From positions 2,214 through 66,213 of the forward strand of contig JAUXAP010000001.1 of the NCBI GenBank assembly GCA_030619865.1: a stretch of 64,000 bases of DNA. The letters run 5' to 3'. Under the pieces are notes generated by a model that was not told the origin of the DNA, made no database searches, and worked only from the letters and a program-made list of their open reading frames with translations. The position numbers were made by a program, and so were the translations under genes. The stretch comes from Dehalococcoidia bacterium (lineage in GTDB: Bacteria > Chloroflexota > Dehalococcoidia > Dehalococcoidales > JAUXAP01). Numbering within the stretch: position 1 is the stretch's first letter; every line of letters starts with the position of its first letter. This document shows, piece by piece, positions 1-64,000 of the stretch.

Positions 1-475
1 AACCATACTTGTTATAGAGATTCAGGGCAGCAGTATTGGAGGCACGTACCTCCAGGGTAATAAAATGAGCATTCAGCTCCATGACCAGCTCTATCACAGA
101 TATAAGTAACAACTCGCCTATCCCCTGGCGGCGGTGGAGTTTCCGCACTGAAACGCTGGTTATATGAGCCTCGCCAGCTATAATCCAGAAGCCAGCAAAA
201 CCGATAATATATTCTTTGCCTGATGAGGGCAGACCATTGCTGAAGAAACGGCAGTGGTTAAACCACCGCCTCACCCTAGACGCCAGCCCAGTGAAGCTCC
301 TATCTGAGGGAGCTTCCACCTTGGCTACCTCATCCGTTTTCCCTTTATCGCAGGCTACAATATAATGGGCTAGTCGATTTTGCAATTCACGCTTATAGTT
401 AACCGATGGCCATAGGGTAGGGAAGGCTTCACGGTCAATCTCAGTAACCTGGGCAACATCTTCCCGGCACATCAT
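1..475 (-). CDS. GNAT-family N-acetyltransferase, RimI-like; C-terminal end lies beyond the window edge
   Basis: My own reverse-strand translation from ATG at 475 (alternative GTG at 481) gives MMCREDVAQVTEIDREAFPTLWPSVNYKRELQNRLAHYIVA...ITSVSVRKLHRRQGIGELLLISVIELVMELNAHFITLEVRASNTAALNLYNKYG. The RRQGIG acetyl-CoA loop and LEVRxSNxxAxxLY are typical of RimI-type GNATs. It is absent from the ORF track because no stop codon lies in the window. Confidence 0.65.
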   Translation of the reverse strand, partial: MMCREDVAQVTEIDREAFPTLWPSVNYKRELQNRLAHYIVACDKGKTDEVAKVEAPSDRSFTGLASRVRRWFNHCRFFSNGLPSSGKEYIIGFAGFWIIAGEAHITSVSVRKLHRRQGIGELLLISVIELVMELNAHFITLEVRASNTAALNLYNKYG

Positions 476-687
476 GCGCACATAGTAAGACAAGCCTTCA
501 TCCCCTTAAAAAGTTTTTAATTCTGGACCTTCTGGAATTATTGTAACACATTCCATTTACCAACAATACACCTCGTTTAATTCAGATTAAAAACCTATCT
601 TTTAACCGCTTCCTTCGTTATACTATATGCACAGGGTAACACCCTGATTGCTAGCTAAACCGAGGTTTAGCTGACGGGGGTTGTCAG

Positions 688-1221
688 GTGCAAGATGAGG
701 AGAGCCTCGTTAGGCGAGCTCAACAGCGAGACCAAGAGGCTTTTGCCCAATTATATGAAGAGCACTTCGATAGGATTTATCGCTATGTGGCTCTTAAAAT
801 AGGAGACAAGACAGAGGCAGAAGATATGACGCAGCAGGTCTTTCTCAACGCACTCCAGTCCATCTCCTCTTTCAAGTGGAAGGGCACCCCCTTCTCGGCC
901 TGGCTATTTCGCATCGCCCATAACCAAGTGGTCGACTACCTGAGAAAGAAGACAAAGCACGCTGCTGCTCCTCTTGATGAAACACGGGCTAGCAGCGATA
1001 GCAATCCACAGCTAATGGCTGAGCACACCCTAGATATTGAGCAGCTACTTCAGGCAACCAAAAAGCTGACTAAAGCGCAGCAGGAGGTGATTTCCCTCCG
1101 TTTTGCCGGTGAGCTATCAATTGCCGAAGTAGCTAAGGTTATGGGCAAAAGCGAGGGGGCGGTAAAGGCACTACAACACAGTGCAATAGTAGCCCTGCGT
1201 AAAATACTATCGGTGACATGA
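688..1221 (+). CDS. ECF-type RNA polymerase sigma factor (sigma-70 family, regions 2 and 4)
   Basis: 177 aa. Region 2 reads FAQLYEEHFDRIYRYVALKIGDKTEAEDMTQQVFLNA and FSAWLFRIAHNQVVDYLRK. The region 4 HTH reads QQEVISLRFAGELSIAEVAKVMGKSEGAVKALQHSA. GTG start; 4-nt gap to the next ORF. Confidence 0.9.
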   Translation: MQDEESLVRRAQQRDQEAFAQLYEEHFDRIYRYVALKIGDKTEAEDMTQQVFLNALQSISSFKWKGTPFSAWLFRIAHNQVVDYLRKKTKHAAAPLDETRASSDSNPQLMAEHTLDIEQLLQATKKLTKAQQEVISLRFAGELSIAEVAKVMGKSEGAVKALQHSAIVALRKILSVT

Positions 1222-1225
1222 GGCA

Positions 1226-2050
1226 ATGAAGAAGAGCAGAGAATTTAATAATATTCTGGATGAATGTCTAGAGCGACTGTTAACTAAGGGCGAGACTATA
1301 GAGCAGTGCCTCCAGGACTTCCCTGAACAGGCTGATGAGCTTGAGCCATTGCTCCAGATGGCTCTGGCTACCAAGAAAGCAATAACCATTCAACCTCACC
1401 CCGAGTTCAGAGCCGAAGCCAGATACCAGTTCCTTTCAGCACTCCAGAGGAGAGAAGAGAAGAGAAGTCGCCCCTTCTTTGGCTTGCGACCGCGATGGGC
1501 ACCAGTAGTAGCCATAGTCCTTGCTCTTTTACTGGCTGGGGGAGGAACAGTAGCTGCCGCTGGCGGCAGTATGCCTGATGAACCTCTTTATCGGGTAAAG
1601 CTGGCAACAGAGCAGGTGCAACTGATATTAACCCCCTCGGCTTTAGGCAAAGCGGAGTTTTACGCTAGGCTGGCCGATAGAAGAGTATTTGAAATAGCTT
1701 ATATGGCAAGTAGAAATAAGCCCGAGCAAATAGAACAAACCGCCCATCGCCTCGATGATTACCTGGCCAAGATAGCGAGTTTAACCTCAACTCAGGAGGT
1801 AACGCGTGATGTCCTTATGGCACCGGCAGTTGAAGAAGCCCCATTAATGCCCAAGCGGGCCGAGGGGGCACGCATTGAAGTTAACCGTCGGGCTAGACTC
1901 AGGGCGACTATAATGCATTATGCTGTTAATCATCCTGAACGGCTCCGGGCCGTACTGGAAACAGCTCCAGAATCGGTCAGGTCTGCCATACTCCAAGCTA
2001 TTGCAATATCAACGAGAGGCTATGAGAAAGCCCTTGAGTCTTTAGACTAG
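1226..2050 (+). CDS. Putative anti-sigma factor, single-pass membrane protein (DUF5667-like)
   Basis: It directly follows the ECF sigma gene. It has an N-terminal cytoplasmic helical segment (ILDECLERLLTKGETIEQCLQDFPEQADELEPLL), one TM helix (WAPVVAIVLALLLAGGGTVAAA) and an extracytoplasmic helical domain. The family name is from memory; the role is inferred from position. Confidence 0.5.
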   Translation: MKKSREFNNILDECLERLLTKGETIEQCLQDFPEQADELEPLLQMALATKKAITIQPHPEFRAEARYQFLSALQRREEKRSRPFFGLRPRWAPVVAIVLALLLAGGGTVAAAGGSMPDEPLYRVKLATEQVQLILTPSALGKAEFYARLADRRVFEIAYMASRNKPEQIEQTAHRLDDYLAKIASLTSTQEVTRDVLMAPAVEEAPLMPKRAEGARIEVNRRARLRATIMHYAVNHPERLRAVLETAPESVRSAILQAIAISTRGYEKALESLD

Positions 2051-2084
2051 CCACAAAGCGAATCTTAAATATTTTAAGGTGACC

Positions 2085-2115
2085 GCTAACTAATTGGGAC
2101 CTTTTTCGTTATAAT
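2085..2115 (+). promoter_or_regulatory. Candidate ECF-type promoter (GCTAAC-N16-CGTTATAAT) upstream of the SIMPL gene
   Basis: AAC at 2088-2090, a 16-nt spacer, then CGTT at 2107-2110. About 32 nt are near-identical to the element at 3662-3692. It lies 33 nt upstream of ATG 2148. Confidence 0.35.
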
Positions 2116-2147
2116 AGTAGAAAGAAATTTGGTAAAGGAGGCAAATA

Positions 2148-2879
2148 ATGAAAAAACACTGGTTGCTGGCTATAAGTCTGGCATTGGTGCTGACAACGGT
2201 CGGTTTATATGGCTGTAGACAAGCCGTCAGCACCACCTCAAGCCAGCAGGAAGGCATTTGGGTCACTGGCGAGGGAGAAGTGTCTGTTACTCCGGACATT
2301 GCCAACCTAAGGTTAGGTATTGAAGCTCAGGCGGAAACTGTAAATGAGGCTCTAACCCAGGCGACTGAAGCTATGAACAAGGTGATGGACGCCCTGACCG
2401 ACAATGGGGTGGCCGAGAAAGATATTCAAACTCAATACTTTAACATTCATAAAATAACAAGATGGGATAGGGACAAGGAAGAAGAGGTCGTTATTGGTTA
2501 CAGGGTAACCAATATAGTAACGGCTAAGATAAGAGATATAGATAAGGCTGGCTCTATCATTGACGCTGTAGTTAAAGCTGGGGGAGACCTCACCCGCGTA
2601 GATAGCATCAGCTTTTCCGTGGATGACCCGACAGCCTACTATGAAGAAGCCAGAGCAAAGGCAATAGCTGATGCTAAGAGTAAAGCCGAGCAACTGGCTG
2701 AGCTGGCTGGAGTCACGTTAGGCAAGCCGACTTATATCTCTGAAGGAGGCATCCAGATGCCAACTCCACGGGTGATGGTAGAAGAAATGGTGCAGAAAGC
2801 AGCCGCACCGACACCAATTACCCCCGGGGAGATGGAGATTAGTCTTGCCGTTCAGATAGTCTATGCCATCTTGAAGTAA
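2148..2879 (+). CDS. SIMPL-domain (DUF541) lipoprotein
   Basis: 243 aa. Lipobox-like signal peptide (LVLTTVGLYGC). The core GEGEVSVTPDIANLRLGIEAQAETVNEALTQATEAMNKVMDAL...GYRVTNIVTAKIRDIDKAGSIIDAVVKAGGD matches the SIMPL/26-kDa periplasmic immunogenic protein family. SD AAAGGAGG lies upstream. Confidence 0.8.
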   Translation: MKKHWLLAISLALVLTTVGLYGCRQAVSTTSSQQEGIWVTGEGEVSVTPDIANLRLGIEAQAETVNEALTQATEAMNKVMDALTDNGVAEKDIQTQYFNIHKITRWDRDKEEEVVIGYRVTNIVTAKIRDIDKAGSIIDAVVKAGGDLTRVDSISFSVDDPTAYYEEARAKAIADAKSKAEQLAELAGVTLGKPTYISEGGIQMPTPRVMVEEMVQKAAAPTPITPGEMEISLAVQIVYAILK

Positions 2880-2981
2880 GGGATACATGTCTAAACAGAG
2901 GACGATAGCAAAGCATTATTTTTAGTGTTATAATGCATGAAACAAGACCCAGAAAAGGTTAATTAAGAGGAGGAGATTCCG

Positions 2982-3581
2982 ATGAGAAGGTCCTTGGTTC
3001 TGGCATTAATACTGGTGGTCGGCCTGATAGCTGGCTGTGCTGGTCAGGTACCGACCTACACCCTGACGGTAAGAAGTGCCGTTGGTGGTTCGTTATCTAC
3101 GTCCGGCATCCATATCTGTAATGAAGGTTCCGTGGTTGATATCCAGGCACCGATTGAAGAGGGACTCAGATTCAATGGCTGGACAGGTGATGTTGCAACT
3201 ATAGCCGATACTAATGCTGCCAGTACCACCATTACCATGAATGAAGACTGCACCATAACTGCCAACTTCCTTAAGATCTATACTGACGATGAGAAAGCGA
3301 TAGGTATTGACGTGAATCAGAAATTCATTATTGCTCTTGAGTCCAATCCCACCACTGGCTATAGCTGGCAAGAAAGCCTTGACGAAACTATGGTTGAGCT
3401 ACTAAAAAGTGAATATGAACCGGGTGAAGATGCTCAAAAGGGCGTGGCCGGAGCCGGCGGCAACGACCTTTTCTGGTTCAAGACGTTAAAGAAGGGTCTA
3501 ACCAAGATAACACTGGTCTACAAGCGACCCTGGGAAACAGAAATTGCCGAGCAGAAGGTATTTACAATTATTGTAAAGTGA
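2982..3581 (+). CDS. Lipoprotein with an N-terminal bacterial-repeat beta domain and a C-terminal chagasin-family (I42) cysteine peptidase inhibitor domain
   Basis: 199 aa. Lipobox LIAGC. The segment TYTLTVRSAVGGSLSTSG...EGSVVDIQAPIEEGLRFNGWTGD resembles the divergent InlB B-repeat type. The C-terminal half carries the hallmark NPTTGYSWQ motif of chagasin/ICP inhibitors. SD GAGGAGG lies upstream. Confidence 0.7.
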   Translation: MRRSLVLALILVVGLIAGCAGQVPTYTLTVRSAVGGSLSTSGIHICNEGSVVDIQAPIEEGLRFNGWTGDVATIADTNAASTTITMNEDCTITANFLKIYTDDEKAIGIDVNQKFIIALESNPTTGYSWQESLDETMVELLKSEYEPGEDAQKGVAGAGGNDLFWFKTLKKGLTKITLVYKRPWETEIAEQKVFTIIVK

Positions 3582-3661
3582 TACTTCACCTTACCTCCAC
3601 AAACTAGGCAAGGCTGATTAGCTTCACCACAAGCCAATTTTTCAAAAAACCTAAAACTACT

Positions 3662-3692
3662 GCTAACCAATCGGGGACTTTTTCGTTATATA
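3662..3692 (+). promoter_or_regulatory. Candidate ECF-type promoter (GCTAAC-N16-CGTTATATA) upstream of the 3712 gene
   Basis: AAC at 3665-3667, a 16-nt spacer, then CGTT at 3684-3687. Twelve of 16 spacer positions are identical to the 2085-2115 element. Confidence 0.35.
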
Positions 3693-3711
3693 TTAGTGGA
3701 GGTGATAAGAG

Positions 3712-4140
3712 ATGTCCAAAAAAGTAAAGGTTCTCGTTTCAGTATTGGTGGCAGTAGTCTTCTTAGCAGCGGGTAGCACAGCAATAGTGATGGCACAGGA
3801 AGAACCCGCCCCAGAGGAAACACCACAAGCAGAAGCCAATGGTCTGCTAACCAGAGTGGCCGAGATTCTAGAAATCGACGAGGAAGACTTAGTCAACGCC
3901 TTTAATCAGGCACGACAGGAGATGAGAGATGAGGCTTGCCTTAGATGGCTCGACAAAGCTGTAGAAAAGGGCCTCATTGATGAAGCTGAAGCTGAGGAAA
4001 TCAAAGGGTGGTGGGGACAGAAACCGGAGGCTTTTGACCACCTTTGTCCACGTGCCCGCATCTCTGCGGCAATACGTAGTCGGCAAATGTGGCAATCAAG
4101 GATGTTCTTCAAGCATGGCTGTCCTTTCAGTTCACCTTGA
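3712..4140 (+). CDS. Secreted or membrane-anchored helical acidic protein of unknown function
   Basis: 142 aa. N-terminal signal/TM (VLVSVLVAVVFLAAGSTAIVMA) followed by an E/A-rich helical region. SD GGAGGTG lies 7 nt upstream. I recognise no family with confidence (possibly DUF2680-like). Confidence 0.5.
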   Translation: MSKKVKVLVSVLVAVVFLAAGSTAIVMAQEEPAPEETPQAEANGLLTRVAEILEIDEEDLVNAFNQARQEMRDEACLRWLDKAVEKGLIDEAEAEEIKGWWGQKPEAFDHLCPRARISAAIRSRQMWQSRMFFKHGCPFSSP

Positions 4141-4182
4141 CCAGATAGATAAGTCAGACCGTCTACAACATGAATAAACACC

Positions 4183-4218
4183 AAGTGGGGCAAGCCTCGT
4201 AAGGGGCTTGCCCCACTT
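4183..4218. terminator. Bidirectional intrinsic-terminator-like hairpin between convergent genes
   Basis: AAGTGGGGCAAGCC (4183-4196), an 8-nt loop, then GGCTTGCCCCACTT (4205-4218). This is a perfect 14-bp GC-rich stem between the 3712 gene (+) and ruvB (-). Confidence 0.7.
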
Positions 4219-4251
4219 AATATTTAGTATACCGTTTCTTCCAAGTAAGAA

Positions 4252-5280
4252 CTACAACAGGGTTGGCTGCGGAGGTTTTTCTTTATTATAGGGCAGGCCG
4301 AGGTGCTGATAAGCCAGTTGAGTAGCTAACCGCCCACGAGGAGTGCGCTCTAGAAAGCCCAGTTGCAGAAGATAAGGCTCATAGACATCCATAATGGTAT
4401 CTGCCTCCTCACTGATGGAGGCAGCGATAGTATCCAGTCCCACCGGACCACCATTAAACTTGTCAATGATAGTATGTAACACCTTATGGTCTACCTCATC
4501 CAGACCTATAGAGTCAACTTCAAGCTTAGATAATGCCTCAACTGCCACTGGGTGGGTGGCTATACCATCTGCCATCACCTGAGCATAGTCTCTAACTCGT
4601 TTGAGCAATCGGTTAGCCACACGAGGTGTGCCTCTAGCCCGGCGAGCTATTTCCTCCAGCCCTCCAGTCTCTGCTTTTACCTGTAAAATGTTAGCCGAGC
4701 GTTTGAGTATTGCTTCTATAGATGCCTGGTCATAGAAATCGAGACGATAGACGGCACCAAACCGGTCTCGGAGGGGTGGGCTCAGTAAGGCAAAGCGAGT
4801 AGTAGCCCCAATCAGAGTGAAAGCGGGTAGGTTTAATCGCAGGCTTTTGGCACCAGGACCCTTGCCTATAATAATATCCAAAGCAAAGTCTTCCAGAGCT
4901 GGATATAATATTTCCTCCACTGCCCGGTTGAGGCGGTGGATTTCATCGATAAAGAGTATATCGTGACTACGGAGGTTAGTTAAGATAGCGGCCAGGTCTC
5001 CGGCGCGCTCTACTGCTGGACCCGAGGTAATCTTGATATTAACCCCCATCTCAGCGGCTATAATAAAAGCCAAAGTGGTCTTACCCAAACCAGGTGGACC
5101 GTAGAGGAGTATGTGATCCAGAGCCTCACCCCTGCCTTTAGCAGCAGCGATAGCTATATTCACATTGTCCTTGACCTTGGTCTGCCCCACGAAGTCATCG
5201 AGGCACCGTGGTCGCAGGCTGGTATCAAGTGGTATATCCTCGGTGCTGGGTTTACCCGATATAATGCGAGCTATTTTAAT
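4252..5280 (-). CDS. ruvB: Holliday junction branch migration helicase RuvB; the start codon is non-canonical or unresolved
   Basis: Walker [23 protein letters not shown], and a RuvB C-terminal winged-helix region. The track ORF starts at GTG 5190. However, the conserved RuvB N-terminus ([30 protein letters not shown]) is encoded in frame upstream with no ATG/GTG/TTG. The 5' end is set at ATT 5280, just after SD GGAGGTG (see finding). Confidence 0.85.
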
Positions 5281-5418
5281 CCCACCTCCATTGATAAACG
5301 GCTTTATTATACCACATCTCCACCTGAGCCAGGATAAATCAGCTATAAAATAGAGTCGCCCTCATTAACATAGGGCGACCCCTCGCATTAAAGCAAACAA
5401 ATAACAGTGAAAGAGACC

Positions 5419-8400
5419 CTAGACGGCTAGCTCCCCTTCACTTTCTTCAATGGCTATAAGCTTTGTCTCTTCCTCCTCTTGCTCCTCACCGGCTACCAAC
5501 TCCGGTGGCTCTTCAGAGGCCGGATAGCGAGCCGGAATCAGTTTACCAATAATTACATTTTCCTTAAGCCCAATCAGTTTATCTATCTTGCCATAAACTG
5601 CAGCTTCGGTAAGCACCCTAGTTGTCTCCTGGAAGGAGGCAGCTGCCAGCCAGCTATCAGTGCTCAGCGAGGCTCTGGTTATACCCATTAAGACAGTGTG
5701 GGCGGTGGCTGGCTCACCCCCTTCAGCCAGTACCTTAGCATTAATGTCTTCGTAATGGAACCTGTCTCTCAACTCTCCGGGCACTAGTTCGGTATCACCT
5801 GAGGAATCAATACAAACCTTGGCCAGCATCCGATGGACGATAACTTCAATATGTTTGTCGTTTATATTCACCCCCTGAGAGCGGTATACCTTCTGTACCT
5901 CGTCTACTAGGTATTGCTGGACTGCCTCCTTACCTAATATACGCAATATATCCTGCGGGTTGATAGAGCCATCAGTAAGTTGCTGCCCTGCCTTTACTGG
6001 GTCCCCAGTTTGAACATGAATGTGTGTAGCCGCTGGAACAACATACTCCTGCTCCTCTGTTTCCTCATATTTGATAGATAACTGCCCATCTTCAATAGCT
6101 ACTTCACCAGCGACACGGGCTAAGATAGGTTGAGTTTCAGTAGTTAGGTCTTTCGATTTTAGTTTACCTTTTTTAGCTAGGTCTTTCGATTTTCGTTTGC
6201 CTTTTTTAGTCTTGGAAGTCTGAGAGGCTAATACTGCTCCTATATCCACCCACTGACCATTGTCCACCATAACTTGCCAACCAGAAGGCAGTGAATATTC
6301 GTCACGGAATACCTCAGAGCTAGTAACCTTAATCCTTTCCCCCTCCTCACTATGAATCACCTCAGCTACCCCGTCTATCTCTGAGATAATGGCTTGAGCC
6401 TTGGGTGATCTTGCCTCAAAGAGTTCTTCCACTCTGGGCAAACCACTAGTGATATCAAGCCCCACCACACCGCCGGTGTGAAAGGTGCGTAGAGTCAGCT
6501 GGGTGCCTGGCTCACCAATGCTCTGGGCAGCAATTATGCCTACTGCTGTGTTGAAGTCAACCAAATGCCGGCGGGCGAGATCACGGCCATAGCACCGCTG
6601 ACAGCAACCCTGCCTAGACTGACAGGTAAGGGGAGACCTGATATGAACCTTGGTTATCCCAGCAGCAACAATTTCATTTGCTTTCTCCTCGTCAATTTCC
6701 TCATTCCGATCAACGATGGTTTCTCTAGTTTGGGGGTTAACTATTTCGCTGGCAGCCAACCGACCAATTATTCGTTCAGCCAGTGGTGGCAGAAGTCCCC
6801 TTTCTTGTGGTTCAGAGAGCCATATACCCTCCCTAATCCCACAGTCCTCCTGGATCGTGATAACGTCCTGAGCAACATCAACGAGGCGCCTAGTAAGGTA
6901 ACCGCTATTTGAAGTCCGCAGGGCAGTATCAGCTAATCCCTTGCGGGCACCATGAGTAGACATAAAGTATTCCAAAACACTAAGCCCTTCACGGAGGCTA
7001 GACTTGATAGGAAAGTCCAGAATTCTACCTGAGGGACCAGTCATTAAGCCTCGCATACCTGCCATCTGCCTAATCTGGGAAATGTTTCCCTTGGCTCCTG
7101 ATGTTGCCATCATGTAAATATCACCGTAGCGGTTGAGGGTTTTGGAAATAGTATCGGTAATCCTATCAGTGGTTTCCATCCATACTTCTACGACACCATT
7201 ATATCTTTCGTCTTCAGTGATTAAGCCACGATTATACTGACTTTCAATAATAGCAATCCTTTCCTCTGCCTCTTCAAGAAGTTTAGGTTTGCTTTGAGGA
7301 ACCTCAATATCGCCCATAGCGATGGTAGCTCCCGATTTGGTAGCATAGTAGAAGCCCAGTTGTTTTAGGTCATCCAGCACCACCGCCATATCTTCATTAC
7401 TTAGTAGCTCATAGCAATCGGCTACTATTTGCTTTAAGTCTGACTTATCAATTACTTTGTTGTAGAAGCCCAACTCCGCAGGCAAAACCTCATTAAAGAT
7501 GATACGACCGACACTTGTTTTGACCCTTTGCCCGTTTTCCCCCTGGTCCCTGACTTCAATCTCAGATCTGAGGTCAATAGCACCAAGTTCATAGGCGAGT
7601 TTTGCCTCCTCAAAACTACCGAAAAGCATGCCTTCTCCCTTAGTTTTGGGTCTAAAAGTAGTTAGATAGTAACAACCGAGGACCATATCCAAGGTTGGGG
7701 TTACTATCGGCTCACCAGAAGATGGTAGCAGCATATTGTGGATGCTGAGCATCATCTCTCTAGCTCCTTTGACGGCAGCTTTAGACAAGGGGATATGAAC
7801 CCCCATTTGGTCACCATCAAAGTCAGCATTAAAAGCAGCACATACCAGTGGGTGAACCTGGATGGCACTACCATCAATGAGCACCGGCTCGAAGGCCTGA
7901 GTGCTAAGTCGGTGTAGGGTAGGCGCCCGATTAAGCAACACCGGTCGTTCCTTGACAACTTCCTCAAGTATGTCATATACCTCCGGCTTGGCCTTCTCCA
8001 CCAGACGGCGGGCACTCTTAATGTTGTGGGCAAGTCCCTGCGCCACCAGCTGGCGCATAACAAAAGGCTTAAATAGCTCCAAAGCCATCTGCCGTGGTAA
8101 ACCGCACTGGTGAAGTTTAAGCTCAGGGCCAACAACGATAACCGAACGCCCACTATAGTCAACCCGCTTACCCAGTAGATTTTGACGAAAGCGTCCCTGT
8201 TTACCTCGGAGCATGTCTGAGAGCGACTTTAATTTGTGATTACCACTGACAGAAATGGGGCGTCCCCTTCTTCCATTATCAATAAGGGAATCGACTGCTT
8301 CCTGGAGCATCCGTTTCTCGTTGCGGATGATAATTTCCGGTGCCCCTATTTCCAGCAAGTGACGCAATCGATTATTGCGGTTGAGGACTCGTCGGTACAG

Positions 8401-9363
8401 GTCATTAAGGTCACTGATAGCGAATCTGCCCCCATCTAGCTGAACCATAGGCCGCAGGTCAGGGGGTAGGACAGGCAACACAGTTAGAATCATCCATTCT
8501 GGTTTATTGCCGCTGCGATGAAAAGCCTCAACTACTTGTAGCTGCTTGCTTGCCTTCTTACGGCGTTGACCTGAAGTGGAATGGATTTCTTGGAGTAGCT
8601 TGTTACGCAGTTCACCAAGGTCAACACCCTTGATTAGTTGAAGAATAGCGTCCGCCCCCATCCCTGCCTCAAAAACCTGACCACATTTCTGTTTCATCTC
8701 CTGATACTGGTTCTCAGTAAGTAGCGCCCGCAGCTGAACGTCCTTTAGCTGTTCCACATCAGCGGAAAGCTGTTCTTCAAGCTGTGCCTTTTCCTCCTCC
8801 CAATTTCGCCGGAGCTGATTCACTTCTTCCACTGAAGCTTTCTTCATCTTTTTGATTTTAGCCTCAAGTGCCTTCTGGCGCTCAGTTATCTCCTGTGAGC
8901 TATTCTCTTCAAGTTGCTTAATTGCGTCCTGGCGCGCTTCCTCATCTATGGAAGTGACGATATAGTGGGAGAAGTATAGAATGCGCTCCAAGCTTCGTGG
9001 TGACAGGTCAAGCAGCAATCCCAATCGACTAGGTATACCCTTAGCAAACCAGATATGGCTCACCGGGCAGGCTAATTCTATATGTCCCATCCGTTCCCGG
9101 CGTACCTTAGCCCGAGCTACCTCGACGCCACACTTGTCGCAAATGACCCCCTTATAGCGTATCTTTTTATACTTACCACAAAAGCATTCAAAGTCTTTTG
9201 TCGGGCCAAAGATTCTCTCACAGAAAAGCCCGTCCCTTTCTGGCTTCAGAGTGCGATAGTTAATAGTCTCTGGCTTGGTTACCTCACCATAGGACCAACT
9301 TCTAATCTGCTCTGGCGAAGCCAGGGAGATACGGATAGCATCAAAATCGTTAACTTCAAGCAT
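5419..9363 (-). CDS. rpoC: DNA-directed RNA polymerase subunit beta-prime
   Basis: 1314 aa. It has the N-terminal zinc-ribbon CxC...CxxC region, the NADFDGDQM catalytic motif, and trigger-loop/bridge-helix regions. Its start overlaps the rpoB stop by 8 nt. Confidence 0.97.
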
Positions 9364-12300
9364 TTTCTTCTACCTCAGTTTCAGTCGAGTCTTCAACAAC
9401 TGTTTTGGATACTTCACTTTCGGCAACAGGGGTTAGTTCCTTTTCTTCTACCTCGGTTTCGGTTGAACTCTGACTAGCTTTAAGCTCCGCTTCCAATTCA
9501 GGTACTTCAGCAGCTTCCTCAGCAGGGGGCCCCTTCTCTTCTTCACTAATCACCTCAATGGCAAGCCCTAAGCTTTGCAGCTCCTTAACTAGAACCTTAA
9601 ATGATTCTGGCACACCAGGTTGGAGAATGCTCTCATTCTTAACTATAGCCTCATAGGTTTTGGCCCGACCGGTCACATCGTCTGACTTAATAGTCAGAAA
9701 TTCCTGAAGGTTATGAGCAGCGCCATAGGCTTCCAATGCCCATACCTCCATCTCACCAAAGCGCTGGCCTCCGAATTGAGCCTTGCCGCCCAGGGGCTGT
9801 TGGCTAATTAAGGAATAGGGTCCAGTAGAGCGAGCATGAACCTTATCTTCAACCAAGTGAATTAGCTTCATCATATAGATATTGCCCACCGTCACTGGCT
9901 GGTCAAATAGCTCACCACTGCGCCCATCACGGAGTGTAACCTTGCCGATGATAGGTGAGGGAAGATTCCTTTCAGCGCTAACCTTGCTCACAGTTTGCTC
10001 CAGCTCCTGTAGATTAAGGTCCTGACTAGCTACACCCAGATCTTCGAGCCATAGGCGCAGGCAAACCTCCCTTGCCTCTCCCGGATAGTCATCACTGAAC
10101 ACCCTCTCTCCGTCGTAGCCACGGTTTTCAAGCCATGCTTTAGTCAGTTCCACCTGCCCAGTGGTTTTTTCGTTACTAGGATCGAGGCCAGCCGCCCCTG
10201 CTTTTTGAGCTAGCCAAGCCCTAGCCAGAGCATCCTCAATAGCAGTGTCATCGGCACCATCAAAGATAGGAGTAAGTGCCTTGAAGCCCAGTATCTGAGC
10301 AGCCCAACCGAGATGGGTTTCCAGAACCTGGCCAATATTCATACGTGATGGAACACCTATAGGATTGAGAATAATATCTACCGGTGTGCCATCGGGCAGG
10401 AAAGGCATGTCTTCAGCCGGGGCTATGATGGAAATAACCCCCTTATTGCCGTGCCGCCCGGCTAGCTTATCCCCTACTGAAATTCTTCGTTTCTGAGCAA
10501 CCCAAACCTGCACCCATTGGTTAACCCCAGCCGGTAGGTCTTCGCCAGAGAAGACCTTAACATTAATCACTTTCCCCCACTCACCATGGGGTACCCTCAG
10601 GGAAGTATCTTTCACTTCTCGGGCTTTCTCACCAAAAATAGCCCGCAAAAGTTTCTCTTCAGCTGACAGCTCAGTCTCACCCTTTGGGGTAATTTTACCT
10701 ACCAGTATATCGTCCGGGCCCACCTCAGCACCAATCCGAATAATGCCATATTCATCAAGCTCACGTAAGCTTTCCTCACCCACATTAGGTATATCTCTGG
10801 TAATTTCTTCGGGACCCAGCTTGGTATCCCGGGCTTCTATTTCGTGCTTCAAAATATGAATAGAGGTAAACTTATCCTCCGTCACCAGGCGATTACTAAG
10901 AATAATAGCATCCTCAAAGTTATAGCCTTTCCAGCTCATAAAGGCGCACCGCACATTTTGCCCCAGAGCCAGCTCTCCTCGGTCGGTAGCCGAGCTATCA
11001 GCTAGAACCTGCCCCGACTCCACCCGGTCACCCTTGCTTACTAAGGGGCGCTGATTAATACAAGTTCCTTGATTGGTACGCACAAATTTCAGCAGTTGAT
11101 ACGCGTCCTTATCACCATTATCCTTGCTAATTACAATCTGCGAGCTCGTAACCGAGGTTACCACCCCAGCATTTTCGGCGAAGAGCACCTGCCCGCTATG
11201 CTTAGCCGCCTCTGTTTCCATACCAGTAGCTACCAAAGGTGCCTCAGGACAAATCAGAGGTACAGCCTGCCGCTGCATATTAGCTCCCATCAGAGCACGA
11301 TTAGCATCGTTGTGCTCTAGAAAGGGTATCAGTGATGTGGCAACACTAACTATCTGCTTGGGTGATACATCCATAAGATCAATTTTATCGGGTGTCTCCA
11401 GTAGGTAACGGTCGCCCAACCTAGCTTCAATTTTTTCTTCTATAAATTGACTATTCTGGTCAAGCTGGGCATTAGCCTGGGCAATAGTATATTTGTCTTC
11501 CTTATCGGCTGACAAGTAAACAACCTCATCAGAGACAAAGGGCACTACTCTTACAATTCTGGAAGGCAACTGAGATAGCTTACTGATATGCCGAGGGGTA
11601 ATGGTAACCCCAGCTTTTACTATAGTCTTACCTTTGTCATCAAGCACCGCCTCCCAGCTTGTTTTACCCACCAATTTGTCATAGTCTGCTGACAAGTAGA
11701 TAACCGCATCGATGAGGGGCACTACCTTTATAGTACTAGAGGCAGGTAGCTTAGATAGCTTTTTGACATGCCGAGAGGTAATGGTAACCCCAGCTTCTAC
11801 TATAGTATCGCCTTTATCATCAAGCACCGCCTCCCGGCTCACTTTACCTAGCAGACCATCATAGGTATTGCTTACTCCGGTAATAACCCAGCGGTATGGC
11901 GTCTCAATAAAGCCATACTGATTAATGCGGCTATAGGTAGCTAGGGAACCGATGAGACCAATGTTAGGTCCCTCCGGTGTTTCAATTGGGCAGATTCTAC
12001 CATAGTGGGAAAAGTGGACATCGCGGACATCAAAGCCGGCACGCTCACGAGAGAGACCTCCGGGCCCCATTGCCGATAAACGACGCTTATGAGTTAGCTC
12101 AGCCAAAGGGTTGGTTTGATCCATAAATTGTGACAATTGTGAGCTACCAAAGAACTCTCTGATGGCGGCCACCACCGGGCGAATATTAAGCAGAACGCTG
12201 GCGGTAACAGCCTCAGTACTGACAAGACTCATACGTTCTCTGGCTACTCGTGCCAAGCGCAATAACCCAATACGAAATTGGTTTTGCATCAGCTCACCAG

Positions 12301-13285
12301 CAGTGCGCACCCGCCGATTTCCCAAATGATCAATATCGTCGGGGGTGTCACTACCATTATTAACCATAATGATGTGCCTGATTATCTCTACAACGTCTTC
12401 TTTACTTAGAACTCGTTGGCTTTCCGGAACCTCAAGCCCTAACCGCTTATTAAGCTTATAGCGACCTACACTCCCCAGGTCATAACGCTGGGAATTGAAG
12501 AACAAGTTATTTATTAGTTTCCGGGCATTTTCAATATTAAGCGGGTCACCAGGACGTAACTTCTTATAGATATCAATCAAAGCCTCAGACTCATCCCTAA
12601 CTAAAGGCTCGCGCTCCATGGTTGATCTGATAAATTGGTGCTCCGAAGAGCTATCCTCCTTGGGGAACAAACTGAGCAATTGCTCATCACTACCATAACC
12701 AATAGCGCGCAAAAGGGTAGTAATAGGAATCTTCCGTTTACCATCTATCTTAGCTGAGATTACATCTCGGTTACTGGTCTCAAACTCTAACCAAGCCCCG
12801 CGACTGGGGATTAGCTTAGCATGGCACAAATTACGGCCACTAGTAGCATCTTCTTCAATGGCAAAGTAGACACCAGGAGAACGGAGTAACTGATTGACTA
12901 CCACCCGTTCAGCACCACTGATAATAAAGGTGCCTCTGGCTGTCATCAAGGGGATGTCACCGAAAAATAGGTCTTGCTCCTTGATTTCCCCCGTGCCTTT
13001 AACCAATAACTTGGCCCTAACATAGAGGGGGACTGAATAGGTCAGGTCTCGCTGACGGCATTCCTGCTCATCTTTCCAGCCATGAGGGATGCGAAATTCG
13101 TAATCCGTGAAGCTCAATTCAAGCCTGCTACCAGCGAAGTCACTGATAGGCGATACCTCCTCCAGTAACCGCTTTATGCCCTCTTCCTGAAACCAGCGGA
13201 ATGAATTTAGCTGAACTTCAATCAGGTTAGGTACGTCTAGCACCTGGGGTAACTTAGCATAAGATTTCCGGGAAATAGGAGGCAT
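9356..13285 (-). CDS. rpoB: DNA-directed RNA polymerase subunit beta
   Basis: Conserved rpoB blocks are present (GFIETPYR, the rif-region [24 protein letters not shown], and GRHGNKGV). The start is set at ATG 13285 ([21 protein letters not shown]). The track ORF extends to TTG 13339 with an unconserved 18-aa extension. Confidence 0.95.
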
Positions 13286-13472
13286 TCTCTTGTCAGCATT
13301 CGTTGCCGGTATAAAAACCAATCTAGCTCTGCTCCTCAAACAAGCATGCAGAATTTTGCATTAGTGTATTACTAATCACAAATAAGACCTGTGGTTAGTG
13401 GATGGGTATAATGATATAATGATAAATATAATAATAAGGCAAAAACCTTAGGGGACATAATTACAAACTTGT

Positions 13473-13501
13473 ACTATACCACTTATTTTAATACTTGTCA
13501 A
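13473..13501 (-). promoter_or_regulatory. Near-consensus sigma-70 promoter for rpoBC (TTGACA-N17-TATAGT with extended -10 TGG)
   Basis: The minus strand reads TTGACA (13501-13496), a 17-nt spacer ending in TGG, then TATAGT (13478-13473). This predicts a leader of about 180 nt before ATG 13285. Confidence 0.65.
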
Positions 13502-13699
13502 GTCCCCATTTGAATTGGTTCTTTTTCCTAAGCTCAGGCAATATGTGTACCTAATGGTTGACACTCCCAAGACTTTGTGTTAACACTATGAGAATGCTTC
13601 TTGCTTTCCTACAGATAGTAACCTTCTCGCCCTCTTTGATATAAAGAGGCTAAGTTTAATCAGCAGCCCCAGGGTTGCTTAATTAGCGGAGGTGTAAAA

Positions 13700-14335
13700 A
13701 TGAACAAAGTAAAGCAAATCTCCGAGGCAATAGTGCAGCTAAAGTGGGACGAAATCGCTGCGCTGACCAACGAAGCACTGGAAGCCGAAGTCCCAGCACT
13801 GGAGATACTAAACCAAGGCCTGGTGCCGGGAATGTCAGTGGTGGGCACTAAGTTCAGGAATGGTGAGATATTTTTACCTGAGGTGCTGCTTAGTGCCAGG
13901 ACTATGAAGACAGCGCTGGAGATACTGACACCCATCCTGAGCCAGCAGGACACTCCCTCCATGGGCCGGGTGGCCATCGGCACCGTAAAAGGTGACATAC
14001 ACGATATTGGCAAGAACATCGTGGTCAGTATGCTGGAGGGCAATGGTTTTGAAGTGATGGACCTCGGAATTGATGTTGACACAGAGAGATTCGTGGAGGT
14101 GGTCCGCGACAATAACCTACAGATACTTGGGCTATCGGCATTGCTCACCTCTACTATGCCCATGATAGAGGAGACAATAAAGGCACTCGAAAAGGCTGGA
14201 CTCGGGCAAAAGGTGCAGGTGATAGTAGGGGGTGCCCCGGTCACTCAGGCCTATGCCGACCAGATTGGCGCTGATGGCTACGGCGCCGATGCAGTGGCAG
14301 CAGTGGAGAAGGCACGGGACCTTATAGCAACTTAA
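13700..14335 (+). CDS. Corrinoid (B12-binding) protein, MtaC/MtbC/MetH-B12-domain type
   Basis: 211 aa. An N-terminal helical cap plus a Rossmann B12-binding domain with the DxHxxG motif (GDIHDIGKNIV) and a downstream SALLT...GG signature. SD GGAGGTG. Confidence 0.9.
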   Translation: MNKVKQISEAIVQLKWDEIAALTNEALEAEVPALEILNQGLVPGMSVVGTKFRNGEIFLPEVLLSARTMKTALEILTPILSQQDTPSMGRVAIGTVKGDIHDIGKNIVVSMLEGNGFEVMDLGIDVDTERFVEVVRDNNLQILGLSALLTSTMPMIEETIKALEKAGLGQKVQVIVGGAPVTQAYADQIGADGYGADAVAAVEKARDLIAT

Positions 14336-14369
14336 TCACACTAGCTAGAGATGATGGTGAGGTAAAATT

Positions 14370-15428
14370 ATGGCTAAGTACACAAACGCCGAACGGGTTT
14401 TCCAAGCTCTAGAGCGAAAGCAGCCGGACAGAATACCACACTTCGAGCTAACTATAGACCGTAAAATCATCAATAAGATTTTAGCAGGTGCAAGCTACGA
14501 GGAATTTATAGAGCATATGGACTGGGATGCGCTGGTACACCGTGACCGTGACTTCCTCAAGGAGGAGGTGCTCAGTGAGAGCCCCAGGACAACCCGCAAT
14601 GAGTGGGGTGCCGTCAAGCGCTACACCCAAGAAATTAGCCCGATACCTATAGAAGCACCGATAAAGTCCGAGAAGGACCTGGCGAATTACAAACCACCTG
14701 ATCCTGATGAGGAGCACCGCTTTAAACAAATACGACGGTGGGTTAAACGCTACAAGGGGGAGCGAGCTATCGTGGCTGTGGCTACCGACCACAACTCTAT
14801 AACCAGCGACATACTGGGCTTCTCGGAGCGGCTGATGGCTTTCTACACTAACCCGGAGTTAGTGCTTCGTGTACACCAGATAGTGCTTGACTACCAGCTG
14901 CGCTACATAAATAATGCCATCACCGCCGGCGCAGAGATTATCTTTATTGTCGGCGACTGGGCTTACAAGAACGGACCAATGTTCTCACTAGAGCACATGG
15001 ATAAATTTGTGTTTCCCCCATTCAGAGCTATGGTCCAGGAAGCAAAAAAACACGGCGTTTACGTGATGAAGCACACCGATGGCAACTGCTGGTCGTTCTT
15101 GGACGGTATTGTTGAAGCAGGGGTCGATTGCTTTCATCCGATAGATCCCATGGCTGACATGGATATCGGTGAAGCAAAGCAGAAGTACGGAGACGAGCTC
15201 TGTCTGATGGGTAACGTGAACTGCGCAACTACGTTGAGCTTCGGCACTGTAGAGGAAGTACGGCAGGAGACCAAGGAAGTCATACGCAAGGCCGGCCTTG
15301 GTGGGGGACTCATCGTTAGCTCCAGTAACTCCATACACTCGGCCGTCAAGCCGGAGAATTATGTAGAGATGGTGCGCACCATCAGGGAATACGGCAGGTA
15401 CCCCCTAGATATTAAATCGTTGAGTTGA
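14370..15428 (+). CDS. Uroporphyrinogen-decarboxylase-fold (URO-D/MtaA-like) methyltransferase
   Basis: 352 aa. The length and sequence pattern fit URO-D family corrinoid methyltransferases, and it is adjacent to the corrinoid protein. The substrate is not deducible. Confidence 0.7.
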   Translation: MAKYTNAERVFQALERKQPDRIPHFELTIDRKIINKILAGASYEEFIEHMDWDALVHRDRDFLKEEVLSESPRTTRNEWGAVKRYTQEISPIPIEAPIKSEKDLANYKPPDPDEEHRFKQIRRWVKRYKGERAIVAVATDHNSITSDILGFSERLMAFYTNPELVLRVHQIVLDYQLRYINNAITAGAEIIFIVGDWAYKNGPMFSLEHMDKFVFPPFRAMVQEAKKHGVYVMKHTDGNCWSFLDGIVEAGVDCFHPIDPMADMDIGEAKQKYGDELCLMGNVNCATTLSFGTVEEVRQETKEVIRKAGLGGGLIVSSSNSIHSAVKPENYVEMVRTIREYGRYPLDIKSLS

Positions 15429-15492
15429 ACATTACAGGAGCTTACAACCTCTGTTTTTGTGCTAACCAATCGGCTCGCTAAAGGAGAAAACG

Positions 15493-16200
15493 ATGCCCAT
15501 CCTTCATAATGTCCCTTTGACTCTGAGCATCGAGCAATTGCCACGTCGGCAGGGAGTCGGAGAACTTCTAAACCTCCGGCCAGAGATGATAACCCTATTA
15601 CACGAACTGCTAAATAGCGTGGATGAACTTCACCTGTTGGAGCCAGTTATAGCTTATGAATTGCACTCAATAACAGAGATGCAGCATGACCGATTGTGTT
15701 TGAAAGACGGTACAGCGTTTCATGGCCAACTGCTTCCCTCATTCCTGAAAACAGCTAGAGAACTTGCCATTGTGGTCTGCACTATCGGTCCCAGGCTTGA
15801 AGAAAAGGTAACAGACTACTTTAAGCGGGATGAGCCGCTGCAAGGCCTGCTGCTAGATGGTATCGGTAGCACAGCCGTGGATTCCCTTGTCCAGGAGGTC
15901 TGTCAGCTTATAAGGCATGAAGCATCATCCCGCGGTTATGAGGCTAGCAATTCCCTCAGTCCGGGTATGCCTGGCCTGCCTCTTTCAGAGCAGTGGCAGT
16001 TGTTTCAACTAGTGCCTGCAGAGCAAATTGGGGTGCATCTGACCTCTTCAGGAATGATGAGTCCGCGCAAGTCAGCCTCTATGATCATCGGCATAGGACC
16101 AGATATGCCAACCTGGACAGAAGCCCAAGCCTGCGACCGCTGCAGTCTAAAAGAAACCTGCCACTACCGAGTGTATACACATCCAGAGGCCACAACCTAA
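15493..16200 (+). CDS. Stand-alone homolog of the methionine synthase (MetH) activation domain
   Basis: 235 aa. The segment LLLDGIGSTAVDSLVQEVC...SLSPGMPGLPLSEQWQLFQLVPAEQIGVHLTSSGMMSPRKSASMIIGIG and the C-terminal CDRCSLKETCHYR match my memory of Met_synt_B12-type proteins found next to RACE genes. Confidence 0.6.
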   Translation: MPILHNVPLTLSIEQLPRRQGVGELLNLRPEMITLLHELLNSVDELHLLEPVIAYELHSITEMQHDRLCLKDGTAFHGQLLPSFLKTARELAIVVCTIGPRLEEKVTDYFKRDEPLQGLLLDGIGSTAVDSLVQEVCQLIRHEASSRGYEASNSLSPGMPGLPLSEQWQLFQLVPAEQIGVHLTSSGMMSPRKSASMIIGIGPDMPTWTEAQACDRCSLKETCHYRVYTHPEATT

Positions 16201-16215
16201 CAGGAGTAGCTAAAC

Positions 16216-18045
16216 ATGACATCTTATCATATTGATTTCGAGCCAGTGGGTCGGCGAGGAAAATGCCCGGCTGATAAGTGTCTTTTGGATTGCGCACATC
16301 AACTCGGTGTGGGTATTCTCAGCATGTGTGGTGGCCACGGAACCTGCCACTCGTGCAAGGTACAGGTTCTAAGTGGAACTGTCTCGGAGCCAACACCCCA
16401 TGAACAGGAGGCTCTCTCGCCTCAGGAACTGAAGAATGGCTGGCGTCTGGCCTGCCAGACGTATCCCACCAGTGATTGCAAATTGAGTGTGCCGCCCCAA
16501 TCGATGACCACGCCACAACGAATTCAGGTGGAGGGGTTAGAGGTCACTGTTGCTCCCGACCCACCGGTTCGTGCCTACCAGCTTCAGTTACCAGTCTCAT
16601 CTTTATCAGATCCACGGGCCGATAGCGAGCGCCTGCTGGAAACACTGGAGCAACAGCACCAGGTACACTGCAGCATTATTGACATTGATGTCCTGCGGAA
16701 TCTCTCGCCCCAGCTACGATCTTGGAACTGGCAAGCTCAGGCTTCAGTACGTGACAACGAAGTGGTAGCCCTTAGCCCCTGGTCCAGTCACAAACTGGGG
16801 CTAGCCATTGACCTAGGGACTACCAAAATAGCCGGTTATCTTGTTGACCTAGAGAATGGCCAGACGTTTGCCGCCAAGGGAATTATGAACCCGCAGGTCA
16901 GTTATGGGGAAGATATCATCAGCCGCATTACTAGTGCCACAAAATCACCAGTTGAGGCAGCACAAATACAACAGCTTACGGTAACTGCCATCAACCAGCT
17001 AGGTGTTGACCTGTGTGGTGAGGTTAATGCTAAGCCAGAGGAAATCGTTGAGGCAGTGGTGGTAGGCAACACAGCCATGCACCACCTCTTGCTGCGTCTA
17101 CCAGTGGAGCAGCTGGGTCTCTCCCCCTATGTGCCCGCAATTCGTGAGGCCTTGGATATTAAAGCCCGTGATATTGGGCTGCATATAGCATCGGGGGCCT
17201 ACGTACATTTGCTGCCCATCGTAGCTGGCTTTGTGGGAGCTGACCACGTAGCTATGCTGTTAGCTACGGAAGCTTGGCAAGCTGAGGGGCTAACAGTGGC
17301 AATAGACATTGGCACCAACACCGAGGTGAGCCTGGTAAGCGATGGCAAGGTGACCAGCGTCTCCTGCGCTTCTGGCCCTGCTTTTGAGGGAGGGCATATC
17401 AAGTGTGGCATGCGAGCTGCCAGCGGCGCTATAGAACGATTGCTACTAGTAGATGACCAGGTAGAATACCAGACTGTTGATGGAACCCCTCCGGTTGGGC
17501 TTTGTGGCTCAGGCATCCTGGATGCTATGGCCCAGCTCTATCTGGCCGGAGTCATCGATAAGGACGGCAGAATGAAAGATAATCATCCCCGAATGCGTAC
17601 TCGCCAAAAACAACTCGAATTTGTTCTGGTCAGCAAGGACGAACAAGATGGACACCCAGCTATTGTTATCACTCAGCAGGACATCCGAGAACTGCAACTG
17701 GCTAAGGCAGCTATTCGCACCGGTATCCAAGTGCTCCTGGAAACGAACGGCTGCTCTGAAGAAGAAATCAAACAGGTGATAATTGCTGGAGCCTTTGGCA
17801 GCTACATTAATGTGTCCAGTGCGGTAACTATCGGGATGTTGCCATCGCTAGCTCTGGATTGTTTCAGACAGGTAGGAAATGCCGCCGGCATGGGAGCCAA
17901 GCTGGCCCTTGTCTCACGTAGCAAGCGAGCCGAAGCACAGACAGTAGCCCGTCAGGTCGGCTATATCGAATTGGCCACTGCCCCTAATTTTATGCAGACC
18001 TTTGTCCAGGCAACACATATAGGACGCTACAATAGAGGAGGTTAA
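16216..18045 (+). CDS. Reductive activator of corrinoid-dependent enzymes (RACE): 2Fe-2S ferredoxin domain plus ASKHA ATPase (DUF4445)
   Basis: 609 aa. The N-terminal cysteine cluster is CGGHGTCHSCKV...LACQ. The large C-terminal domain has actin-like ATPase motifs (LAIDLGTTKIAGYL, VAIDIGTNTEV, GLCGSGILD). Confidence 0.9.
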   Translation: MTSYHIDFEPVGRRGKCPADKCLLDCAHQLGVGILSMCGGHGTCHSCKVQVLSGTVSEPTPHEQEALSPQELKNGWRLACQTYPTSDCKLSVPPQSMTTPQRIQVEGLEVTVAPDPPVRAYQLQLPVSSLSDPRADSERLLETLEQQHQVHCSIIDIDVLRNLSPQLRSWNWQAQASVRDNEVVALSPWSSHKLGLAIDLGTTKIAGYLVDLENGQTFAAKGIMNPQVSYGEDIISRITSATKSPVEAAQIQQLTVTAINQLGVDLCGEVNAKPEEIVEAVVVGNTAMHHLLLRLPVEQLGLSPYVPAIREALDIKARDIGLHIASGAYVHLLPIVAGFVGADHVAMLLATEAWQAEGLTVAIDIGTNTEVSLVSDGKVTSVSCASGPAFEGGHIKCGMRAASGAIERLLLVDDQVEYQTVDGTPPVGLCGSGILDAMAQLYLAGVIDKDGRMKDNHPRMRTRQKQLEFVLVSKDEQDGHPAIVITQQDIRELQLAKAAIRTGIQVLLETNGCSEEEIKQVIIAGAFGSYINVSSAVTIGMLPSLALDCFRQVGNAAGMGAKLALVSRSKRAEAQTVARQVGYIELATAPNFMQTFVQATHIGRYNRGG

Positions 18046-18048
18046 GTA

Positions 18049-18885
18049 GTGGAAACTAGATTGTCAAGTACCACGAAGGAGGTACTTATTAGCGACAAGG
18101 AGCCGACAATTCTTATCGGCGAGCGTATTAATCCTTCTGGCAAGCAGAAGTTGGTTGCAGCATTACAGGCTGGCAACCTAGAGCTTGTGCGCAAGGAGGC
18201 TCTAGCTCAGGTGCAAGCTGGAGCGGATATCCTCGATGTCAACGTCGGTGCCGCCGGTGTGGATGAGGTGACCCTGCTTCCCCAGGCTGTGCAGGCAGTG
18301 ACGGATGTAGTAGATGTACCCTTATGTCTTGACAGCAGTAATCCCGCAGCCTTAGAGTCGGCCTTAAAAGTCTATCACGGCAAGCCCCTCATCAACTCAG
18401 TCACTGGTGAAGAACACCGTCTGGTGAAGGTTCTGCCTCTGGTCAAGAAATACAAGACAGCAGTCATTGGTCTGACCATGGATGATGAAGGTATCCCGAA
18501 TAATCCAGAGCGACGAGCAGCCATCGCTCATAAGATTGTGGAGCGGGCCGAGGCATCTGGTATCCCCCGTGAGGATATTATCATTGATTGTCTGAGTTTG
18601 TCGATAGGAGCAGATAACGAAGCTGGTCTGGTGACCATCGAAACCATTGGCAAGGTAAAGGCTGAGCTGGGGGTAAACTTGACTCTAGGAGCTAGTAATA
18701 TTTCTTTCGGTCTACCTGATCGTAATTTGCTTAATAGCGCCTTCTTGGTCACGGCTATCATTGCCGGAGTGAACTGTCCCATCGTGGATGTGGCTAAAGC
18801 ACGCCCGATTATCCTAGCTGCTGACCTAATTCTGGGTCGCGATAAACACGCCAGACGTTATATTGAAGCTTACCGCCAACGCTAG
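18049..18885 (+). CDS. Pterin-binding methyltransferase (methyl-H4folate:corrinoid, AcsE/MeTr/MetH-pterin-domain like)
   Basis: 278 aa. GTG start 7 nt after GGAGG. LIGERINPSGKQKL, LDVNVG, LCLDSS, INSV and SNISFGLP are the conserved blocks of the DHPS-like pterin-binding barrel. Confidence 0.85.
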   Translation: METRLSSTTKEVLISDKEPTILIGERINPSGKQKLVAALQAGNLELVRKEALAQVQAGADILDVNVGAAGVDEVTLLPQAVQAVTDVVDVPLCLDSSNPAALESALKVYHGKPLINSVTGEEHRLVKVLPLVKKYKTAVIGLTMDDEGIPNNPERRAAIAHKIVERAEASGIPREDIIIDCLSLSIGADNEAGLVTIETIGKVKAELGVNLTLGASNISFGLPDRNLLNSAFLVTAIIAGVNCPIVDVAKARPIILAADLILGRDKHARRYIEAYRQR

Positions 18886-18900
18886 AGACCAGATAAATCC

Positions 18901-20763
18901 CTACTTAATGTCCAATTCTTCTACTTTTTCTGGGGTGGGTATACCAGTTTTCGCATCCCAGCCCATTAGAGTATAGTAATAGCTTTTAGCCTCCTCCAGC
19001 TGTTCACGGTCATAGAACTTGGTGGATAGGACTCCATTCCTTTTCGGCTGGAAGAAACGGTCAGGCAGCTTATCGTCAGCAGCACTGAGCCCCTCCCGAA
19101 TATTAAATAGCCTAGCCATGGTCATAGTTCTCTCAGCTGCCCTCAGCATTTCAACTGGGCTGGTATCCCAGCCAGTAACTGCTGTCAATATATCAGCAAC
19201 CTGGTTTGCATCATAAGGTAGCATTGCGCAGACCACAAGATTATCTATAACAATATTAAACAGATGTATATCTCGGAATGCGGCTACCTTACGTACCCCA
19301 AGGTCATCAGCGGGAAGAGGCTCCAACATTCCTAAGAGCCTAGCGCTATCAAAGGATGACCCCGGTTGGCTGTAGCCAGTATCATGCATATTGTCACAGT
19401 GGTCAGCCCCGTGCGGGTTAACCGCATAGCCTAAGCCCAGAGCCGCTTTTACTCTCGGATCATGCATTCCTAGTTCCAGTCCCTTACTGTGCATGGCGAA
19501 TTTCTCGGCCCCTTTGCCGATTTTTTGGGCAGCCCGAGCCGTTCCCTCAGCCAGCAGGTCGCCAATACCCTCACGCCTGGCAATCAATTCAATGACCTTA
19601 AGCATGGCTTCAGCATTGCCAAATTTCAGTTCAATACCATTGGTATCCTTAGTAGTCAGCAGCCCGTTCTCAAAGCACTCCATGGCGAAAGCAATGACAG
19701 CCCCTGCAGAAATGGTGTCCAGAGAATAGGCATTACAGAGTTCATTCCCTTTAGTGACTGCCTTAAGGTCGCCTATGCCACAGTTAGAACCTATAGCGGC
19801 TAATGTTTCATATTCCGGGCCACCGTAGGCAGGATCAACAGAGTAAGGTTCGTCAAACTTGACCACCTTTTTACAGCGAACAGGACAGGCATAACAAGCT
19901 TCCATCTTAATCCTGATGGTGTCTCTTATTGCCTGAGCACTTATATCTGTTGCCGCTGGGAATTCACCATCTAAGAAATTACGAATTGGTAGATTCCCAG
20001 TAGCGATATGGGTCTCCATCATCGCCCCGGTGCCCAAGTCATGAAGCGATGCCCAACGTTGCGGATTGTCTAAGACCCACTGCCGGATTTCCTTCACACG
20101 CTCAGGGTCAGCCACTTTGGGTCTCTTGTGACCTCTAACAGCAATAGCTTTGAGGTTCTTGGAACCCATTACTGCCCCTGTGCCTCCTCTGCCGGCAGCA
20201 TCCTTAAGGTCGTTCATGATGCAGGCAAAGCGTACCAGGTTTTCTCCCCCCGGCCCTATGGATGTTACTCGAATCAGACTATCTCCCAGCTCATCTCTAA
20301 TAGTCTGTTCTGTCTCTTTGGTATTCTTTCCCCAGAGGTGGCTGGCGTCCCGTAGGCTGGCTTCTCCATCCTGAATCCAGAGGTAGACCGGTTTTTCCGC
20401 CTTACCCTCAACAATAATAGCATCAAAGCCAGCATGCTTGAGCTCGGCACCCCAGAATCCACCAACCTCTGACTTGGAATAGCTTCCGGTCAGGGGCGAT
20501 TTGGCACCAATACAATGACGACCACTGCCCGGTAATGGGACTCCGGTCACCGGTCCAGCGGCAAAGATTAGCTTGTTATCGGGACCTAGTGGGTCAACCC
20601 CTGGTTTTAGTTCCTTCCACAGAAAGTAGGCAATGAAGCCAGCACCACCCAAATACTTCCGGCAGAAAAGTTCATCAATTGTCTCTTCAGATATGCTATT
20701 GTCAGACAGATTCACTCTCAGGATTTTACCGTTATAACCACCCGGTACCTGTTCAGCCATCAA
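18901..20763 (-). CDS. Aldehyde:ferredoxin oxidoreductase family (tungsto/molybdopterin) enzyme
   Basis: 620 aa. The N-terminus is the AOR type (GYNGKILRVNLSDNSISEE...KYLGGAGF). The 4Fe-4S cysteines lie in EACYACPVRCKK. The length is typical. Confidence 0.9.
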   Translation of the reverse strand: MMAEQVPGGYNGKILRVNLSDNSISEETIDELFCRKYLGGAGFIAYFLWKELKPGVDPLGPDNKLIFAAGPVTGVPLPGSGRHCIGAKSPLTGSYSKSEVGGFWGAELKHAGFDAIIVEGKAEKPVYLWIQDGEASLRDASHLWGKNTKETEQTIRDELGDSLIRVTSIGPGGENLVRFACIMNDLKDAAGRGGTGAVMGSKNLKAIAVRGHKRPKVADPERVKEIRQWVLDNPQRWASLHDLGTGAMMETHIATGNLPIRNFLDGEFPAATDISAQAIRDTIRIKMEACYACPVRCKKVVKFDEPYSVDPAYGGPEYETLAAIGSNCGIGDLKAVTKGNELCNAYSLDTISAGAVIAFAMECFENGLLTTKDTNGIELKFGNAEAMLKVIELIARREGIGDLLAEGTARAAQKIGKGAEKFAMHSKGLELGMHDPRVKAALGLGYAVNPHGADHCDNMHDTGYSQPGSSFDSARLLGMLEPLPADDLGVRKVAAFRDIHLFNIVIDNLVVCAMLPYDANQVADILTAVTGWDTSPVEMLRAAERTMTMARLFNIREGLSAADDKLPDRFFQPKRNGVLSTKFYDREQLEEAKSYYYTLMGWDAKTGIPTPEKVEELDIK

Positions 20764-20996
20764 CTTTACCTCCTTGTACTATTTGGCATAACTTACTGAG
20801 CAGTATAAATCTGTGGCCAGATGTAGTCAAGCCAACTCAGTCTCTTCTGACTACGCCATTCCTCCTGTATCTGCCAAAGGTTTCTTGCTACAGCATACAC
20901 TGTGCAACAATCATTTAAGTTTGCTGATTTGACAGCCACAGAGCCAAGGTTTTATCATTACCATTGTAGTTGATAACCGACGTAAGGAGGACATCA

Positions 20997-21593
20997 ATGA
21001 TTAATAGGATTGCCATTGTCAAACCTCACCCTTTTCCCATGATACTAAAGTACACTGACATTCGCAGCTATATTCTTACCGGCGTTTTCGTTTTATTAAA
21101 TGTTGCCGTACCTTGGGTTTTCCACCAGTTTCATCTGGCTGGTCCCACCTTCCTACCCATGCATATCTTTGTCTTCGTAGCCGGATTACTATTTGGCTGG
21201 CGGGCGGGTTTAATTGTTGGCTTCCTTACCCCCCTGGCTAGCTATACGGTATCGGGAATGCCAGTGCTGCCGATTTTACCCCAAATAGTAGTTGAACTTT
21301 CTGTCTATGGTCTGGTAGCCGGGATGCTACGGGAAAAGTTTAATCTGCAAATGGTGTGGGCACTACTGGGAGCGATGATAGCCGGACGTTTAGCCTTATG
21401 TCTAGGAGTTTTAGCGATATACCTTACTATAGGAAATGTTTATAGCCCCCTCGGTTTAGAAGCTAACCCATTATTCGTGGCTTGGTCGGTAATTAAACAG
21501 GGATGGCCAGGCATCGTTATCCAGCTAGCTTTGATACCGGCAGTTATCTGGCTGGTAGGGAGATTGACCGCGAAAACGTCGAGGAGTAGATAG
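20997..21593 (+). CDS. Multi-pass membrane protein, ECF-transporter S-component-like
   Basis: About 5-6 TM helices, small size. The start is moved to ATG 20997 (SD AAGGAGG at 20983-20989). A candidate promoter TTGACA (20929)-N18-TATCAT (20953) lies upstream. The family call is tentative. Confidence 0.45.
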   Translation: MINRIAIVKPHPFPMILKYTDIRSYILTGVFVLLNVAVPWVFHQFHLAGPTFLPMHIFVFVAGLLFGWRAGLIVGFLTPLASYTVSGMPVLPILPQIVVELSVYGLVAGMLREKFNLQMVWALLGAMIAGRLALCLGVLAIYLTIGNVYSPLGLEANPLFVAWSVIKQGWPGIVIQLALIPAVIWLVGRLTAKTSRSR

Positions 21594-21599
21594 CCTTAG

Positions 21600-22013
21600 G
21601 TGCACAAGCATCTCTTCAACGGATTCTTGGCCAGCAGTGACACCCTTCGGGTGTATAAAGGTGACAAATTAATCTTCTCCTCAGATAAAGATAGATTGCT
21701 GCCCTTACTTGAATACATTGATCGGTTTAGTCCTCATCACCAGCAGGTAGTAATATTCGATAAAATAATGGGTAACGCTGCCGCCTTGCTATCCATCAAG
21801 GCTGGTTGTCAGGAGGTATACAGTCCGCTGGGCAGCCAGCTCGCTGCCAAGACACTGGACAAATATGGCATTAAATATCACCTTGCCAAAGTTGTACCCT
21901 ATATTCAGAAACCTGGCGGGGAAGATATGTGCCCTATGGAGAAACTATCGATAGATAAGGGGCCAGAAGCATTCTATAAAGTAATGAGAAACATTATCAA
22001 TAAAAGGGCATAA
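21600..22013 (+). CDS. DUF1893 (TM1506-like) domain protein
   Basis: 137 aa. The pattern LRVYKGDKLIFSSDKDRLLPLLEYI...VIFDKIMGNAAALL...GCQEVYS is what I recall for DUF1893. GTG start. Confidence 0.45.
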   Translation: MHKHLFNGFLASSDTLRVYKGDKLIFSSDKDRLLPLLEYIDRFSPHHQQVVIFDKIMGNAAALLSIKAGCQEVYSPLGSQLAAKTLDKYGIKYHLAKVVPYIQKPGGEDMCPMEKLSIDKGPEAFYKVMRNIINKRA

Positions 22014-22048
22014 AAAGTAATCTTGTAATATGCTATAATTTCGCTGGT

Positions 22049-22124
22049 GGGGATATAGCTCAGTAGGGAGAGCGCTGCGTTCGCATCGCAGAGGTTGGGG
22101 GTTCGAATCCCCCTATCTCCACCA
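22049..22124 (+). tRNA. tRNA-Ala (anticodon CGC)
   Basis: Hand-folded cloverleaf. Acceptor GGGGATA/TATCTCC with the G3:U70 alanine identity pair; anticodon loop TTCGCAT; T-arm GGGGG-TTCGAAT-CCCCC; encoded CCA. Confidence 0.9.
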
Positions 22125-22191
22125 AAGGGAACGATAAATTGCATCTCTGGGGTAGAACAAGCTGGTCCTAATCAGTAATGAAAAGGCAGGA

Positions 22192-23241
22192 TTACACTTT
22201 GTAGGCCTGCCAAGTACCCATGCAGCCGTGACCCTTACGCACGTGGAACAGACCTTTAGCTGGTTCGGCAATGTAGCCAACGATTGAGTGATTATGTCCT
22301 TCTCCATGGCGACAAATGCCAGCGGGGTCACCCTCGTGGTCTGCCAGAATAGCTTTCATTGTATCTAATGTTATCTTTCCCCACTGTTCCTTAATAAGGT
22401 AACGCATACGTTCTAAGCGTGGCTTAGAATCGGGTAGCCAATCCGGGTCATAAGGAATGAACTGAGGTACGAGATAGTGGTTAGTGTGGATGCGCCAATC
22501 TGGATGGTCGTCGGTGAAGATGGCAACACCTCCAGGTCTAACTTCAACGTCAGCAATGCTGCCTTGACCATCACATATTACCTTATTGAAAGCAGAACAG
22601 GTTCTATTCTGCTCTAATAAGCTCACACACTCCTCAACAGTCCGCTTCTCTAGCATAATTCGGTTTAAAGGATAACGAAACATGGCTCGCCGAAATTCGA
22701 GGTCCAGGCTGTGAAGACCATTGATTAAGTGGGCTACCCCGTACTCATTCATTCCCTGATGGCCCAACTGCCCGGCACAAGTAACCATAAGCGCCCTGGG
22801 ACGCTCATCACTAGGTTTGACATGAAGTAGGATAGTGATATCGCTGAATTCCGGCCGCATGTCCTCATTCTGACCTATGATAGTATTACCGTCTGCGGTT
22901 GCCGAATCAGTAATAGCAAAAGCAGTACAGCCACCTCCATGCGCTTTAGCAACCTCATGCCTGGTCTGGCAAAGCAAAGCCTCTTCGAAGCTTATGTCCG
23001 CTCCTTTAGCCAGACCACGGATTTCGTCCACCAGCGCTACGCTTAGATTCTCAAACATGGGCAGGAAAGCCATTGCGCAGTTGCAGAGTAACTCATGGGG
23101 TTCCCCGGTCATCTTTTCAATCCATCTTAGATAGTTTCGCACTAGCTGGCGTGCCTGAACACCGTGCTGATACCCCATCTCATACGATGTACCTGATACT
23201 TCTATGAGGGGGAAAGTATTTTCTCCAGTATTCATGCTCAA
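22192..23241 (-). CDS. Peptidase C45 family protein (acyl-CoA:6-APA acyltransferase-like Ntn hydrolase)
   Basis: 349 aa. GTSYEMGYQHGVQARQLV near the N-terminus and a GGCTAF nucleophile-cysteine block are typical of C45 proteins. Confidence 0.65.
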   Translation of the reverse strand: MSMNTGENTFPLIEVSGTSYEMGYQHGVQARQLVRNYLRWIEKMTGEPHELLCNCAMAFLPMFENLSVALVDEIRGLAKGADISFEEALLCQTRHEVAKAHGGGCTAFAITDSATADGNTIIGQNEDMRPEFSDITILLHVKPSDERPRALMVTCAGQLGHQGMNEYGVAHLINGLHSLDLEFRRAMFRYPLNRIMLEKRTVEECVSLLEQNRTCSAFNKVICDGQGSIADVEVRPGGVAIFTDDHPDWRIHTNHYLVPQFIPYDPDWLPDSKPRLERMRYLIKEQWGKITLDTMKAILADHEGDPAGICRHGEGHNHSIVGYIAEPAKGLFHVRKGHGCMGTWQAYKV

Positions 23242-23268
23242 CTCATCTCCTTTCCAATAAAAAGTTGC

Positions 23269-24750
23269 TTAAAGGAAAGGGTTCTCACCCTCGTAGTATA
23301 CTCCTTTTGGCAGATTGAATGAAATATCTTCAATACCGAGCATCTTAAAAATATTAAAGACTGTTTTTCCTACATACCTAAAGGCAACTGCAGTATGGTG
23401 CGGGAAGTGTTTGGCGAGAAGAACGTGCCGATAAAACCGTCCCATTTCAGGAATAGCAACCACCCCGATGCCGCCAAAAGATTTAGGGTCAATATCAAGA
23501 ATCTCCCCTTCGGCGACGTATGCCTTCAATTGTGCATCTGCGGTAGACTGGAGCCGAAGTATCGTTAATTCTCCTGGCCTGATTCGTCCTTCCAACGTGC
23601 CCCGGGTGATATCAGGTTCTCCATCACCCTCCAAGATTCGCTTCATAATGCGCTGGTATTGAAGGGAAAATGTTTTGAGACAGGAGCTTGGAGTATTTCC
23701 ACAGTGAAAGCCCATGAAAAGGTCGCTTGGTTTATAATTTTTCACGACCGCTTTTGCCACCTCAACCATATCATAAGGAACACTGTTATTGAGATCGAGA
23801 AGTGTGACGGGCAATTCTGTTGCCGCAGCAGCAATATACTCGGATAATGCACCGTAAATATCAACTTCACAGGCAACGGGGATACCCTTGCTCGCCAATC
23901 GGGAATTAACAAAACAGGGGACAAACCCAAAATATGATTCAAATGCTGGCCAACATTTATTGGCAAAAACTCCGAATTCCGATGCGCCGAGATTATCTTC
24001 GTAGAATTTGATAAGAGCGACTTCATACTGTGCCAGTTTTTTCAACAGTTCAGGATATGTATTGCCTGCTCCTAGTTCAGCCGCCATTTCTTTCTCGACC
24101 GTTTCAACTGCCGGGTCATCTTTAGCCTTCAGGAAAATGTCGTAGAGGTCCAGCTCACTATTCTCCATGATTTCAACACCAAGGTCGAACAAAGGCTTAA
24201 TCGGCGCATTGCAAACAAGGAAATCCTGCGGCCTTGGCCCGAAGGAAAAAAGCTTTAGGTTTTTTAACCCGATGATAACACGGGCTACCGGAATAAAATC
24301 CTTAATCATATCGGCAATCTCGGGAGCGATACCAACCGGATATTCAGGAATATGTGCATTTACCTTTCTTAAATTTAAATTATAAGAAGCATTCAGCATC
24401 CCGCAGTATGCATCTCCCCTGCCATCGAGAAGGTCATCTTTGGTTTCTTCAGCTGCCGCACAAAGCATGACCGGCCCACCAAATTTCTGGGCTAACATGG
24501 TTAAGGGGCCTTCGGGACCAAAGTTACCAAGATATATGACCAAAGCATTGACGTCTTTCGCCTTTATTTCATCCAGCGCTTTTAAGACGTCGTCCTCATG
24601 TTCAATAACGGTTTCGAGCTTAGTCACAGGGATTTGCTTTTTGCTACATTTCTCAACAACTTTATCTCGCCTTTTTTGGGCTAGTTCAATTGGAAAACAG
24701 TCCCGACTTACCGCAATAACACCAGTTTTTACTTCTGCTATGTTTCTCAT
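23269..24750 (-). CDS. L-fucose/L-arabinose isomerase family protein (FucI-like sugar isomerase)
   Basis: 493 aa. It has the N-terminal FucI-like Rossmann part and a C-terminal barrel. It lies directly downstream of araD and araB in the same strand cluster, which suggests a pentose isomerase role. Confidence 0.65.
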   Translation of the reverse strand: MRNIAEVKTGVIAVSRDCFPIELAQKRRDKVVEKCSKKQIPVTKLETVIEHEDDVLKALDEIKAKDVNALVIYLGNFGPEGPLTMLAQKFGGPVMLCAAAEETKDDLLDGRGDAYCGMLNASYNLNLRKVNAHIPEYPVGIAPEIADMIKDFIPVARVIIGLKNLKLFSFGPRPQDFLVCNAPIKPLFDLGVEIMENSELDLYDIFLKAKDDPAVETVEKEMAAELGAGNTYPELLKKLAQYEVALIKFYEDNLGASEFGVFANKCWPAFESYFGFVPCFVNSRLASKGIPVACEVDIYGALSEYIAAAATELPVTLLDLNNSVPYDMVEVAKAVVKNYKPSDLFMGFHCGNTPSSCLKTFSLQYQRIMKRILEGDGEPDITRGTLEGRIRPGELTILRLQSTADAQLKAYVAEGEILDIDPKSFGGIGVVAIPEMGRFYRHVLLAKHFPHHTAVAFRYVGKTVFNIFKMLGIEDISFNLPKGVYYEGENPFL

Positions 24751-24755
24751 TTCAT

Positions 24756-25460
24756 TTATCTCCTGTTGTGTTGTCCGTAATATGAATTTTCGCCATGTTT
24801 ACGATTAAAATGCTTATCGATTAATGATTTTCTTATAGCTGAGATATCAGGGTTAATCGAAAGTGTATCAAGTGCCATCTTCGCCAGATATTCAAGAATA
24901 ACAGAATGATACACTGCCTGTTCAGGCGTAATGCCCCAGGTGAAAGAACCGTGTGATGCAACGAGAACCATCGGAGTATGTTTGTACGAATAACTGTTGA
25001 ATGTTTCAATTATCAGATTACCTGTTTCTGTTTCATAATCACCTTTAATTGCCTCATCGGACATTATCGCCGTGCATGGAATTTCTCCTGGAGAATAATC
25101 CGCATGAGTCGTCCCCAGACAAGGGATAGCTCTTTGTGCTTGTGCCCAAGCAACAGCATAAGGTGAATGTGTGTGAACAACCCCACCGATTTCAGGAAAG
25201 CTTTTGTATAGAACGAGGTGAGTTTTGGTGTCCGAAGAAGGATTTAAGTCTCCTTCTATAATACTGCCATCAATGCCAACAAGCACCATCATCTCAGGGG
25301 TAAGTTCTTCGTAGGCAACACCGCTTGGTTTGATGGCCACGATGCTTTTTTCTCGGTCAATGCCGCTTACATTTCCGAATGTATAGACAACCAGGTTTTT
25401 CTCATTAAGTTCAAGGTTCGCTTTACAAACTCTTTCTTTTAGTTCCTGTAATAATCCCAT
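24756..25460 (-). CDS. araD: L-ribulose-5-phosphate 4-epimerase (class II aldolase fold)
   Basis: 234 aa. LVVYTFGNVSGIDREKSIVAIKPSGV, VVHTHSPYAVAWAQA and YLAKMA are classic AraD blocks. Confidence 0.85.
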   Translation of the reverse strand: MGLLQELKERVCKANLELNEKNLVVYTFGNVSGIDREKSIVAIKPSGVAYEELTPEMMVLVGIDGSIIEGDLNPSSDTKTHLVLYKSFPEIGGVVHTHSPYAVAWAQAQRAIPCLGTTHADYSPGEIPCTAIMSDEAIKGDYETETGNLIIETFNSYSYKHTPMVLVASHGSFTWGITPEQAVYHSVILEYLAKMALDTLSINPDISAIRKSLIDKHFNRKHGENSYYGQHNRR

Positions 25461-25478
25461 GATGTACTCGCCTCATTT

Positions 25479-27158
25479 TTAATTCATTATTTCATGTTCT
25501 ACAAAAGTGCCCAGCTTACCATATTTCTCATACAGGACTTTATATTTCTCTGCATTCTCCGGAACAGGCACATATTCCTTCACAAAGCCGCTGTTCATAT
25601 GTTGTTGTGCTTCCTCAATGGTCTTATATATCCCGGCAGCAGTGGCGGCACACATTGCAGCACCCAAAGCACAGACTTGGTCGGAGCCACAGACTTTAAT
25701 AGGTCGGTTCAATACATCGGCAATAACTTGCATAACAAAGCTTGATTTTTGGGGGATTCCCCCGATAGCGATGATCTGCTTAATAGCAACACCCTCAGAT
25801 TCAAACCGGTCATTAATTTTCCTGGCTCCAAAAGCTGTCGCCTCTATAAGCGCCCGGAAGATTCGCGGAGCGTCACTGCCGAGGTTAAGCCCCATTATAG
25901 CCCCTTTCAAAAATTGGTTGGCATCAGGTGTCCTTCTTCCATTCATCCAATCAAGAGCAATGATACCAGATTCATCGATAGGGATTTTCTCTGCTTCACT
26001 TGTGAGAGCAGGAACGATTTTCTCATCAATTTCAGCTGAAAGTTTGGCTTTTGTTTGGTCATCAATAAGCGTAGTGGCTTGTAAAATGCTCGGTAAGGGC
26101 CAGTATAATAATGACCCAAACCAGGCATAGATGTCGCCAAAACCTGATTGCCCGGCTTCCAGTCCAATCATGTCAGGGATTACCGAGCCGTCTATCTGTC
26201 CACATATACCTTTTACCAATTTATCACCTAGCTCTTCTTTAGGTGCCAGTAACACATCACAGGTCGAAGTCCCTATTATTTTTACCAGTGTATAGGGTTT
26301 AATCCACGCCCCAATCGCCCCCATATGGGCATCGAAGGCACCGACGCCAATGACTACATCTTCTTTAAGACCGAGTCGTTTTGCCCATTCTGCGGAGAGA
26401 GTGCCTACTTTAACGTCGGATGTATAGGTCTCTTTATAGAGCCTCTCTTTTAGACCTTTTAGAAGTGGGTCGATTGCGATTAAGAATTCTTCATCGGGGA
26501 GGCCTCCCCATGATTCATGCCACATTGCTTTATGGCCGGCAGCACAGCGGCTCCTTTTTATGGTTAAAGGCCTCTTATTGCCGGTCAGCACCGCCGGTAT
26601 CCAGTCACACAGTTCAATCCACGAATAGGCGGCATTACGAACTTTCTTGTCGGCTCTCAGGGTGTGCAATATCTTCGCCCAAAACCATTCTGCGCTATAA
26701 ACACCACCTACATATTTGGTAAAATCAGTTCCACTCCATGTTTTGGCAACCTTGTTTATTTCGGCAGCTTCTTTTACCGCCGTGTGGTCTTTCCATAGAA
26801 TAAACATGGCATTAGGGTTGTCTTGAAACTCCGGGAGCAAAGCGAGGAGGGTCCCTTCCTCATTTATCGGCCCCGGAGTAGAGCCGGTTGTGTCAACTGA
26901 GATACCTTTTATATTTTCTCTGACTCTTTCGGGTGCATTTTCCAGGCAAGCACTAATGGTTTTTTCCAATCCTTCAATGCAGTCGGCGGGGTGATGGCGA
27001 AATTGATTTTTCTCTGGCACACAATATTTGCCTTCCCTATATCGGGAATAATAATGCACCTCGGATGCGATTTCCCGGCCTGTTTCTGCATTGACAATAA
27101 GCGAACGTACTGAGTCGGTTCCAAAGTCGACTCCTATGACGTAACTGTCATTGCTCAT
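25479..27158 (-). CDS. araB: Ribulokinase (FGGY carbohydrate kinase)
   Basis: YVIGVDFGTDSVRSLIV N-terminal FGGY motif, about 560 aa as for AraB, and a C-terminal GGIPQKSSFVMQVIADV block. The start is set at ATG 27158; the track ORF starts at TTG 27203. Confidence 0.8.
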   Translation of the reverse strand: MSNDSYVIGVDFGTDSVRSLIVNAETGREIASEVHYYSRYREGKYCVPEKNQFRHHPADCIEGLEKTISACLENAPERVRENIKGISVDTTGSTPGPINEEGTLLALLPEFQDNPNAMFILWKDHTAVKEAAEINKVAKTWSGTDFTKYVGGVYSAEWFWAKILHTLRADKKVRNAAYSWIELCDWIPAVLTGNKRPLTIKRSRCAAGHKAMWHESWGGLPDEEFLIAIDPLLKGLKERLYKETYTSDVKVGTLSAEWAKRLGLKEDVVIGVGAFDAHMGAIGAWIKPYTLVKIIGTSTCDVLLAPKEELGDKLVKGICGQIDGSVIPDMIGLEAGQSGFGDIYAWFGSLLYWPLPSILQATTLIDDQTKAKLSAEIDEKIVPALTSEAEKIPIDESGIIALDWMNGRRTPDANQFLKGAIMGLNLGSDAPRIFRALIEATAFGARKINDRFESEGVAIKQIIAIGGIPQKSSFVMQVIADVLNRPIKVCGSDQVCALGAAMCAATAAGIYKTIEEAQQHMNSGFVKEYVPVPENAEKYKVLYEKYGKLGTFVEHEIMN

Positions 27159-27239
27159 TATGCCTGCCGTGGTAATAATATGTTTTTGATGTTTAATTTG
27201 CAAGGAAGGTTCATTTTGGGTTCCTGAGATTAATCACGG

Positions 27240-28133
27240 TCATGTGTTGGAGGCAATGCTATTGGGGCCTTCTTGACTTTCTCTAAGCGGTCCGTAGTTT
27301 TCTAACTTTAAGGATGCTATCCTGGCTGCAAATTCCCCTACCTCACGAAGGTCGTCGGTTTTTTGCCTTGAGAAGAGATATCCAGCCATATAGGTATCGC
27401 CACAGCCGGTAGGGTCGGCTAACTTCCTCGGGGTAAAGGAGGAGATTGAATAGAACTTCCCTTTAGAATAGATCAAGGAATCTTTACTGCCACAGGTTAT
27501 AATAACCTCCTCCGGACCATATCCTGACAGCTTGACTGCCATTCCCTTCAAGTCTTCCTCCTGGGACAAAACCCTCGCCTCTTCCTCGTCGGCCTTTAAA
27601 ATACTTACCAAAGGAAGGGCTTCTTCTTTCTCCTGCCAATCGGTGAGTCTGACTTTTCCGCTCTTTTGGTCAATACTTCTCAGAAACCCTTGCACATCAA
27701 GGGAGATTTTTGACCTCTCTGAAAGAGACCTTAGCACATCCAGAGGGATATCGCCTTTAGTCAAAGGGCCGAGATGGAAAATCCTTGAATGGATGTTCTC
27801 TACATCTTTGGTGGTGAATGGTAATGCAATGTCACTTACTTTTTGCTCCCTATTATCCAATTCCCTTGAGTAAATGTTTGTGAAAGCCGTTGTCCGAGGA
27901 CTTTCCCTCAGAAAAACGGGAATCTTTTCTTTTTCTAACTTGTTCAAAAGAGGCGTTTCTTCCTTGCCAATCTTTGTAATCACTGAAACATTCATGCCCA
28001 AGCTTTTCAAAGCTATTGGCAAGAAATAGGCTGTGCCGCCCGGCATTTCCCTCTCCGTATCACCGATCCTTATTATGTCCTTCGTCACATGTCCTACTAC
28101 ACAAACGTCGAACATGTTTTCCCATCCTTTCAT
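27240..28133 (-). CDS. PfkB-family carbohydrate kinase
   Basis: 297 aa. CVVGHVTKD...GGTAYF N-terminal motif and DPTGCGDTYMAGYL C-terminal PfkB signature. An alternative start is ATG 28115. Confidence 0.8.
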   Translation of the reverse strand: MKGWENMFDVCVVGHVTKDIIRIGDTEREMPGGTAYFLPIALKSLGMNVSVITKIGKEETPLLNKLEKEKIPVFLRESPRTTAFTNIYSRELDNREQKVSDIALPFTTKDVENIHSRIFHLGPLTKGDIPLDVLRSLSERSKISLDVQGFLRSIDQKSGKVRLTDWQEKEEALPLVSILKADEEEARVLSQEEDLKGMAVKLSGYGPEEVIITCGSKDSLIYSKGKFYSISSFTPRKLADPTGCGDTYMAGYLFSRQKTDDLREVGEFAARIASLKLENYGPLRESQEGPNSIASNT

Positions 28134-28257
28134 TCAGCGCTGAAACTCAGGCGTTACTTAATTTATTCAGCAGCCTGTTCCGGGCATAATAATAGCACCG
28201 CCTGCTAAAATCCGCTACTGACCAAAGAGAGCGGCACATATCGTCTCGTTACCACTG

Positions 28258-28286
28258 TTGCAAGCCAGATACTTTATTGCTAAAAT
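28258..28286 (+). promoter_or_regulatory. Candidate sigma-70 promoter for the tRNA cluster (TTGCAA-N17-TAAAAT with TGC extended -10)
   Basis: TTGCAA at 28258-28263, a 17-nt spacer, then TAAAAT at 28281-28286. It lies about 33 nt upstream of tRNA-Arg. Confidence 0.45.
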
Positions 28287-28318
28287 TGCTTTTGGTGACA
28301 ATTATCTCTACCAAGTAC

Positions 28319-28395
28319 GCCCCTGTAGCTCAGGCGGATAGAGCAGCGGTTTCCTAAACCGCGTGTCGCGCGTTCGAGTCGCGCCAGGGGTACCA
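28319..28395 (+). tRNA. tRNA-Arg (anticodon CCT)
   Basis: Hand-folded. Acceptor GCCCCTG/CAGGGGT (G1:U72); anticodon stem GCGGT/ACCGC with loop TTCCTAA; T-arm GCGCG-TTCGAGT-CGCGC; discriminator A plus CCA. Confidence 0.85.
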
Positions 28396-28465
28396 GTCAA
28401 TTTAGGGGGCTTTATTGGTCTTGGGCAAATATGATAAAATCAGGGTGTAATTTTTTAATAAGCGC

Positions 28466-28542
28466 AGGAGTGTAGCTCAGTTTGGAAGAGCAGCGGTCTC
28501 CAAAACCGCCGGTCGGGGGTTCGAGTCCTCCCACTCCTGCCA
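28466..28542 (+). tRNA. tRNA-Trp (anticodon CCA)
   Basis: Hand-folded. Acceptor AGGAGTG/CACTCCT; anticodon loop CTCCAAA; discriminator G plus CCA. Confidence 0.85.
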
Positions 28543-28548
28543 AAGCCT

Positions 28549-28635
28549 GCCGAGGTGGTGGAATCGGTAGACACGCCATCTTGAGGGGGTGGTGAGCGTA
28601 AGCTCGTAGGAGTTCAAATCTCCTCCTCGGCACCA
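28549..28635 (+). tRNA. tRNA-Leu (anticodon GAG), long variable arm
   Basis: Hand-folded. Acceptor GCCGAGG/CCTCGGC; anticodon loop TTGAGGG; long variable arm TGAGCGTAAGCTCGTA; T-arm AGGAG-TTCAAAT-CTCCT; A plus CCA. It begins 6 nt after tRNA-Trp. Confidence 0.85.
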
Positions 28636-28637
28636 GA

Positions 28638-28712
28638 GCGGAAGTGGCTCAGCGGTAGAGCATCTCCTTGCCAAGGAGAAGGTCGCGAGTTCGAATCTCG
28701 TCTTCCGCTCCA
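28638..28712 (+). tRNA. tRNA-Gly (anticodon GCC)
   Basis: Hand-folded. Acceptor GCGGAAG/CTTCCGC; anticodon loop TTGCCAA; discriminator T plus CCA. It begins 2 nt after tRNA-Leu. Confidence 0.85.
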
Positions 28713-28738
28713 ATTTTTACCCAAACCCTCCTGACCAA

Positions 28739-29473
28739 TCACAGACCATGGCTCAGTCGAGCCACCAAGCGCATAGGCAATCCATGTTCCACCATTCTGG
28801 CTTGAGTAGCGCCAATGTCATAAGGAATACGGTAGAGCCTGATTATCCTGGTTTCACTGTCATAAATAGCATAGCTGGCTCGGGGGTTACCGTCCCGGGG
28901 TTGCCCCACACCACCGGGGTTAATAATCAATCGGCTCTTGCCCAGTGTAAGCTCGGTATCAGGCAGGAATTGGTTACAGGAACAAGCACCGGTCTCACTA
29001 TAACTGAACACCAGCGGCACATGAGAATGACCCACCAGGCAGAATTGGGTTTGGAAGTAAGCAAAGTTCTCCTTAGCCTCACTGGTTGAGAGGAGATACT
29101 CCCAGATAGGCTCTCTGGGGCTACCGTGCACCAGGGTAAAATCACCCTTGTGGATACTCAAGGGCAGATTTTCCAGATAGTCTACATCCTCAGGGCTTAA
29201 TTGCTGAGCTGTCCAGTGACAGGCAGCGGCTGCCTCAGGGTTAAAATAGGAAGTGTCAAGCTTACCTATAGCCGCCCAATCATGGTTTCCGGCCAGGCAA
29301 ACGTGGTTAGTTTGGCTCAGGAGAGCAATGCACTCGTGTGGATCGGGACCGTAGCCAACAACATCGCCCAAGCACCACACCTCCTCCACCCCGCCACGCT
29401 GTTCAATGTCAGCCAGCACCGCCGTAAAAGCAGCCAGATTTGAATGAATATCAGCAATAATAGCGTAGCGCAT
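28739..29473 (-). CDS. Metallophosphoesterase (calcineurin-like, YfcE/MJ0936-type)
   Basis: IADIHSN, GDVVGYGPDP, GNHD and GHSH metal-ligand motifs occur in order. The start is set at ATG 29473 (MRYAIIADIH); the track ORF starts at TTG 29488. Confidence 0.8.
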   Translation of the reverse strand: MRYAIIADIHSNLAAFTAVLADIEQRGGVEEVWCLGDVVGYGPDPHECIALLSQTNHVCLAGNHDWAAIGKLDTSYFNPEAAAACHWTAQQLSPEDVDYLENLPLSIHKGDFTLVHGSPREPIWEYLLSTSEAKENFAYFQTQFCLVGHSHVPLVFSYSETGACSCNQFLPDTELTLGKSRLIINPGGVGQPRDGNPRASYAIYDSETRIIRLYRIPYDIGATQARMVEHGLPMRLVARLSHGL

Positions 29474-29522
29474 CCTGTTATTAAACAATATAGCAGTTTT
29501 TATACCGCATGCCTAGAGTTGA

Positions 29523-29553
29523 GAGATTGCCTCGCCTTCGGCTCGCAATGACA
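29523..29553 (+). repeat. Solo half-copy of the palindromic repeat family (GAGATTGC...CTCGCAATGACA end)
   Basis: GAGATTGCCTCGCCTTCGGCTCGCAATGACA. Its reverse complement matches 32681-32711 at 29 of 31 positions. A partial echo GGCTGGCAATGACC lies at 29562-29575. Confidence 0.75.
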
Positions 29554-29569
29554 GAAAAAGAGGCTGGCA

Positions 29570-29683
29570 ATGACCAATAAAAGGAACACAGTTCTTTACA
29601 CTGGTATTACTAATGAACTAGGAAGAAGGGGCTACGAGCATAAGGGAAAAAGAGTATTGACAAATAAATATCCTGTGGTATGA
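29570..29683 (+). pseudogene. Truncated GIY-YIG nuclease-family gene remnant
   Basis: My translation is MTNKRNTVLYTGITNELGRRGYEHKGKRVLTNKYPVV*. It matches the central YIG-Arg-Glu block of small GIY-YIG (UPF0213-like) proteins (KRNGTLY[IT]GVTN[DN]LxRRxxEHK...FTKKY). It lacks the N-terminal GIY strand and the C-terminal half. Confidence 0.55.
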
Positions 29684-29684
29684 T
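29657..29684 (+). promoter_or_regulatory. Candidate promoter P1 (TTGACA-N16-TATGAT with extended -10 TGG)
   Basis: TTGACA at 29657-29662 and TATGAT at 29679-29684. It matches P2 at 24 of 29 positions. Confidence 0.45.
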
Positions 29685-29839
29685 AAAAATACAGTTAGCC
29701 TATTGGCAAAGTGAATAAGTTTCCAAGTGAGGTTGAAGGAGGCGAGAGCAAGAAAGAAATTTTCCAGGTTTTGTACCCTTTCATTGCTAACTTTTCCAAC
29801 TTATTTACGTTATAATTATATAGAAAAACAAATTTAGCC

Positions 29840-29867
29840 TTGACAAATAGATTTCTTATGGTATAAT
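29840..29867 (+). promoter_or_regulatory. Candidate promoter P2 (TTGACA-N16-TATAAT with extended -10 TGG) for the surface-protein gene
   Basis: TTGACA at 29840-29845 and TATAAT at 29862-29867, preceded by TGG. It predicts a 5' UTR of about 235 nt before ATG 30108. Confidence 0.55.
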
Positions 29868-30107
29868 ACCTTGCTACACAGTGTTATGTGTGGTATAAAT
29901 ACACTGAAAAGGGGGTGATGCTATGGTAAGAGCCTGAAAGGTCGGCACTTACCTTTATTTATTGGCCGTCCTGGAAGGGAAAGAGTTATTAAACTCAACA
30001 ACAGAAGTTAAAAAATCTTTCCTCTATCAAAGAAAGAATATGAGGTTTCATGTTCTTATTTGTGGAGATAAAGAAATATCCTAATAAGGAGGATAAATTA
30101 AAGGTCG

Positions 30108-32576
30108 ATGAAAAAGAAATTTTCTAGAATACTAGGGGTAGTGGCAACCATCGCCTTGTTGGCCAGCCTGACCTTGTTTGCAGCTCCAGTAAGTGCGATT
30201 AGCCAGGCTACGGTTACCATAACGGATGCTGATGATGACATCAGTATGCCAAATGCTGACTATGCTATCTTCTTCACCATATATGAGGAGCTTGGTTATA
30301 CTGATGCGGATACTTTTGATAAGATCGTTATAACCTTTCCTGAAGACACGGTCATAGCTGCACCTACCGCTACAATTGGTGCATCACCAGGCTGGATTGG
30401 TGGGTCGTGGGATGATGCAACGACAACTAATGTAACCTTTGATTTCGATGCTACCGACCTGACAATTAGCGCCGAGCTGGGTGCAGGCGATGAGATTGGG
30501 GAAAATGCTAGCGTACGGATTGAGATTACCGCTGGTATTACCAATCCCACTACTGAAGGCGACTATACCCTGGACATAGAAACCTTTGCGGAGGATGCGG
30601 CTGTAGATACCTCTATAGAGGATCTGGCAACGTCAGAGACCTACGAAATAGAAGCTCCAACGGTTGACCCACTTCCAGGCATAGTTGAGGTCTACAATCC
30701 AAGCGATACACTCATGGCCGCCTTTACTGGAGACGACGCCGTCATTGATGCCATAACTGCTGCCACTGATGCGGACTGGGTGATAAAGCTTGGCCCGGGC
30801 ACATACTACGACACCGACGACGATTTCAACACTGCCGTTGCTGGTGTGACTTTTGAAGCTGCCGGTGACGTCACCTGGGAGGGCGCCGCGCTCGTTGATG
30901 TTGACGACATAACCATTGATGGCATCATCTTTGATGGTGACCTAACCGTTACCGGTGACGATTTCATCCTTCAGAACGCCGTTATTGATGACGCCGGGAC
31001 ACTGATTATCAATGCCGGTGGCACTGACGCCACGATAGATACCGTCACCTTTAACGTAGAGGATGATGTCGGCATTGAGGTGGATGAGGATGATACCGTA
31101 ATCACTGACTGTACCTTTATCATGGAGGAAAACGGTAGAGGCATCAGCGTTGAAGATGGCGGCACTGATACCGATGTGGAAGATAGCACCTTCACCGGAG
31201 ACGCAGGGGAGGGAGTCGGTATTGAGGTTCTCAATGTCGCTTCAAACCTGGAGGTTGAAGGTAGCACCTTCGACGACCTGGCCACGGCATTTGATATCAA
31301 TGGTGGCACAGCCGACATCACCGGCAACACCATTCAGAACTCGGAGGGTCCAGCCATTGATATTGACGGTGCTGCTTTGGTTACCATTCACAACAACACC
31401 ATCACCGGTAACGACAACTCGGTTATTATCGACATTGCTGACGATACTAATGCTGCCACTACGCTCGCTGACGACGTCTTCATGATGTTCAACACCATTA
31501 CCGACAATGTCGGTGACGAAGATGGCGTGCTGGTGGACAACAACGATGCGGCATCAACGGACGACATTCCCTTCGTCTGTGTCAACAACTGGTGGGGTAA
31601 TGCCGATGGTCCGCCCGAGGGTGAGGACGCCTTTGCAGGCGAAGTGACCTTCGAGCCGTACCTGCCTGGTCCTATAGCAACTTCAGCTATTGAGACCGCT
31701 GTAGCCTTTAACACTCCTGCCGATTTCGAGACTGCAACCAGCGTGATTGTGGAATCAACAGCTGGCGCTGGTGTCATGGATATCGTTGGCGCCGCGCAGT
31801 ATACAGCCAACCCAGTAGCTGCCATTGACAACGCAACTGGCTTCTGGGATGTAAGCGTCATTGATCCTGATGCTGCCATCACTGAAATTACCATCAGGAT
31901 CTACACCACTGTCACCGAGGATACTGAGGTCTGGGTCTGGGGTGAGGCTAGAGGCGAGTGGCTAGAAGCCGTTGACGCGGCAGGTGACCCTAACTATACT
32001 CCCAACCTGTTCGCCGGCTTTATTGCCATCGCGGTTACCGATCTCAGCGTTCCCACCATTGACGACTTAGCGGCACTGCCATTTGTCGTGATTGAGGAGC
32101 CTGCTCTGGCAACTGCGGTAGACATCACCGCTCCAACCATTGGTGCTGTGGACATCTCGGTTACTCCCACCCTTGCCTGGACAGCGGTGGCCGATGCTAC
32201 CTACGAGGTCCAGATAGCCCAGGATGCCACATTCGCCATCTTAGACGAAGCGGCTACCTCACCGACTAATGCCTATATAGTGACGACTGCCCTTGCTGAA
32301 GGCCAGAGCTACTACTGGAGGGTGAGAGCAGTTACCGATGCCGGTGCTGGTGCTTGGGCGACAGGCGTCTTCACTACCGCGACACCAGAACCAGAAGCAG
32401 AACCACCGATAGTCATTGAAGAAGCTCCACCAGCTCCTGAGATAACGGTGACGATACCAGCTCCAACAGTAACACAAGCCATAGATCCAGGATTACTGTG
32501 GGCGATTATCGGAGTTGGTGCGGTACTGGTTATTTCCCTGATTGTCCTGATTGTCAGAACAAGACGGGCAGTATAA
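30108..32576 (+). CDS. Large acidic cell-surface protein: signal peptide, parallel beta-helix repeats, FN3-like domain, Pro-rich linker, C-terminal TM anchor
   Basis: 822 aa. Signal peptide ...LFAAPVSA. It is very D/T/A-rich. Right-handed beta-helix-type repeats are present (ITDCTFIMEENGRGISVEDG..., IEVLNVASNLEVEGSTF, ITGNTIQNSEGPAIDIDGAALVTIHNNTITGN). The FN3-like module has YYWRVRA. The tail is DPGLLWAIIGVGAVLVISLIVLIVRTRRAV. SD AAGGAGG. Confidence 0.85.
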   Translation: MKKKFSRILGVVATIALLASLTLFAAPVSAISQATVTITDADDDISMPNADYAIFFTIYEELGYTDADTFDKIVITFPEDTVIAAPTATIGASPGWIGGSWDDATTTNVTFDFDATDLTISAELGAGDEIGENASVRIEITAGITNPTTEGDYTLDIETFAEDAAVDTSIEDLATSETYEIEAPTVDPLPGIVEVYNPSDTLMAAFTGDDAVIDAITAATDADWVIKLGPGTYYDTDDDFNTAVAGVTFEAAGDVTWEGAALVDVDDITIDGIIFDGDLTVTGDDFILQNAVIDDAGTLIINAGGTDATIDTVTFNVEDDVGIEVDEDDTVITDCTFIMEENGRGISVEDGGTDTDVEDSTFTGDAGEGVGIEVLNVASNLEVEGSTFDDLATAFDINGGTADITGNTIQNSEGPAIDIDGAALVTIHNNTITGNDNSVIIDIADDTNAATTLADDVFMMFNTITDNVGDEDGVLVDNNDAASTDDIPFVCVNNWWGNADGPPEGEDAFAGEVTFEPYLPGPIATSAIETAVAFNTPADFETATSVIVESTAGAGVMDIVGAAQYTANPVAAIDNATGFWDVSVIDPDAAITEITIRIYTTVTEDTEVWVWGEARGEWLEAVDAAGDPNYTPNLFAGFIAIAVTDLSVPTIDDLAALPFVVIEEPALATAVDITAPTIGAVDISVTPTLAWTAVADATYEVQIAQDATFAILDEAATSPTNAYIVTTALAEGQSYYWRVRAVTDAGAGAWATGVFTTATPEPEAEPPIVIEEAPPAPEITVTIPAPTVTQAIDPGLLWAIIGVGAVLVISLIVLIVRTRRAV

Positions 32577-32607
32577 CCAACCGCCTGGTTCGGTAAAACC
32601 GGATACA

Positions 32608-32642
32608 AGAGAGGTCGCTTAAAGCGACCTCTCTTCTTTATT
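32608..32642 (+). terminator. Intrinsic terminator after the first surface-protein gene
   Basis: AGAGAGGTCGC (32608-32618), loop TTAAA, GCGACCTCTCT (32624-32634), followed by TCTTTATT. Confidence 0.75.
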
Positions 32643-32680
32643 ATCTCTTAGTCAGCCGAAAAGTTCTGGCAATTCTTTTG

Positions 32681-32787
32681 TGTCATTGCAAGCCGAAGGC
32701 GAGGCAATCCGACCCTCAAGACCCCGAACCATTCCAGATTCTTCGTCACGTTCCTTCACTTCGTTCAGGACAAGCCTCAGAATGACA
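32681..32787. repeat. MITE-like palindromic element, copy 1 (ends TGTCATTGCAAG ... CCTCAGAATGACA)
   Basis: The left arm TGTCATTGCAAGCCGAAGGCGAGGCAATCC and a degenerate right arm AGATTCTTCGTCACG...CCTCAGAATGACA form an imperfect long hairpin. No coding capacity beyond a spurious ORF. Confidence 0.65.
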
Positions 32788-32794
32788 GGGGCTG

Positions 32795-32870
32795 TGTCAT
32801 TGCGAGGAGCGTTAGCGACGAAGCAATCCCATACACGCTTTGAGATTGCTTCATTACATTCGCAATGACA
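32795..32870. repeat. MITE-like palindromic element, copy 2 (TGTCATTGCGAGG ... TTCGCAATGACA)
   Basis: TGTCATTGCGAGGAGCGTTAGCGACGAAGCAATCC, a 13-nt centre, then GAGATTGCTTCATTACATTCGCAATGACA. The terminal inverted repeats are TGTCATTGCGA/TCGCAATGACA. Confidence 0.75.
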
Positions 32871-32945
32871 GACACGGGGTTGTTAAACACTCTCTAAAGA
32901 CCAACAAAATTGACTTCCTATTAGAGCAAAGGTAAAATTCGCCAT

Positions 32946-35900
32946 GTGGCGAAGATAAAAATTCCCTTCGTATCTTTGACGCTGATTTTGGGGCTGAGCC
33001 TACTCGGTTTCACCAACCTCACCACTCCAGCGAATGCCACCACAAATACGATAGAATGGTCCGGGGTTAATATCCCCACCGAGGGCGAGCCGGGCAACTG
33101 GGTGCTAGCTAGCGGCTCGGACATCCGGCACCTGACCACGACTATTGATGGCACCCTCTACGGCTACGTCAACCCCTCAGGAACAAGCTATACACTATTC
33201 AAGTCTACAGATGGCGGCTATAGCTGGTCATCTACCGGGGAGGTCACGGACGCCATAGTTGCTCTAGCCACTGCTACTGATGATGCCGATATTGTTTGCT
33301 ATGCCACTGCGGCTGATGTCTGGCAATCCACTGATGCCGGTAGTAACTTTAGCCCGCTGCCAACAAATCCGGGTGGGGCTGGCAGCGACAATATTGAAAT
33401 CACCAGCATTGATGCTGCCCGACTGGATAGCAATAGTGTTATCATCATCGGCACCAGAGACACCGATGATTCACAATACGGCGGTGTCTATATCCTGGAC
33501 GAGAACGAGCCGCCCGCCGGTTGGATAAACACCAATATAGGCAACTATGATGTCTGCGCTGTAGCCTGCTCGCCAAACTTTACCGCTAACCGGCAACTCA
33601 TAGCCGTGGTCACTGACGAGCAAGATACCTTTGTTACCACCAAAATTGGTGATACTGGCTGGGGCGAGGTTATCGGTGATGCTACCATTGCCGGGCTGGC
33701 ACCAAGAGCGGCGGCTATTGCCTTCCCTGACGACTACGATGCCACCACTGAGGACTATGTCCTGTTTATGGCTATTGACACTGGCAGTGATAACGGTGAT
33801 GTCTATAAGATTGAGGGGGTGTCAGCACCGGGCAGCTCAGTAGCTACTGACCTTAATATTGGTTCGGCTTATGGCCTGAGCTATGTTGATGTTACCGGGC
33901 TGGCTGCCACCGGTAATGCCATCACTGCTAATCTACTGGCTGGTGCCACCAGTAGCGCCCAGGTCTACATCAGTATTGATGGCGGGAACAACTGGACAAG
34001 GAGCGCTAAAGAGCCAACAGGTCAGACAAAGACCGAGGTGGTTATGGCTTCTGATTTCACTAGCTCCGGCACAGCCTACGCAGCTACCAGTGGTACCGAG
34101 AGTGCTTTTTCCCGCACTACAGATGGCGGTACTGCCTGGAACCAGGTCAGCTTAATTGACACTACAATCGGGATTGGTAACATTCTTGACCTGGCAATAT
34201 CTCCTGACTACAGCCAGAATAAGACCTTATTTATGCTCACCTTCGGCGGAAAGCACAGCTTGTGGCGAAGCTTAAGTGGCGGCGAAAAATGGGAAAGGGT
34301 GTTTACCAGCACCTTGCCTAATGTTGACAGTATTAAGCTGGTTGAGCTTTCCCCTCAATATGGTAATGGCAGTCAGGTAGTCTTCTTAGCCGGGGCTAGT
34401 AATGGCAATCCAGCAATTTGGAAATCAACAGATAACGGACAAATCTTCACCCTCCGAAGTGCCCCGTTTTCCATTGACACATGGGCAGTAGCTGATGATA
34501 CTACCCTGTTTATCGGCAGCTATGATGGCAATAATGGACTGGTCTACCGCACTACTGATAGCGGTGTATCTTACTCTACCGGGGCAACAGCGGGTACTAA
34601 TCCACTAAACTCCATTGTCTTATCACCTGACCATGAGCAGGATGAGACCATTCTGATAGGTAATACCAACGGCTGGGTCTACTGGTCTAGTAATGATGGC
34701 ACCTCATTTGAGCCACTAGGCCAGCAATTACCTGAAGGACTATCACCTACCGACATAAGCAACATAAGCGTTGCCTTTGACCCCAAATTTGATAGCAATA
34801 AAACTGCCTACGCCGCCAGCGAGGCCAAAGCAACAACAGAAAATAAAGACCGTATCTACCGTTTCATCATTGACAAGAGTAATACCTGGGAAAGCATAGA
34901 TAGTACCCTGCCCACCGATAGTATGCTCAACCAACTGATGGTATCAACTGATGGCATATTATATGCAGCTAACTTTATGACTGATGGTGGTATGGAGCGC
35001 TGCCTTAATCCCACATATTCACTGGGTCCGACATTTGAGACAGTAACCCATGGGCTTGATGATGGGTCTACCTTAACCGGACTATGGCTGTGCAACAACA
35101 GATTATGGTCAATTGATACCCAAAATACCGGGTTGATGACCTATATCGATAGTTTAACCCAGAGGGTTGTCCTGGTTTCACCAGCTAATAAGGGAGCAGG
35201 CATAGGTACTGTTATTGATTCCAGTGTTAGAGATGTTAAGCTTGACTGGGAGGTATTAGAGGAAGCTACCAAGTATGAGTGGCAATTTAACGATGAGCGT
35301 GACTTCTCCACTATTCCTACCGAATTTGAGGACGAGACTAAAGCCAGCTCAGCCCGGTTACCAGCTCTCGAGCCAGTTACCAAATACTACTGGCGGGTTA
35401 GAGCCATCAAACCAGTGTTAAGTCCATGGTCAGCCAGGTGGTCATTCACTACCGCTCTTGCTTCCCCTGAGCTTTTGAGCCCTGAGGCTGGTGTAGATGG
35501 GGTGCCGCTAGAACCAGTATTTCAGTGGAGCACTGTAGCTGGGGCAGATAGCTATGAGCTATTAGTGTCTGCTGATGCTTCTTTTGCTAATCCTTTAATC
35601 GCAAAGGTTGGTGTAACCGCCACAGCCTGGCAAAGTGATATAAGCCTAGACCCCGATGCTACCTACTACTGGAAGGTCAGAGCTAATGGGTCTAATAGTT
35701 ATAGTGCCTGGAGTGCTGTTAGTGCCTTCACCACCGAGTCACTACCAGCCCCAGAGCCGTCACTACCGGCTGAGTCATCACCGTCAGAGCCATCACCACA
35801 GGCTGAGTCACCGCCAACACTAGAGCCACCAACGTCTGAGTCATCGCCACCGGCTGATCTACCACCCTCACCACCCCTCATCCAGCTAACCATCCCCGAT

Positions 35901-35987
35901 TGGGCAATATATTCAGGCCTTGCCCTACTACTGACCATAGCTCTACTGTTAATTACCCTGCTGGTGCTGAGAATGAGGCGGTTCTAA
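32946..35987 (+). CDS. Large BNR/Asp-box repeat (beta-propeller) cell-surface protein with two FN3-like domains, P/S/E-rich linker and C-terminal TM anchor; putative S-layer component
   Basis: 1013 aa. GTG start with an N-terminal signal/TM. It has at least 8 Asp-box-like motifs (STDGGYSWS, STDAGSNFS, SIDGGNNWT, TTDGGTAWN, SLSGGEKWE, STDNGQIFT, TTDSGVSYS, SNDGTSFE). Two FN3-like modules carry YYWRVRA and YYWKVRA. The tail is IPDWAIYSGLALLLTIALLLITLLVLRMRRF. Confidence 0.85.
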   Translation: MAKIKIPFVSLTLILGLSLLGFTNLTTPANATTNTIEWSGVNIPTEGEPGNWVLASGSDIRHLTTTIDGTLYGYVNPSGTSYTLFKSTDGGYSWSSTGEVTDAIVALATATDDADIVCYATAADVWQSTDAGSNFSPLPTNPGGAGSDNIEITSIDAARLDSNSVIIIGTRDTDDSQYGGVYILDENEPPAGWINTNIGNYDVCAVACSPNFTANRQLIAVVTDEQDTFVTTKIGDTGWGEVIGDATIAGLAPRAAAIAFPDDYDATTEDYVLFMAIDTGSDNGDVYKIEGVSAPGSSVATDLNIGSAYGLSYVDVTGLAATGNAITANLLAGATSSAQVYISIDGGNNWTRSAKEPTGQTKTEVVMASDFTSSGTAYAATSGTESAFSRTTDGGTAWNQVSLIDTTIGIGNILDLAISPDYSQNKTLFMLTFGGKHSLWRSLSGGEKWERVFTSTLPNVDSIKLVELSPQYGNGSQVVFLAGASNGNPAIWKSTDNGQIFTLRSAPFSIDTWAVADDTTLFIGSYDGNNGLVYRTTDSGVSYSTGATAGTNPLNSIVLSPDHEQDETILIGNTNGWVYWSSNDGTSFEPLGQQLPEGLSPTDISNISVAFDPKFDSNKTAYAASEAKATTENKDRIYRFIIDKSNTWESIDSTLPTDSMLNQLMVSTDGILYAANFMTDGGMERCLNPTYSLGPTFETVTHGLDDGSTLTGLWLCNNRLWSIDTQNTGLMTYIDSLTQRVVLVSPANKGAGIGTVIDSSVRDVKLDWEVLEEATKYEWQFNDERDFSTIPTEFEDETKASSARLPALEPVTKYYWRVRAIKPVLSPWSARWSFTTALASPELLSPEAGVDGVPLEPVFQWSTVAGADSYELLVSADASFANPLIAKVGVTATAWQSDISLDPDATYYWKVRANGSNSYSAWSAVSAFTTESLPAPEPSLPAESSPSEPSPQAESPPTLEPPTSESSPPADLPPSPPLIQLTIPDWAIYSGLALLLTIALLLITLLVLRMRRF

Positions 35988-36058
35988 TCTCCCCAGAAAC
36001 TACCATTCTCCCCTTATTTGAACAGAGGGATTAGAGGAAACGAGGTGGACAACCAATT

Positions 36059-36691
36059 TTAATAATCAAGCAAAACAATCTGCGTGCTGGCGGGCAAGCT
36101 TGGCTTAGTGATGGACAATTTGGGTTGGGGGGTGGCTTCCTTTACTCCCATCTCCTTGAGGAATCTCTCCACCGACTCCAGTTCCCAGTTCAGTGCCTCT
36201 GTTTTGTAGTGCATAGGAACCACTACCTTTGGCTCCAGCTGCCGTACTACCGCGGCTGCCGCAGAGGCATTAATAGTGGATACTCCACCTACCGGAAGCA
36301 GTAGCACATCCACATTGTCTAGCTCTTCAACCTGCCCGGTAGTAAGCACATGACCCAGGTCGCCAAGATGGCATATCGATACTCCATCTACCTCCATAAG
36401 ATAGACAGTGTTTCTACCTCTTTCCTTGCCCTTCTCCTCATCATGAAAGGTGGCTATCCCTATAATCAGGACGCCACTGATTTCATACTCACCGGGTCTA
36501 ATAACCAATCTTGGTTCACCGCCAATGCCCTGGGTATAGGAATGCCCTGGGTGTTGGTGGCTTACAGTTACAATACGAGCAGTAGGCTTACCTAATGAGT
36601 AGCCCAAGTTCGGTGAGTAAGGGTCAGTAATAACTGTGGCATGACTACCTTTAATTCTGAAACAAGAATGACCTAACCAGGTTATATCCAT
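36059..36691 (-). CDS. UPF0173-family metal-dependent hydrolase (MBL fold)
   Basis: 210 aa. MDITWLGHSCFRIKG...VITDPY...VSHQHPGH is the characteristic N-terminus of this family. Confidence 0.8.
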   Translation of the reverse strand: MDITWLGHSCFRIKGSHATVITDPYSPNLGYSLGKPTARIVTVSHQHPGHSYTQGIGGEPRLVIRPGEYEISGVLIIGIATFHDEEKGKERGRNTVYLMEVDGVSICHLGDLGHVLTTGQVEELDNVDVLLLPVGGVSTINASAAAAVVRQLEPKVVVPMHYKTEALNWELESVERFLKEMGVKEATPQPKLSITKPSLPASTQIVLLDY

Positions 36692-36842
36692 ATTTCTAAT
36701 ACTTCTGCCTGCCTCAATATAGCATAGGTAAGTTTGTTGGTCAATTGGTAATCAGCAATCATCTCCTTTATCCTTCCCCTTTGACAAGACGATTCATGGG
36801 GGCTTGACAAGCGATGACTAAAGGTGGTAAGTTTAGATAGCA

Positions 36843-36869
36843 TTAGCAGTCTAAGGCTTTGACTGCTAA
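36843..36869 (+). promoter_or_regulatory. CIRCE operator (HrcA binding site), variant TTAGCAGTC-N9-GACTGCTAA
   Basis: A perfect 9-bp inverted repeat with a 9-nt spacer lies immediately upstream of hrcA. Consensus is TTAGCACTC-N9-GAGTGCTAA. A possible promoter, TTGACA-N18-TAAGTT, lies just upstream. Confidence 0.85.
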
Positions 36870-36881
36870 TTGGAGGTTGAG

Positions 36882-37934
36882 ATGTTATCTCCTAGGACAG
36901 GAACCATACTCAAATCTATAGTGGGACAATATATTACGAGGGGAACACCAGTGCCGTCACAGAATCTTATCAAAGACTACGAGCTAGGGGTAAGTTCGGC
37001 TACCATTCGCAATGAGATGGCCTATCTAGAACGGGAGGGTTACATTACCCGACCTCATCCTTCAGCCGGAGGTATCCCCTTAGATAAAGGCTACCGCTAC
37101 TATGTGGAGTCTCTGGGCGATATCAAGCTCCCTTTAACCGAACAGCATTTGATAAGTCACCTTTTCCACCAAGTGGAGAGAGAACTGGATGAGTGGCTAC
37201 GTCTGGCAGCAGCACTTACAGCTCAGTTGGCTCGAAATGTGGCTGTAGTTACTATGCCCAAGCCAGTAGAGTGTCAATTCAAGCATCTGGAGTTAGTTGC
37301 CCTGCAAGACTTACTGGTACTGCTTGTCCTCGTCCTCCACGGTGCCAAGGTAAAGCAACAGCTAATAACCTTTGACCAGGTTATATCTCAACCGAGGCTA
37401 ACGGTTATTGTCAACAAGCTAAATGCAGCTTATTCCGGCCTGACCCACTCACAGATTTCAGCTAAAGGTGTAGCCCTCTCCCCCACCGAACAACAGTTAA
37501 CTGGTTGCCTAGTGAAGATAATGCAGACCGAAGATAAGCAAGAATATGAGGAGCCTTATCTCGATGGCTTGCACTTTATGCTTAACCAGCCAGAGTTTGC
37601 TCATAGCCAGCGGATGCAAGCCTTAATGGAACTAGTTGAGCATAGAAACCTGTTAAAGATAATTGTCCCCCAAGGGCTAGCCAGCCATAAGGTGCAGGTA
37701 GTTATTGGTAAGGAGAATCAAGCAGAGGTTATCCACGACTACAGTGTGGTCATTAGCCAATATGGTCTGCCTAATGAAGCTGTTGGTACTATAAGTATAG
37801 TGGGGCCTACCCGAATGCCCTATGCTCGCGCCATCTCTGCTGTAAACTACCTATCCTGGGTGCTGGGTAAGCTGGTGGCTGAGTTATATGGCAGAGAACC
37901 ACCCACCGAGTCAGCCCCGCAGGATGCCAATTGA
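36882..37934 (+). CDS. hrcA: Heat-inducible transcription repressor HrcA
   Basis: MLSPRTGTILKSIVGQYITRGTPVPSQNL...VSSATIRNEMAYLEREGYITRPHPSAGGIP. The start is moved to ATG 36882 (GGAGG 5 nt upstream); the track ORF begins at TTG 36870. Confidence 0.9.
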   Translation: MLSPRTGTILKSIVGQYITRGTPVPSQNLIKDYELGVSSATIRNEMAYLEREGYITRPHPSAGGIPLDKGYRYYVESLGDIKLPLTEQHLISHLFHQVERELDEWLRLAAALTAQLARNVAVVTMPKPVECQFKHLELVALQDLLVLLVLVLHGAKVKQQLITFDQVISQPRLTVIVNKLNAAYSGLTHSQISAKGVALSPTEQQLTGCLVKIMQTEDKQEYEEPYLDGLHFMLNQPEFAHSQRMQALMELVEHRNLLKIIVPQGLASHKVQVVIGKENQAEVIHDYSVVISQYGLPNEAVGTISIVGPTRMPYARAISAVNYLSWVLGKLVAELYGREPPTESAPQDAN

Positions 37935-38005
37935 CAAGGGGAAGTTAAGGGAGACGGGATACAGAGGGTAGGATTAAATAAAATCTAGGGGTAAGGGAGA
38001 TAATA

Positions 38006-38545
38006 ATGACAGAGGAAGACCAAACCGCTAAGGTAGAACCCGAGATTGCCGAGGTAGAGGATATAAAGGTACTAAAGCAGTCTCTGGCTGAGGAGAAGAA
38101 AAAAGCAGAAGATTATCTGGCTAACTGGCAAAGAGCCCAGGCAGACTTCATTAACTATAAGCGACGTAGTGAGCAGGAAAAGGAGGAGGTTAGCAAATTT
38201 GCTAACTCTCTGCTTATGCTCAACCTTCTGCCCATTCTTGATGATTTGGAACGAGCCCTTGCTTCTATTCCACCTAAGTTAGCCAAACTCAGCTGGGTAG
38301 ATGGTGTTAGGCTCATTGAACGTAAGCTCTGGGCAAGTCTGGAGGCACAAGGGCTGTCTCAAATCAAGGCACAGGGAGAACCATTTGACCCCAAGCTCCA
38401 TGAAGCGGCGATGCACAGTAAGGGTAAAGAGGGAATAGTTATTGAGGAGCTACAGAAGGGCTACAAGTTACATGATCGAGTTATTCGCCCGGCTATGGTA
38501 GTAGTGGGCAATGGAGAAGAGAAAGAGGAGACAAAGGAGGAGTAA
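38006..38545 (+). CDS. grpE: Nucleotide exchange factor GrpE
   Basis: 179 aa. AQADFINYKRR, LLPILDDLERAL and the C-terminal beta domain (GYKLHDRVIRPAMVVV) are present. Confidence 0.92.
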   Translation: MTEEDQTAKVEPEIAEVEDIKVLKQSLAEEKKKAEDYLANWQRAQADFINYKRRSEQEKEEVSKFANSLLMLNLLPILDDLERALASIPPKLAKLSWVDGVRLIERKLWASLEAQGLSQIKAQGEPFDPKLHEAAMHSKGKEGIVIEELQKGYKLHDRVIRPAMVVVGNGEEKEETKEE

Positions 38546-38548
38546 ATT

Positions 38549-40438
38549 ATGGCTAAGGTTATAGGTATTGATTTAGGTACAACTTTTTCAGCGGTGGCGG
38601 TGATGGAGGCGGGAGAACCGGTAATTATCCCTAATGCTGAAGGCGGTCGCATTACCCCCTCAGTTGTAGCTGTGACCAAAGGTGGTGAGCGCCTGGCTGG
38701 ACAGGTAGCTAAACGCCAAGCTATCACTAACCCTGACAACACCATCTTCAGCATCAAACGCCTTATGGGGCGCAAGTTTAACGAGCCTACCGTGGAATAC
38801 GATAGGAAGCTTCTGCCTTTTAAGATAACCAAGGCAGCCAATGGCGATGCCTGGGTGAAGATGGGTGACAAAGAATATAGCCCACCTGAAATCTCGGCTA
38901 TGATTCTACAAAAGCTAAAGGCAGACGCCGAAGCTTACCTCGGCGAGAAGGTTACCGAGGCTGTAATCACCGTGCCTGCTTATTTCAACGACTCACAGCG
39001 TCAGGCAACCAAGGATGCGGGCAAGATAGCCGGGCTAGAGGTGCTTCGCATAATTAACGAGCCGACCGCTGCCTCTCTAGCCTATGGTTTGGATAAGAAG
39101 AAGGAGGAGACTATCGCCGTCTATGACCTCGGTGGTGGCACCTTTGACATATCTATTCTTGAGCTAGGTGAAGGCACCTTCCAGGTTAAGTCAACCAACG
39201 GTGACACCCATCTCGGTGGCGACGATCTTGACCAGAGAATTATGGATTGGCTATGCGATGAGTTTAAACGAGACCAAGGAATAGACCTGCGGCAGGATAA
39301 AATGGCTCTGCAGCGACTGAAGGAAGCTGCCGAAAAGGCTAAAAGTGAGCTATCTACTGTTCAACAGACCGAGGTAAATCTTCCCTTTATAACCGCTGAC
39401 GCTAGTGGCCCCAAGCACCTTAGTATTAACCTTACTCGGGCTAAACTGGAGCAACTAATAATGGACCTGGTCGAGCAAACCCTGGGTCCCTGTAAACAGG
39501 CACTAACTGATGCTGAGAAGACATCAGCCCAGATTGATGAGGTGGTCCTGGTTGGTGGGCAGACCAGAACACCGTTAGTCTATGAGAAGGTAAAGCAATT
39601 TTTCGGCAAGGAACCCCATAAAGGGGTCAACCCTGATGAGGTAGTAGCTATCGGCGCCGCAATTCAAGCCGGGGTGCTCAAGGGAGATGTCAAGGATGTT
39701 CTGCTGCTTGATGTTACCCCTCTCACCTTGGGTATTGAGACACTGGGCAGGGTGGCTACCCCCCTTATCCCCCGCAATACCACTATCCCTACGGAGAAGA
39801 GCCAAATCTTCAGTACTGCTGCTGATAATCAGCCCAGCGTGGACATTCACGTTCTCCAGGGAGAGAGACCTATGGCAGCTGATAACAGGACACTGGGGAA
39901 GTTTATGCTTGATGGCATCCTGCCGGCATCACGGGGTATGCCTCAGATTGAGGTCAGCTTCGATATTGACGCCAACGGTATCCTCAGCGTTAAGGCTCAT
40001 GATAAGGGTACCGGTAAGGAGCAAAAAATTACTATCACTGCTTCCAGCGGACTCTCTAAAGAGGAGGTAGAGAAGATGCAGCGGGAGGCAGAGACACATG
40101 CTGCTGAGGATGCCAAGCGTAAAGAGGAGATAGAAACACGCAACGCTGCTGATACCCTGGCCTATACTGCTGAAAAAACCCTGCGCGAGCAGAAGGATAA
40201 GATACCCTCAGACCTGAACCAAGAGGTAGAGGACAAAGTAAAGGCGGTACGCTCCACACTACAGGGCACGGATATGGACGCCGTCCGCCGAGCAACTCAG
40301 GAATTAAATGAAACCATGCAAAAGGTAGGGGCAACCATCTACCAGCAGCAACCACCTCCCCCGCCGGGTGGTGAAGCACCGAGAGGCAAGGAAGGTGGTG
40401 AAGAAGGCACCGTAGAAGGCGAATTCCGCGAGGTTTAG
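38549..40438 (+). CDS. dnaK: Molecular chaperone DnaK (Hsp70)
   Basis: 629 aa. [26 protein letters not shown] and [10 protein letters not shown] are Hsp70 signatures. Confidence 0.98.
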
Positions 40439-40502
40439 TATGATGTGGCTAAAGCTCCACATGCATACTCCCTACATATCTATAGCGAGGTAAAAAAATA
40501 AT

Positions 40503-41585
40503 ATGCCAACCAAGCGCGATTATTATGAAGCCCTCGGCATAAATAGAAATGCCACTGATGAGGAAATAAAGAAGGCTTTCCGAAAACTAGCCTTCAAGTA
40601 TCATCCTGACCATAACCATGAGGACAGGACCGGGGAAAAGTTCAAGGAGATAAACGAAGCCTACGAGGTGCTCTCTGACCCTGATAAGCGTGCTGCCTAT
40701 GACCGTTTCGGGCACAGTGGTGCTGAAGGGTTCTTCGGGCGAGGTTTTGAAGGGTTTAATTTCGGCGGCTTTGGTGATATCTTCGACGCCTTCTTTGGTG
40801 GAACAACCACTGCCACCCGTCAAACACCACAGCGCGGTACTGACCTGGACTACAGGCTTACTATTACCCTCGAAGAGGCAGCCTTTGGTTGCCAAAAGGA
40901 GCTAAATATATCCCGCACCGAGAATTGCTCTTTGTGCCAGGGCACTGGTTCCAAGCCAGGTAGTCAACCTAAGCGATGCACTAACTGTAACGGCACCGGT
41001 CAGGTGCGCCGAGTCCACCAGAGCCTCTTCGGCCGCTTTACCAATGTTACTACCTGCTCCCGATGTCATGGCGAGGGCAGAATTATCACTGAGCCTTGCC
41101 CGCAGTGCCGGGGCACAGGCAGGGAGAATCGTCAGCGTAGCATTTCAGTCAAAATTCCGGCTGGAGTTGATGACAGCACTCAAATACGTCTCAAGGGTGA
41201 GGGTGACGCCGGGAGAAGAGGTGGCCCTTCAGGTAACCTCTACATCACTCTATCAGTACTGAAGCATGAGTTCTTCACACGAGATGGTGACAACATTCTC
41301 TACGAGTTGCCGATTAACTTTGCGCAAGCTGCCCTTGGCACTGAAGTAGAGGTGCCTACTCTGGACGGTAACACCAAGCTTAAGATCCCGGTTGGTAGCC
41401 AGGCGGGCACCGTCTTCCGGCTTAAAGGCCGGGGCATTTCTCATTTGCATAGGAGGGGGGGTGGCGATCAACTAGTTACATTACTTGTAGTTACCCCTGA
41501 TTCGCTAACTAAAAAGCAGCGCCAGCTATTTCAGGAGTTAGCTAACAGCTTGAGCCCGGCTAAAAAGCAGCAAAGCAAATCTTGA
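40503..41585 (+). CDS. dnaJ: Molecular chaperone DnaJ
   Basis: 360 aa. J domain with HPD (KYHPDHN), a G/F-rich region, and four CxxCxGxG zinc-finger repeats. Confidence 0.97.
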
Positions 41586-41617
41586 TTTTGGGTAGCTTTT
41601 AAAAGTTTAGAATACCT

Positions 41618-42658
41618 TCAGCGCCTAAAGAGGGAAAATAGCTTCCACTTCCGACCGGTCAGCTCATGCCTAGCCTCAGCCGCCATCAGCTCAGCCACAG
41701 CCTGTTGAAGGTTAACACCTTCATACAATACCCGATAAATCTTTTCAGTGATAGGCATTCCCAGCCCAATCCGCTGGGCTAGATTCCAGGCAACAAGGGT
41801 GGTGCTCACCCCCTCAGCCACGCCAGTCATTGAATCGGTTATCTCCTTTAACGAGCGCCCCTTAGTTAACTCTACTCCAACATAGTGGTTACGACTCAGC
41901 GGACTGGCACAAGTAGCCATTAAATCACCTAAGCCGGCTAGCCCGGAGAAAGTAAGAGGATTTGCCCCGAGAGCAGTCCCAAGAGCAGTCATTTCAGTCA
42001 GGCCACGGGTGATAAGAGTTGCCTTGGCATTGTCGCCATAGCTCAGCCCGTCAGCCATGCCAGCACCCAGAGCAATGATATTCTTTAGTGCCCCACCCAA
42101 CTCCACACCGATGACATCGGTATTGGTATATACACAAAGCTTGGGAGTAGCTAACAGCCTTTGAGCTTTCCTGGCTACAGCCTCATCCCGGGCAGCCACC
42201 ACAGTAGCCGCTGGTAAGTCGCTAAGAATCTCCCGAGAGAGATTAGGCCCGGAAAGGACGCAAATGTTAGACCAAAAGTGAGGCTCTATCTCTTCAGCAA
42301 TCACCTGTGACATACGTTTGCTGCTATCAATCTCTAAGCCCTTGGCGGCGCTCACTATCAGTATCGACTCCTTAAGGTGCTTGGCAACTAACTTTATATT
42401 TTGCCGCATCGTCTGTGATGGTACAGCAAGGATTACTGCTTTTACATCAGCTAGTGCCTCACTCAAGGAGCTGGTAGTAGATAATCGAGAAGGAAAGGTA
42501 ACATTAGACGGCACGGCTGAATTAGAATCAGCCTTTCTCAGTTCAGTGGCTTCTTGCTCAGTACGAGCCCACAGCTTGACCTGTAGTCCCTTATGGGCTA
42601 GCACCACCCCCAAGGTTATCCCCCAGGAAGTGGTGCCAATGATGGCAATCTTGGGCAT
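41618..42658 (-). CDS. gpsA: NAD(P)H-dependent glycerol-3-phosphate dehydrogenase
   Basis: 346 aa. N-terminal IAIIGTTSWGITLG Rossmann motif, GALKNIIALGAG, and a typical GpsA C-terminal domain. Confidence 0.9.
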   Translation of the reverse strand: MPKIAIIGTTSWGITLGVVLAHKGLQVKLWARTEQEATELRKADSNSAVPSNVTFPSRLSTTSSLSEALADVKAVILAVPSQTMRQNIKLVAKHLKESILIVSAAKGLEIDSSKRMSQVIAEEIEPHFWSNICVLSGPNLSREILSDLPAATVVAARDEAVARKAQRLLATPKLCVYTNTDVIGVELGGALKNIIALGAGMADGLSYGDNAKATLITRGLTEMTALGTALGANPLTFSGLAGLGDLMATCASPLSRNHYVGVELTKGRSLKEITDSMTGVAEGVSTTLVAWNLAQRIGLGMPITEKIYRVLYEGVNLQQAVAELMAAEARHELTGRKWKLFSLFRR

Positions 42659-42661
42659 ATC

Positions 42662-43348
42662 TCACCCCATATTCTCTTCAGGCGGGGGTGAATCTACTTG
42701 CTTAGCCTTCTCACCCAGCTTACGTTCCTTGCCTGATATTAATCTGACAATATTATCCCGGTGCATAACAACGATTAATATAGTGCCTATTAAAGCGTAA
42801 GCCAGATACTCAATAGGGAAGCCATTCATAAGAGTGAGAGGCACTAATATGGCATAGGTGCCTACTACTCCAGCCATGGAGCCTAGCGATGCAAACTGGG
42901 TTAAGCCAGCACTGATAATTGCAATCTGACCGCCAAATAACGCTGCCACCGGGCACAAAGCAATTAATCCACCAAAGAAGGTGGCAACACCCCGCCCTCC
43001 GCGGAATTTAAGAAATACTGGCCAAACATGGCCGGCTATAGCCGCTAAAGCTGCCAGGACTTGGGCAAGAAACGCCCCCAGGGCAAAGTCACCTACTACC
43101 ATATAGCTTCTACCAACTATCAATCCAGCAAATACTACCGCCAGCGCTCCCTTTATTATATCGAACCCGGCTACCAGAGCCGCCGCTTTCTTACCAGCCA
43201 TCCGCAACACATTAGTCGCCCCTGTCTTGCCACTACCATATTCTCTGACATCCACCCTAGCCGTTAGTCTGCCTATCAATGCACCAAAAGGAATAGAACC
43301 CAAAAGATAACCAAGAATTACTACAGCAACAAATTTGGCTATCAGCAT
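42662..43348 (-). CDS. plsY: Glycerol-3-phosphate acyltransferase PlsY
   Basis: 228 aa. YLLGSIPFG, GSGKTGATN and FLKFRGGRGVAT are PlsY motifs. It overlaps the der stop by 7 nt. Confidence 0.9.
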   Translation of the reverse strand: MLIAKFVAVVILGYLLGSIPFGALIGRLTARVDVREYGSGKTGATNVLRMAGKKAAALVAGFDIIKGALAVVFAGLIVGRSYMVVGDFALGAFLAQVLAALAAIAGHVWPVFLKFRGGRGVATFFGGLIALCPVAALFGGQIAIISAGLTQFASLGSMAGVVGTYAILVPLTLMNGFPIEYLAYALIGTILIVVMHRDNIVRLISGKERKLGEKAKQVDSPPPEENMG

Positions 43349-44658
43349 GATTCACCTCTTGTTTTAAAGACTAAACGAAATGGGTTGCCAATGAAGCCGA
43401 ACGACTGGCGCAGCTTGTTCTCCAAGTAGCGTTGATAGGAAAAATGTATTAGCTTGGCATCGTTAACAAAAAAAACAAAGGTCGGTGGGTTTACCTCAGT
43501 CTGAGTAGCATAGAAAATCTTTAGCTGCTTACTACCGATTCGTGGCAGATTGTGACTTGCTATTGCCTGCTGAACCACACTATTAATTTCAGCAGTAGGT
43601 ACCCGCTTGAGCCTCTCCTGATATACCTGGCACACCTGAGGCATAATCTTGTCTACCTCCTGCCCATATTTAGCTGAAATATACAGCACTGGCGCATAAG
43701 GCATAAACTTGAGTTGCCTTCTAATATGTCTATTATACTCGGTTATGCCCTTATCTGCAACTAGGTCCCACTTATTAACTACCACCACAATTCCCTTAAC
43801 TGCCTGCTGAATATAACCAGCAACATGCATATCCTGAGCCGTAGCTGGCTCAGTGGCATCCAGAACAAGCAAAACTACATTAGCCCGGTCAATAGCACGC
43901 AGGGCACGGATTACACTATACCGCTCCACCCCTCGCCCCAGCCGCCCCCGCCGCCTGATACCAGCTGTATCAATAAGTAGCACACTTTGCCCATCAAAGT
44001 CAAGTGGGGTATCTATGGCATCGCGCGTAGTCCCTGGAGTATCATCAACAATAGTCCGCTCCTCACTCAGAAGGGCATTTAAGAGCATTGACTTACCAAC
44101 ATTAGGCCTACCGACAATAGCCACCTTCATAACCTCTGGTTCGGCTTCAACCACTGATGGCACCGGTAGCAACGCAATAATTCTATCCAACAGCTCAGCA
44201 GTACCTCGACCGTGATAGGCACTAATAGCTAATGGCTCACCCAGACCTAGCTCATAAAATTCTATCACCTCGGCCTCAAGTTTAGCATTATCTACCTTAT
44301 TAGCTACTAATACTATGGGCTTGCTTGTCCGACGAAGCATATCAGCAATTTCCCGGTCAGAAGGTACTACCCCATCCCTGACGTCCACCAAAAAAATAAT
44401 AATATCTGCCTCATTGATTGCTAGCTCTACCTGCTCCTTAACCCCTTGAGCAACGGTAGACTGGGGTCTTAGTTCCAGTCCGCTGGTATCAACTAGAGTA
44501 AATTCAACCTCCTGCCATGAAACATTAGCCAGTATACGGTCGCGGGTCGTCCCCGGTAAGTCCTCTACAATAGCTATCGGCTTACCCGCTACCCGATTGA
44601 GCAGGGTAGATTTACCTACATTCTGTCGGCCAACTATAGCCACAATAGGCTTGCTCAC
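43342..44658 (-). CDS. der: Ribosome-associated GTPase Der (EngA), double GTPase domains plus KH-like domain
   Basis: 438 aa. Two P-loops (GRQNVGKST and GRPNVGKSM), two NKxD motifs, and a C-terminal KH-like domain. GTG start directly after a G-rich SD. Confidence 0.93.
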   Translation of the reverse strand: MSKPIVAIVGRQNVGKSTLLNRVAGKPIAIVEDLPGTTRDRILANVSWQEVEFTLVDTSGLELRPQSTVAQGVKEQVELAINEADIIIFLVDVRDGVVPSDREIADMLRRTSKPIVLVANKVDNAKLEAEVIEFYELGLGEPLAISAYHGRGTAELLDRIIALLPVPSVVEAEPEVMKVAIVGRPNVGKSMLLNALLSEERTIVDDTPGTTRDAIDTPLDFDGQSVLLIDTAGIRRRGRLGRGVERYSVIRALRAIDRANVVLLVLDATEPATAQDMHVAGYIQQAVKGIVVVVNKWDLVADKGITEYNRHIRRQLKFMPYAPVLYISAKYGQEVDKIMPQVCQVYQERLKRVPTAEINSVVQQAIASHNLPRIGSKQLKIFYATQTEVNPPTFVFFVNDAKLIHFSYQRYLENKLRQSFGFIGNPFRLVFKTRGESC

Positions 44659-44859
44659 ACCCCCCCCTCATAAATAAAAATCCTCAGCTTACTTATGTTA
44701 CCCCTGAACAAAGGTATTATATTCTACCACAATCCTATTATACTATTAACTCTATAGCTTATACCTATTCCTCACTATAGTTCCAACTATATTGTAGAAA
44801 AATGCTCTTATTTAGTGCTAGAATGTTTTGGCGCTAGGAATAGTAATTGAGTTATAAAA

Positions 44860-45528
44860 ATGATTAAACAAAATGTTGCTCGAATATTGAGTGAACTACC
44901 GAGTGGGGTTCAACTGGTAGCCGCTGCTAAAACAAGACAACCGGAAGAAATTCTGGAGGCGGTCGAGGCTGGTGTAAAAATCATAGGGGAAAACTATGTC
45001 CAGGAAGCTGAAAGAGCATATGAGGTAGTGAGGAATAGAGCCGAATGGCATTTTATAGGACACCTTCAAAAGAATAAGGTGAAGAAAGCGGTAAGGCTGT
45101 TTGACATGATAGAAAGCGTTGATTCTATTGAAATAGCCAAGGAGATTGATAAAAGATGCGCTCAAATTGGTAAGGTAATGCCGGTATTAATTGAGATAAA
45201 CAGTGGTCGCGAAAAGCAAAAAGCAGGCGTATTTCCAGAGAATGCTGAACAGCTAGTAAAAGAGGTTTCAGCTTTTCCTAACATAAGAGTGACGGGTCTT
45301 ATGACTATGGGACCTCGTTTTGGAAACCCTGAAGATTCAAGACCTTATTTTGTGGAAACGAGAAAAATATTTGACAGGATGAAAAAACTCAATTTGCCTG
45401 ATGTAGAGATGAAGTATCTTTCAATGGGGATGACCAATTCTTATAAAATTGCTTTAGAGGAAGGCGCCAATATAGTAAGAATAGGCAGTAAAATATTCGG
45501 AGAGAGGGATTATTCAAAAACGACTTAG
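44860..45528 (+). CDS. yggS: YggS-family pyridoxal-phosphate homeostasis protein
   Basis: 222 aa. LVAAAKTR (PLP lysine), GENYVQE, WHFIGHLQKNK, and the C-terminal LSMGMTNSY...G...VRIGSKIFG block. Confidence 0.88.
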   Translation: MIKQNVARILSELPSGVQLVAAAKTRQPEEILEAVEAGVKIIGENYVQEAERAYEVVRNRAEWHFIGHLQKNKVKKAVRLFDMIESVDSIEIAKEIDKRCAQIGKVMPVLIEINSGREKQKAGVFPENAEQLVKEVSAFPNIRVTGLMTMGPRFGNPEDSRPYFVETRKIFDRMKKLNLPDVEMKYLSMGMTNSYKIALEEGANIVRIGSKIFGERDYSKTT

Positions 45529-45559
45529 CCAATAGGGACCACGCAATGGAAATAGACAA

Positions 45560-46417
45560 ATGACAATAACTCATATCATTATTTTGCTGGCAACGGGTAT
45601 CGGGGTTGGCTTTGCCAGTGGTCTTCTAGGGGTCGGTGGTGGCTTTATTGTGACTCCGATTCAATACATGGTATTTACCAGTATGGGAGTTGAGGATCCG
45701 ATGAAGCTAGCCATCGGCACCAGTTTAGCCGTGGTCTTACCAACTGCCTTAAGTGGGACCTGGCGACATAATAAAAAGGGGGCGGTGTGGTGGAAACCAG
45801 CTATTACTATGGGGGTTTGTAGTGCAGCGGCTGCCTTTGGTGGGGCTAGGCTGGCAATCTATCTCCCGGAGGCGGTGCTGAAGATGGTTTTTGGCGTCGT
45901 GGTTCTAGTTGCCGGCATCAGGATGCTCATTTTCAAACCACCATCGGTTGAGCAAGAACCTAGAAGTAACCCTTGGCTGTGGGCAGCTTGGGCTATACCT
46001 GTAGGTTTGATTTCCAGCTTTACCGGCGTCGGTGGTGGCATAGTGGCGGTGCCAATAATGATGCTGGCACTTAGGTTTAAAATGCACACTGCTGTGGCTA
46101 CATCTTTAGCTATGGTGGTATTTACCAGCATTGGTGGGCTAACTGGCTACATTATGAATGGCTGGGGGGTTAGTGGGATTCCGTCTCCCAATCTTGGCTA
46201 TGTCCACATTTGGTCATGGCTGGCTCTGGCTACTACCAGTATTGGCATGGCACAGGTTGGTGCCATAACCGCTCATCGGCTGCCCGCCAAGAAATTGAGA
46301 TATATGTTTGTTTTAGTAGTGTTCTTTATGGGGGGGAGGATGCTGTGGGCTGGCGTCCAAGATGTTATCGGGCCGGAGGCGCTCAGCCTATTTGACTGGC
46401 TAGGTTGGCCGATATAA
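45560..46417 (+). CDS. TauE/SafE-family (DUF81) anion permease
   Basis: 285 aa, about 8 TM helices, with duplicated GxGGG motifs (LLGVGGGFIVTP and FTGVGGGIVAVP). Confidence 0.8.
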   Translation: MTITHIIILLATGIGVGFASGLLGVGGGFIVTPIQYMVFTSMGVEDPMKLAIGTSLAVVLPTALSGTWRHNKKGAVWWKPAITMGVCSAAAAFGGARLAIYLPEAVLKMVFGVVVLVAGIRMLIFKPPSVEQEPRSNPWLWAAWAIPVGLISSFTGVGGGIVAVPIMMLALRFKMHTAVATSLAMVVFTSIGGLTGYIMNGWGVSGIPSPNLGYVHIWSWLALATTSIGMAQVGAITAHRLPAKKLRYMFVLVVFFMGGRMLWAGVQDVIGPEALSLFDWLGWPI

Positions 46418-46550
46418 GCAAATGCTAGATGAACTTAGGGTCGTGCCAATGTAGTAGCAGCTTGGGAAGGGGAAGTGGTATCAGCAAAGTGTAAAGTTGA
46501 CATAGACCTCCAAAATGGCCTACGTCCCCGAGCAAACTCAATGCTTGAGA

Positions 46551-48266
46551 CTAACTCCTGCCAAACTCTCTTTCTAGCTGCCCTGAGCTGAGGCGAATCA
46601 TTATTGGTCTACCATGGGGACAGGTATGAGGAACGGCTACTTGCTCTAGTTGCCGTATAAGCTCTCTCATCTCATCGTCAGTTAGTGTCTGCCCGGCTCT
46701 TACCGCACTGTGACAGGCAATGGATATAGCTATCTTCTCCATCCAATCGCCTTTATCCCCTCCAAATGGGGAATCCGATAGCTCCATTATTGCCCCCGTC
46801 CAATCCGTCTTATTTAGCATTGCTGGCACGGCTCGGACTAAATAGGTTCTATCACCAAAAGGCTCAATAGAGAAACCAAATTCGGTTAGGTTTTCATAAT
46901 GGGATTTCAAAACTTCATCCTGCTTGGGATTAACCTCAAGTGTCACTGGCTCCAGCAGTCCTTGAACCTCTATTTCTTGATGCGACTTCTGCTGCTTAAT
47001 CTTTTCAAAAAGAATGCGCTCATGAGCTGCATGCTGGTCGATAAGATATAACCCATCTGGCCCTTCAGCTATAATGTAGCTACCCAAGACTTGCCCTACT
47101 ATCCGTAGCACCGGCAGAGAGACGGCTGGAGTTTGTAGAGCCACCGGTAGCGGAATAGCGGTGCTGCCACTACTTTCTGGTGGCATCCATAATACCTGCC
47201 TTAGCTTTGATGGTTCTTTATATGTGGTAGCTACCTCCTCGATTTTAGGCACTGGTGCTTGTCCGATTAAGGCCCTTCGGACTGCTTTCTGAATAGCGCT
47301 AAAAATGACACGCTCATTTTGGAACTTCACCTCAGCCTTGGTGGGGTGAATATTAACATCTACCTCATTGGCTGGTAGTGCTATATTAATAATAGCCACT
47401 GGATGTTTCCTCTGCATCAGCAGCCCATGATAAGCCTCCTCTACCGCCCAAGCCAGCAGTCGACTACTTATCCAGCGGCGGTTGACAAAGAAGCTGAGAT
47501 AATTTCTATTGGAACGACTTACTGCTGGTGAGCCTACCATGCCCGTTATCTGTGGCTGCGAAATGGCTGCCCCACTTTCCCATCCCTCGTCCTTATTAAT
47601 CTCCAGCATATTTTGGGCTATCTCTAAACCATAAACCTCAATAACACTATCTATTAACTGACCATTACCCGGTATTCTTAGAGTCACTCTGCCATCAATA
47701 GACAAAGCGAATTTAACCTCGGGGAAAGCAAGAGCATACTGGCTTACGACATTGGCGATATGACTATTTTCTGTAGCTGGCGACTTGAGGAATTTTAATC
47801 TGGCTGGCACATTGCGCAACAGGTTTCTTACCGTAACCGTAGTCCCCTGAGAGCGTCCTTGGCTTCCCCGGTTAGCTGCCTTGCCTCCTTTTAAGCTAAG
47901 ATAAGTCCCCGATGAATTGCCTGGAGCACAGGTAACTATATCTACCTGAGCCACAGCGGCTATGCTGGGCAGTGCCTCCCCGCGAAAGCCAAGACTTGAA
48001 ATAGATTCTAAATCCTCAATACCTTCTATTTTGCTGGTAGCATAACGGTCGAAGGCAAGCTCCACCTCCCCGGCGGGAATCCCAACCCCGTTATCCATCA
48101 CCCTAATAAGACTTATCCCACCACCCCTCACTTCAATAGAAATCTGACTAGAGCCGGCATCCAGTGAATTCTCCACCAGCTACTTCACCACCGAGGCTGG
48201 TCTCTCCACCACCTCACCAGCAGCAATTCGGGACACTATTTCTTTGTCTAAAACTTTAATCGACAT
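46551..48266 (-). pseudogene. mutL: DNA mismatch repair protein MutL interrupted by a single in-frame TAG at codon 29
   Basis: The track ORF (46551-48176) begins inside the GHKL ATPase motif I (ENSLDAG). Translating from ATG 48266 gives [40 protein letters not shown]... The rest of the gene looks intact through the C-terminal endonuclease domain (DQHAAHERILFE, ACHSAVRAG, CPHGRP). Confidence 0.85.
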
Positions 48267-48319
48267 GTCAAACCTTATTTTACACGCTTCCGTGTAAAAT
48301 GTCAATAGTTTTTAAGAAT

Positions 48320-50497
48320 TTATTTTATCTTTTCCAGCTGGGCGAAGCTGAGAAGGAGCTTTTTTACCCCTCCGTTAAAAGCCACCACCACCTCAGTATC
48401 ATCCTTCACCGGCTGGCAGCTCACCACCACCCCGCTGCCGAATTGGGCGTGGTGGACATGGTCACCGGCTTTTAATCCGTCAGCAGTCGCGGCGGGAGTG
48501 AAAGTTCTGGGCCAGGAATACATTGCTTCAGCTATTCGGCTCTCTTCACCCTGCCACCAGCCCTTATCCGAAATCAGATGTTGTGGAATATCGTTCAAGA
48601 AGCGCGACGGTTTATTTACGGCGCTGCTCCCCATGAGACTACGACGGAAGGCACGAACCAGAAAAACCCTCTGCTTGGCTCTAGTTATGCCTACGTAGCA
48701 CAGTCGCCTCTCCTCTTCCAGCTGGGCTGGGTCATCGAACGACCTAAAATGGGGCAGGATTCCGTCCTCCATACCAACAATAAACACCACCGGGAACTCC
48801 AGTCCCTTGGCTTGATGCAGGGTAATCAGGGTTACGGCATCCACCGTTTCGTCAAGCCCATCCACATCAGATACCAGCGTGACCCCTTCCAAGAAGACGG
48901 CTAAGCCCTCTCGCGGTTTCAAGTCGCGATATTGCTGGGCTACAGTGCGAAGCTCCATAATATTGTCCCAGCGCTCCTCTCCATCCACCCCCTTTAATAT
49001 ATAATCCTTATATCCAGAGCCTTTCACAACTAGGTCAAATAAATCAACCAAGTTTAGCTTCTTACTGTGAGTAATAAACCCTTCTATTAGGTTTAGAAAA
49101 TCGGTTAGCGCCTTAGCGATACGAGGGCTAACCGGAAGCTGGGGCTCCTTGTCCTTTGGCTTAGCCAAAAGCTGTAACGCCTCATAGCGAGAGATACCCT
49201 GAGACTTTGCCCAGCCAGATAGCTTGGCTAGGGTTTGCTGTCCAATACCCCGCCCGGGAACATTAATTACTCTTAACAGGCTGACACTATCATAGGGGTT
49301 CTGGATAAGCCTGAGATAGGCAATAACATCCTTTATCTCTCGCCTCTCATAGAAGCGGGTACCAGCCACCAGTTTATAGGGTATCCCGTAACGAACAAAG
49401 GCCTCCTCAAGAGCTCTTGACTGGGCATTGGTGCGATACATTACGGCACAGTCGCCCAGTTTAACCTTCCCCCCATCCACCAAGCGCTCCACCCCATTAA
49501 CTACGAACTGGGCTTCTTCTTGCTCAGTATAGGTCTCAACCACCATGGTTAGCTCACCCTGTTCATTATCTGTCCATAAATTTTTAGGCTTACGCTGCTG
49601 ATTGGCTGAAATTACGTAAGATGCCGTTTCCAGAATCTTTTTCGTCGAGCGATAGTTCTGTTCGAGCAGTATTACTTTAGCCTCAGGATAATCTTTCTCA
49701 AAGCTGAGGATATTACGCAGGTCAGCAAACCGCCATGAGTAGATTGATTGGTCAGGGTCGCCGACAACACATATATTGCGATACTTCCCGGCTAGTTGCT
49801 TCACTAGTTCATACTGGGTCAGATTAGTATCCTGAAACTCATCAACATGGATATGCCGGTATCTTCTTTGGTATCGAGATAGAACCTCAGGGCTCTTTCT
49901 GAATAGCTGCACCGCCTTCAATAATAAATCGTCAAAGTCCAGAGCCCTACTTTCCCCCAGTAGCTGCTGATAGCGCTCATAGATTCGCCCGGCTACCTCC
50001 TCAAAATAGCTACGACTACGCTGAATATAGTCTTCGGGGGTTAATATGTGACTCTTAGCTGCCGAAATGGCTGATTTTATCGCCTGAGGGGCGTATTGCT
50101 TGGGGTCAAGACCTACTTCCTGAGTGCTGCGCTTTATCACGCTTATCTGGTCTTCTTCATCATAGATTACGAATCTGGGGTTAACACCTATTGCCTTGCC
50201 GTCCTTGCGCAGGATACGAGCACAAATGGCGTGAAAGGTACCTAGAGTCAAATCCTTCACCGAACCGCTAACCAGTCGATGGAGCCTCTCCTCCATTTCT
50301 CTGGCGGCTTTATTGGTGAAGGTAACCGCCATGATACGGCGTGGGTTAACACCACAAACTTTAATCAAGTAAGCGATACGATGGGTAATAACCCTGGTCT
50401 TGCCACTGCCCGGACCAGCTAAAATCAGTACCGGACCATTAATTGCCTCTGCTGCTTCCCTTTGCGCCGGGTTAAGGTCAGCCAAAATATCTATCAT
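48320..50497 (-). CDS. pcrA: ATP-dependent DNA helicase PcrA/UvrD (SF1)
   Basis: 725 aa. Walker A AGPGSGKT, TFTNKAA, the DEFQDTN motif, VGDPDQSIY, and C-terminal LCYVGITRAK. Confidence 0.93.
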   Translation of the reverse strand: MIDILADLNPAQREAAEAINGPVLILAGPGSGKTRVITHRIAYLIKVCGVNPRRIMAVTFTNKAAREMEERLHRLVSGSVKDLTLGTFHAICARILRKDGKAIGVNPRFVIYDEEDQISVIKRSTQEVGLDPKQYAPQAIKSAISAAKSHILTPEDYIQRSRSYFEEVAGRIYERYQQLLGESRALDFDDLLLKAVQLFRKSPEVLSRYQRRYRHIHVDEFQDTNLTQYELVKQLAGKYRNICVVGDPDQSIYSWRFADLRNILSFEKDYPEAKVILLEQNYRSTKKILETASYVISANQQRKPKNLWTDNEQGELTMVVETYTEQEEAQFVVNGVERLVDGGKVKLGDCAVMYRTNAQSRALEEAFVRYGIPYKLVAGTRFYERREIKDVIAYLRLIQNPYDSVSLLRVINVPGRGIGQQTLAKLSGWAKSQGISRYEALQLLAKPKDKEPQLPVSPRIAKALTDFLNLIEGFITHSKKLNLVDLFDLVVKGSGYKDYILKGVDGEERWDNIMELRTVAQQYRDLKPREGLAVFLEGVTLVSDVDGLDETVDAVTLITLHQAKGLEFPVVFIVGMEDGILPHFRSFDDPAQLEEERRLCYVGITRAKQRVFLVRAFRRSLMGSSAVNKPSRFLNDIPQHLISDKGWWQGEESRIAEAMYSWPRTFTPAATADGLKAGDHVHHAQFGSGVVVSCQPVKDDTEVVVAFNGGVKKLLLSFAQLEKIK

Positions 50498-50569
50498 CTG
50501 TCTTGACTCATTATAACATTGGCAGTAGCTGGTTGAAAGTTTGTGTCTGCGGGGGGTAGATAGACCTCA

Positions 50570-50620
50570 TTGACACAATATAGTAAAAGTTATAGGATAT
50601 ATGCAGATATGCGCATATAT
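50570..50620 (+). promoter_or_regulatory. Candidate ars promoter (TTGACA-N17-TAGGAT) with an overlapping inverted-repeat operator ATATATGC-N8-GCATATAT
   Basis: TTGACA at 50570-50575 and TAGGAT at 50593-50598. The inverted-repeat arms are at 50597-50604 and 50613-50620. It lies just upstream of arsR. Confidence 0.45.
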
Positions 50621-50642
50621 AGTTATATTCCAAAAGAATGCT

Positions 50643-50978
50643 ATGCAAGACCTAATTAAAGCAATAAAGGCTCTGTCTGATGAAACGAGACTGAGGATCT
50701 TGAAAGTCCTGTTGGAGAGAGAATGTTGCGTCTGTGAGATTATGCAAGCTCTGGATATCTCTCAATCCCGGGCTTCACGCAACCTTGGCATCCTTCAGGA
50801 CGCCGGTTTCCTGAAAGAAAGGAGAGACGGCCTGTGGATAGTTTACTCCATAGACTGGCAGGCAGGAAATCGCTACGCTATTTCCCTTGCCACACTACTG
50901 AAGGATTCCCTTATCAGCAATGAGATATTGACACAGGATAAAGAAAGATTAAGTCACGCCGTTAAGAAAGGAGTTTAA
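50643..50978 (+). CDS. arsR: ArsR/SmtB-family metalloregulatory repressor
   Basis: LSDETRLRILKVLLERECCVCEIMQALDISQSRASRNLGILQDAGFL is a winged HTH with the CVC metalloid-binding motif. The start is moved to ATG 50643, because the operator overlaps the longer track ORF. Confidence 0.88.
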   Translation: MQDLIKAIKALSDETRLRILKVLLERECCVCEIMQALDISQSRASRNLGILQDAGFLKERRDGLWIVYSIDWQAGNRYAISLATLLKDSLISNEILTQDKERLSHAVKKGV

Positions 50979-50988
50979 CAAGGATAAA

Positions 50989-52047
50989 ATGGAGGAAAGA
51001 AGGCTTGGCATATGGGAGAAATACCTGACCTTATGGGTCGCTTTATGTATTGGCGCTGGCACAGTCCTAGGAAGCGTATTCCCACAACTTTCTGATGCTC
51101 TGGCAAGGTTAGAAATAGCCAACATTTCTATCCCAATTGCTATCTGTCTGTTCGCCATGATTTATCCCATAATGGTTCAGATAAGCTGGGAGGAGATAAG
51201 CGGAGCACTACGTTCCCCAAAACCGATAGCTCTAACACTTTTCGCTAACTGGGCAGTAAAGCCTTTTCTTATGGCCTTCTTCGCCTGGCTGTTTCTAGGC
51301 GTTGTTTTCTCCAAACTTCTCACTCCTGACCAAATTGAGCAGTACAGGGCTGGGTTGATACTGCTAGGGGTGGCGCCGTGCACTGCCATGGTTCTGGTAT
51401 GGAGCTACCTGGCACGCGGTAACATGGGCCACACACTGGTAATGACGGCTGTCAATTCACTTGCTATGGTCATACTCTATGCTCCTCTTGCGGTACTATT
51501 GCTAGGTATTTCTGGAATAAGGGTGCCATGGGATACTATTGCCCTGTCCGTGGCCATATACATTGTTACCCCTCTGATAGCCGGGTACATCACTCGAAGA
51601 CAGGTAATCAGAAGGAAAGGCTTGGACTGGTTCAAAGCTAAACTTGTGCCCTGGCTTGGAAAGGTATCCATAATTGCCTTATTGGTGACCTTAGTAATCT
51701 TATTCACCTTTCAGGGTCACCTCATTGTTGAACTGCCAGCAATTATTGGTATGATTGCTGTCGGTATCTTTTTCAATATCTTAGTGGTGTTTGGCATTAC
51801 TTATGTTGCGGCCAGGATTATGAAGCTTCGCTACGAAGATGCAGCGCCGGCAGCGATTATTGCTGGCAGCAACCACTTTGAGGTAGCTATAGCCGTAGCT
51901 ATCACCCTTTTCGGTGTAACCTCAGGAGCAGTGCTGGCTACAGTGGTTGGCGTTCTCACCGAAGTCCCGTTTATGCTCATCCTGGTACAACTGTGCAAAG
52001 CTACTAGAGGCACGTTCGGCAAAAAAGCGCAGACCAGTGGCAGGTAA
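50989..52047 (+). CDS. acr3: Arsenite efflux permease, ACR3 family
   Basis: 352 aa, about 10 TM. The conserved GVAPCTAMV cysteine motif and the overall ACR3 pattern are present. It is adjacent to arsR. Confidence 0.9.
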   Translation: MEERRLGIWEKYLTLWVALCIGAGTVLGSVFPQLSDALARLEIANISIPIAICLFAMIYPIMVQISWEEISGALRSPKPIALTLFANWAVKPFLMAFFAWLFLGVVFSKLLTPDQIEQYRAGLILLGVAPCTAMVLVWSYLARGNMGHTLVMTAVNSLAMVILYAPLAVLLLGISGIRVPWDTIALSVAIYIVTPLIAGYITRRQVIRRKGLDWFKAKLVPWLGKVSIIALLVTLVILFTFQGHLIVELPAIIGMIAVGIFFNILVVFGITYVAARIMKLRYEDAAPAAIIAGSNHFEVAIAVAITLFGVTSGAVLATVVGVLTEVPFMLILVQLCKATRGTFGKKAQTSGR

Positions 52048-52111
52048 TACCTAGCAGGAATTTCCAAAAGAAAATAAAATATCTCAGCCTAGATTTCGTC
52101 CCTTCAAAATG

Positions 52112-52140
52112 TTGCAATAATTTAATTACTGTGTTATAAT
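52112..52140 (+). promoter_or_regulatory. Candidate pyr operon promoter (TTGCAA-N17-TATAAT with extended -10 TGT)
   Basis: TTGCAA at 52112-52117, a 17-nt spacer, then TATAAT at 52135-52140. Confidence 0.6.
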
Positions 52141-52188
52141 AGTAAATTAATAAAAATCAAAGAAGGAATAAAATTTGAACCTTTAAGC

Positions 52189-54286
<2,098 letters not shown>

Positions 54287-54290
<4 letters not shown>

Positions 54291-55624
54291 ATAAAAAATC
54301 AGACACTTTACTTATCCAATGTGGTCATATAATTGACCCCAGCCAGGGTATAGATGAAATTGGCAGTTTGCTTATTTCGAAAGGCAAAATATCTTGGTTA
54401 GATAGGGAGGAAGTAACCCCACCCCAACAAAACTACGATGTTCTCTCCGCCGAGGGACTAATAGTCTGCCCCGGATTTATTGACCTCCACTGCCATCTCA
54501 GACAGCCCGGCTTTGAGGAAAAGGAAACTATTGTTACTGGAAGCCGAGCCGCAGCCAGGGGTGGCTTCACCACTATCTGCTGTATGCCTAATACTAATCC
54601 ACCGTTGGATAACCAAGCCGCCATAGATTATGTTAAATCAAAGGCAGCCACCGAAGGGGTGGTCCACGTTCTGCCCATAGGTTGCATCTCCAAAGGGAGA
54701 AAGGGAGAGGAACTAACTGATATGGGTAAGCTGGCTTCAGCCGGGGTGATTGCCTTTAGTGATGACGGTGACCCGGTGGCAAATTCACGCCTTATGCGTC
54801 AGGCACTAGAGTATAGCTGTGCCTTGGGCTTGCCTATTATCAACCACTGCGAAGATAAAGCTCTCACCGAGGGTGGACAGATGAATGAAGGCATAATATC
54901 AACCAAGTTGGGGCTTCAGGGGATACCAGCCACTGCCGAGGAGATTATCGTCGCTCGTGACCTGGCACTAGCCAAATTGACCGGAGGTCGACTACATATT
55001 GCCCATGTCAGCACCGAGGGTTCGGTTGACCTTATTCGTCGTGCCAAGAAGAAAGGTATTCAGGTTACGGCTGAGGTTACGCCACACCACCTGACCCTTA
55101 CTGAGGAAAAGGTAATCGGCTATGATACCAACGCTAAGGTAAATCCACCGCTAAGAACCAAACGGGACATTCAAGCCATGATTCAGGGGCTTAAAGAGAA
55201 TGTAATTGACATTATTGCTACCGACCATGCTCCTCACACTGAAGCTGATAAGCTCTGTGATTTCACCGTAGCTGCCTCTGGCATCAGCGGCTTTGAAACC
55301 GCTCTGGGCAGTCTGATGAGCCTGGTGCACGATGGACAGCTACCATTAACTACCCTTATCGCTAAGCTGACCTGTGAACCTGCCAAGATTATTGGTGATA
55401 AATATGGAAAACTGGGGACGCTGGCTATTGGCGCCCCGGCTGATGTTACTATCTTTGCCCCTGATATGGACTGGGTAGTTAACACCAGCACTTTTGCCTC
55501 TAAGGGTAAGAATACTCCATTAGCTGGCTCAGCGCTTAAAGGCAAGGTAATGGCAACCCTATCACAGGGAAAGCTAGCTTACAAAGATGATTCCGTTAAG
55601 TTGAAAGAGAGGATAGCTAGATAA
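54287..55624 (+). CDS. pyrC: Dihydroorotase
   Basis: 445 aa. The metal-ligand HxH (DLHCHLRQPG), the amidohydrolase fold, and ATDHAPH are present. Confidence 0.92.
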
Positions 55625-55634
55625 CAGGTGAATT

Positions 55635-56738
55635 ATGGCTAAAAGGGTAATATTAGTCCTTGAAGACGGCTCGGTTTATGAAGGCTACTCCTTTGGCGCT
55701 GAGGCCGACGCCTACGGTGAGGTAGTATTCAATACCAGCATGGTGGGATACCAGGAGATGTTGACCGACCCTTCTTACGCCGGACAGATTGTCGTTCCCA
55801 CTTATCCCCTTATCGGCAACTACGGCGTGAACGAGCAGGACTTTGAGTCAAAGAGGATCCAGGTTAGAGGTTTTGTGGTCAGAGAAGAGTGCCTGGAACC
55901 TAATCACTATCTCAGCACCAAGACCATCCACGAGTATTTAGCCGAAAGTGGTATACCCGCAATTTACGGTGTAGATACTCGCGCCATTACCCGCCGGCTG
56001 CGTTCGTCAGGAGTAATGACGGGCATGATAACCAGCGATAAAACTCCACAGCAGGTTCTGGAGGAACTAAAGAGCTTGCCCAGCTATGGTTCTGTTGATT
56101 TTGCCAGGCAGGTTACTACCGACGCCCCTTATGAGTGGGAACCAGACCAGCCGGATGCAGATTCTTCATACCATATAATCGTCCTTGACTGCGGCTTGAA
56201 ATACACCATCCTGCGCATGATGTCCCGTTACGGCTGCCAAACAACCGTAGTTCCCTGCACCATGTCCGCTGAGAAAATCCTTAAGTTAAAGCCTGACGGC
56301 ATTATCCTTTCTCCCGGACCGGGTAATCCTGAGTTATTGGATTATATAGTAGATACGGTTAAGAAACTTGTTGGTAAGAAGCCGATTATGGGTATCTGTA
56401 TGGGCAATCAGCTTATTGCCCGCGCCTTCGGTGCCAAGACCTTCAAGCTGAAGTTTGGACACCGTGGTGTCAATCACCCGGTCAGAGACCTGAGTGACGG
56501 ACGAATCCACATCACCGCTCAGAACCACGGCTATGCCACTGACCCCGACAGCCTTAAAGATGGTTTGGAGGTAAGCCATATCAACCTGAACGACGGCACG
56601 GTGGAGGGCTTACGCCATAAGGAACTACCCATCTTCTCCATCCAGTACCACTCTGAAGCCTCCCCAGGCCCCCTGGATAATTCCTACCTCTTTGAAAAGT
56701 TCCTGGAAATGATGAAGGGAAATAAAGCGGAGGTGTAA
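55635..56738 (+). CDS. carA: Carbamoyl-phosphate synthase small (glutaminase) subunit
   Basis: 367 aa. LVLEDGSVYEG N-terminus, a GATase catalytic Cys in GICMGNQL, and an HRG...NH block. Confidence 0.95.
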   Translation: MAKRVILVLEDGSVYEGYSFGAEADAYGEVVFNTSMVGYQEMLTDPSYAGQIVVPTYPLIGNYGVNEQDFESKRIQVRGFVVREECLEPNHYLSTKTIHEYLAESGIPAIYGVDTRAITRRLRSSGVMTGMITSDKTPQQVLEELKSLPSYGSVDFARQVTTDAPYEWEPDQPDADSSYHIIVLDCGLKYTILRMMSRYGCQTTVVPCTMSAEKILKLKPDGIILSPGPGNPELLDYIVDTVKKLVGKKPIMGICMGNQLIARAFGAKTFKLKFGHRGVNHPVRDLSDGRIHITAQNHGYATDPDSLKDGLEVSHINLNDGTVEGLRHKELPIFSIQYHSEASPGPLDNSYLFEKFLEMMKGNKAEV

Positions 56739-56740
56739 TT

Positions 56741-56947
56741 ATGGGACTTTTTGGAACTACAATGCGACTCTTCTTTTCGGTCATCTTTGGGATTATTGGA
56801 ATTGGTGTAGTAATTATTGGCTTGGTGACGCTAATTGGAGCCGCAGCATTCGCTGGTGCGGTTCCCATGTGGGGAGATGCCCTTATTATTGTTGTCGGGC
56901 TGGTGATGATAGGTGGGGCTTATTTTATGGGAAAGGGTGTGTGGTAA
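56741..56947 (+). CDS. Small two-TM membrane protein of unknown function
   Basis: 68 aa with two hydrophobic helices. The ATG lies 3 nt after the carA stop with GGAGGTG upstream, which suggests real translation. No family recognised. Confidence 0.45.
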   Translation: MGLFGTTMRLFFSVIFGIIGIGVVIIGLVTLIGAAAFAGAVPMWGDALIIVVGLVMIGGAYFMGKGVW

Positions 56948-56987
56948 TAAGTTTCTGAAGATGGTGAGGGAGGGGAAATAGACCATA

Positions 56988-57065
56988 TGTTATTGCGAGG
57001 AGCAGAGCGACGAAGCAAACTGGAAGATAAATATGAGATTACTTCGCCTTCGGCTCGTAATGACG
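56988..57065. repeat. MITE-like palindromic element, copy 3 (TGTTATTGCGAGG ... CTCGTAATGACG)
   Basis: TGTTATTGCGAGGAGCAGAGCGACGAAGCAAAC, a 14-nt centre, then GAGATTACTTCGCCTTCGGCTCGTAATGACG. The architecture and arm sequences match 32795-32870. Confidence 0.7.
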
Positions 57066-57105
57066 CATCAGCCAGAAGGAGAGGGGGATAAAGGGGGTGA
57101 GGTAG

Positions 57106-57609
57106 ATGGGAAAGCAAACGCTAGAACAAATTAAGGAAAAGGAAATTGAAATACAAGGAGATAGTCTAGAAAATTTCTACCCAATCATAACAATGGTAGC
57201 AGCTGAATTGCGTTTTAGAAATCACTTTTATGAAGCACGACTAGCCAATTCAAATGTTACAGATAGTTCTGCTGGATTTGCCGTTTTTACTATCGATCCA
57301 ACTAGTATGAGTAAGACACTAATCGGAGCTTTCACGTTACTTTTGCTTGGAAGTAATCGAATAATGCTAAGAGTATCTCCCCGTTCACGATGGCATCATG
57401 ATTTTGATCTCACTCCAGGAGAGATAATTAAACTAGGATTAATCACAAATGATGAAAGTGATAGAAAGTTTTATGACGAGCAGTTTAATCAATTCATTAA
57501 CAGTTTAGAGGAGAGACTCGCGCACTACGGCTTAAAGGTAACGTGGTACAAGAAATTGTGGCGTGTCGTAAAGGAACTTACAGGAATAGCAAAGGCAGTA
57601 AAACCGTAA
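57106..57609 (+). CDS. AT-rich orphan protein of unknown function inserted between carA and carB
   Basis: 167 aa. A purine-rich SD (GGGGGTGAGG) lies upstream. No recognisable motif or family. G+C is about 34 percent in my hand count of the first 120 nt, against about 63 percent at 57661-57720 in carB. Confidence 0.5.
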   Translation: MGKQTLEQIKEKEIEIQGDSLENFYPIITMVAAELRFRNHFYEARLANSNVTDSSAGFAVFTIDPTSMSKTLIGAFTLLLLGSNRIMLRVSPRSRWHHDFDLTPGEIIKLGLITNDESDRKFYDEQFNQFINSLEERLAHYGLKVTWYKKLWRVVKELTGIAKAVKP

Positions 57610-57624
57610 GTAGAGGAGTGAATC

Positions 57625-60600
57625 TTGACTAAACCATCTAAAGTGTTAATCATCGGTTCGGGTCCCATCATCATCGGGCAGGCGGCGGAGTTTGACTACG
57701 CCGGTACTCAGGCGTGCAAGGCAATGCGGGAGGAGGGAGTAACCTCGGTGCTGGTCAACTCCAACCCGGCTACCATTATGACCGATGAGGGCATCGCCGA
57801 TATTATCTATATTGAACCGCTGACCGTGGATATGGTCACCCGCATTATTGAGCGGGAGCGCCCTGATGGGCTGCTGCCCACCCTTGGCGGTCAGACGGGA
57901 CTTAACCTGGCGGTGGATTTGGCTGATGCCGGCGTCCTGGATAAATACAAGGTAAAGAGCCTGGGGACGTCGATACAAACGATAAGGAATGCCGAAGACC
58001 GGGAACTGTTCAAGCAACTGCTAATCAATATCGGCGAGCCGGTGCCAGAAAGCCAGACTGTAAACAACCTCAAAGAAGCCAGGAAGGTGGCTAAAAAGAT
58101 AGGTCTGCCTGTGGTAATTCGCCCCGCTTATACCCTGGGGGGGACTGGGGGAGGCTTCGCTACTACCTGGAAAGAGCTGGATAAGGCAGCCACCGCAGGC
58201 TTAGCCGCCAGCCCTATCCACCAGATACTGCTGGAAGAATCAGTAGCTGGCTGGAAGGAGATAGAGTATGAGGTGATGCGCGACGGCGCGGATAACTGCA
58301 TCACTATTTGTAATATGGAAAATATCGACCCGATGGGGGTGCACACCGGCGATAGCATTGTCGTTGCTCCCAGCCAGACGCTGACCAATAAAGAGTACCA
58401 GATGCTGAGAACGGCCAGCCTCAAGATTATCCGTGCCCTGGGTGTTGAGGGTGGCTGCAATATACAATTTGCCCTTGACCCTAACAGCAATGATTACTAT
58501 GTAATTGAGGTCAATCCCCGCGTCAGCCGTAGCTCAGCCCTGGCCAGTAAAGCTACTGGTTATCCCATTGCCCGCGTGGCGGCCAAGATAGCTGTCGGCA
58601 AGAGGCTTGATGAAATTCCTAACGCCGTAACCGGAAAAACGATGGCTTCCTTTGAGCCAGCACTGGACTACCTGGTGGTCAAAATACCACGCTGGCCATT
58701 TGACAAGTTTGCCTCAGGGGACCGGGTTCTCAGTACCCAGATGAAAGCTACTGGCGAGGTAATGGCTATTGACCGCTGCTTTGAGGCCGCTTTACAGAAA
58801 GCAATTCGCTCCCTTGAGTTTAGTAACAGGTCATTGCTCTGGGAAAACCCAAAGTGGGAGCTGGGAACAAATATCAATTCTTACCCCTTAGAACCTAACG
58901 ACCTGAGGTTATGGGCGATTATGGCCGCACTGAGAAGAGGGATAACCACCGAAGAGATAGTCCGGCTTACCAAGATTGACCTCTGGTTCATTGACAAACT
59001 GCAGAACATTATAGATATGGAAAAACAACTCCTGTCCCAACCACTAACGCCAGAACTCCTGCGGCAGGCCAAGCGGTTTGGCTTCTCTGATGAGCAGATT
59101 GGAACTCTGGCTGATAGGCTCCCTGAGCAGGTAAGGCAGCTGCGTCGTAATTGGCAAATCCGTCCCGTTTATAAGATGGTAGATACCTGCGCTGCTGAGT
59201 TTGATGCTGGCACTCCTTACTTCTACAGCACCTATGAACAGGAAAACGAGGCTGAGCCACTCAAGGGAAACAAGGCGGTAGTCATCGGCAGCGGCCCCAT
59301 CCGCATTGGACAGGGTATTGAGTTTGACTACTGCAGTGTCCATTCAGCCTGGGCACTACAGGAATCTGGTTATAAGAGCATCATGATAAACTCCAATCCG
59401 GAAACAGTGTCCACCGATTTTGACACCAGCGACCGCCTCTACTTCGAAGCCCTGGATGAAGAAAGCCTACGTGATATCCTGGAGAATGAAAGCGAGACTG
59501 AATTTTCGAGCAATGCCTGTCCATCAATAGTCCAGTTTGGCGGGCAGACGGCTATAAATCTAGCCGAGCCTCTATCTCGCAATGGGATGCCTCTGCTTGG
59601 CTCCAGTGCTGAGGCTATTGACCTCGCCGAGGACAGGCGCCGATTTGAGAACTTCCTTGGCGAGCTGGGTATCCCCCAACCACCAGGAGCCGGAGTAACC
59701 TCTGTAGATGAAGCCCTCGGTGTCGCTAAGCTTATCGGTTACCCGGTATTGGTTCGCCCCAGCTATGTTCTCGGTGGCAGAGCTATGGAAATAGTGCATG
59801 ACACCAGTGAACTCATCCGCTACATGAAGCTGGCTATAGAACTGGATACCAAGCACCCCATCCTAATTGATAAATATCTAGAGGGGAAAGAGGTAGAGGT
59901 TGACGCCATAGGCGATGGAGAGACTATTCTCATCCCGGGAATAATGGAGCATATTGAACGGGCCGGAGTTCATAGCGGCGATTCTATGGCAGTCTATCCC
60001 GGGGTAAATCTGACTGAGCCAGAGATAGAAACTATTGTCGACTATACCATCAGGATAGGGTTAGCCCTCAAAATTAAGGGTCTGATGAATATCCAGTTTG
60101 TTATCATGCCTAGCGCCACTTCACCATCGGTCTATGTATTGGAAGTAAACCCTCGGGCTAGCCGCACCATCCCCTTTATCTCTAAACTCACCGGGGTGCC
60201 AATAGTAAATGTAGCCACTAAGGTCATGCTAGGTAAAAGCCTTAAAGAGCAAGGTTATAGCACTGGACTATGGAAAAGGCAAAACTTAGTAGGTATTAAA
60301 GCCCCAGTATTTTCTATGTCGAAACTAATTGGTGTCGACACCTATCTTGGTCCTGAAATGAAGTCCACCGGTGAGGTGATGGGGATTGACTATACCTTTG
60401 ATGCTGCCTTAGCCAAAACACTTTTAGCTGCCGGACTAATGCTAGCACCTCAGGGAGCCATACTTTTCAGCATTGCTGATAGGGATAAGCCTGAGGCACT
60501 ACCCATAATCAGACAGTTCGCTAAAGCAGGTTATAAACTCTACGCTACCGAAGGCACAGCAGCCATGATTGAGGCAGTTGGACTTCCGGTAAAAATGGTT

Positions 60601-60861
60601 AGCAAGAAGTTAAGCGAAGGGCATCCCAATATCATTGACATCATCAATGAAGGGACTGTAAACGGGCTGGTCAATACTATTACTGGAGGTCGTACGCAAT
60701 TGCAGGATGGTTTCCAGATCCGTCGGGCGGCTACCGAAAAGCACATCCCCTGCTTTACCTCCCTTGATACGGCTCGAGCTGCTGCTGAGGCACTTGTCAA
60801 TGGAAGCCAAAGCTATAACGCTCAGCCCTTGCCAGACTACCGTCAAAAGGAGCCGGCTTGA
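57625..60861 (+). CDS. carB: Carbamoyl-phosphate synthase large subunit
   Basis: 1078 aa. Duplicated ATP-grasp halves ([22 protein letters not shown] and [17 protein letters not shown]) and a C-terminal MGS-like domain. TTG start 7 nt after GGAG. Confidence 0.97.
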
Positions 60862-61631
60862 AGCAGGTTGTAGCCCCCGTTATTTCTAACAGTGAAGTTA
60901 TGCCAGGGGTTTACCTTATCTGGCTGGAATCCCCCCAGATAGCCTCTGTAGCACAGCCGGGGCAGTTTGTCATGGTGCGTTGTGGAGAAGATACTCTGCT
61001 GCGCCGCCCGTTGAGTATCCATCAGCGAGACAGTGATAAAATTGCACTTTTGGTTAACGTGGTTGGTAAAGGCACACATTGGCTGTCCCAGTGTAAAGGT
61101 GGTAATAACGTAGAAATATTCGGCACGCTGGGTAACGGCTTTACTATTCATCCTACCTCACGTAACCTGCTGTTGGTGGCTGGCGGCATTGGTATTGCAC
61201 CGCTAGGCTTCATGGCCCGGGAAGTTCTGAATCAAGGATGTTCAGTAACACTGCTCTTAGGAGCATCAACCGCCACTCAACTTTACCCCCGGCACTTGCT
61301 GCCTCCTAAAACTGAGCTTATCATTACTACTGAGGACGGAACAATCGGTAAAAAAGGTATGATAACCAACCTCCTGCCAGATTTTGTTGACTGGGCAGAC
61401 CAGGTCTTTGCCTGTGGACCTCTCGGCATGTATAAAGACATGTATACTCAAAGAGAGAAACTACTGAAAACTAAACCGACTCAGGTTTCCCTAGAGGTGA
61501 GGATGGGATGCGGGCGTGGAGTTTGCTATGGCTGCACCGTAAAGACAAAAACGGGACTGAAGCAAGTCTGCAAGGATGGGCCAGTATTTGATTTGGATGA
61601 CATCCCCTGGGATAAACTGGAACTATTATAG
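60858..61631 (+). CDS. pyrK: Dihydroorotate dehydrogenase electron-transfer subunit PyrK (FAD / 2Fe-2S)
   Basis: 257 aa. FNR-like fold (RRPLSI FAD motif, VAGGIGIAP) and a C-terminal cluster CGRGVCYGC...C. It overlaps the carB stop by 4 nt. Confidence 0.88.
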
Positions 61632-61680
61632 CAGTAGGTGCCTCGGAATTTAGACAAGGCTTTAAGGCAGGAGACCAGCA

Positions 61681-62610
61681 ATGGCAATGATCGAAGCTTA
61701 CGGGCTGACCAGAAAATTTGGCGAACTTGTAGCCGTAGAAGACCTCAGCCTTGAAATGGCAGAAGGGGAGATACTGGCTTTTCTTGGTCCTAATGGAGCG
61801 GGAAAGACAACCACTATTCGCATGCTTTCAGGTATTATCTCTCCTACCTCAGGTTACGCTGTGATTGCCGGACGACGTACCGATAAGAAAGTCGAGCAGT
61901 TGCATGAAGTCATTGGATTGCTCACCGAGACCCCCGGCTTCTACGATCGACTCAGTGCCCATCGCAACCTTGAGTTCTATGCCGGATTCTACACTGGCCT
62001 TAACATTGACCGTCAGACAGAGAAATACCTCAAGATGATGGGGCTCTGGGAGCGGAGAGAAGACAAGGTGGGCACTTTCTCCAAGGGAATGAAGCAGCGG
62101 CTGGCGCTGGCTAGAGCTTTACTGCATGAACCCCAGGTTCTCTTTCTGGATGAACCGACAGCAGGCTTAGACCCTGAAGTAGCTAGAGAGGTGCGCGAGT
62201 TAATAAAAAGGCTTAGTGAGGAAGGCCGTACCATTTTCCTTTCTACCCATAACCTCACTGAAGCTGAGCTCCTCTGCCACCGTATTGCTGTTGTCCAGAC
62301 TCGACTCCTAGCCCTGGACACTGCGGAGAACCTTCGCCAGCGTCTTTTCCGCCGTCAGGTAGCGGTTCAACTTGAATCTTTGCCAAGCATAATCGTGGAG
62401 ACAGTGGCAGAGTTAACTTTTGTACAGCACGTCAAACAGGACGGAAATCAACTCCTAGTCGAACTGGACGACCCAGAGAGCAACCGCCCCGAGCTGGTTA
62501 GGCATATTGTCGAAGCCGGGGGAAGGATAATGGCTGTTTCTGAAGAGCGGCACTCCCTTGAGGAGGTTTACCTAAACTTGGTTCGAGAGGATAAAAATCA
62601 TGACCAGTAG
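61681..62610 (+). CDS. ABC transporter ATP-binding protein (ABC-2/DrrA-like)
   Basis: 309 aa. Walker A GPNGAGKTT, signature FSKGMKQRL, Walker B LFLDEPTAGLD. Confidence 0.92.
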   Translation: MAMIEAYGLTRKFGELVAVEDLSLEMAEGEILAFLGPNGAGKTTTIRMLSGIISPTSGYAVIAGRRTDKKVEQLHEVIGLLTETPGFYDRLSAHRNLEFYAGFYTGLNIDRQTEKYLKMMGLWERREDKVGTFSKGMKQRLALARALLHEPQVLFLDEPTAGLDPEVAREVRELIKRLSEEGRTIFLSTHNLTEAELLCHRIAVVQTRLLALDTAENLRQRLFRRQVAVQLESLPSIIVETVAELTFVQHVKQDGNQLLVELDDPESNRPELVRHIVEAGGRIMAVSEERHSLEEVYLNLVREDKNHDQ

Positions 62611-63244
62611 GCGCATCGGCAATATCTTGAGGAAGGAATGGCAGGTGATGTCCCGTGACATCAATAGCCTGCTATTTGTCACCTTAATGCCACTGCTCAT
62701 CGTTGGCCAAGCGATACTTCTCATCTGGCTCGTTAACCATTTTGGTGGTGAGGCTATCATAGCCAATCCGATATTCCAGACCGCCTTGGGTAAACTCAGG
62801 GAGGCACTTCCTGCAGCCGCCGGACTTCCTATTGGGGAGCAACTTCAAGTGCTTCTGCTCAGCCAGTTCAATTTTTATCTTCTCCTCATCCCGACAATGA
62901 TTGCTATCAGCTTTGCCACCTTTAGTATCGTTGAAGAAAAGCTATCACGAAGCCTGGAGGCACTTCTGGCAACACCGGTGAGAACCTGGGAACTTCTGCT
63001 GGGCAAGGCTCTCTCAGGGGCCGTGCCAGCGCTATTTGTTACCTGGGCCTGTGCTGCGGTATTCATCTTAGGTATAGTTGGGTTGGGGTGGGGACGATTA
63101 GTTAATCTGATGCTTAACCCTTGTCCTGGCGCTGGGAGTCAGCTTTTTGGATATAATTCTTCTGCGTATTGCCGTAGGTCTCTTCCAGCGGGAGTCTATC
63201 GTGGTCAAGTGGCACTGATGGGACAAATTAGCCACAGGAGGTAG
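62600..63244 (+). CDS. ABC-2 type transporter permease, apparently frameshifted or truncated near 63110-63125
   Basis: The N-terminal 170 aa look like an ABC-2 permease. The last ~40 aa of the track ORF are non-membrane-like. A different frame from about 63111 reads LVLALGVSFLDIILLRIAVGLFQRESIVVKWH* (stop at 63216-63218), a typical ABC-2 permease C-terminus. Confidence 0.55.
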   Translation: MTSRRIGNILRKEWQVMSRDINSLLFVTLMPLLIVGQAILLIWLVNHFGGEAIIANPIFQTALGKLREALPAAAGLPIGEQLQVLLLSQFNFYLLLIPTMIAISFATFSIVEEKLSRSLEALLATPVRTWELLLGKALSGAVPALFVTWACAAVFILGIVGLGWGRLVNLMLNPCPGAGSQLFGYNSSAYCRRSLPAGVYRGQVALMGQISHRR

Positions 63245-63394
63245 CAACTATGGTAATCACCAAGAAAATCAGCCTTCAGACTAGAGGAGAGTGCTGATAT
63301 TATTGATATAATGCAGGATTGATAATGACCTATTTTTTATCCCAAAAACCTAAATAAAAACGGACAAGGTTTGTTAAAAGATAACCACTTATCG

Positions 63395-63423
63395 TTGACA
63401 ACTCAGAGGGAAAATACTATGGT
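63395..63423 (+). promoter_or_regulatory. Candidate promoter TTGACA-N17-TATGGT
   Basis: TTGACA at 63395-63400 and TATGGT at 63418-63423, about 120 nt upstream of ATG 63543. Confidence 0.4.
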
Positions 63424-63542
63424 TATACGCATTAAGAACATATATGACTACTTGGGAACATATTATACGGCATGAGGAGAAGTGTCGTCCAGGTCTCAGG
63501 CATCACATAGTAGAAGCCAGATTTTTAGGAAAGGGGGTTGAA

Positions 63543-64000
63543 ATGCGAGAAGCATTCACCATTAAAGGGATGCATGTCGGAGAACAAGGCATCATGGATG
63601 ATGAGGTTCTAACTTTTTGTAGGCAGATGGGTGTGGAGTACGTTAAAGCAAGTCCTCCAGTAAAAAGAGAGGTTAAGGGCCTGGGCATAGAGGAAAAGGG
63701 CTATTACAACGCTGATTCTCTGGCGGAATGGCGAGAGCACGTTGAGTCATTTGGTCTCAAATTGATTATGATGCAATTGATGCCCTCCCCTTCAATTGTT
63801 GAAATAGGGAAGCGGAGAGGGATGAGTATTATGCTCGGGACACCACAGCGCGACCGTGACATTGAGCGGATGTGCAAGAGTATTGAGGCAGTAGGGAAGG
63901 CGGGAATTCCAATACTGGAGTGGGGCTTTGGTCCTACAAGTTGGGTGCGCAGCATTGGAAGGACTACCGGCCGTGGTGGGATCAAGTATGAATACTTGAA
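63543..64000 (+). CDS. Mannonate dehydratase (UxuA)-like TIM-barrel protein, N-terminal part (runs off the window)
   Basis: My translation from ATG 63543 (SD AAGGGGG) is MREAFTIKGMHVGEQG...GTPQRDRDIERMCKSIEAVGKAGIPILEWGFGPTSWVRS... The G.P.RD..IE......I...G.AGI......F.P..W.R block resembles UxuA. It is absent from the track because there is no stop in the window. Confidence 0.5.
   Translation, partial: MREAFTIKGMHVGEQGIMDDEVLTFCRQMGVEYVKASPPVKREVKGLGIEEKGYYNADSLAEWREHVESFGLKLIMMQLMPSPSIVEIGKRRGMSIMLGTPQRDRDIERMCKSIEAVGKAGIPILEWGFGPTSWVRSIGRTTGRGGIKYEYL

What the first reader, a model, noticed from the sequence alone, without database searches (positions are those of the whole stretch)
13700..18885. 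Five-gene corrinoid methyltransferase module that looks like a MetH split into pieces, with a URO-D-fold enzyme in place of the homocysteine domain and two reactivation devices
The locus holds five co-directional, tightly spaced genes:
- a B12-binding protein (DxHxxG: GDIHDIGKNIV);
- a URO-D/MtaA-fold methyltransferase;
- a free-standing homolog of the MetH activation domain;
- a RACE-type ATP-dependent reductive activator (CGGHGTCHSC 2Fe-2S domain plus ASKHA ATPase);
- a pterin-binding MeTr/AcsE-like methyltransferase.

Together these are the pterin, B12 and activation modules of cobalamin-dependent methionine synthase as separate polypeptides. The homocysteine barrel is replaced by a URO-D-fold protein. 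A RACE activator is encoded alongside the MetH-type activation domain.

No known substrate-specific MT1 family (MtaB, MttB/MtbB/MtmB) is present. Where MtaA-type thiol methylases carry an HxC zinc motif (from memory), this protein reads VMKHTDGNCW. So the methyl donor or acceptor cannot be assigned. A tungsten-type aldehyde:ferredoxin oxidoreductase is convergent immediately downstream (18901-20763) and could be redox-linked.
Basis: partly seen in the sequence, partly recalled or inferred. Interest (0 to 1): 0.65.

Follow-up and report, generated by a model that had tools for sequence, protein, structure and literature searches.

The report
Corrinoid methyl-transfer operon with extra activation protein
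This is a five-gene vitamin-B12-dependent system, common in uncultured Dehalococcoidia-type bacteria, that most likely strips a methyl group off an unknown nutrient and hands it to folate; it is not a dismantled methionine synthase, but it carries an unstudied helper protein and an unstudied type of first methyltransferase.

Summary
All five genes are real, at the stated coordinates, and every domain call holds. They are a corrinoid protein, a URO-D-fold protein, a homolog of the MetH activation domain ("G3"), a RACo-type activator and a MeTr-type pterin methyltransferase.

The "split MetH with URO-D replacing the homocysteine barrel" reading is not the best one. The locus is an instance of a widespread operon of uncultured Chloroflexota, in the order CP, URO-D MT I, G3, RACo, MeTr. 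All five genes were found in 19 of 43 species-representative loci with enough flank. The URO-D slot there is normally held by a 440-450 aa relative of CdmB (a characterised chloromethane MT I, E 2e-35).

The window instead carries a 352-aa URO-D from an uncharacterised clade. That clade nearly always travels with its own corrinoid protein, often beside TRAP transporters. Its MtaA-type His-Cys-Cys zinc site reads His235-Asp237-Asn320, the pattern reported for O-type rather than thiol methyltransferases.

Best model: unknown methylated substrate, then Co(I)-CP, then H4folate, with RACo plus G3 for reactivation.

G3 resembles Thermotoga TM0269. It lacks the RxxxGY AdoMet motif and adds an invariant CxxCx5C. 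I found no description of it in the searchable literature.

Verdict: new variant of a known kind. Substrate and G3 role are unresolved.

The parts
13340..13699 (+). Divergent intergenic region between rpoB (- strand) and the operon. It holds a GGAGG ribosome-binding site 6-7 nt before the ATG at 13700. No riboswitch was found.
   Evidence: Sequence read. The Rfam gathering scan found nothing here. Promoter-like hits only match a consensus.
13700..14335 (+). Corrinoid (B12-binding) protein, 211 aa, with a cap domain, a Rossmann B12 domain and a DxHxxG motif. It is the cognate methyl carrier of the adjacent URO-D protein.
   Evidence: PF02607 and PF02310. TIGR02370 scores 206.9 bits, just under its cutoff. 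It is 75-83% identical to the CPs next to close URO-D352 orthologs, but only 36-40% identical to the CPs of 450-type operons.
14370..15428 (+). URO-D-fold protein, 352 aa, of an uncharacterised clade. It is the probable substrate:corrinoid methyltransferase (MT I). The zinc-site positions read His235-x-Asp237...Asn320.
   Evidence: PF01208 at 113.7 bits. The AF2 model has pLDDT 93, and the best Foldseek match is MtaA 4AY7 (TM 0.72, 16% identity). It is paired with a CP in most of 86 related loci.
15493..16200 (+). G3: a 235-aa protein like TM0269 and the MetH activation domain. It has an invariant C-terminal CxxCx5C (C214, C217, C223) and C137. The RxxxGY AdoMet motif is replaced by P/S-x-x-P-G-M. 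It is a probable accessory factor for corrinoid reactivation.
   Evidence: 1J6R at E 3e-11 and 1e-11. PF02965 at 24.4 bits, and 21/21 family members match it. It is positioned between the MT I and RACo genes in GTDB loci.
16216..18045 (+). RACE/RACo-type ATP-dependent reductive activator of corrinoid proteins. It has an N-terminal [2Fe-2S] ferredoxin domain, a linker, a middle domain and an ASKHA ATPase domain.
   Evidence: PF00111, PF17650, PF17651 and PF14574. NF040756 AcsV scores 436 bits, below its cutoff of 800. It is 56-72% identical to the RACo genes that follow G3 in other loci.
18049..18885 (+). Pterin-binding MeTr/AcsE-type methyltransferase. It is the probable methyl-corrinoid:tetrahydrofolate methyltransferase (MT II).
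   Evidence: PF00809 at 2.3e-31. NF005719 scores 297 bits, above its cutoff of 259. It follows RACo in 30 of 58 G3 loci with enough downstream sequence.
18901..20763 (-). Aldehyde:ferredoxin oxidoreductase family protein, convergent, 15 nt from the MeTr stop codon. The association is recurrent but not proven to be functional.
   Evidence: PF02730 and PF01314. The same convergent position occurs in L026, L046 and L051, and an upstream position occurs in 9 further loci. AFOR is present in 14 of 56 G3 loci with enough flank, against about 5 of 86 URO-D352 loci.

Best explanation
The locus encodes a catabolic, corrinoid-dependent methyl-transfer system of the MT I / CP / MT II / activating-enzyme type.

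**Proposed steps**
1. The 352-aa URO-D protein (MT I) takes a methyl group from an as yet unknown methylated substrate. The substrate is most likely an O- or N-methylated organic anion. The methyl group goes onto the Co(I) form of the adjacent corrinoid protein.
2. The MeTr-type enzyme (MT II) passes the methyl group from CH3-Co(III)-CP to tetrahydrofolate.
3. When the cofactor is oxidised to Co(II), the RACo protein reduces it back to Co(I) using ATP and a low-potential electron.
4. G3 works with RACo and the CP in this repair step. It is a relative of the MetH activation domain that has lost the AdoMet motif and gained a Cys cluster. It may hold the B12 domain in an activation conformation or relay an electron or metal.

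**Shown**: gene order, domain identities, conservation of the five-gene architecture, the pairing of this URO-D clade with its own CP, and the His-Asp-Asn site.

**Inferred**: the direction of methyl flow, the MT I role, the substrate class and the role of G3.
For: - Domain identities.
- A GTDB scan with the G3 profile gave 80 loci, mostly Dehalococcoidia MAGs.
- In 58 of those loci with enough upstream sequence, 44 have a URO-D gene directly upstream of G3 and 47 have a CP.
- In 58 with enough downstream sequence, 39 have RACo directly downstream and 32 have MeTr.
- All five genes are present in 19 of 43 loci with both flanks.
- G3 and RACo genes lie -20 to +45 nt apart in 45 of 52 loci.
- The usual URO-D partner (438-450 aa) matches the characterised chloromethane MT I CdmB at 2.2e-35. 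CdmB, MtoB, MtvB, OdmB and VdmB are MT I enzymes working with a CP, an MT II and an AE (PMC13222342, PMC8630106).
- The 352-aa clade sits next to its own CP in the large majority of 86 loci. It has tandem paralogs and is usually far from any MT II or AE. This is the pattern of substrate-specific MT I/CP modules that share a common MT II/AE.
- Its commonest neighbours are TRAP transporter genes: DctM in 17 loci, and DctP and DctQ in 13 each.
- The MtaA zinc ligands His-Cys-Cys align to His235-Asp237-Asn320, all at least 98% conserved. In the UroD superfamily His-Cys-Cys marks S-methyltransferases. Replacement of Cys by a carboxylate or a non-ligand marks O-methyltransferases (PMC10418091).
Against: - No biochemical data exist for any member of the 352-aa clade or of G3.
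- The 352-aa clade is structurally as close to MtaA (an MT2) and to UROD as to the known MT I clade. The CdmB profile match is only 1e-5 over the C-terminal 140 aa.
- The full five-gene arrangement with this particular URO-D clade was seen only in the window and, rearranged, in L009. The adjacency of the CP/URO-D module to G3-RACo-MeTr could therefore be a recent juxtaposition.
- The neighbours of orthologs vary: amino-acid-type enzymes, hydantoinases, recombinases. They give no consistent substrate.
- No H4folate-oxidising or Wood-Ljungdahl genes are in the window.
Confidence: 0.68

Rival explanations
1. Split methionine synthase, or another thiol methylase. MeTr loads methyl from CH3-H4folate onto the CP. 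The URO-D protein replaces the homocysteine barrel and methylates homocysteine or another thiol. G3 and RACo are MetH-type and RACE-type reactivators.
For: - CP, MeTr and G3 are homologous to MetH modules.
- The closest solved relative of G3, TM0269, is needed to reactivate Thermotoga MetH (1J6R; Huang et al. 2007 as cited in PMC7857596).
- Split MetH with a RamA-like activator exists in Phaeobacter and Desulfovibrio (PMC5764234).
- The URO-D fold is related to MetE and core-MetE (Foldseek hits to MetE at 5e-7).
Against: - There is no thiolate-type zinc site. Positions are His-Asp-Asn instead of His-Cys-Cys or His-Cys-Glu-Cys (PMC10418091, PMC7857596).
- No PF02574 domain is present.
- The clade occurs as many paralogs, each with its own CP, beside transporters and catabolic genes. 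A single housekeeping copy would be expected for a methionine synthase.
- The equivalent slot in the conserved operon is a CdmB-like MT I.
- G3 lacks the RxxxGY AdoMet motif.
Confidence: 0.07
2. Fortuitous juxtaposition. The CP/URO-D352 pair is an independent MT I module that has landed next to a general-purpose G3-RACo-MeTr hub serving all the MT I/CP modules of the genome. The five genes are then not a dedicated unit, and G3 is tuned to other (450-type) CPs.
For: - CP/URO-D352 pairs are usually found without G3, RACo or MeTr.
- G3-RACo-MeTr trios occur without an upstream MT I (L017, L018, L026, L027, L053, L075).
- The window's CP is only 36-40% identical to the CPs of typical G3 operons.
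- None of the fetched loci shares the window's rpoB or ECF flanks.
Against: - The spacing is tight and all genes are on one strand (3-64 nt), with no terminator-like site between URO-D and G3.
- L009 again has both modules within 8 kb.
- L105, L153 and L158 have MeTr or RACo next to a CP/URO-D352 pair.
- A shared hub would still activate and unload this CP, so the mechanism is the same.
Confidence: 0.15
3. G3 is a genuine AdoMet-dependent reductive-methylation module, as in MetH and TM0269. RACo supplies the electron and G3 traps Co(I) by methylation from AdoMet. The locus would then combine both known repair chemistries.
For: - Homology to TM0269 and PF02965.
- The invariant P157-G158 corresponds to the PG of the RxxxGY motif.
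- G3 is always adjacent to RACo and the CP.
Against: - The Arg and Tyr of RxxxGY are replaced (P/S and M/D/E) throughout 130 family representatives.
- RACE systems studied so far need only ATP and a reductant (PMC8630106, PMC13222342).
- The extra invariant CxxCx5C has no counterpart in TM0269; the alignment ends 8 residues before the TM0269 C-terminus.
Confidence: 0.12

Closest known systems
Bacterial and archaeal O-demethylase or chloromethane methyltransferase systems (MtvABC, OdmABD/VdmB, MtoABCD, CdmBCA plus an AE)
   Same: - A four-part logic: a URO-D-superfamily MT I, an MtaC-like CP with DxHxxG, an MT II to a pterin carrier, and a RACE-type AE with an N-terminal [2Fe-2S].
- MT I and CP genes are adjacent.
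- The typical Dehalococcoidia version of this operon carries a CdmB-like MT I (2e-35).
   Different: - The window's MT I is 352 aa, only 24% identical to the 450-aa type. It is nearer to MtaA and UROD by profile and fold.
- The described systems contain no G3-like gene. None is mentioned in the text of the Mto paper, and the published Cdm cluster is cdmBCA with the AE encoded elsewhere.
- The substrate is unknown.
MtaA/MtbA/MtsA methylcobamide:CoM methyltransferases and Mlp proteins (MT2 or S-methyltransferases of the UroD superfamily)
   Same: - Same fold and size. MtaA is the best structural match (4AY7, TM 0.72).
- The His of the HxC motif is conserved.
- The gene is encoded next to a CP and a RACE protein.
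   Different: - The zinc ligands Cys-Cys are replaced by Asp237 and Asn320.
- TIGR01463 scores 90.8 against a cutoff of 235.
- A H4folate methyltransferase is present, unlike type 1 mlp clusters (PMC10418091).
Cobalamin-dependent methionine synthase, including split forms (Thermotoga TM0268/TM0269; the Phaeobacter three-part MetH with a RamA-like protein and DUF1638)
   Same: - Homologous B12, pterin and activation modules.
- A free-standing protein like the activation domain (TM0269).
- Precedent for a RACE/RamA-like activator serving a MetH-type corrinoid domain together with a second accessory protein.
   Different: - No homocysteine domain (PF02574).
- G3 lacks RxxxGY and has an added CxxCx5C.
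- The accessory protein in Phaeobacter and in mec cassettes is a DUF protein (the Phaeobacter one is DUF1638), not PF02965-like.
- The genomic pattern is catabolic and multi-paralog.
RACo/AcsV of the Wood-Ljungdahl CoFeSP
   Same: Same four-domain architecture (Fer2, linker, middle, ASKHA C-terminal domain).
   Different: It scores 436 bits against the AcsV cutoff of 800. It sits in a methyltransferase operon rather than an acs operon, and it is coupled to G3.

Membership tests
Corrinoid-dependent MT I/CP/MT II/AE methyltransferase system | Corrinoid protein with a B12-binding_2 cap, a B12-binding domain and a DxHxxG motif | tested here: met
   PF02607 at 6.8e-24 and PF02310 at 1.7e-28; GDIHDIG motif
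Corrinoid-dependent MT I/CP/MT II/AE methyltransferase system | Pterin-binding methyl-corrinoid:H4folate methyltransferase (MeTr/AcsE/MtvA type) | tested here: met
   PF00809 at 2.3e-31; NF005719 at 297 bits, above its cutoff of 259
Corrinoid-dependent MT I/CP/MT II/AE methyltransferase system | RACE-type activating enzyme ([2Fe-2S] domain plus ASKHA ATPase) | tested here: met
   PF00111, PF17650, PF17651 and PF14574
Corrinoid-dependent MT I/CP/MT II/AE methyltransferase system | Substrate:corrinoid methyltransferase activity of the URO-D protein, and net methyl transfer to H4folate | not testable with these tools
   Supported only by context: pairing with its own CP, and a CdmB-like MT I in the same slot elsewhere
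MtaA/CmuA family (TIGR01463) and the MtaA/MtbA equivalogs | Score above the curated cutoff | tested here: not met
   TIGR01463 at 90.8 against 235; PRK06252 at 85 against 244; MtbA at 60.7 against 600; MtaA at 60 against 400
MtaA/CmuA family (TIGR01463) and the MtaA/MtbA equivalogs | His-Cys-Cys zinc site (HxC...C) | tested here: not met
   MtaA H-I-C aligns to H235-T-D237. The MtaA Cys in PGCG aligns to N320. All three positions are at least 98% conserved in the family.
O-demethylase/CdmB clade of MT I (MtvB, OdmB, VdmB, MtoB, CdmB) | Clear full-length sequence similarity to a characterised member; about 400-450 aa with N-terminal extensions | tested here: not met
   The family profile against CdmB 9RUI reaches only 9.6e-6 over the C-terminal 140 residues. 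The protein is 352 aa. It is 24% identical to the 450-aa Dehalococcoidia type.
Cobalamin-dependent methionine synthase (MetH), split form | Homocysteine S-methyltransferase domain (PF02574) or another zinc-thiolate homocysteine site | tested here: not met
   No PF02574 hit in any of the five proteins. The URO-D site is His-Asp-Asn.
Cobalamin-dependent methionine synthase (MetH), split form | Activation domain with the RxxxGY AdoMet-binding motif | tested here: not met
   TM0269 R-I-S-P-G-Y aligns to S-L-S-P-G-M. In 130 representatives the Arg position is mostly Pro and the Tyr position is M/D/E/L. That RxxxGY is the AdoMet motif is recalled from the MetH literature, not tested here.
PF02965 Met_synt_B12 / TM0269-like proteins | Significant match to the family profile or to a solved member | tested here: inconclusive
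   PF02965 at 24.4 bits against a gathering score of 25, with only 46 aa matched. However, 1J6R hits at E 3e-11 over 129 aa, and 21/21 family members match PF02965. The AF2 model was too poor (pLDDT 45) to test the fold.
Uroporphyrinogen decarboxylase HemE | TIGR01464 score above cutoff | tested here: not met
   42.7 bits against 303. The gene is coupled to a corrinoid protein.
AcsV (CoFeSP activator) equivalog | NF040756 score above cutoff | tested here: not met
   435.9 bits against 800. It has the same domain architecture but is not an AcsV ortholog.

The most novel reading that the evidence does not exclude
Two linked novelties remain open.

(a) G3 may define a third kind of corrinoid-repair factor. 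It would be a MetH-activation-domain fold that has lost AdoMet binding, gained a Cys3(-4) metal or Fe-S site, and works as an obligate partner of RACE-type activators. That would merge the MetH-type and RACE-type repair strategies.

(b) The 352-aa His-Asp-Asn URO-D clade may be a previously unknown class of MT I whose substrates are N-methylated amino-acid-like or other anionic methyl compounds, rather than methoxy-aromatics. This is hinted at by TRAP transporters, aminotransferases, proline-racemase/MR_MLE epimerases, amidases and hydantoinases around orthologs. It would be the first URO-D-fold N-demethylase that I know of.
Probability: 0.25. Interest if true: 0.7.

Novelty: new variant of a known kind. 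Interest (0 to 1): 0.5.

Why it matters
Dehalococcoidia and related Chloroflexota are among the most abundant bacteria in anoxic sediments and the subsurface. What they eat is largely inferred.

A conserved, multi-paralog corrinoid methyltransferase machinery points to methyl groups as an important carbon and electron source for them. More than 594 related stretches of this URO-D clade turned up in one metagenome scan. The G3 profile matched 279 50%-identity clusters at E no higher than 1e-30.

Identifying the substrates would add a term to sediment C1 budgets. It would also compete with methylotrophic methanogenesis for the same compounds.

G3 is a cheap experimental handle on how ATP-driven RACE activators engage small MtaC-type corrinoid proteins. 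It could improve in-vitro corrinoid "methyl shuttle" biocatalysis, where cofactor inactivation is limiting.

Tried and rejected
- **Structure of G3.** The first job was lost. The rerun gave pLDDT 45 and pTM 0.36 with a 21-sequence alignment, so no fold search was attempted.
- **Literature.** The searches "Dehalococcoidia + O-demethylase + corrinoid", "Dehalococcoidia + MtaA", "Dehalococcoidia + methoxylated aromatic" and "methionine synthase activation + corrinoid" returned nothing relevant. The library is limited to open-access papers and bioRxiv, so absence is weak evidence.
- **Type 1 mlp clusters (Kountz and Balskus).** Considered and rejected. They have several Mlps with His-Cys-Cys sites and no H4folate methyltransferase.
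- **mec cassette MecG/MecH.** This is a precedent for RACE plus an accessory protein, but MecG is a DUF protein. G3 shows no Pfam match other than PF02965 at E up to 1.
- **Synteny test.** None of the 174 fetched loci carries homologs of the window's rpoB/rpoC, ECF-S, DUF1893 or AAT genes. The operon's chromosomal position is therefore not conserved, and a clean "cassette swap at one site" could not be shown.
- **Riboswitch or regulatory RNA upstream.** None found. The terminator scan was no better than shuffles.
- **Taxon names.** Assignment to Chloroflexota/Dehalococcoidia rests on the names of the nearest named homologs.
- **G3-RACo fusion as Rosetta-stone evidence.** Only one short contig shows it (L174/P0385), and there are none among 80 GTDB loci. 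With genes normally -20 to +45 nt apart, an indel artefact cannot be excluded.
- **Rest of the window.** The window was screened for folate, Wood-Ljungdahl or methionine genes. It holds only housekeeping, sugar and pyrimidine genes.


Full report
**Observation**

The window holds five co-directional ORFs at exactly the coordinates given: 13700-14335, 14370-15428, 15493-16200, 16216-18045 and 18049-18885. The gaps between them are 34, 64, 15 and 3 nt. A GGAGG ribosome-binding site precedes the first ATG.

- A corrinoid protein (CP) with PF02607 and PF02310 and the DxHxxG motif.
- A URO-D-fold protein (PF01208, 113.7 bits).
- A RACo-type activator with all four RACo domains.
- A pterin-binding MeTr-type methyltransferase. 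It passes the curated NF005719 cutoff (297 bits against 259).

The third gene, called G3 here, reaches only 24.4 bits on PF02965, against a gathering score of 25. Two further results support the call. It hits the free-standing Thermotoga activation protein TM0269 (PDB 1J6R) at E 3e-11 over 129 residues. All 21 aligned relatives also hit PF02965.

A convergent AFOR-family gene ends 15 nt after the MeTr stop codon.

**What the locus belongs to**

A profile of G3 relatives was scanned against one genome per GTDB species. It returned 80 loci. Nearly all are from Dehalococcoidia, Dehalococcoidales or other Chloroflexota MAGs. A few are from Thermodesulfobacteriota or "Deltaproteobacteria", Actinomycetota and Bathyarchaeia MAGs.

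I located homologs of the window's proteins in these loci with tblastn. The results show a strongly conserved architecture in the order CP, URO-D, G3, RACo, MeTr:
- Of 58 loci with enough upstream DNA, 44 have a URO-D gene immediately before G3 and 47 have a CP.
- Of 58 loci with enough downstream DNA, 39 have RACo immediately after G3 and 32 have MeTr.
- All five genes are present in 19 of 43 loci with both flanks.
- G3 and RACo lie -20 to +45 nt apart in 45 of 52 cases.

The five-gene module is therefore a real, recurrent unit and not a chance neighbourhood.

In those loci the URO-D gene is almost always a 438-450 aa type. That type matches CdmB, the recently characterised chloromethane:corrinoid MT I of Acetobacterium dehalogenans (PDB 9RUI), at E 2.2e-35. 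CdmB groups with the O-demethylase MT I enzymes MtoB, MtvB, OdmB and VdmB (PMC13222342). A typical example is L041. It adds a Liv-type ABC transporter, an AFOR and an SDR upstream.

**What is special about the window's copy**

Its URO-D protein is 352 aa and only 24% identical to the 450-aa type. It belongs to a large clade with no characterised member:
- More than 1,265 homologs were found in the protein database, and only generic names were attached.
- At least 594 stretches matched in one metagenome scan.
- Every curated NCBIfam model for MtaA, MtbA, MtaA/CmuA and HemE scores far below its cutoff.

The AF2 model is confident (pLDDT 93). Its best structural match is MtaA from Methanosarcina mazei (4AY7, TM 0.72, 16% identity). 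Uroporphyrinogen decarboxylases follow closely and MetE is far behind.

In 86 related loci this clade sits next to its own CP in the large majority. That CP is 45-83% identical to the window's CP, whereas the CPs of 450-type operons are only 36-40% identical. The clade is sometimes found as tandem paralogs. It is usually far from any MT II or activator. This is how substrate-specific MT I/CP modules behave in organisms that share one MT II/AE set among many such modules.

Clustering the flanking ORFs gives these recurrent neighbours:
- TRAP transporter genes: DctM in 17 loci, and DctP and DctQ in 13 each.
- An SDR (8 loci).
- A ProV-like ABC ATPase (5 loci).
- MttB-family genes with their own CP (4 loci).
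- Ldh_2, class-III aminotransferases and MR_MLE enzymes (4 loci each).

Close orthologs (69-83% identity) lie beside the following genes:
- An amidase, an M20 peptidase and aminotransferases.
- A proline-racemase-family protein and a TAXI-TRAP binding protein.
- A formamidase.
- Hydantoinase A and B.

This suggests an anionic, possibly N-containing methylated substrate. It is too variable to name one.

**Active-site reading**

The MtaA zinc ligands were aligned with family profiles and a family consensus. MtaA H-I-C aligns to H235-T-D237. The Cys of MtaA's PGCG aligns to N320. H235, D237 and N320 are 98-100% conserved in 116 sequences.

Kountz and Balskus (PMC10418091) summarise the rule for the UroD superfamily. 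S-methyltransferases have His-Cys-Cys. In O-methyltransferases one or both Cys are replaced by carboxylates or non-ligands.

The window's protein therefore does not look like a thiol methylase. That includes a homocysteine methylase.

**G3**

The family is large. The profile search found 279 50%-identity clusters at E no higher than 1e-30 and 2,917 at E no higher than 1e-10. Where it is named at all it is called "hypothetical protein" or "AdoMet activation domain-containing protein".

Conservation across 130 representatives:
- C214, C217 and C223 (CxxCx5C) are essentially invariant.
- C137 is conserved in about half overall, and is invariant among close relatives.
- P157-G158 is invariant. However, the Arg and Tyr that flank it in TM0269 (R-I-S-P-G-Y) are replaced by P/S and M/D/E/L. 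They correspond, from my knowledge of MetH, to the RxxxGY AdoMet motif.
- TM0269 has no counterpart of the C-terminal Cys motif.

G3 is thus a derived member of the activation-domain lineage. It probably does not bind AdoMet in the classical way, and it probably binds a metal or an Fe-S cluster.

The characterised Mto and Cdm systems describe no such gene. The nearest precedent for RACE plus a second protein is RamA-like plus DUF1638 in Phaeobacter methionine synthesis (PMC5764234), and MecH/MecG in mec cassettes (bioRxiv 10.1101/2021.08.30.458270). G3 shows no Pfam match other than PF02965.

One short contig encodes an in-frame G3-RACo fusion right after a CP (L174). With no second example it may be an indel artefact.

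**Mechanism proposed**

1. URO-D352 (MT I) transfers a methyl group from an unknown O- or N-methylated organic anion to Co(I)-CP.
2. MeTr (MT II) transfers the methyl group to H4folate.
3. RACo, with ATP and a low-potential electron, repairs Co(II)-CP.
4. G3 assists this step. It may do so by docking on the B12 domain as the MetH activation domain does, or by relaying an electron or metal.

The AFOR gene is enriched near G3 operons (14 of 56 loci, against about 5 of 86 for URO-D352 modules). It occupies the same convergent position in L026, L046 and L051. It may oxidise a substrate-derived aldehyde or feed reduced ferredoxin to RACo. This is inference only.

**Rivals**

- The split-MetH or thiol-methylase reading is disfavoured by four things: the His-Asp-Asn site, the absence of PF02574, the multi-paralog catabolic context, and the CdmB-like occupant of the same slot elsewhere.
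- A looser reading cannot be excluded. In it, the CP/URO-D352 pair merely landed beside a general G3-RACo-MeTr hub. The mechanism would barely change.
- A true AdoMet-dependent role for G3 is possible but not favoured.

**Novelty and limits**

All five protein families are known, and so is the MT I/CP/MT II/AE logic. Three things appear undescribed in the literature I could search:
- The conserved inclusion of a TM0269-like, Cys-motif protein between the MT I and RACE genes.
- The 352-aa His-Asp-Asn URO-D clade.
- The prevalence of both in Dehalococcoidia.

The literature library is limited to open-access papers and bioRxiv. No biochemistry is available. The G3 model failed (pLDDT 45). The organism is named only by proxy. 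The window itself offers no folate, Wood-Ljungdahl or methionine genes to fix the direction of methyl flow.

Noticed in passing
window 9356-13339 (-): RpoB is 1327 aa and contains an internal tandem duplication of about 50 aa ([33 protein letters not shown]... and [34 protein letters not shown]...). This looks like a lineage-specific insertion. The rpoB and rpoC ORFs overlap by 8 nt.
   Followed up: no
window 20970-22124: An ECF-transporter S component (PF12822) is followed 6 nt later by a DUF1893/TM1506 protein, and then by tRNA-Ala(cgc). The vitamin or substrate specificity is unknown. The pair sits just beyond the AFOR gene.
   Followed up: partly
window 52176-54290: A PyrR binding site (RF00515, at its gathering score) lies upstream of a pyrR-like PRTase. 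It is followed by a 476-aa aspartate carbamoyltransferase that carries a PyrI_C metal-binding domain fused to its C-terminus (a PyrB-PyrI(C) fusion).
   Followed up: no
L174 (ENA k141_1987846) 347-2692: A corrinoid protein gene is followed by a single ORF that fuses a G3 domain in frame to the [2Fe-2S], linker and middle domains of RACo. This is either a possible Rosetta-stone fusion or an indel artefact. None was seen among the 80 GTDB loci.
   Followed up: partly
L138 1331-13350; also L101, L109, L145: Some loci gather a CP/MttB-family (non-Pyl trimethylamine methyltransferase family) module, extra CPs, a CP/URO-D352 module and a TRAP transporter within about 12 kb. These look like methylotrophy islands with several MT I families.
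   Followed up: partly
L094 5370-6365, L096 1459-3051, L041 15770-16753, L012 1-557: Integrase or serine-recombinase genes lie within a few kb of several CP/URO-D or G3 operons. The window's operon has a unique chromosomal position among fetched loci (next to rpoB). Together these hint that the modules are mobile.
   Followed up: no
L020 (Bathyarchaeia MAG), L019, L022, L028 (Thermodesulfobacteriota or delta MAGs), L049, L080 (Actinomycetota MAGs): The complete CP, URO-D450, G3, RACo, MeTr operon occurs in MAGs of other phyla, with 70-85% identity to the Dehalococcoidia URO-D. This points to either horizontal transfer or binning error.
   Followed up: no
window 22192-28133 (-): This region holds a peptidase C45/AAT-family protein, followed by a sugar-type cluster of an L-fucose-isomerase-like protein, a class II aldolase, an FGGY kinase and a PfkB kinase. 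It is unrelated to the methyltransferase operon.
   Followed up: no

Follow-up and report, generated by a model that had tools for sequence, protein, structure and literature searches.

Tandem membrane-anchored envelope proteins of a Dehalococcoidales lineage without peptidoglycan genes: a conserved double-propeller protein and a hypervariable DET1407-class protein as candidate coat components

In the Sulfolobales, SlaA and SlaB are encoded by adjacent genes and together coat a cell that has no wall; one of the two varies more, and the other, which is anchored in the membrane, is more conserved. Bacillus anthracis carries the tandem sap-eag genes, whose products Sap and EA1 have a common anchoring module and different outer domains and are expressed from their own promoters. 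In the slpA cassette of Clostridioides difficile and in other S-layer loci, the hypervariable exposed part recombines between strains inside conserved flanks. The beta-helix is also used as an S-layer building block, for example in RsaA of Caulobacter (bioRxiv 10.1101/2024.05.28.596244). Peptidoglycan loss has been reported for the Dehalococcoidales (PMC10284905). The BNR/Asp-box protein DET1407 (UniProt Q3Z6N3, identity confirmed) has been proposed as the S-layer protein of Dehalococcoides mccartyi 195 (PMC5102406, PMC6646388); it is reported to rank among the most abundant proteins (PMC5102406), and a beta-propeller S-layer lattice has been modelled for it (bioRxiv 10.1101/2024.05.28.596244).

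We analysed two tandem genes, A and B, in a 64,000-nt window of contig JAUXAP010000001.1 (GCA_030619865.1), from a Dehalococcoidales MAG that is 58% complete, so that further paralogues may be missing; all coordinates are positions within this window (Table 1). The pair resembles SlaA/SlaB in being two adjacent candidate coat genes, one variable and one conserved and membrane-anchored. It differs in that A and B each have a TM anchor and a promoter of their own, whereas only SlaB is anchored and carries SlaA; the folds also differ, with no sequence relation. Like Sap/EA1, A and B are tandem genes with an anchoring module in common, different outer domains and separate promoters, but their anchors are TM helices of two classes, whereas Sap and EA1, which are expressed sequentially, bind wall polysaccharide via SLH domains. 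Gene A shares with the slpA cassette a hypervariable part inside conserved flanks, and the domains of A are mosaic and discordant in their relationships; in contrast to the two genes of this wall-less monoderm, slpA encodes one precursor that is cleaved into two subunits in a cell with a Gram-positive wall. Protein A, like RsaA, contains a beta-helix and is predicted to be Sec-exported and TM-anchored, whereas RsaA is LPS-anchored and uses type I export; no sequence relation between A and RsaA was found by PDB profile search and Foldseek.

The explanation we favour, and consider probable, is a composite envelope of wall-less Dehalococcoidales with two main S-layer-type coat proteins, B as the conserved core and A as an exposed part that can be swapped. 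The observations behind it are homology, gene order, phylogeny, variability, folds and the absence of wall genes.

Domain architecture and expression signals

Both open reading frames exist exactly as given in an earlier sequence-only reading (822 aa for A, 1013 aa for B), and the strongly acidic, D/T/A/S-biased composition noted there is real. A contains 14.1% A, 12.9% T, 11.6% D, 0.6% K, 1.2% R and a single His (net charge -134, pI 4.05); B contains 10.8% T, 10.6% S, 9.4% A and 7.2% D (pI 4.14).

Table 1. Features of the A-B locus (positions within the 64,000-nt window)
Feature	Position	Strand	Description
Distal promoter-like site of A	29657..29684	+	TTGACA-16-TATGAT, TG-extended; 11/12; kept in L065
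Proximal sigma-70-type promoter of A	29840..29867	+	TTGACA-16-TATAAT with TG; 12/12 consensus
Predicted structured 5' leader of A	29875..30107	+	About 235 nt, ends in AAGGAGG ribosome-binding site
Gene A	30108..32576	+	822 aa, ATG start; slot-1 (DET1407-class) envelope protein, beta-helix ectodomain
A signal peptide	30108..30197	+	aa 1-30, MKKKFSRILGVVATIALLASL...PVSA; class signature common to DET1407
A N-terminal Ig-like beta-sandwich	30198..30662	+	aa 31-185; AF2 model
A right-handed parallel beta-helix	30663..31652	+	aa 186-515; Pfam Beta_helix + NosD, AF2
A second beta-sandwich	31653..32102	+	aa 516-665; AF2 model
A FN3-like stalk domain	32103..32387	+	aa 666-760; carries YYWRVRA...FTT
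A linker, TM and tail	32388..32573	+	Pro/Glu-rich aa 761-793; TM helix + RTRRAV aa 794-822
Terminator-like hairpin after A	32607..32635	+	13-bp stem, weak T tract; kept in L065, L066
B promoter-like site	32910..32938	+	TTGACT-17-TAAAAT; -10 box ends 7 nt before GTG
Gene B	32946..35987	+	1013 aa, GTG start; conserved double-propeller envelope protein
B ectodomain	33048..35180	+	aa about 35-745; two tandem Asp-box beta-propellers (AF2, Foldseek)
B two FN3-like domains	35181..35750	+	aa 746-935
B linker, TM and tail	35751..35984	+	Pro/Ser-rich aa 936-984; TM helix + RMRRF aa 985-1013

The signal peptide is among the best-conserved parts of the A family (entropy 0.74). The N-terminal Ig-like domain is the most variable part of A (29% aa identity to alleles in near-identical backgrounds), and its Foldseek matches are CNA, pilin and BslA-type sandwiches. 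The parallel beta-helix proposed for A was recovered by Pfam (Beta_helix 2e-12, NosD 2.6e-9) and in the AF2 model (mean pLDDT 89.6) as a right-handed helix at about residues 190-480. The same model shows a disordered linker and a helix at residues 794-821. The tail of A is almost identical among slot-1 proteins across the order and DET1407 (TM entropy 0.61). FN3-like domains of the type found in A are very widespread (14,155 representatives), frequently as tandem arrays.

The AF2 model of B (pLDDT 82.4) is nearly all beta-strand at residues about 35-745. Five Asp boxes of B fit the strict pattern S-x-D-x-G-x-x-[WFY] (positions 87, 128, 343, 494 and 581), two have T in first place (391 and 536) and one is degenerate (442); the earlier count of at least eight thus holds if the box at 442 is included and fails otherwise. 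B matched Sortilin-Vps10 in Pfam (5.7e-16). The top PDB fold matches by Foldseek were tandem seven-bladed GH74 propellers (3e-17, yet with an identity of only 14-16% and TM scores of 0.25-0.35), and PorZ and BT4663 were also matched. As described before, A and B end in a common order of FN3-like domain(s), Pro-rich linker, TM helix and Arg cluster; A has one copy of the motif YYWRVRA...FTT (residue 735) and B has two (814, 907), and the B-class tail has the signature PDWxIY....

Separate promoter-like sites precede A and B, and a hairpin lies between the genes; these calls are consensus matches, not mapped transcript ends. Read in this way, the strong promoter and own terminator that had been claimed for A are present and are kept in relatives. 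In the window, L065, L066 and L108 the two hexamers of the proximal A promoter are identical, with two variable positions in the spacer. The A leader, taken from an inferred transcription start, folds with z = -4.07 vs shuffles and had no match in Rfam; its nucleotide identity between strains is 81-95%, in comparison with values down to 30-70% in the coding region. Because the -10 box of B ends so close to the GTG, a leaderless mRNA is predicted from the sequence, and B is probably translated from such a transcript. A pattern search recovered the layout TTGAC-17/18-TARAAT-6..9 nt-ATG/GTG 'MAK' in 27 of the 40 sampled loci of the order, and visual inspection showed it in the window, L065 and L066 as well.

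Wall genes, enzyme readings and sorting signals

We searched the source genome and 30 relatives for murein-synthesis genes, a check suggested in the earlier reading. Neither murG over the cut-off (0/31 genomes) nor a PBP transpeptidase (0/31) was detected, whereas all bacterial control genomes were positive; since these genes were not found, a protein coat is plausible. Both A and B appear as secreted, envelope-attached proteins (signal peptides, TM anchors and AF2 models) in this organism without wall genes. The data support the conclusion that A and B are membrane-anchored, non-enzyme-like envelope proteins of a peptidoglycan-gene-free lineage.

A could instead be a surface-displayed carbohydrate-active enzyme or glycan binder (a CASH/NosD-type lyase or epimerase), or an adhesin that binds partner cells or particles, parked beside the real coat gene B. 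The helix profile indeed matches AlgE mannuronan epimerases (2.4e-8 in the PDB profile search), PL6 alginate lyases, pectinesterase and NosD, structural matches are phage tailspikes, GH87 and the K1 capsule lyase, Ig-like domains of adhesins and pilins are similar to the N-terminal domain, and another A-like protein, differing in its tail, is encoded in the source genome. Against this, across 53 family members D271 (83%) is the sole charged column of the helix (aa 186-515) to reach 80%, and no His is conserved there; conservation is otherwise limited to an Asn ladder and glycines, and the alleles differ too much to keep a fixed substrate site. The signal peptide, tail and locus position are common to A and DET1407, and in G146 an A-type protein is the sole giant anchored protein found. 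We rejected A as an AlgE-type epimerase, PL6 lyase or pectinesterase, because conserved catalytic acid, base or His residues are missing from its helix, D271 being the one conserved charged residue. Given a single His and no conserved charged helix residue other than D271, an enzymatic role of A is judged unlikely, and the wider enzyme, binder or adhesin reading is improbable; an adhesin role as such is compatible with a coat protein.

For B, a surface-anchored, non-structural glycoside hydrolase of the GH74 or sialidase type would account for the GH74 xyloglucanase fold matches, for a weak match to an NCBIfam BNR glycosylhydrolase family and for three invariant Asp residues of the B family (D315, D393, D735). 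However, the NCBIfam match is far under the cut-off (68 bits vs 175), and double propellers are also known from sensors (BT4663) and from surface components without enzymatic function (PorZ). B occurs almost throughout an order that lacks a wall, is anchored in the membrane through a stalk and is related to the class that includes the abundant DET1407. The earlier reading had named conserved sialidase active-site residues as evidence against a structural role; the motif [FY]R[IV]P is present in 0 of 47 B family members. A sialidase (GH33) identity of B was rejected on this motif and because the folds match tandem seven-bladed GH74-type propellers, not a single six-bladed propeller; PF13088 scored 18.7 bits against a cut-off of 31.4. 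We regard the hydrolase reading as very improbable.

The A and B tails were also considered as exosortase or archaeosortase substrates (PEP-CTERM, PGF-CTERM). This was rejected: NCBIfam CTERM models gave no match to either tail at E 0.1 or better, and Exosortase_EpsH is rare (5/31 relatives, 0/13 high-quality genomes) and absent from D. mccartyi, which carries the same tail. The source genome has an archaeosortase-like gene; its likely substrate is the A paralogue with a PVPEL-TM-RRRK tail.

Relation of A and B to DET1407

A relation of the locus to the proposed D. mccartyi S-layer protein had been suspected and holds for both proteins, as A and B are each related to DET1407. The assignment of B as the DET1407-type protein did not survive. 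In the tree, the B orthologues form a tight clade without DET1407 (SH-aLRT 100), and DET1407 groups with rho-adjacent paralogues of Dehalogenimonas-like genomes (SH-aLRT 99) and with slot-1 propellers (98); slot 1 is our term for the gene directly upstream of B, which in the ancestral layout would lie between rho and B. Joining DET1407 and B in one clade was rejected by the AU test (p 2.5e-5), for a clade that was named after the tree was seen and on a tree with long, compositionally odd branches. With DET1407 as BLAST query, B orthologues scored 116-218 bits vs 287 bits for the slot-1 protein UP_L070.

Gene order agrees. In G028, G106 and L009 the order is rho-slot1-B-MBL-hrcA, with A itself in slot 1 in G028 (rho-A-B-MBL), and in D. 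mccartyi DET1407 lies directly downstream of rho (rho-DET1407-...-MBL-hrcA). In our window the order is A-B-MBL-hrcA, and rho is not upstream of A. The ends of the proteins were compared with slot-1 propellers and with a DET1407-like group made up of three proteins of D. mccartyi and three paralogues of Dehalogenimonas-like genomes. The first 30 residues of A gave alignment scores of 61-64 against these proteins vs 28 against B, and the last 32 residues gave 97-100 vs 39; the scores against the DET1407-like group were 61 and 97.

A residues 664-822 are 42% identical to DET1407 (E 2.4e-17). The two proteins have in common the signal peptide type MKxKxSKILGVxLT...PVSA, an FN3-like stalk domain ahead of the linker, the tail type ...YIWxIIGVGAVLxIAVIVLIVRTRRV and the slot-1 locus position. 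They differ in the ectodomain: DET1407 carries propellers there, whereas A combines an Ig-like domain with a beta-helix and a beta-sandwich; a BNR/Asp-box propeller ectodomain is the one slot-1 class trait that A lacks. B resembles DET1407 in its overall plan (signal peptide, propellers, two FN3-like domains, linker and TM; 26-32% identity) but belongs to a separate, far more conserved clade with its own signal-peptide and tail types. No B orthologue was found in D. mccartyi. B as the DET1407 orthologue is thus rejected: DET1407 is assigned to slot 1 by the tree and the AU test as well as by gene order, signal peptide and membrane tail, and A is therefore of the DET1407 class. We concluded that A, far from the undescribed extra component it had been taken for, is a DET1407-class protein with a swapped ectodomain (propeller to Ig-like domain, beta-helix and beta-sandwich).

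Variation across the order and the proposed envelope

Of 151 genomes of the order, 112 contain B, whose dS of 0.07-0.23 and dN/dS of about 0.3 are the values of the neighbouring MBL-fold gene; B evolves at the rate of this housekeeping neighbour. Tandem pairs of giant anchored proteins are not confined to the source genome: in 19 of 40 sampled genomes of the order, slot 1 is occupied by a propeller paralogue, with B downstream. In about 14 of the 40 loci, B is present with no anchored gene directly upstream. The G146 and G108 loci have an A-type gene followed by MBL and hrcA and no B gene (in G108, one unrelated ORF lies between A and MBL); genome-wide, the search for B gave no match in G146 and only a weak match in G108 (4e-28). 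In these two relatives the A-type protein is the sole protein of this kind at the locus, like DET1407 in D. mccartyi, and an A-type protein alone may fill the role. In some relatives the slot-1 anchor is carried by several proteins per genome (up to 6 in G142), and it may thus be a general surface-display module, not an S-layer mark.

Gene A is a hypervariable recombining cassette. Strains with 85-94% amino-acid identity in B have 52-66% in A, and the flanks and B keep 89-99% nucleotide identity, with A aa 40-705 down to 30-70% in a mosaic pattern. The dS in A, at 0.40-0.84, exceeds that in B 3-7 fold, and domain trees conflict with the genome background; L108 carries a fourth A allele. Slot-1 proteins also diverge more than B in four further genome pairs, and DET1407 is the most divergent gene of its D. 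mccartyi neighbourhood. The hypervariability of A shows diversifying exchange; an outermost position of A does not follow from it.

A and B may also be alternative coats, worn one at a time according to growth phase or conditions as with Sap/EA1 in B. anthracis. Adjacent genes of the same anchoring design with a hairpin between them would suit such a switch, as would promoter-like sites of very different kind (a long leader for A, leaderless for B). A single class also appears to suffice in places: D. mccartyi and G146 have only the slot-1 class, and many loci have B without an anchored upstream gene. However, the A-B pair has been kept together in many lineages over long times, the class-specific TM tails of A and B suggest distinct roles, and no regulator or switch element was found. 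We consider alternative coats unlikely.

In the composite envelope that we favour, A and B would each be exported through the signal peptide and held in the cytoplasmic membrane by the C-terminal TM helix with its positive-inside Arg cluster, and the Pro-rich linker and FN3-like stalk domain(s) would raise the ectodomains off the membrane. B, with a promoter of its own and a probably leaderless mRNA, would supply the conserved core, a tandem Asp-box propeller in about three quarters of the order. Slot-1 proteins would combine one signal peptide and one TM tail with differing ectodomains, usually a divergent propeller; DET1407 would be such a protein, and B would have been lost in D. mccartyi. 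A would be the strain-specific component, swapped by recombination between old allele lineages within conserved flanks (promoter and leader on one side; anchor, terminator and B on the other). Both proteins are assumed to be highly abundant from the D. mccartyi literature, and the strong promoter-like sites point the same way; they would form a lattice, possibly with A-B contacts. We infer that A is the more exposed of the two, and it may have diversified under pressure from phages or other surface-recognising agents.

A more far-reaching version, which we regard as doubtful, is that most of the order wears a two-protein envelope made of a basal B propeller layer and a slot-1 'serotype' gene that switches fold (propeller to beta-helix), with a tail recognised by a dedicated step and with phage-driven allele turnover. 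If true, the slot-1 signal peptide and TM tail would stay near-invariant while the ectodomain fold changes, and the invariant tail ...GVGAVLxIAVIVLIVRTRRV on mutually unrecognisable ectodomains would reflect this dedicated recognition, either by pairing with the B TM helix in the membrane or by an unknown sorting or processing machine. Phages that use the slot-1 protein as receptor would then drive the turnover of its alleles.

Architecture of proteins A and B

The two consecutive genes described by the sequence-only reading were confirmed as open reading frames A and B (see the table), and the metagenome-assembled genome (MAG) that contains the window is 823 kb in size and 58% complete. Homologues of A and B are labelled Dehalococcoidales, Dehalococcoidia or Chloroflexota. 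Protein A has a pI of 4.05, a net charge of -134, 11.6% D, 12.9% T, 14.1% A, 1.8% K+R and one His. Pfam models recognise Beta_helix/NosD and one FN3-like domain in it, and the AlphaFold2 model (pLDDT 89.6) gives the segments listed.

Features of the A-B locus (nucleotide positions of the window) and segments of the two proteins
Feature	Window position	Residues	Basis
Half copy of palindromic repeat	29523-29553
Second promoter-like site upstream of A	29657-29684		predicted
Promoter-like site of A, 12/12 consensus, TG-extended	29840-29867		predicted
ORF A, 822 aa	30108..32576
A, signal peptide		1-30	AlphaFold2 model
A, Ig-like sandwich		35-182	AlphaFold2 model
A, right-handed beta-helix		~190-480	AlphaFold2 model
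A, second sandwich		523-663	AlphaFold2 model
A, FN3-like domain	32103-32387	673-757	AlphaFold2 model
A, disordered linker		758-793	AlphaFold2 model
A, TM helix		794-821	AlphaFold2 model
13-bp hairpin, conserved	32607-32635		predicted
Palindromic repeats in A-B spacer	32681-32870
Promoter-like site of B, TTGACT-17-TAAAAT, ending 7 nt before GTG start	32910-32938		predicted
ORF B, 1013 aa	32946..35987
B, ectodomain, nearly all-beta		about 35-745	model
B, two FN3-like domains		after ectodomain	model
B, disordered Pro-rich linker		935-984	model
B, TM helix		985-1012	model

The helix of A gave profile matches to AlgE epimerases, PL6 lyases, pectinesterase and NosD (best 2.4e-8) and fold matches to GH87, a capsule lyase and tailspikes. 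In Foldseek searches against PDB and viral libraries, A matched nothing beyond generic beta-helix enzymes, tailspikes and adhesin-type Ig-like domains, none of them stronger than E 1e-5. Among 53 family members the conserved helix positions are Asn-ladder and Gly residues, D271 is the sole charged helix residue conserved at 80% or more, and the best-conserved stretches of the entire protein are the signal peptide and TM tail. It is very unlikely that A is an enzyme with a fixed active site. A search of a 1.84-billion-protein library with the C-terminal 157 aa of A was uninformative on the tail, as the FN3-like domain (YYWRVRA...W...FTT) dominates the 14,155 representative matches; this domain often occurs in arrays of 10-40 copies within proteins of 2,000-5,600 aa.

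Protein B is also acidic (pI 4.14), with Pfam matches to Sortilin-Vps10/BNR and two FN3-like domains. The best fold matches of its predicted model (pLDDT 82.4) are GH74 tandem seven-bladed propellers (E 3e-17), and the non-enzymatic double propellers PorZ and BT4663 match as well. At least eight Asp boxes had been claimed for B; there are five strict boxes and two with T in the first place, so that eight are reached only by counting one degenerate box. The sialidase FRIP motif was found in none of 47 B relatives. B is probably a structural protein, less certainly so than A is a non-enzyme. B-like proteins were detected in 112 of the 151 sampled genomes of the order and in 66 of the 82 high-quality ones; identity is 33-65% for full-length matches, the remainder being fragments or weaker, paralogue-level matches. 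Among three close strains (the window and the related loci L065 and L066), B is 85-94% identical, with dS of 0.07-0.23 and dN/dS of ~0.3, and the neighbouring MBL-fold gene downstream has the same dS and dN/dS. B is thus a conserved, near-universal protein of the Dehalococcoidales.

Relationship of A and B to DET1407

B had been likened to the BNR/Asp-box protein proposed as the S-layer protein of D. mccartyi, and A had been taken for an undescribed additional component. The identity of the D. mccartyi protein was settled by exact sequence look-up: a 1001-aa ORF of genome G120 (1,469,720 bp) is identical to UniRef100_Q3Z6N3. This entry is the D. mccartyi 195 protein labelled BNR/Asp-box [S-layer] in PMC6646388 and named DET1407 in PMC5102406. 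The S-layer peptide AGIIDVPATADDATK (PMC6646388) is absent from three representative D. mccartyi genomes.

B and DET1407 align collinearly at only 26-32% identity. In a maximum-likelihood tree of 43 sequences, a tight clade with SH-aLRT 100 unites the B orthologues, among them a 963-aa protein of G083, a putative Dehalogenimonas of the same family as D. mccartyi, and leaves DET1407 outside. DET1407 groups with second paralogues of putative Dehalogenimonas genomes (SH-aLRT 99) and with genes directly upstream of B in other genomes (98). A clade of B and DET1407 was rejected by the AU test (delta lnL 49, p 2.5e-5), in a comparison that involves long branches and a group named after the tree had been seen.

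Gene order points the same way. The order rho - [slot 1] - B - MBL-fold gene - hrcA-grpE-dnaK, in which slot 1 is the position directly upstream of B, recurs in three sampled genomes and loci (G028, G106 and L009). D. mccartyi has rho - DET1407 - three inserted genes - MBL-fold gene - hrcA, and in the Dehalogenimonas-like genomes a DET1407-like paralogue comes after rho, the B orthologue being elsewhere in G083 and absent in G103 (best B match only 1e-25). No true B orthologue was found in D. mccartyi, where the best B match (E 1e-15 to 1e-20) is consistent with DET1407 itself. In D. mccartyi 195 (L058, 5487-7554), the stretch between DET1407 and the MBL-fold gene encodes a caspase-like protein (Peptidase_C14) that carries an InlB-type repeat, and an RNase_H_2-family protein; both are absent from the window locus.

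The termini also separate the two classes. In slot-1 proteins the signal peptide (MKxKxSKILGVxLT...PVSA) and the TM tail (...TPxYIWxIIGVGAxLxIAVIVLIVRTRRV) are common to the class irrespective of the ectodomain, whereas B starts with MAKxK... and ends with ...PDWxIYLxGALLLTIVLLLIT...RR. Over the first 30 and last 32 residues, A reaches mean local alignment scores of 61/97 with DET1407-like proteins, 64/100 with slot-1 propellers and 28/39 with B. The tree, the AU test, gene order and termini led us to conclude that the proposed D. mccartyi S-layer protein corresponds to A, in which the ectodomain is replaced, and not to B. B would be a distinct, conserved coat protein found across the order. 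The assignment of B to the DET1407 type is therefore not supported, and neither is the view of A as an undescribed extra, since A shares its signal peptide, TM tail and slot-1 position with DET1407.

Variation in slot 1

The region upstream of B was inspected in 40 genomes. A divergent propeller paralogue with the slot-1 anchor is present in 19 (in three of them 1.5-2 kb upstream and not adjacent), another, unrecognised ectodomain with this anchor in two, a truncated anchor at a contig end in two, and about 14 have no anchored gene directly upstream. The two unrecognised ectodomains, in ORFs of 1106 aa (L095, G127) and 1120 aa (L100, G136), match neither propeller nor beta-helix profiles and may represent a third type. 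A-type beta-helix proteins of full length were found in 11 of 151 genomes, which belong to at least seven families. An A-type gene immediately precedes B in the window, G019, G028, G014, G126, G112, G122, L065 and L066. Families f33 and f38 hold both slot-1 types, which indicates that the ectodomain type switched within families. In G146, a 93%-complete genome in a single 2.3-Mb contig, the gene order is A-type - MBL-fold gene - hrcA (L121, C1:1249000-1265000), and in G108 A-type, one unrelated ORF, MBL-fold gene and hrcA (L122, C27:14000-27000). The B gene is absent at both loci; over the whole genomes, B found no match in G146 and just a weak match in G108 (4e-28). It follows that a slot-1 protein of the beta-helix type can be the sole giant anchored protein, which is the situation of DET1407 in D. 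mccartyi.

Among the window, L065 and L066, nucleotide identity is 89-99% over the flanking genes and B and 81-95% over the A promoter and leader, and drops to 30-70% over roughly residues 40-705 of A. Similarity is distributed as a mosaic: at 30910-31332 the window is close to L066, and at 30089-30909 and 31633-32076 it is L065 that is close to L066. The dS of A is 0.40-0.84, compared with 0.07-0.23 for B, at a dN/dS of 0.4-0.6; such high dS indicates old allele lineages and not merely fast amino-acid change. The N-terminal Ig-like domain of the window is 29% identical to that of either L065 or L066, which are 63% identical to each other, so that relationships in this domain run opposite to the genome background. 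In a fourth A allele (L108) it is once more the N-terminal domain that differs most. Four further genome pairs likewise have a slot-1 protein more divergent than B (slot-1/B identity 48/63, 48/61, 32/65 and 41/56%), and the pattern generalises. DET1407 is itself the most divergent gene of its D. mccartyi neighbourhood (74-76% vs 81-100% for its neighbours). We concluded that A belongs to the DET1407 class, has its ectodomain swapped for a beta-helix one and is hypervariable in the manner of a cassette.

Many MAG contigs end just upstream of B (L067, L090-L093, L098, L103 and L104), the effect that strain-level hypervariability of slot 1 would have on assembly. Between the MBL-fold gene and hrcA, L065 carries an rve-family transposase and several small ORFs (16240-17301); in L066 and L067 this place is taken by other accessory genes of small size (SocA_Panacea, DUF5678).

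A paralogue of A in the same genome (G000:C27:21230-23272, + strand, 681 aa) combines an A-like N-terminal Ig domain with a NosD-like beta-helix. Its N-terminal domain shares 47-49% amino acid identity with the L108 and L065 alleles and 38% with the window A (about 76% nucleotide identity to L108, L065 and L066). Being closer to A alleles of other strains than to its own A, this domain hints at domain exchange.

Expression, anchoring and the proposed protein coat

S-layer genes typically have long stabilising leaders. The predicted A leader (~235 nt) folds better than all 200 shuffles (z -4.07), is 81-95% conserved between strains, and ends in a strong predicted AAGGAGG ribosome-binding site ahead of the start codon. 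A short ORF in the leader was rejected: the 39-aa ORF of L065 is not conserved and meets a stop at codon 5 in the window. A metagenome scan with a 30-nt leader motif found only two loci, too few for covariation analysis. Rfam models matched nothing in the two upstream regions and the intergenic region, except RT-2 at E 0.45, a chance match, and nothing credible upstream of DET1407, where PMC5102406 mentions a riboswitch. Palindromic repeats (GTCATTGCGAGG...GCGACGAAGCAATC) fill much of the A-B spacer, with a half copy upstream of A; their copy number varies between close strains, and they are missing from most of the L065 spacer.

For B, the layout TTGAC-17/18-TARAAT, 6-9 nt, then ATG/GTG 'MAK' was matched by pattern in 27 of 40 sampled loci of the order (L068-L107) and is visible in the window and its two close relatives. 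From this box-to-start spacing a leaderless B mRNA is predicted, and B is probably highly expressed. B orthologues often have a GTG start.

Archaeosortase-type processing of the tails was rejected as a general mechanism. CTERM models did not match the A or B tails, an exosortase/archaeosortase family gene is rare (5 of 31 relatives, 0 of 13 high-quality genomes), and D. mccartyi has the same tail and no such gene, which counts against general sortase-like processing. The own genome encodes an archaeosortase-like protein (G000:C22:31316-32236, - strand; TIGR04178, 32 bits, nearest ArtC), for which the 681-aa paralogue, ending PVPEL-TM-RRRK like a PEP/PEF-CTERM tail, would be a better candidate substrate than A or B. 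N-glycosylation was likewise rejected: the sequon counts, 5 and 10, show no enrichment over an expectation of about 5 and 10, and STT3, which 7 of 31 relatives have, is missing from the own genome and D. mccartyi.

The Dehalococcoidales, an abundant order of aquifers and sediments with organohalide respirers employed in bioremediation among its members, lack a cell wall. To our knowledge, their coat is known solely through one proposed protein, DET1407. The murein genes were checked: neither murG above the cut-off nor a PBP transpeptidase was found in the own genome and 30 relatives, and every bacterial control genome was positive. This agrees with PMC10284905, where peptidoglycan synthesis is reported to have been lost before the Dehalococcoidales radiated, and makes a membrane-anchored protein coat the expected envelope of the lineage. 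The envelope interpretation of A and B is supported. As a working model, judged from the sequences, the coat is most likely composite: B would form a conserved core and A a strain-specific, putatively exposed component. We found no published description of the tandem arrangement, of the two classes or of the beta-helix variant.

The locus suggests that D. mccartyi is a reduced case, the majority of the order having B as a second coat protein of far higher conservation. DET1407 would be a member of a variable class in which the outer domain is exchangeable, even for another fold, and strain-marker S-layer peptides such as those of PMC6646388 target this variable class. For cryo-ET and proteomics of Dehalogenimonas-type genomes, where both classes are present, the protein to seek is now named. 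As a natural system, the pair lends itself to studies of the assembly and diversification of a membrane-anchored bacterial coat.

Follow-up and report, generated by a model that had tools for sequence, protein, structure and literature searches.

Inactivated mutL alleles that turn their hosts into transient mutators are well known, among others from E. coli evolution lines and from strains of culture collections. Mutator alleles of mutL and of mutS, some natural and some from the laboratory, have been described for the E. coli long-term evolution lines and the ancestral Escherich strain (PMC5793043), and V. cholerae hypermutators with an inactivated mismatch-repair gene have been detected in metagenomes (PMC8407408). 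Such alleles are typically young and transient, and higher rates of transitions and small indels are expected of them. Work cited in PMC5793043 also concerns reversible mutL switches of Salmonella and E. coli, in which 6-bp tandem repeats turn mutL off within its N-terminal ATPase domain. The catalytic glutamate of this domain, Glu29, has been replaced in engineered mutants: the E. coli mutL-E29A allele leads to a higher mutation rate (PMC1616947), and in Aquifex MutL the ATPase activity is undetectable for E29A, V, K and G, with E29Q at about 1% of the wild-type kcat/Km (PMC13614785). In-frame TAG codons are also known as pyrrolysine codons in the methylamine methyltransferases. One paper reports that certain lineages of the Chloroflexi and Dehalococcoidia possess pylS (PMC5424206).

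The mutL gene described here is located in a 64-kb stretch of assembled DNA (hereafter the window) from an uncultured member of the Dehalococcoidales, and an in-frame amber codon takes the place of its Glu29 codon. As assembled, it is a further instance of an inactivated mutL allele, with an ordinary lesion. It resembles the known mutator alleles in that an inactivating mismatch-repair lesion lies in a normal genome, but the lesion is a nonsense substitution rather than a repeat-length or missense change, the host is uncultured and known from assembled sequence alone, and the branch length is normal. The engineered Glu29 mutants affect the same residue and motif, and the same loss of ATP hydrolysis and repair is expected; however, they are complete proteins with a missense change and may act as dominant negatives, whereas little or no full-length protein is expected from the window mutL. 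As in the 6-bp-repeat switches, to the extent that these are summarized in PMC5793043, mutL is turned off within its N-terminal ATPase domain. Unlike these switches, the lesion involves no repeat, and its reversion would need one particular T-to-G transversion, or an intact allele with which to recombine. A repeat-mediated reversible switch was rejected since no tandem repeat is found within 46400-48400, and there is no homopolymer at the site. The likeness to pyrrolysine codons consists of an in-frame TAG in a host class with reported pylS; in contrast to those codons, this TAG occurs in no orthologue, replaces an invariant catalytic Glu and belongs to a genome fragment in which TAG is a common stop.

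The mutL frame occupies 46551..48266 on the minus strand, from an intact ATG start codon at 48266..48264 to its natural stop, a TAG at 46553..46551, and comprises 571 codons plus the stop. It is broken once, by the amber TAG at 48180..48182 (minus strand; plus-strand CTA) in place of the Glu29 codon, which is GAG or GAA in relatives. The window mutL thus lacks the uninterrupted frame of orthologue length that its relatives have (547-598 aa, unbroken). Normal termination at the amber codon yields only a 28-codon N-terminal fragment (48183..48266, minus strand). After the TAG (48182..48180) the frame resumes as LVENSLDAG, and a residual open reading frame of 541 aa can be read from a GTG codon (Val31; 46551..48176, minus strand), lacking residues 1-30 and hence Glu29. 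Over the 1,716 nt of mutL we found no frameshift, no indel and no second stop. The preliminary description had stated that the remaining 541 codons are unharmed; the absence of any further lesion was confirmed, and the count was corrected, as 542 codons follow the stop and 541 is the length of the GTG-initiated frame. This 541-aa truncated MutL is on record (P0138) in a collection of 15 billion proteins, with a single 68,153-bp NCBI contig as its source. The amber stop is therefore part of the deposited assembly, and is found in no other assembly.

To assign the gene, the window MutL with Glu put back at position 29 was compared with family models. The restored product scores 535.5 bits against TIGR00585 (mutL; E-value 1.8e-160, cut-off 180), and the domains PF13589 (HATPase_c_3), PF01119 (DNA_mis_repair) and PF08676 (MutL_C) are all above gathering. 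The alignment with full-length E. coli MutL (7p8v_A) is free of gaps over residues 1-105 of both proteins, and a string of 25 residues is identical in the two. Codon 29 therefore corresponds to E. coli Glu29, the catalytic glutamate of the GHKL ATPase. The same alignment bears out the equivalence proposed in the preliminary description, and the E. coli N-terminus quoted there is correct. GHKL motif I is consequently incomplete: its remainder, ENSLDAG with the Mg-binding Asn33, is intact downstream of the stop (48153..48173, minus strand), but the codon for its catalytic Glu is TAG. The C-terminal half of the frame holds the endonuclease motif DQHAAHERILFE at residues 410-421 (47004..47039, minus strand), which follows the pattern DQHA(X)2E(X)4E that defines MutL endonucleases. 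An ACR/SCK-like endonuclease motif, ACHSAVR (residues 517-523), and the metal-binding motif CPHGRP of the endonuclease C-terminal domain (residues 549-554; 46605..46622, minus strand) are intact as well. The same is true for QGLLEP (46947..46964, minus strand), which we take to be a putative beta-clamp-binding-like motif. Judged by these motifs, the mutL of the window is of the endonuclease type, with all its C-terminal endonuclease motifs kept.

The best protein relatives of this MutL (P0001-P0005) are metagenome sequences of 571 aa with 91-95% identity. Named relatives are found at about 76-80% identity among Dehalococcoidales and Dehalococcoidia metagenome-assembled genomes, several of them from subsurface metagenomes, and a scan of GTDB representative genomes gave nothing nearer than 80% protein identity, so that these matches do not include the source species. 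At the nucleotide level, four close relatives of the window mutL were found: L002 (95.3% identity), L001 (94.9%), L003 (94.8%) and L004 (90.5%). Their codon 29 is GAG in three cases and GAA in L003. The preliminary description had proposed a single G-to-T change from GAG, which agrees with these codons, and had suggested comparing mutL with its orthologues; throughout that comparison codon 29 is GAG or GAA. In an alignment of the 120 best protein matches, all about full length, Glu occupies column 29 in every sequence (120/120). We fetched 62 relative loci, 58 of which cover codon 29, and all 58 carry Glu there (42 GAG, 16 GAA). The exact 22-mer bearing the TAG is absent from all 62. Among JGI metagenome contigs, 23 matched a 38-nt pattern in which the mutated base was replaced by N, none with TAG at codon 29 and all with GAG or GAA. 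No second assembly of the same strain was present in the collections searched, and exact searches with the 541-aa product and with the UvrD next to it returned no encoding contig. Since every relative has a Glu codon and no metagenome contig has TAG, the amber at codon 29 is, on these comparisons, a private and derived G-to-T substitution.

The restored mutL contains 166 codons that are one step away from a stop, with 199 mutational paths. That the amber fell on Glu29 specifically is a coincidence of about 1 in 170 and no evidence of design. The position matters only in that it closes the escape routes of readthrough and restart.

We consider it slightly more probable than not that the amber is a genuine and very recent loss-of-function allele that formed the majority in the Dehalococcoidales population sampled. 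In the sequence as assembled, mutL carries the inactivating lesion expected of a mismatch-repair null. The lesion, its private and derived nature and its intact surroundings are seen in the sequences; we infer that the base is real in the cells, that repair is lost and that the phenotype is that of a mutator. Under this reading, mutL would have been intact and presumably expressed before the lesion. A G-to-T change on the coding strand (C-to-A at plus-strand position 48182) would then have turned the GAG codon of Glu29 into an amber, and ribosomes would stop after 28 residues. If translation began again at GTG 48176, the product would lack residues 1-30, and near-cognate readthrough would place a residue other than Glu at the catalytic position. 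By analogy with the Glu29 mutants, either product would be ATPase-deficient. Whichever of these occurs, MutL would have no GHKL ATPase cycle or a strongly reduced one, so that MutS-MutL mismatch repair would fail and the cell would become a mutator. We see an even chance that the allele is both real and dominant in the sample, in which case it would represent a natural mismatch-repair-null population of uncultured Dehalococcoidales, probably from the subsurface or from sediment, sampled shortly after the knockout.

Two segments of mutL stand out in comparison with the relatives. Five private substitutions fall within 13 nt at mutL nt 151-163 (about 48104-48116; codons 50-55), and nt 1100-1200 (about 47067-47166) resembles L004, the relative at 90%, more than it does L001-L003, which are at 95%. 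Both segments suggest mosaic recombination among lineages. The L004-like stretch at nt 1100-1200 also suggests a route to repair, as an allele such as the amber one could readily be restored through recombination between lineages.

The main competitor of a recent null allele is an error of consensus, assembly or sequencing, or else a variant from a minority strain threaded into the contig, with a true mutL that reads GAG and is functional. We regard this as a serious possibility, though a less probable one. Apart from one base the gene looks as if under normal purifying selection (dN/dS of mutL 0.15-0.26 between the window and its relatives, 0.15-0.17 among the relatives), its promoter is intact, its branch shows no rate acceleration, and the allele is present in just one contig anywhere searched. 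The visibly mosaic populations (nt 151-163 and nt 1100-1200) make strain mixing in the assembly plausible. All these points are, however, equally expected of a very recent real mutation. G-to-T is also the classic oxidative-damage artefact of library preparation. An error would also have to come from a very low error rate, as no other gene of the window has a lesion. The window otherwise looks like a clean assembly, with no N, a coding density of about 90% and 47 uninterrupted open reading frames. All 16 other genes common to the window and L001 align over their whole length without an internal stop; two of them show a stop at the extreme C-terminal end only, and one such ending is common to L004. 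The site lies outside homopolymers and tandem repeats, and in short-read assemblies consensus substitution errors are usually rarer than real pseudogenes. The real allele is favoured over an artefact because the window gives no further indication of error, nothing obvious makes the site error-prone and nonsense pseudogenes are usually the commoner event. At the other extreme, mutL may have been lost long ago in this lineage and be decaying as an old pseudogene. In its favor, the private mutL changes of the window are slightly richer in nonsynonymous than in synonymous entries (10 versus 7, including E29* and with V51I counted twice). Besides the stop, T198I is the sole residue that none of the 120 relatives has, and 117 of them have Thr there. 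But L001 shows a similar private ratio (8 nonsynonymous, 5 synonymous), and the number of unusual residues falls within the span of intact relatives, which have 0-5 each at conserved columns. Moreover, a single stop without frameshift or indel over the whole gene, a conserved promoter and a branch no longer than that of the sister all speak against long decay. We rejected an old pseudogene on the substitution counts and consider it very improbable. The age of the lesion is further constrained by a relative-rate test that took L004 as the outgroup and covered about 7.5 kb, and which counted 133 private substitutions in the window and 147 in L001 (chi-square 0.7) with a badly aligned indel region left out; with that region the chi-square is 5.2 and it is the L001 branch that is longer. 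The window lineage thus shows no excess of substitutions over its sister L001. It has no private indels in genes, and its transition/transversion ratio (window 4.8, L001 2.3, outgroup branch 5.2) exceeds that of L001 but equals that of the outgroup branch and is not diagnostic. A long-standing mutator should have a much longer branch, so the lesion is either very young or not real. The mutator lineage that the preliminary description had put forward, on condition of a genuine null, accordingly finds no support in the divergence data, the branch being without rate acceleration. Of the three options it had listed, a recent event and a consensus error both stand, and readthrough has become unlikely.

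Readthrough would require that pyrrolysine machinery or a suppressor tRNA decodes the amber to give a full-length MutL, and we judge this highly unlikely. What speaks for it is the presence of pylS genes in some Chloroflexi and Dehalococcoidia lineages, noted above, and a corrinoid methyltransferase cluster in the window itself (13700-18885). The stop is also followed by a C, a weak termination context in E. coli. Against it, TAG ends 12 of the 48 open reading frames of the window, including those of rpoC, ruvB, dnaK and mutL itself, and no other in-frame TAG was found among 19,219 codons of these frames; reassignment of the code was rejected on this stop-codon usage. The five tRNAs of the window (Ala, Arg, Trp, Leu and Gly) include none with a CUA anticodon, and no pyl genes (pylSBCD) are present in the 64 kb. 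TAG is found at codon 29 in no relative (0/58 loci, 0/120 proteins). The sequence around the stop matches that of relatives reading GAG, which indicates that a recoding signal has not evolved. We also rejected a recoding structure downstream, since the 110 nt past the stop fold no better (-27.9 kcal/mol) than in the GAG relatives (-29.2 to -32.9 kcal/mol). With TAG as an ordinary stop, no CUA-anticodon tRNA in the window and unchanged flanks, programmed recoding is unlikely. The site, in addition, demands Glu: a Lys-like residue or Gln would give an inactive or about 100-fold impaired ATPase, and because Glu29 substitutions kill the ATPase the position itself argues against useful readthrough. 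That the lineage has Pyl machinery and makes full-length MutL only when the TAG is read, with a dead ATPase, seems to us extremely improbable. Just as improbable is a functional short form, in which a restart at GTG 48176 gives a working MutL of 541 aa without residues 1-30. This GTG lies 3 nt past the stop with a weak Shine-Dalgarno-like string (GGTGG) 12 nt upstream, and the truncated frame retains Asn33 and all later motifs. Yet such a protein would begin inside GHKL motif I, without Glu29 and the N-terminal arm, and Glu29 mutants lose ATPase and repair. The preliminary description had named the possibility that the GTG 48176 product is the normal form in relatives. This fails on comparison, as all 120 relatives are about full length with Glu29, and the ten closest examined share the Met and the N-terminus.

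If the base is real, the very recent null allele favoured here would be a wild mutator genotype in a slow-growing uncultured lineage, where the evolution of mutation rates is hard to observe, and an excess of transitions and small indels, as expected of a mutator, could be sought in the source metagenome. Should the base be an error, nothing more follows than that a truncated 541-aa MutL in the public record needs correction. Either way the mechanism is textbook, and the knowledge of mismatch repair is unchallenged.

Directly upstream of mutL, the window encodes an intact helicase of the uvrD/pcrA type (48320..50497, minus strand), a conserved neighbour in relatives; the uvrD-mutL arrangement is common to L001 and L004. 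The 53-nt spacer between both genes contains a near-consensus promoter-like site, TTGACA-17-TAAAAT (48277..48305, minus strand), just upstream of mutL and nearly unchanged in L001, L002 and L004. In the 95% relative L003 (JGI 3300022539), uvrD and mutL are separated by an inserted restriction-modification pair (2507-4599 of that locus). It consists of an N6_N4 methyltransferase of 425 aa and an EcoRII-C endonuclease of 262 aa, and no such insert occurs in the window, L001 or L004. Further genes of the window include rpoB, rpoC, ruvB, the hrcA-grpE-dnaK-dnaJ genes and a pyr/car operon; mutS is absent from the 64 kb.

Other differences between the window and its relatives were seen away from mutL. 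The spacer between a yggS-like gene and der is 201 nt long (44659-44859), while the relatives have about 600 bp there: L001 contains open reading frames of 103 and 80 aa (L001:13639-14198) and L004 a single one of 178 aa (L004:6476-7012). The yggS-like gene ends at a TAG (45526-45528), with a second in-frame TAG eight codons further on. Its product is 222 aa long in the window and 231 aa in L001, which reads through and is nine residues longer; the short form is common to L004. Just upstream of carB, the window (57106-57609, plus strand) and L001 (751-1254, minus strand) each have an open reading frame of 167 aa without Pfam hits. These two frames have no detectable similarity (BLASTP E-value 0.45), and the DNA alignment of the window and L001, which are about 95% identical, breaks exactly there. 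From the alignment, this difference looks like a cassette-like replacement inside the pyr/car operon.

The corrinoid-dependent methyltransferase cluster at 13700-18885 comprises a B12-binding protein, a URO-D/MtaA-like methyltransferase, a 235-aa open reading frame without Pfam hit, a RACo reductive activator and a pterin-binding protein, and is adjoined by an aldehyde:ferredoxin oxidoreductase. In addition, a PyrR-binding-site RNA (RF00515) was detected at 52176-52271 (plus strand), upstream of a pyrR-like gene, with a score of 54.2 bits against a gathering threshold of 54.
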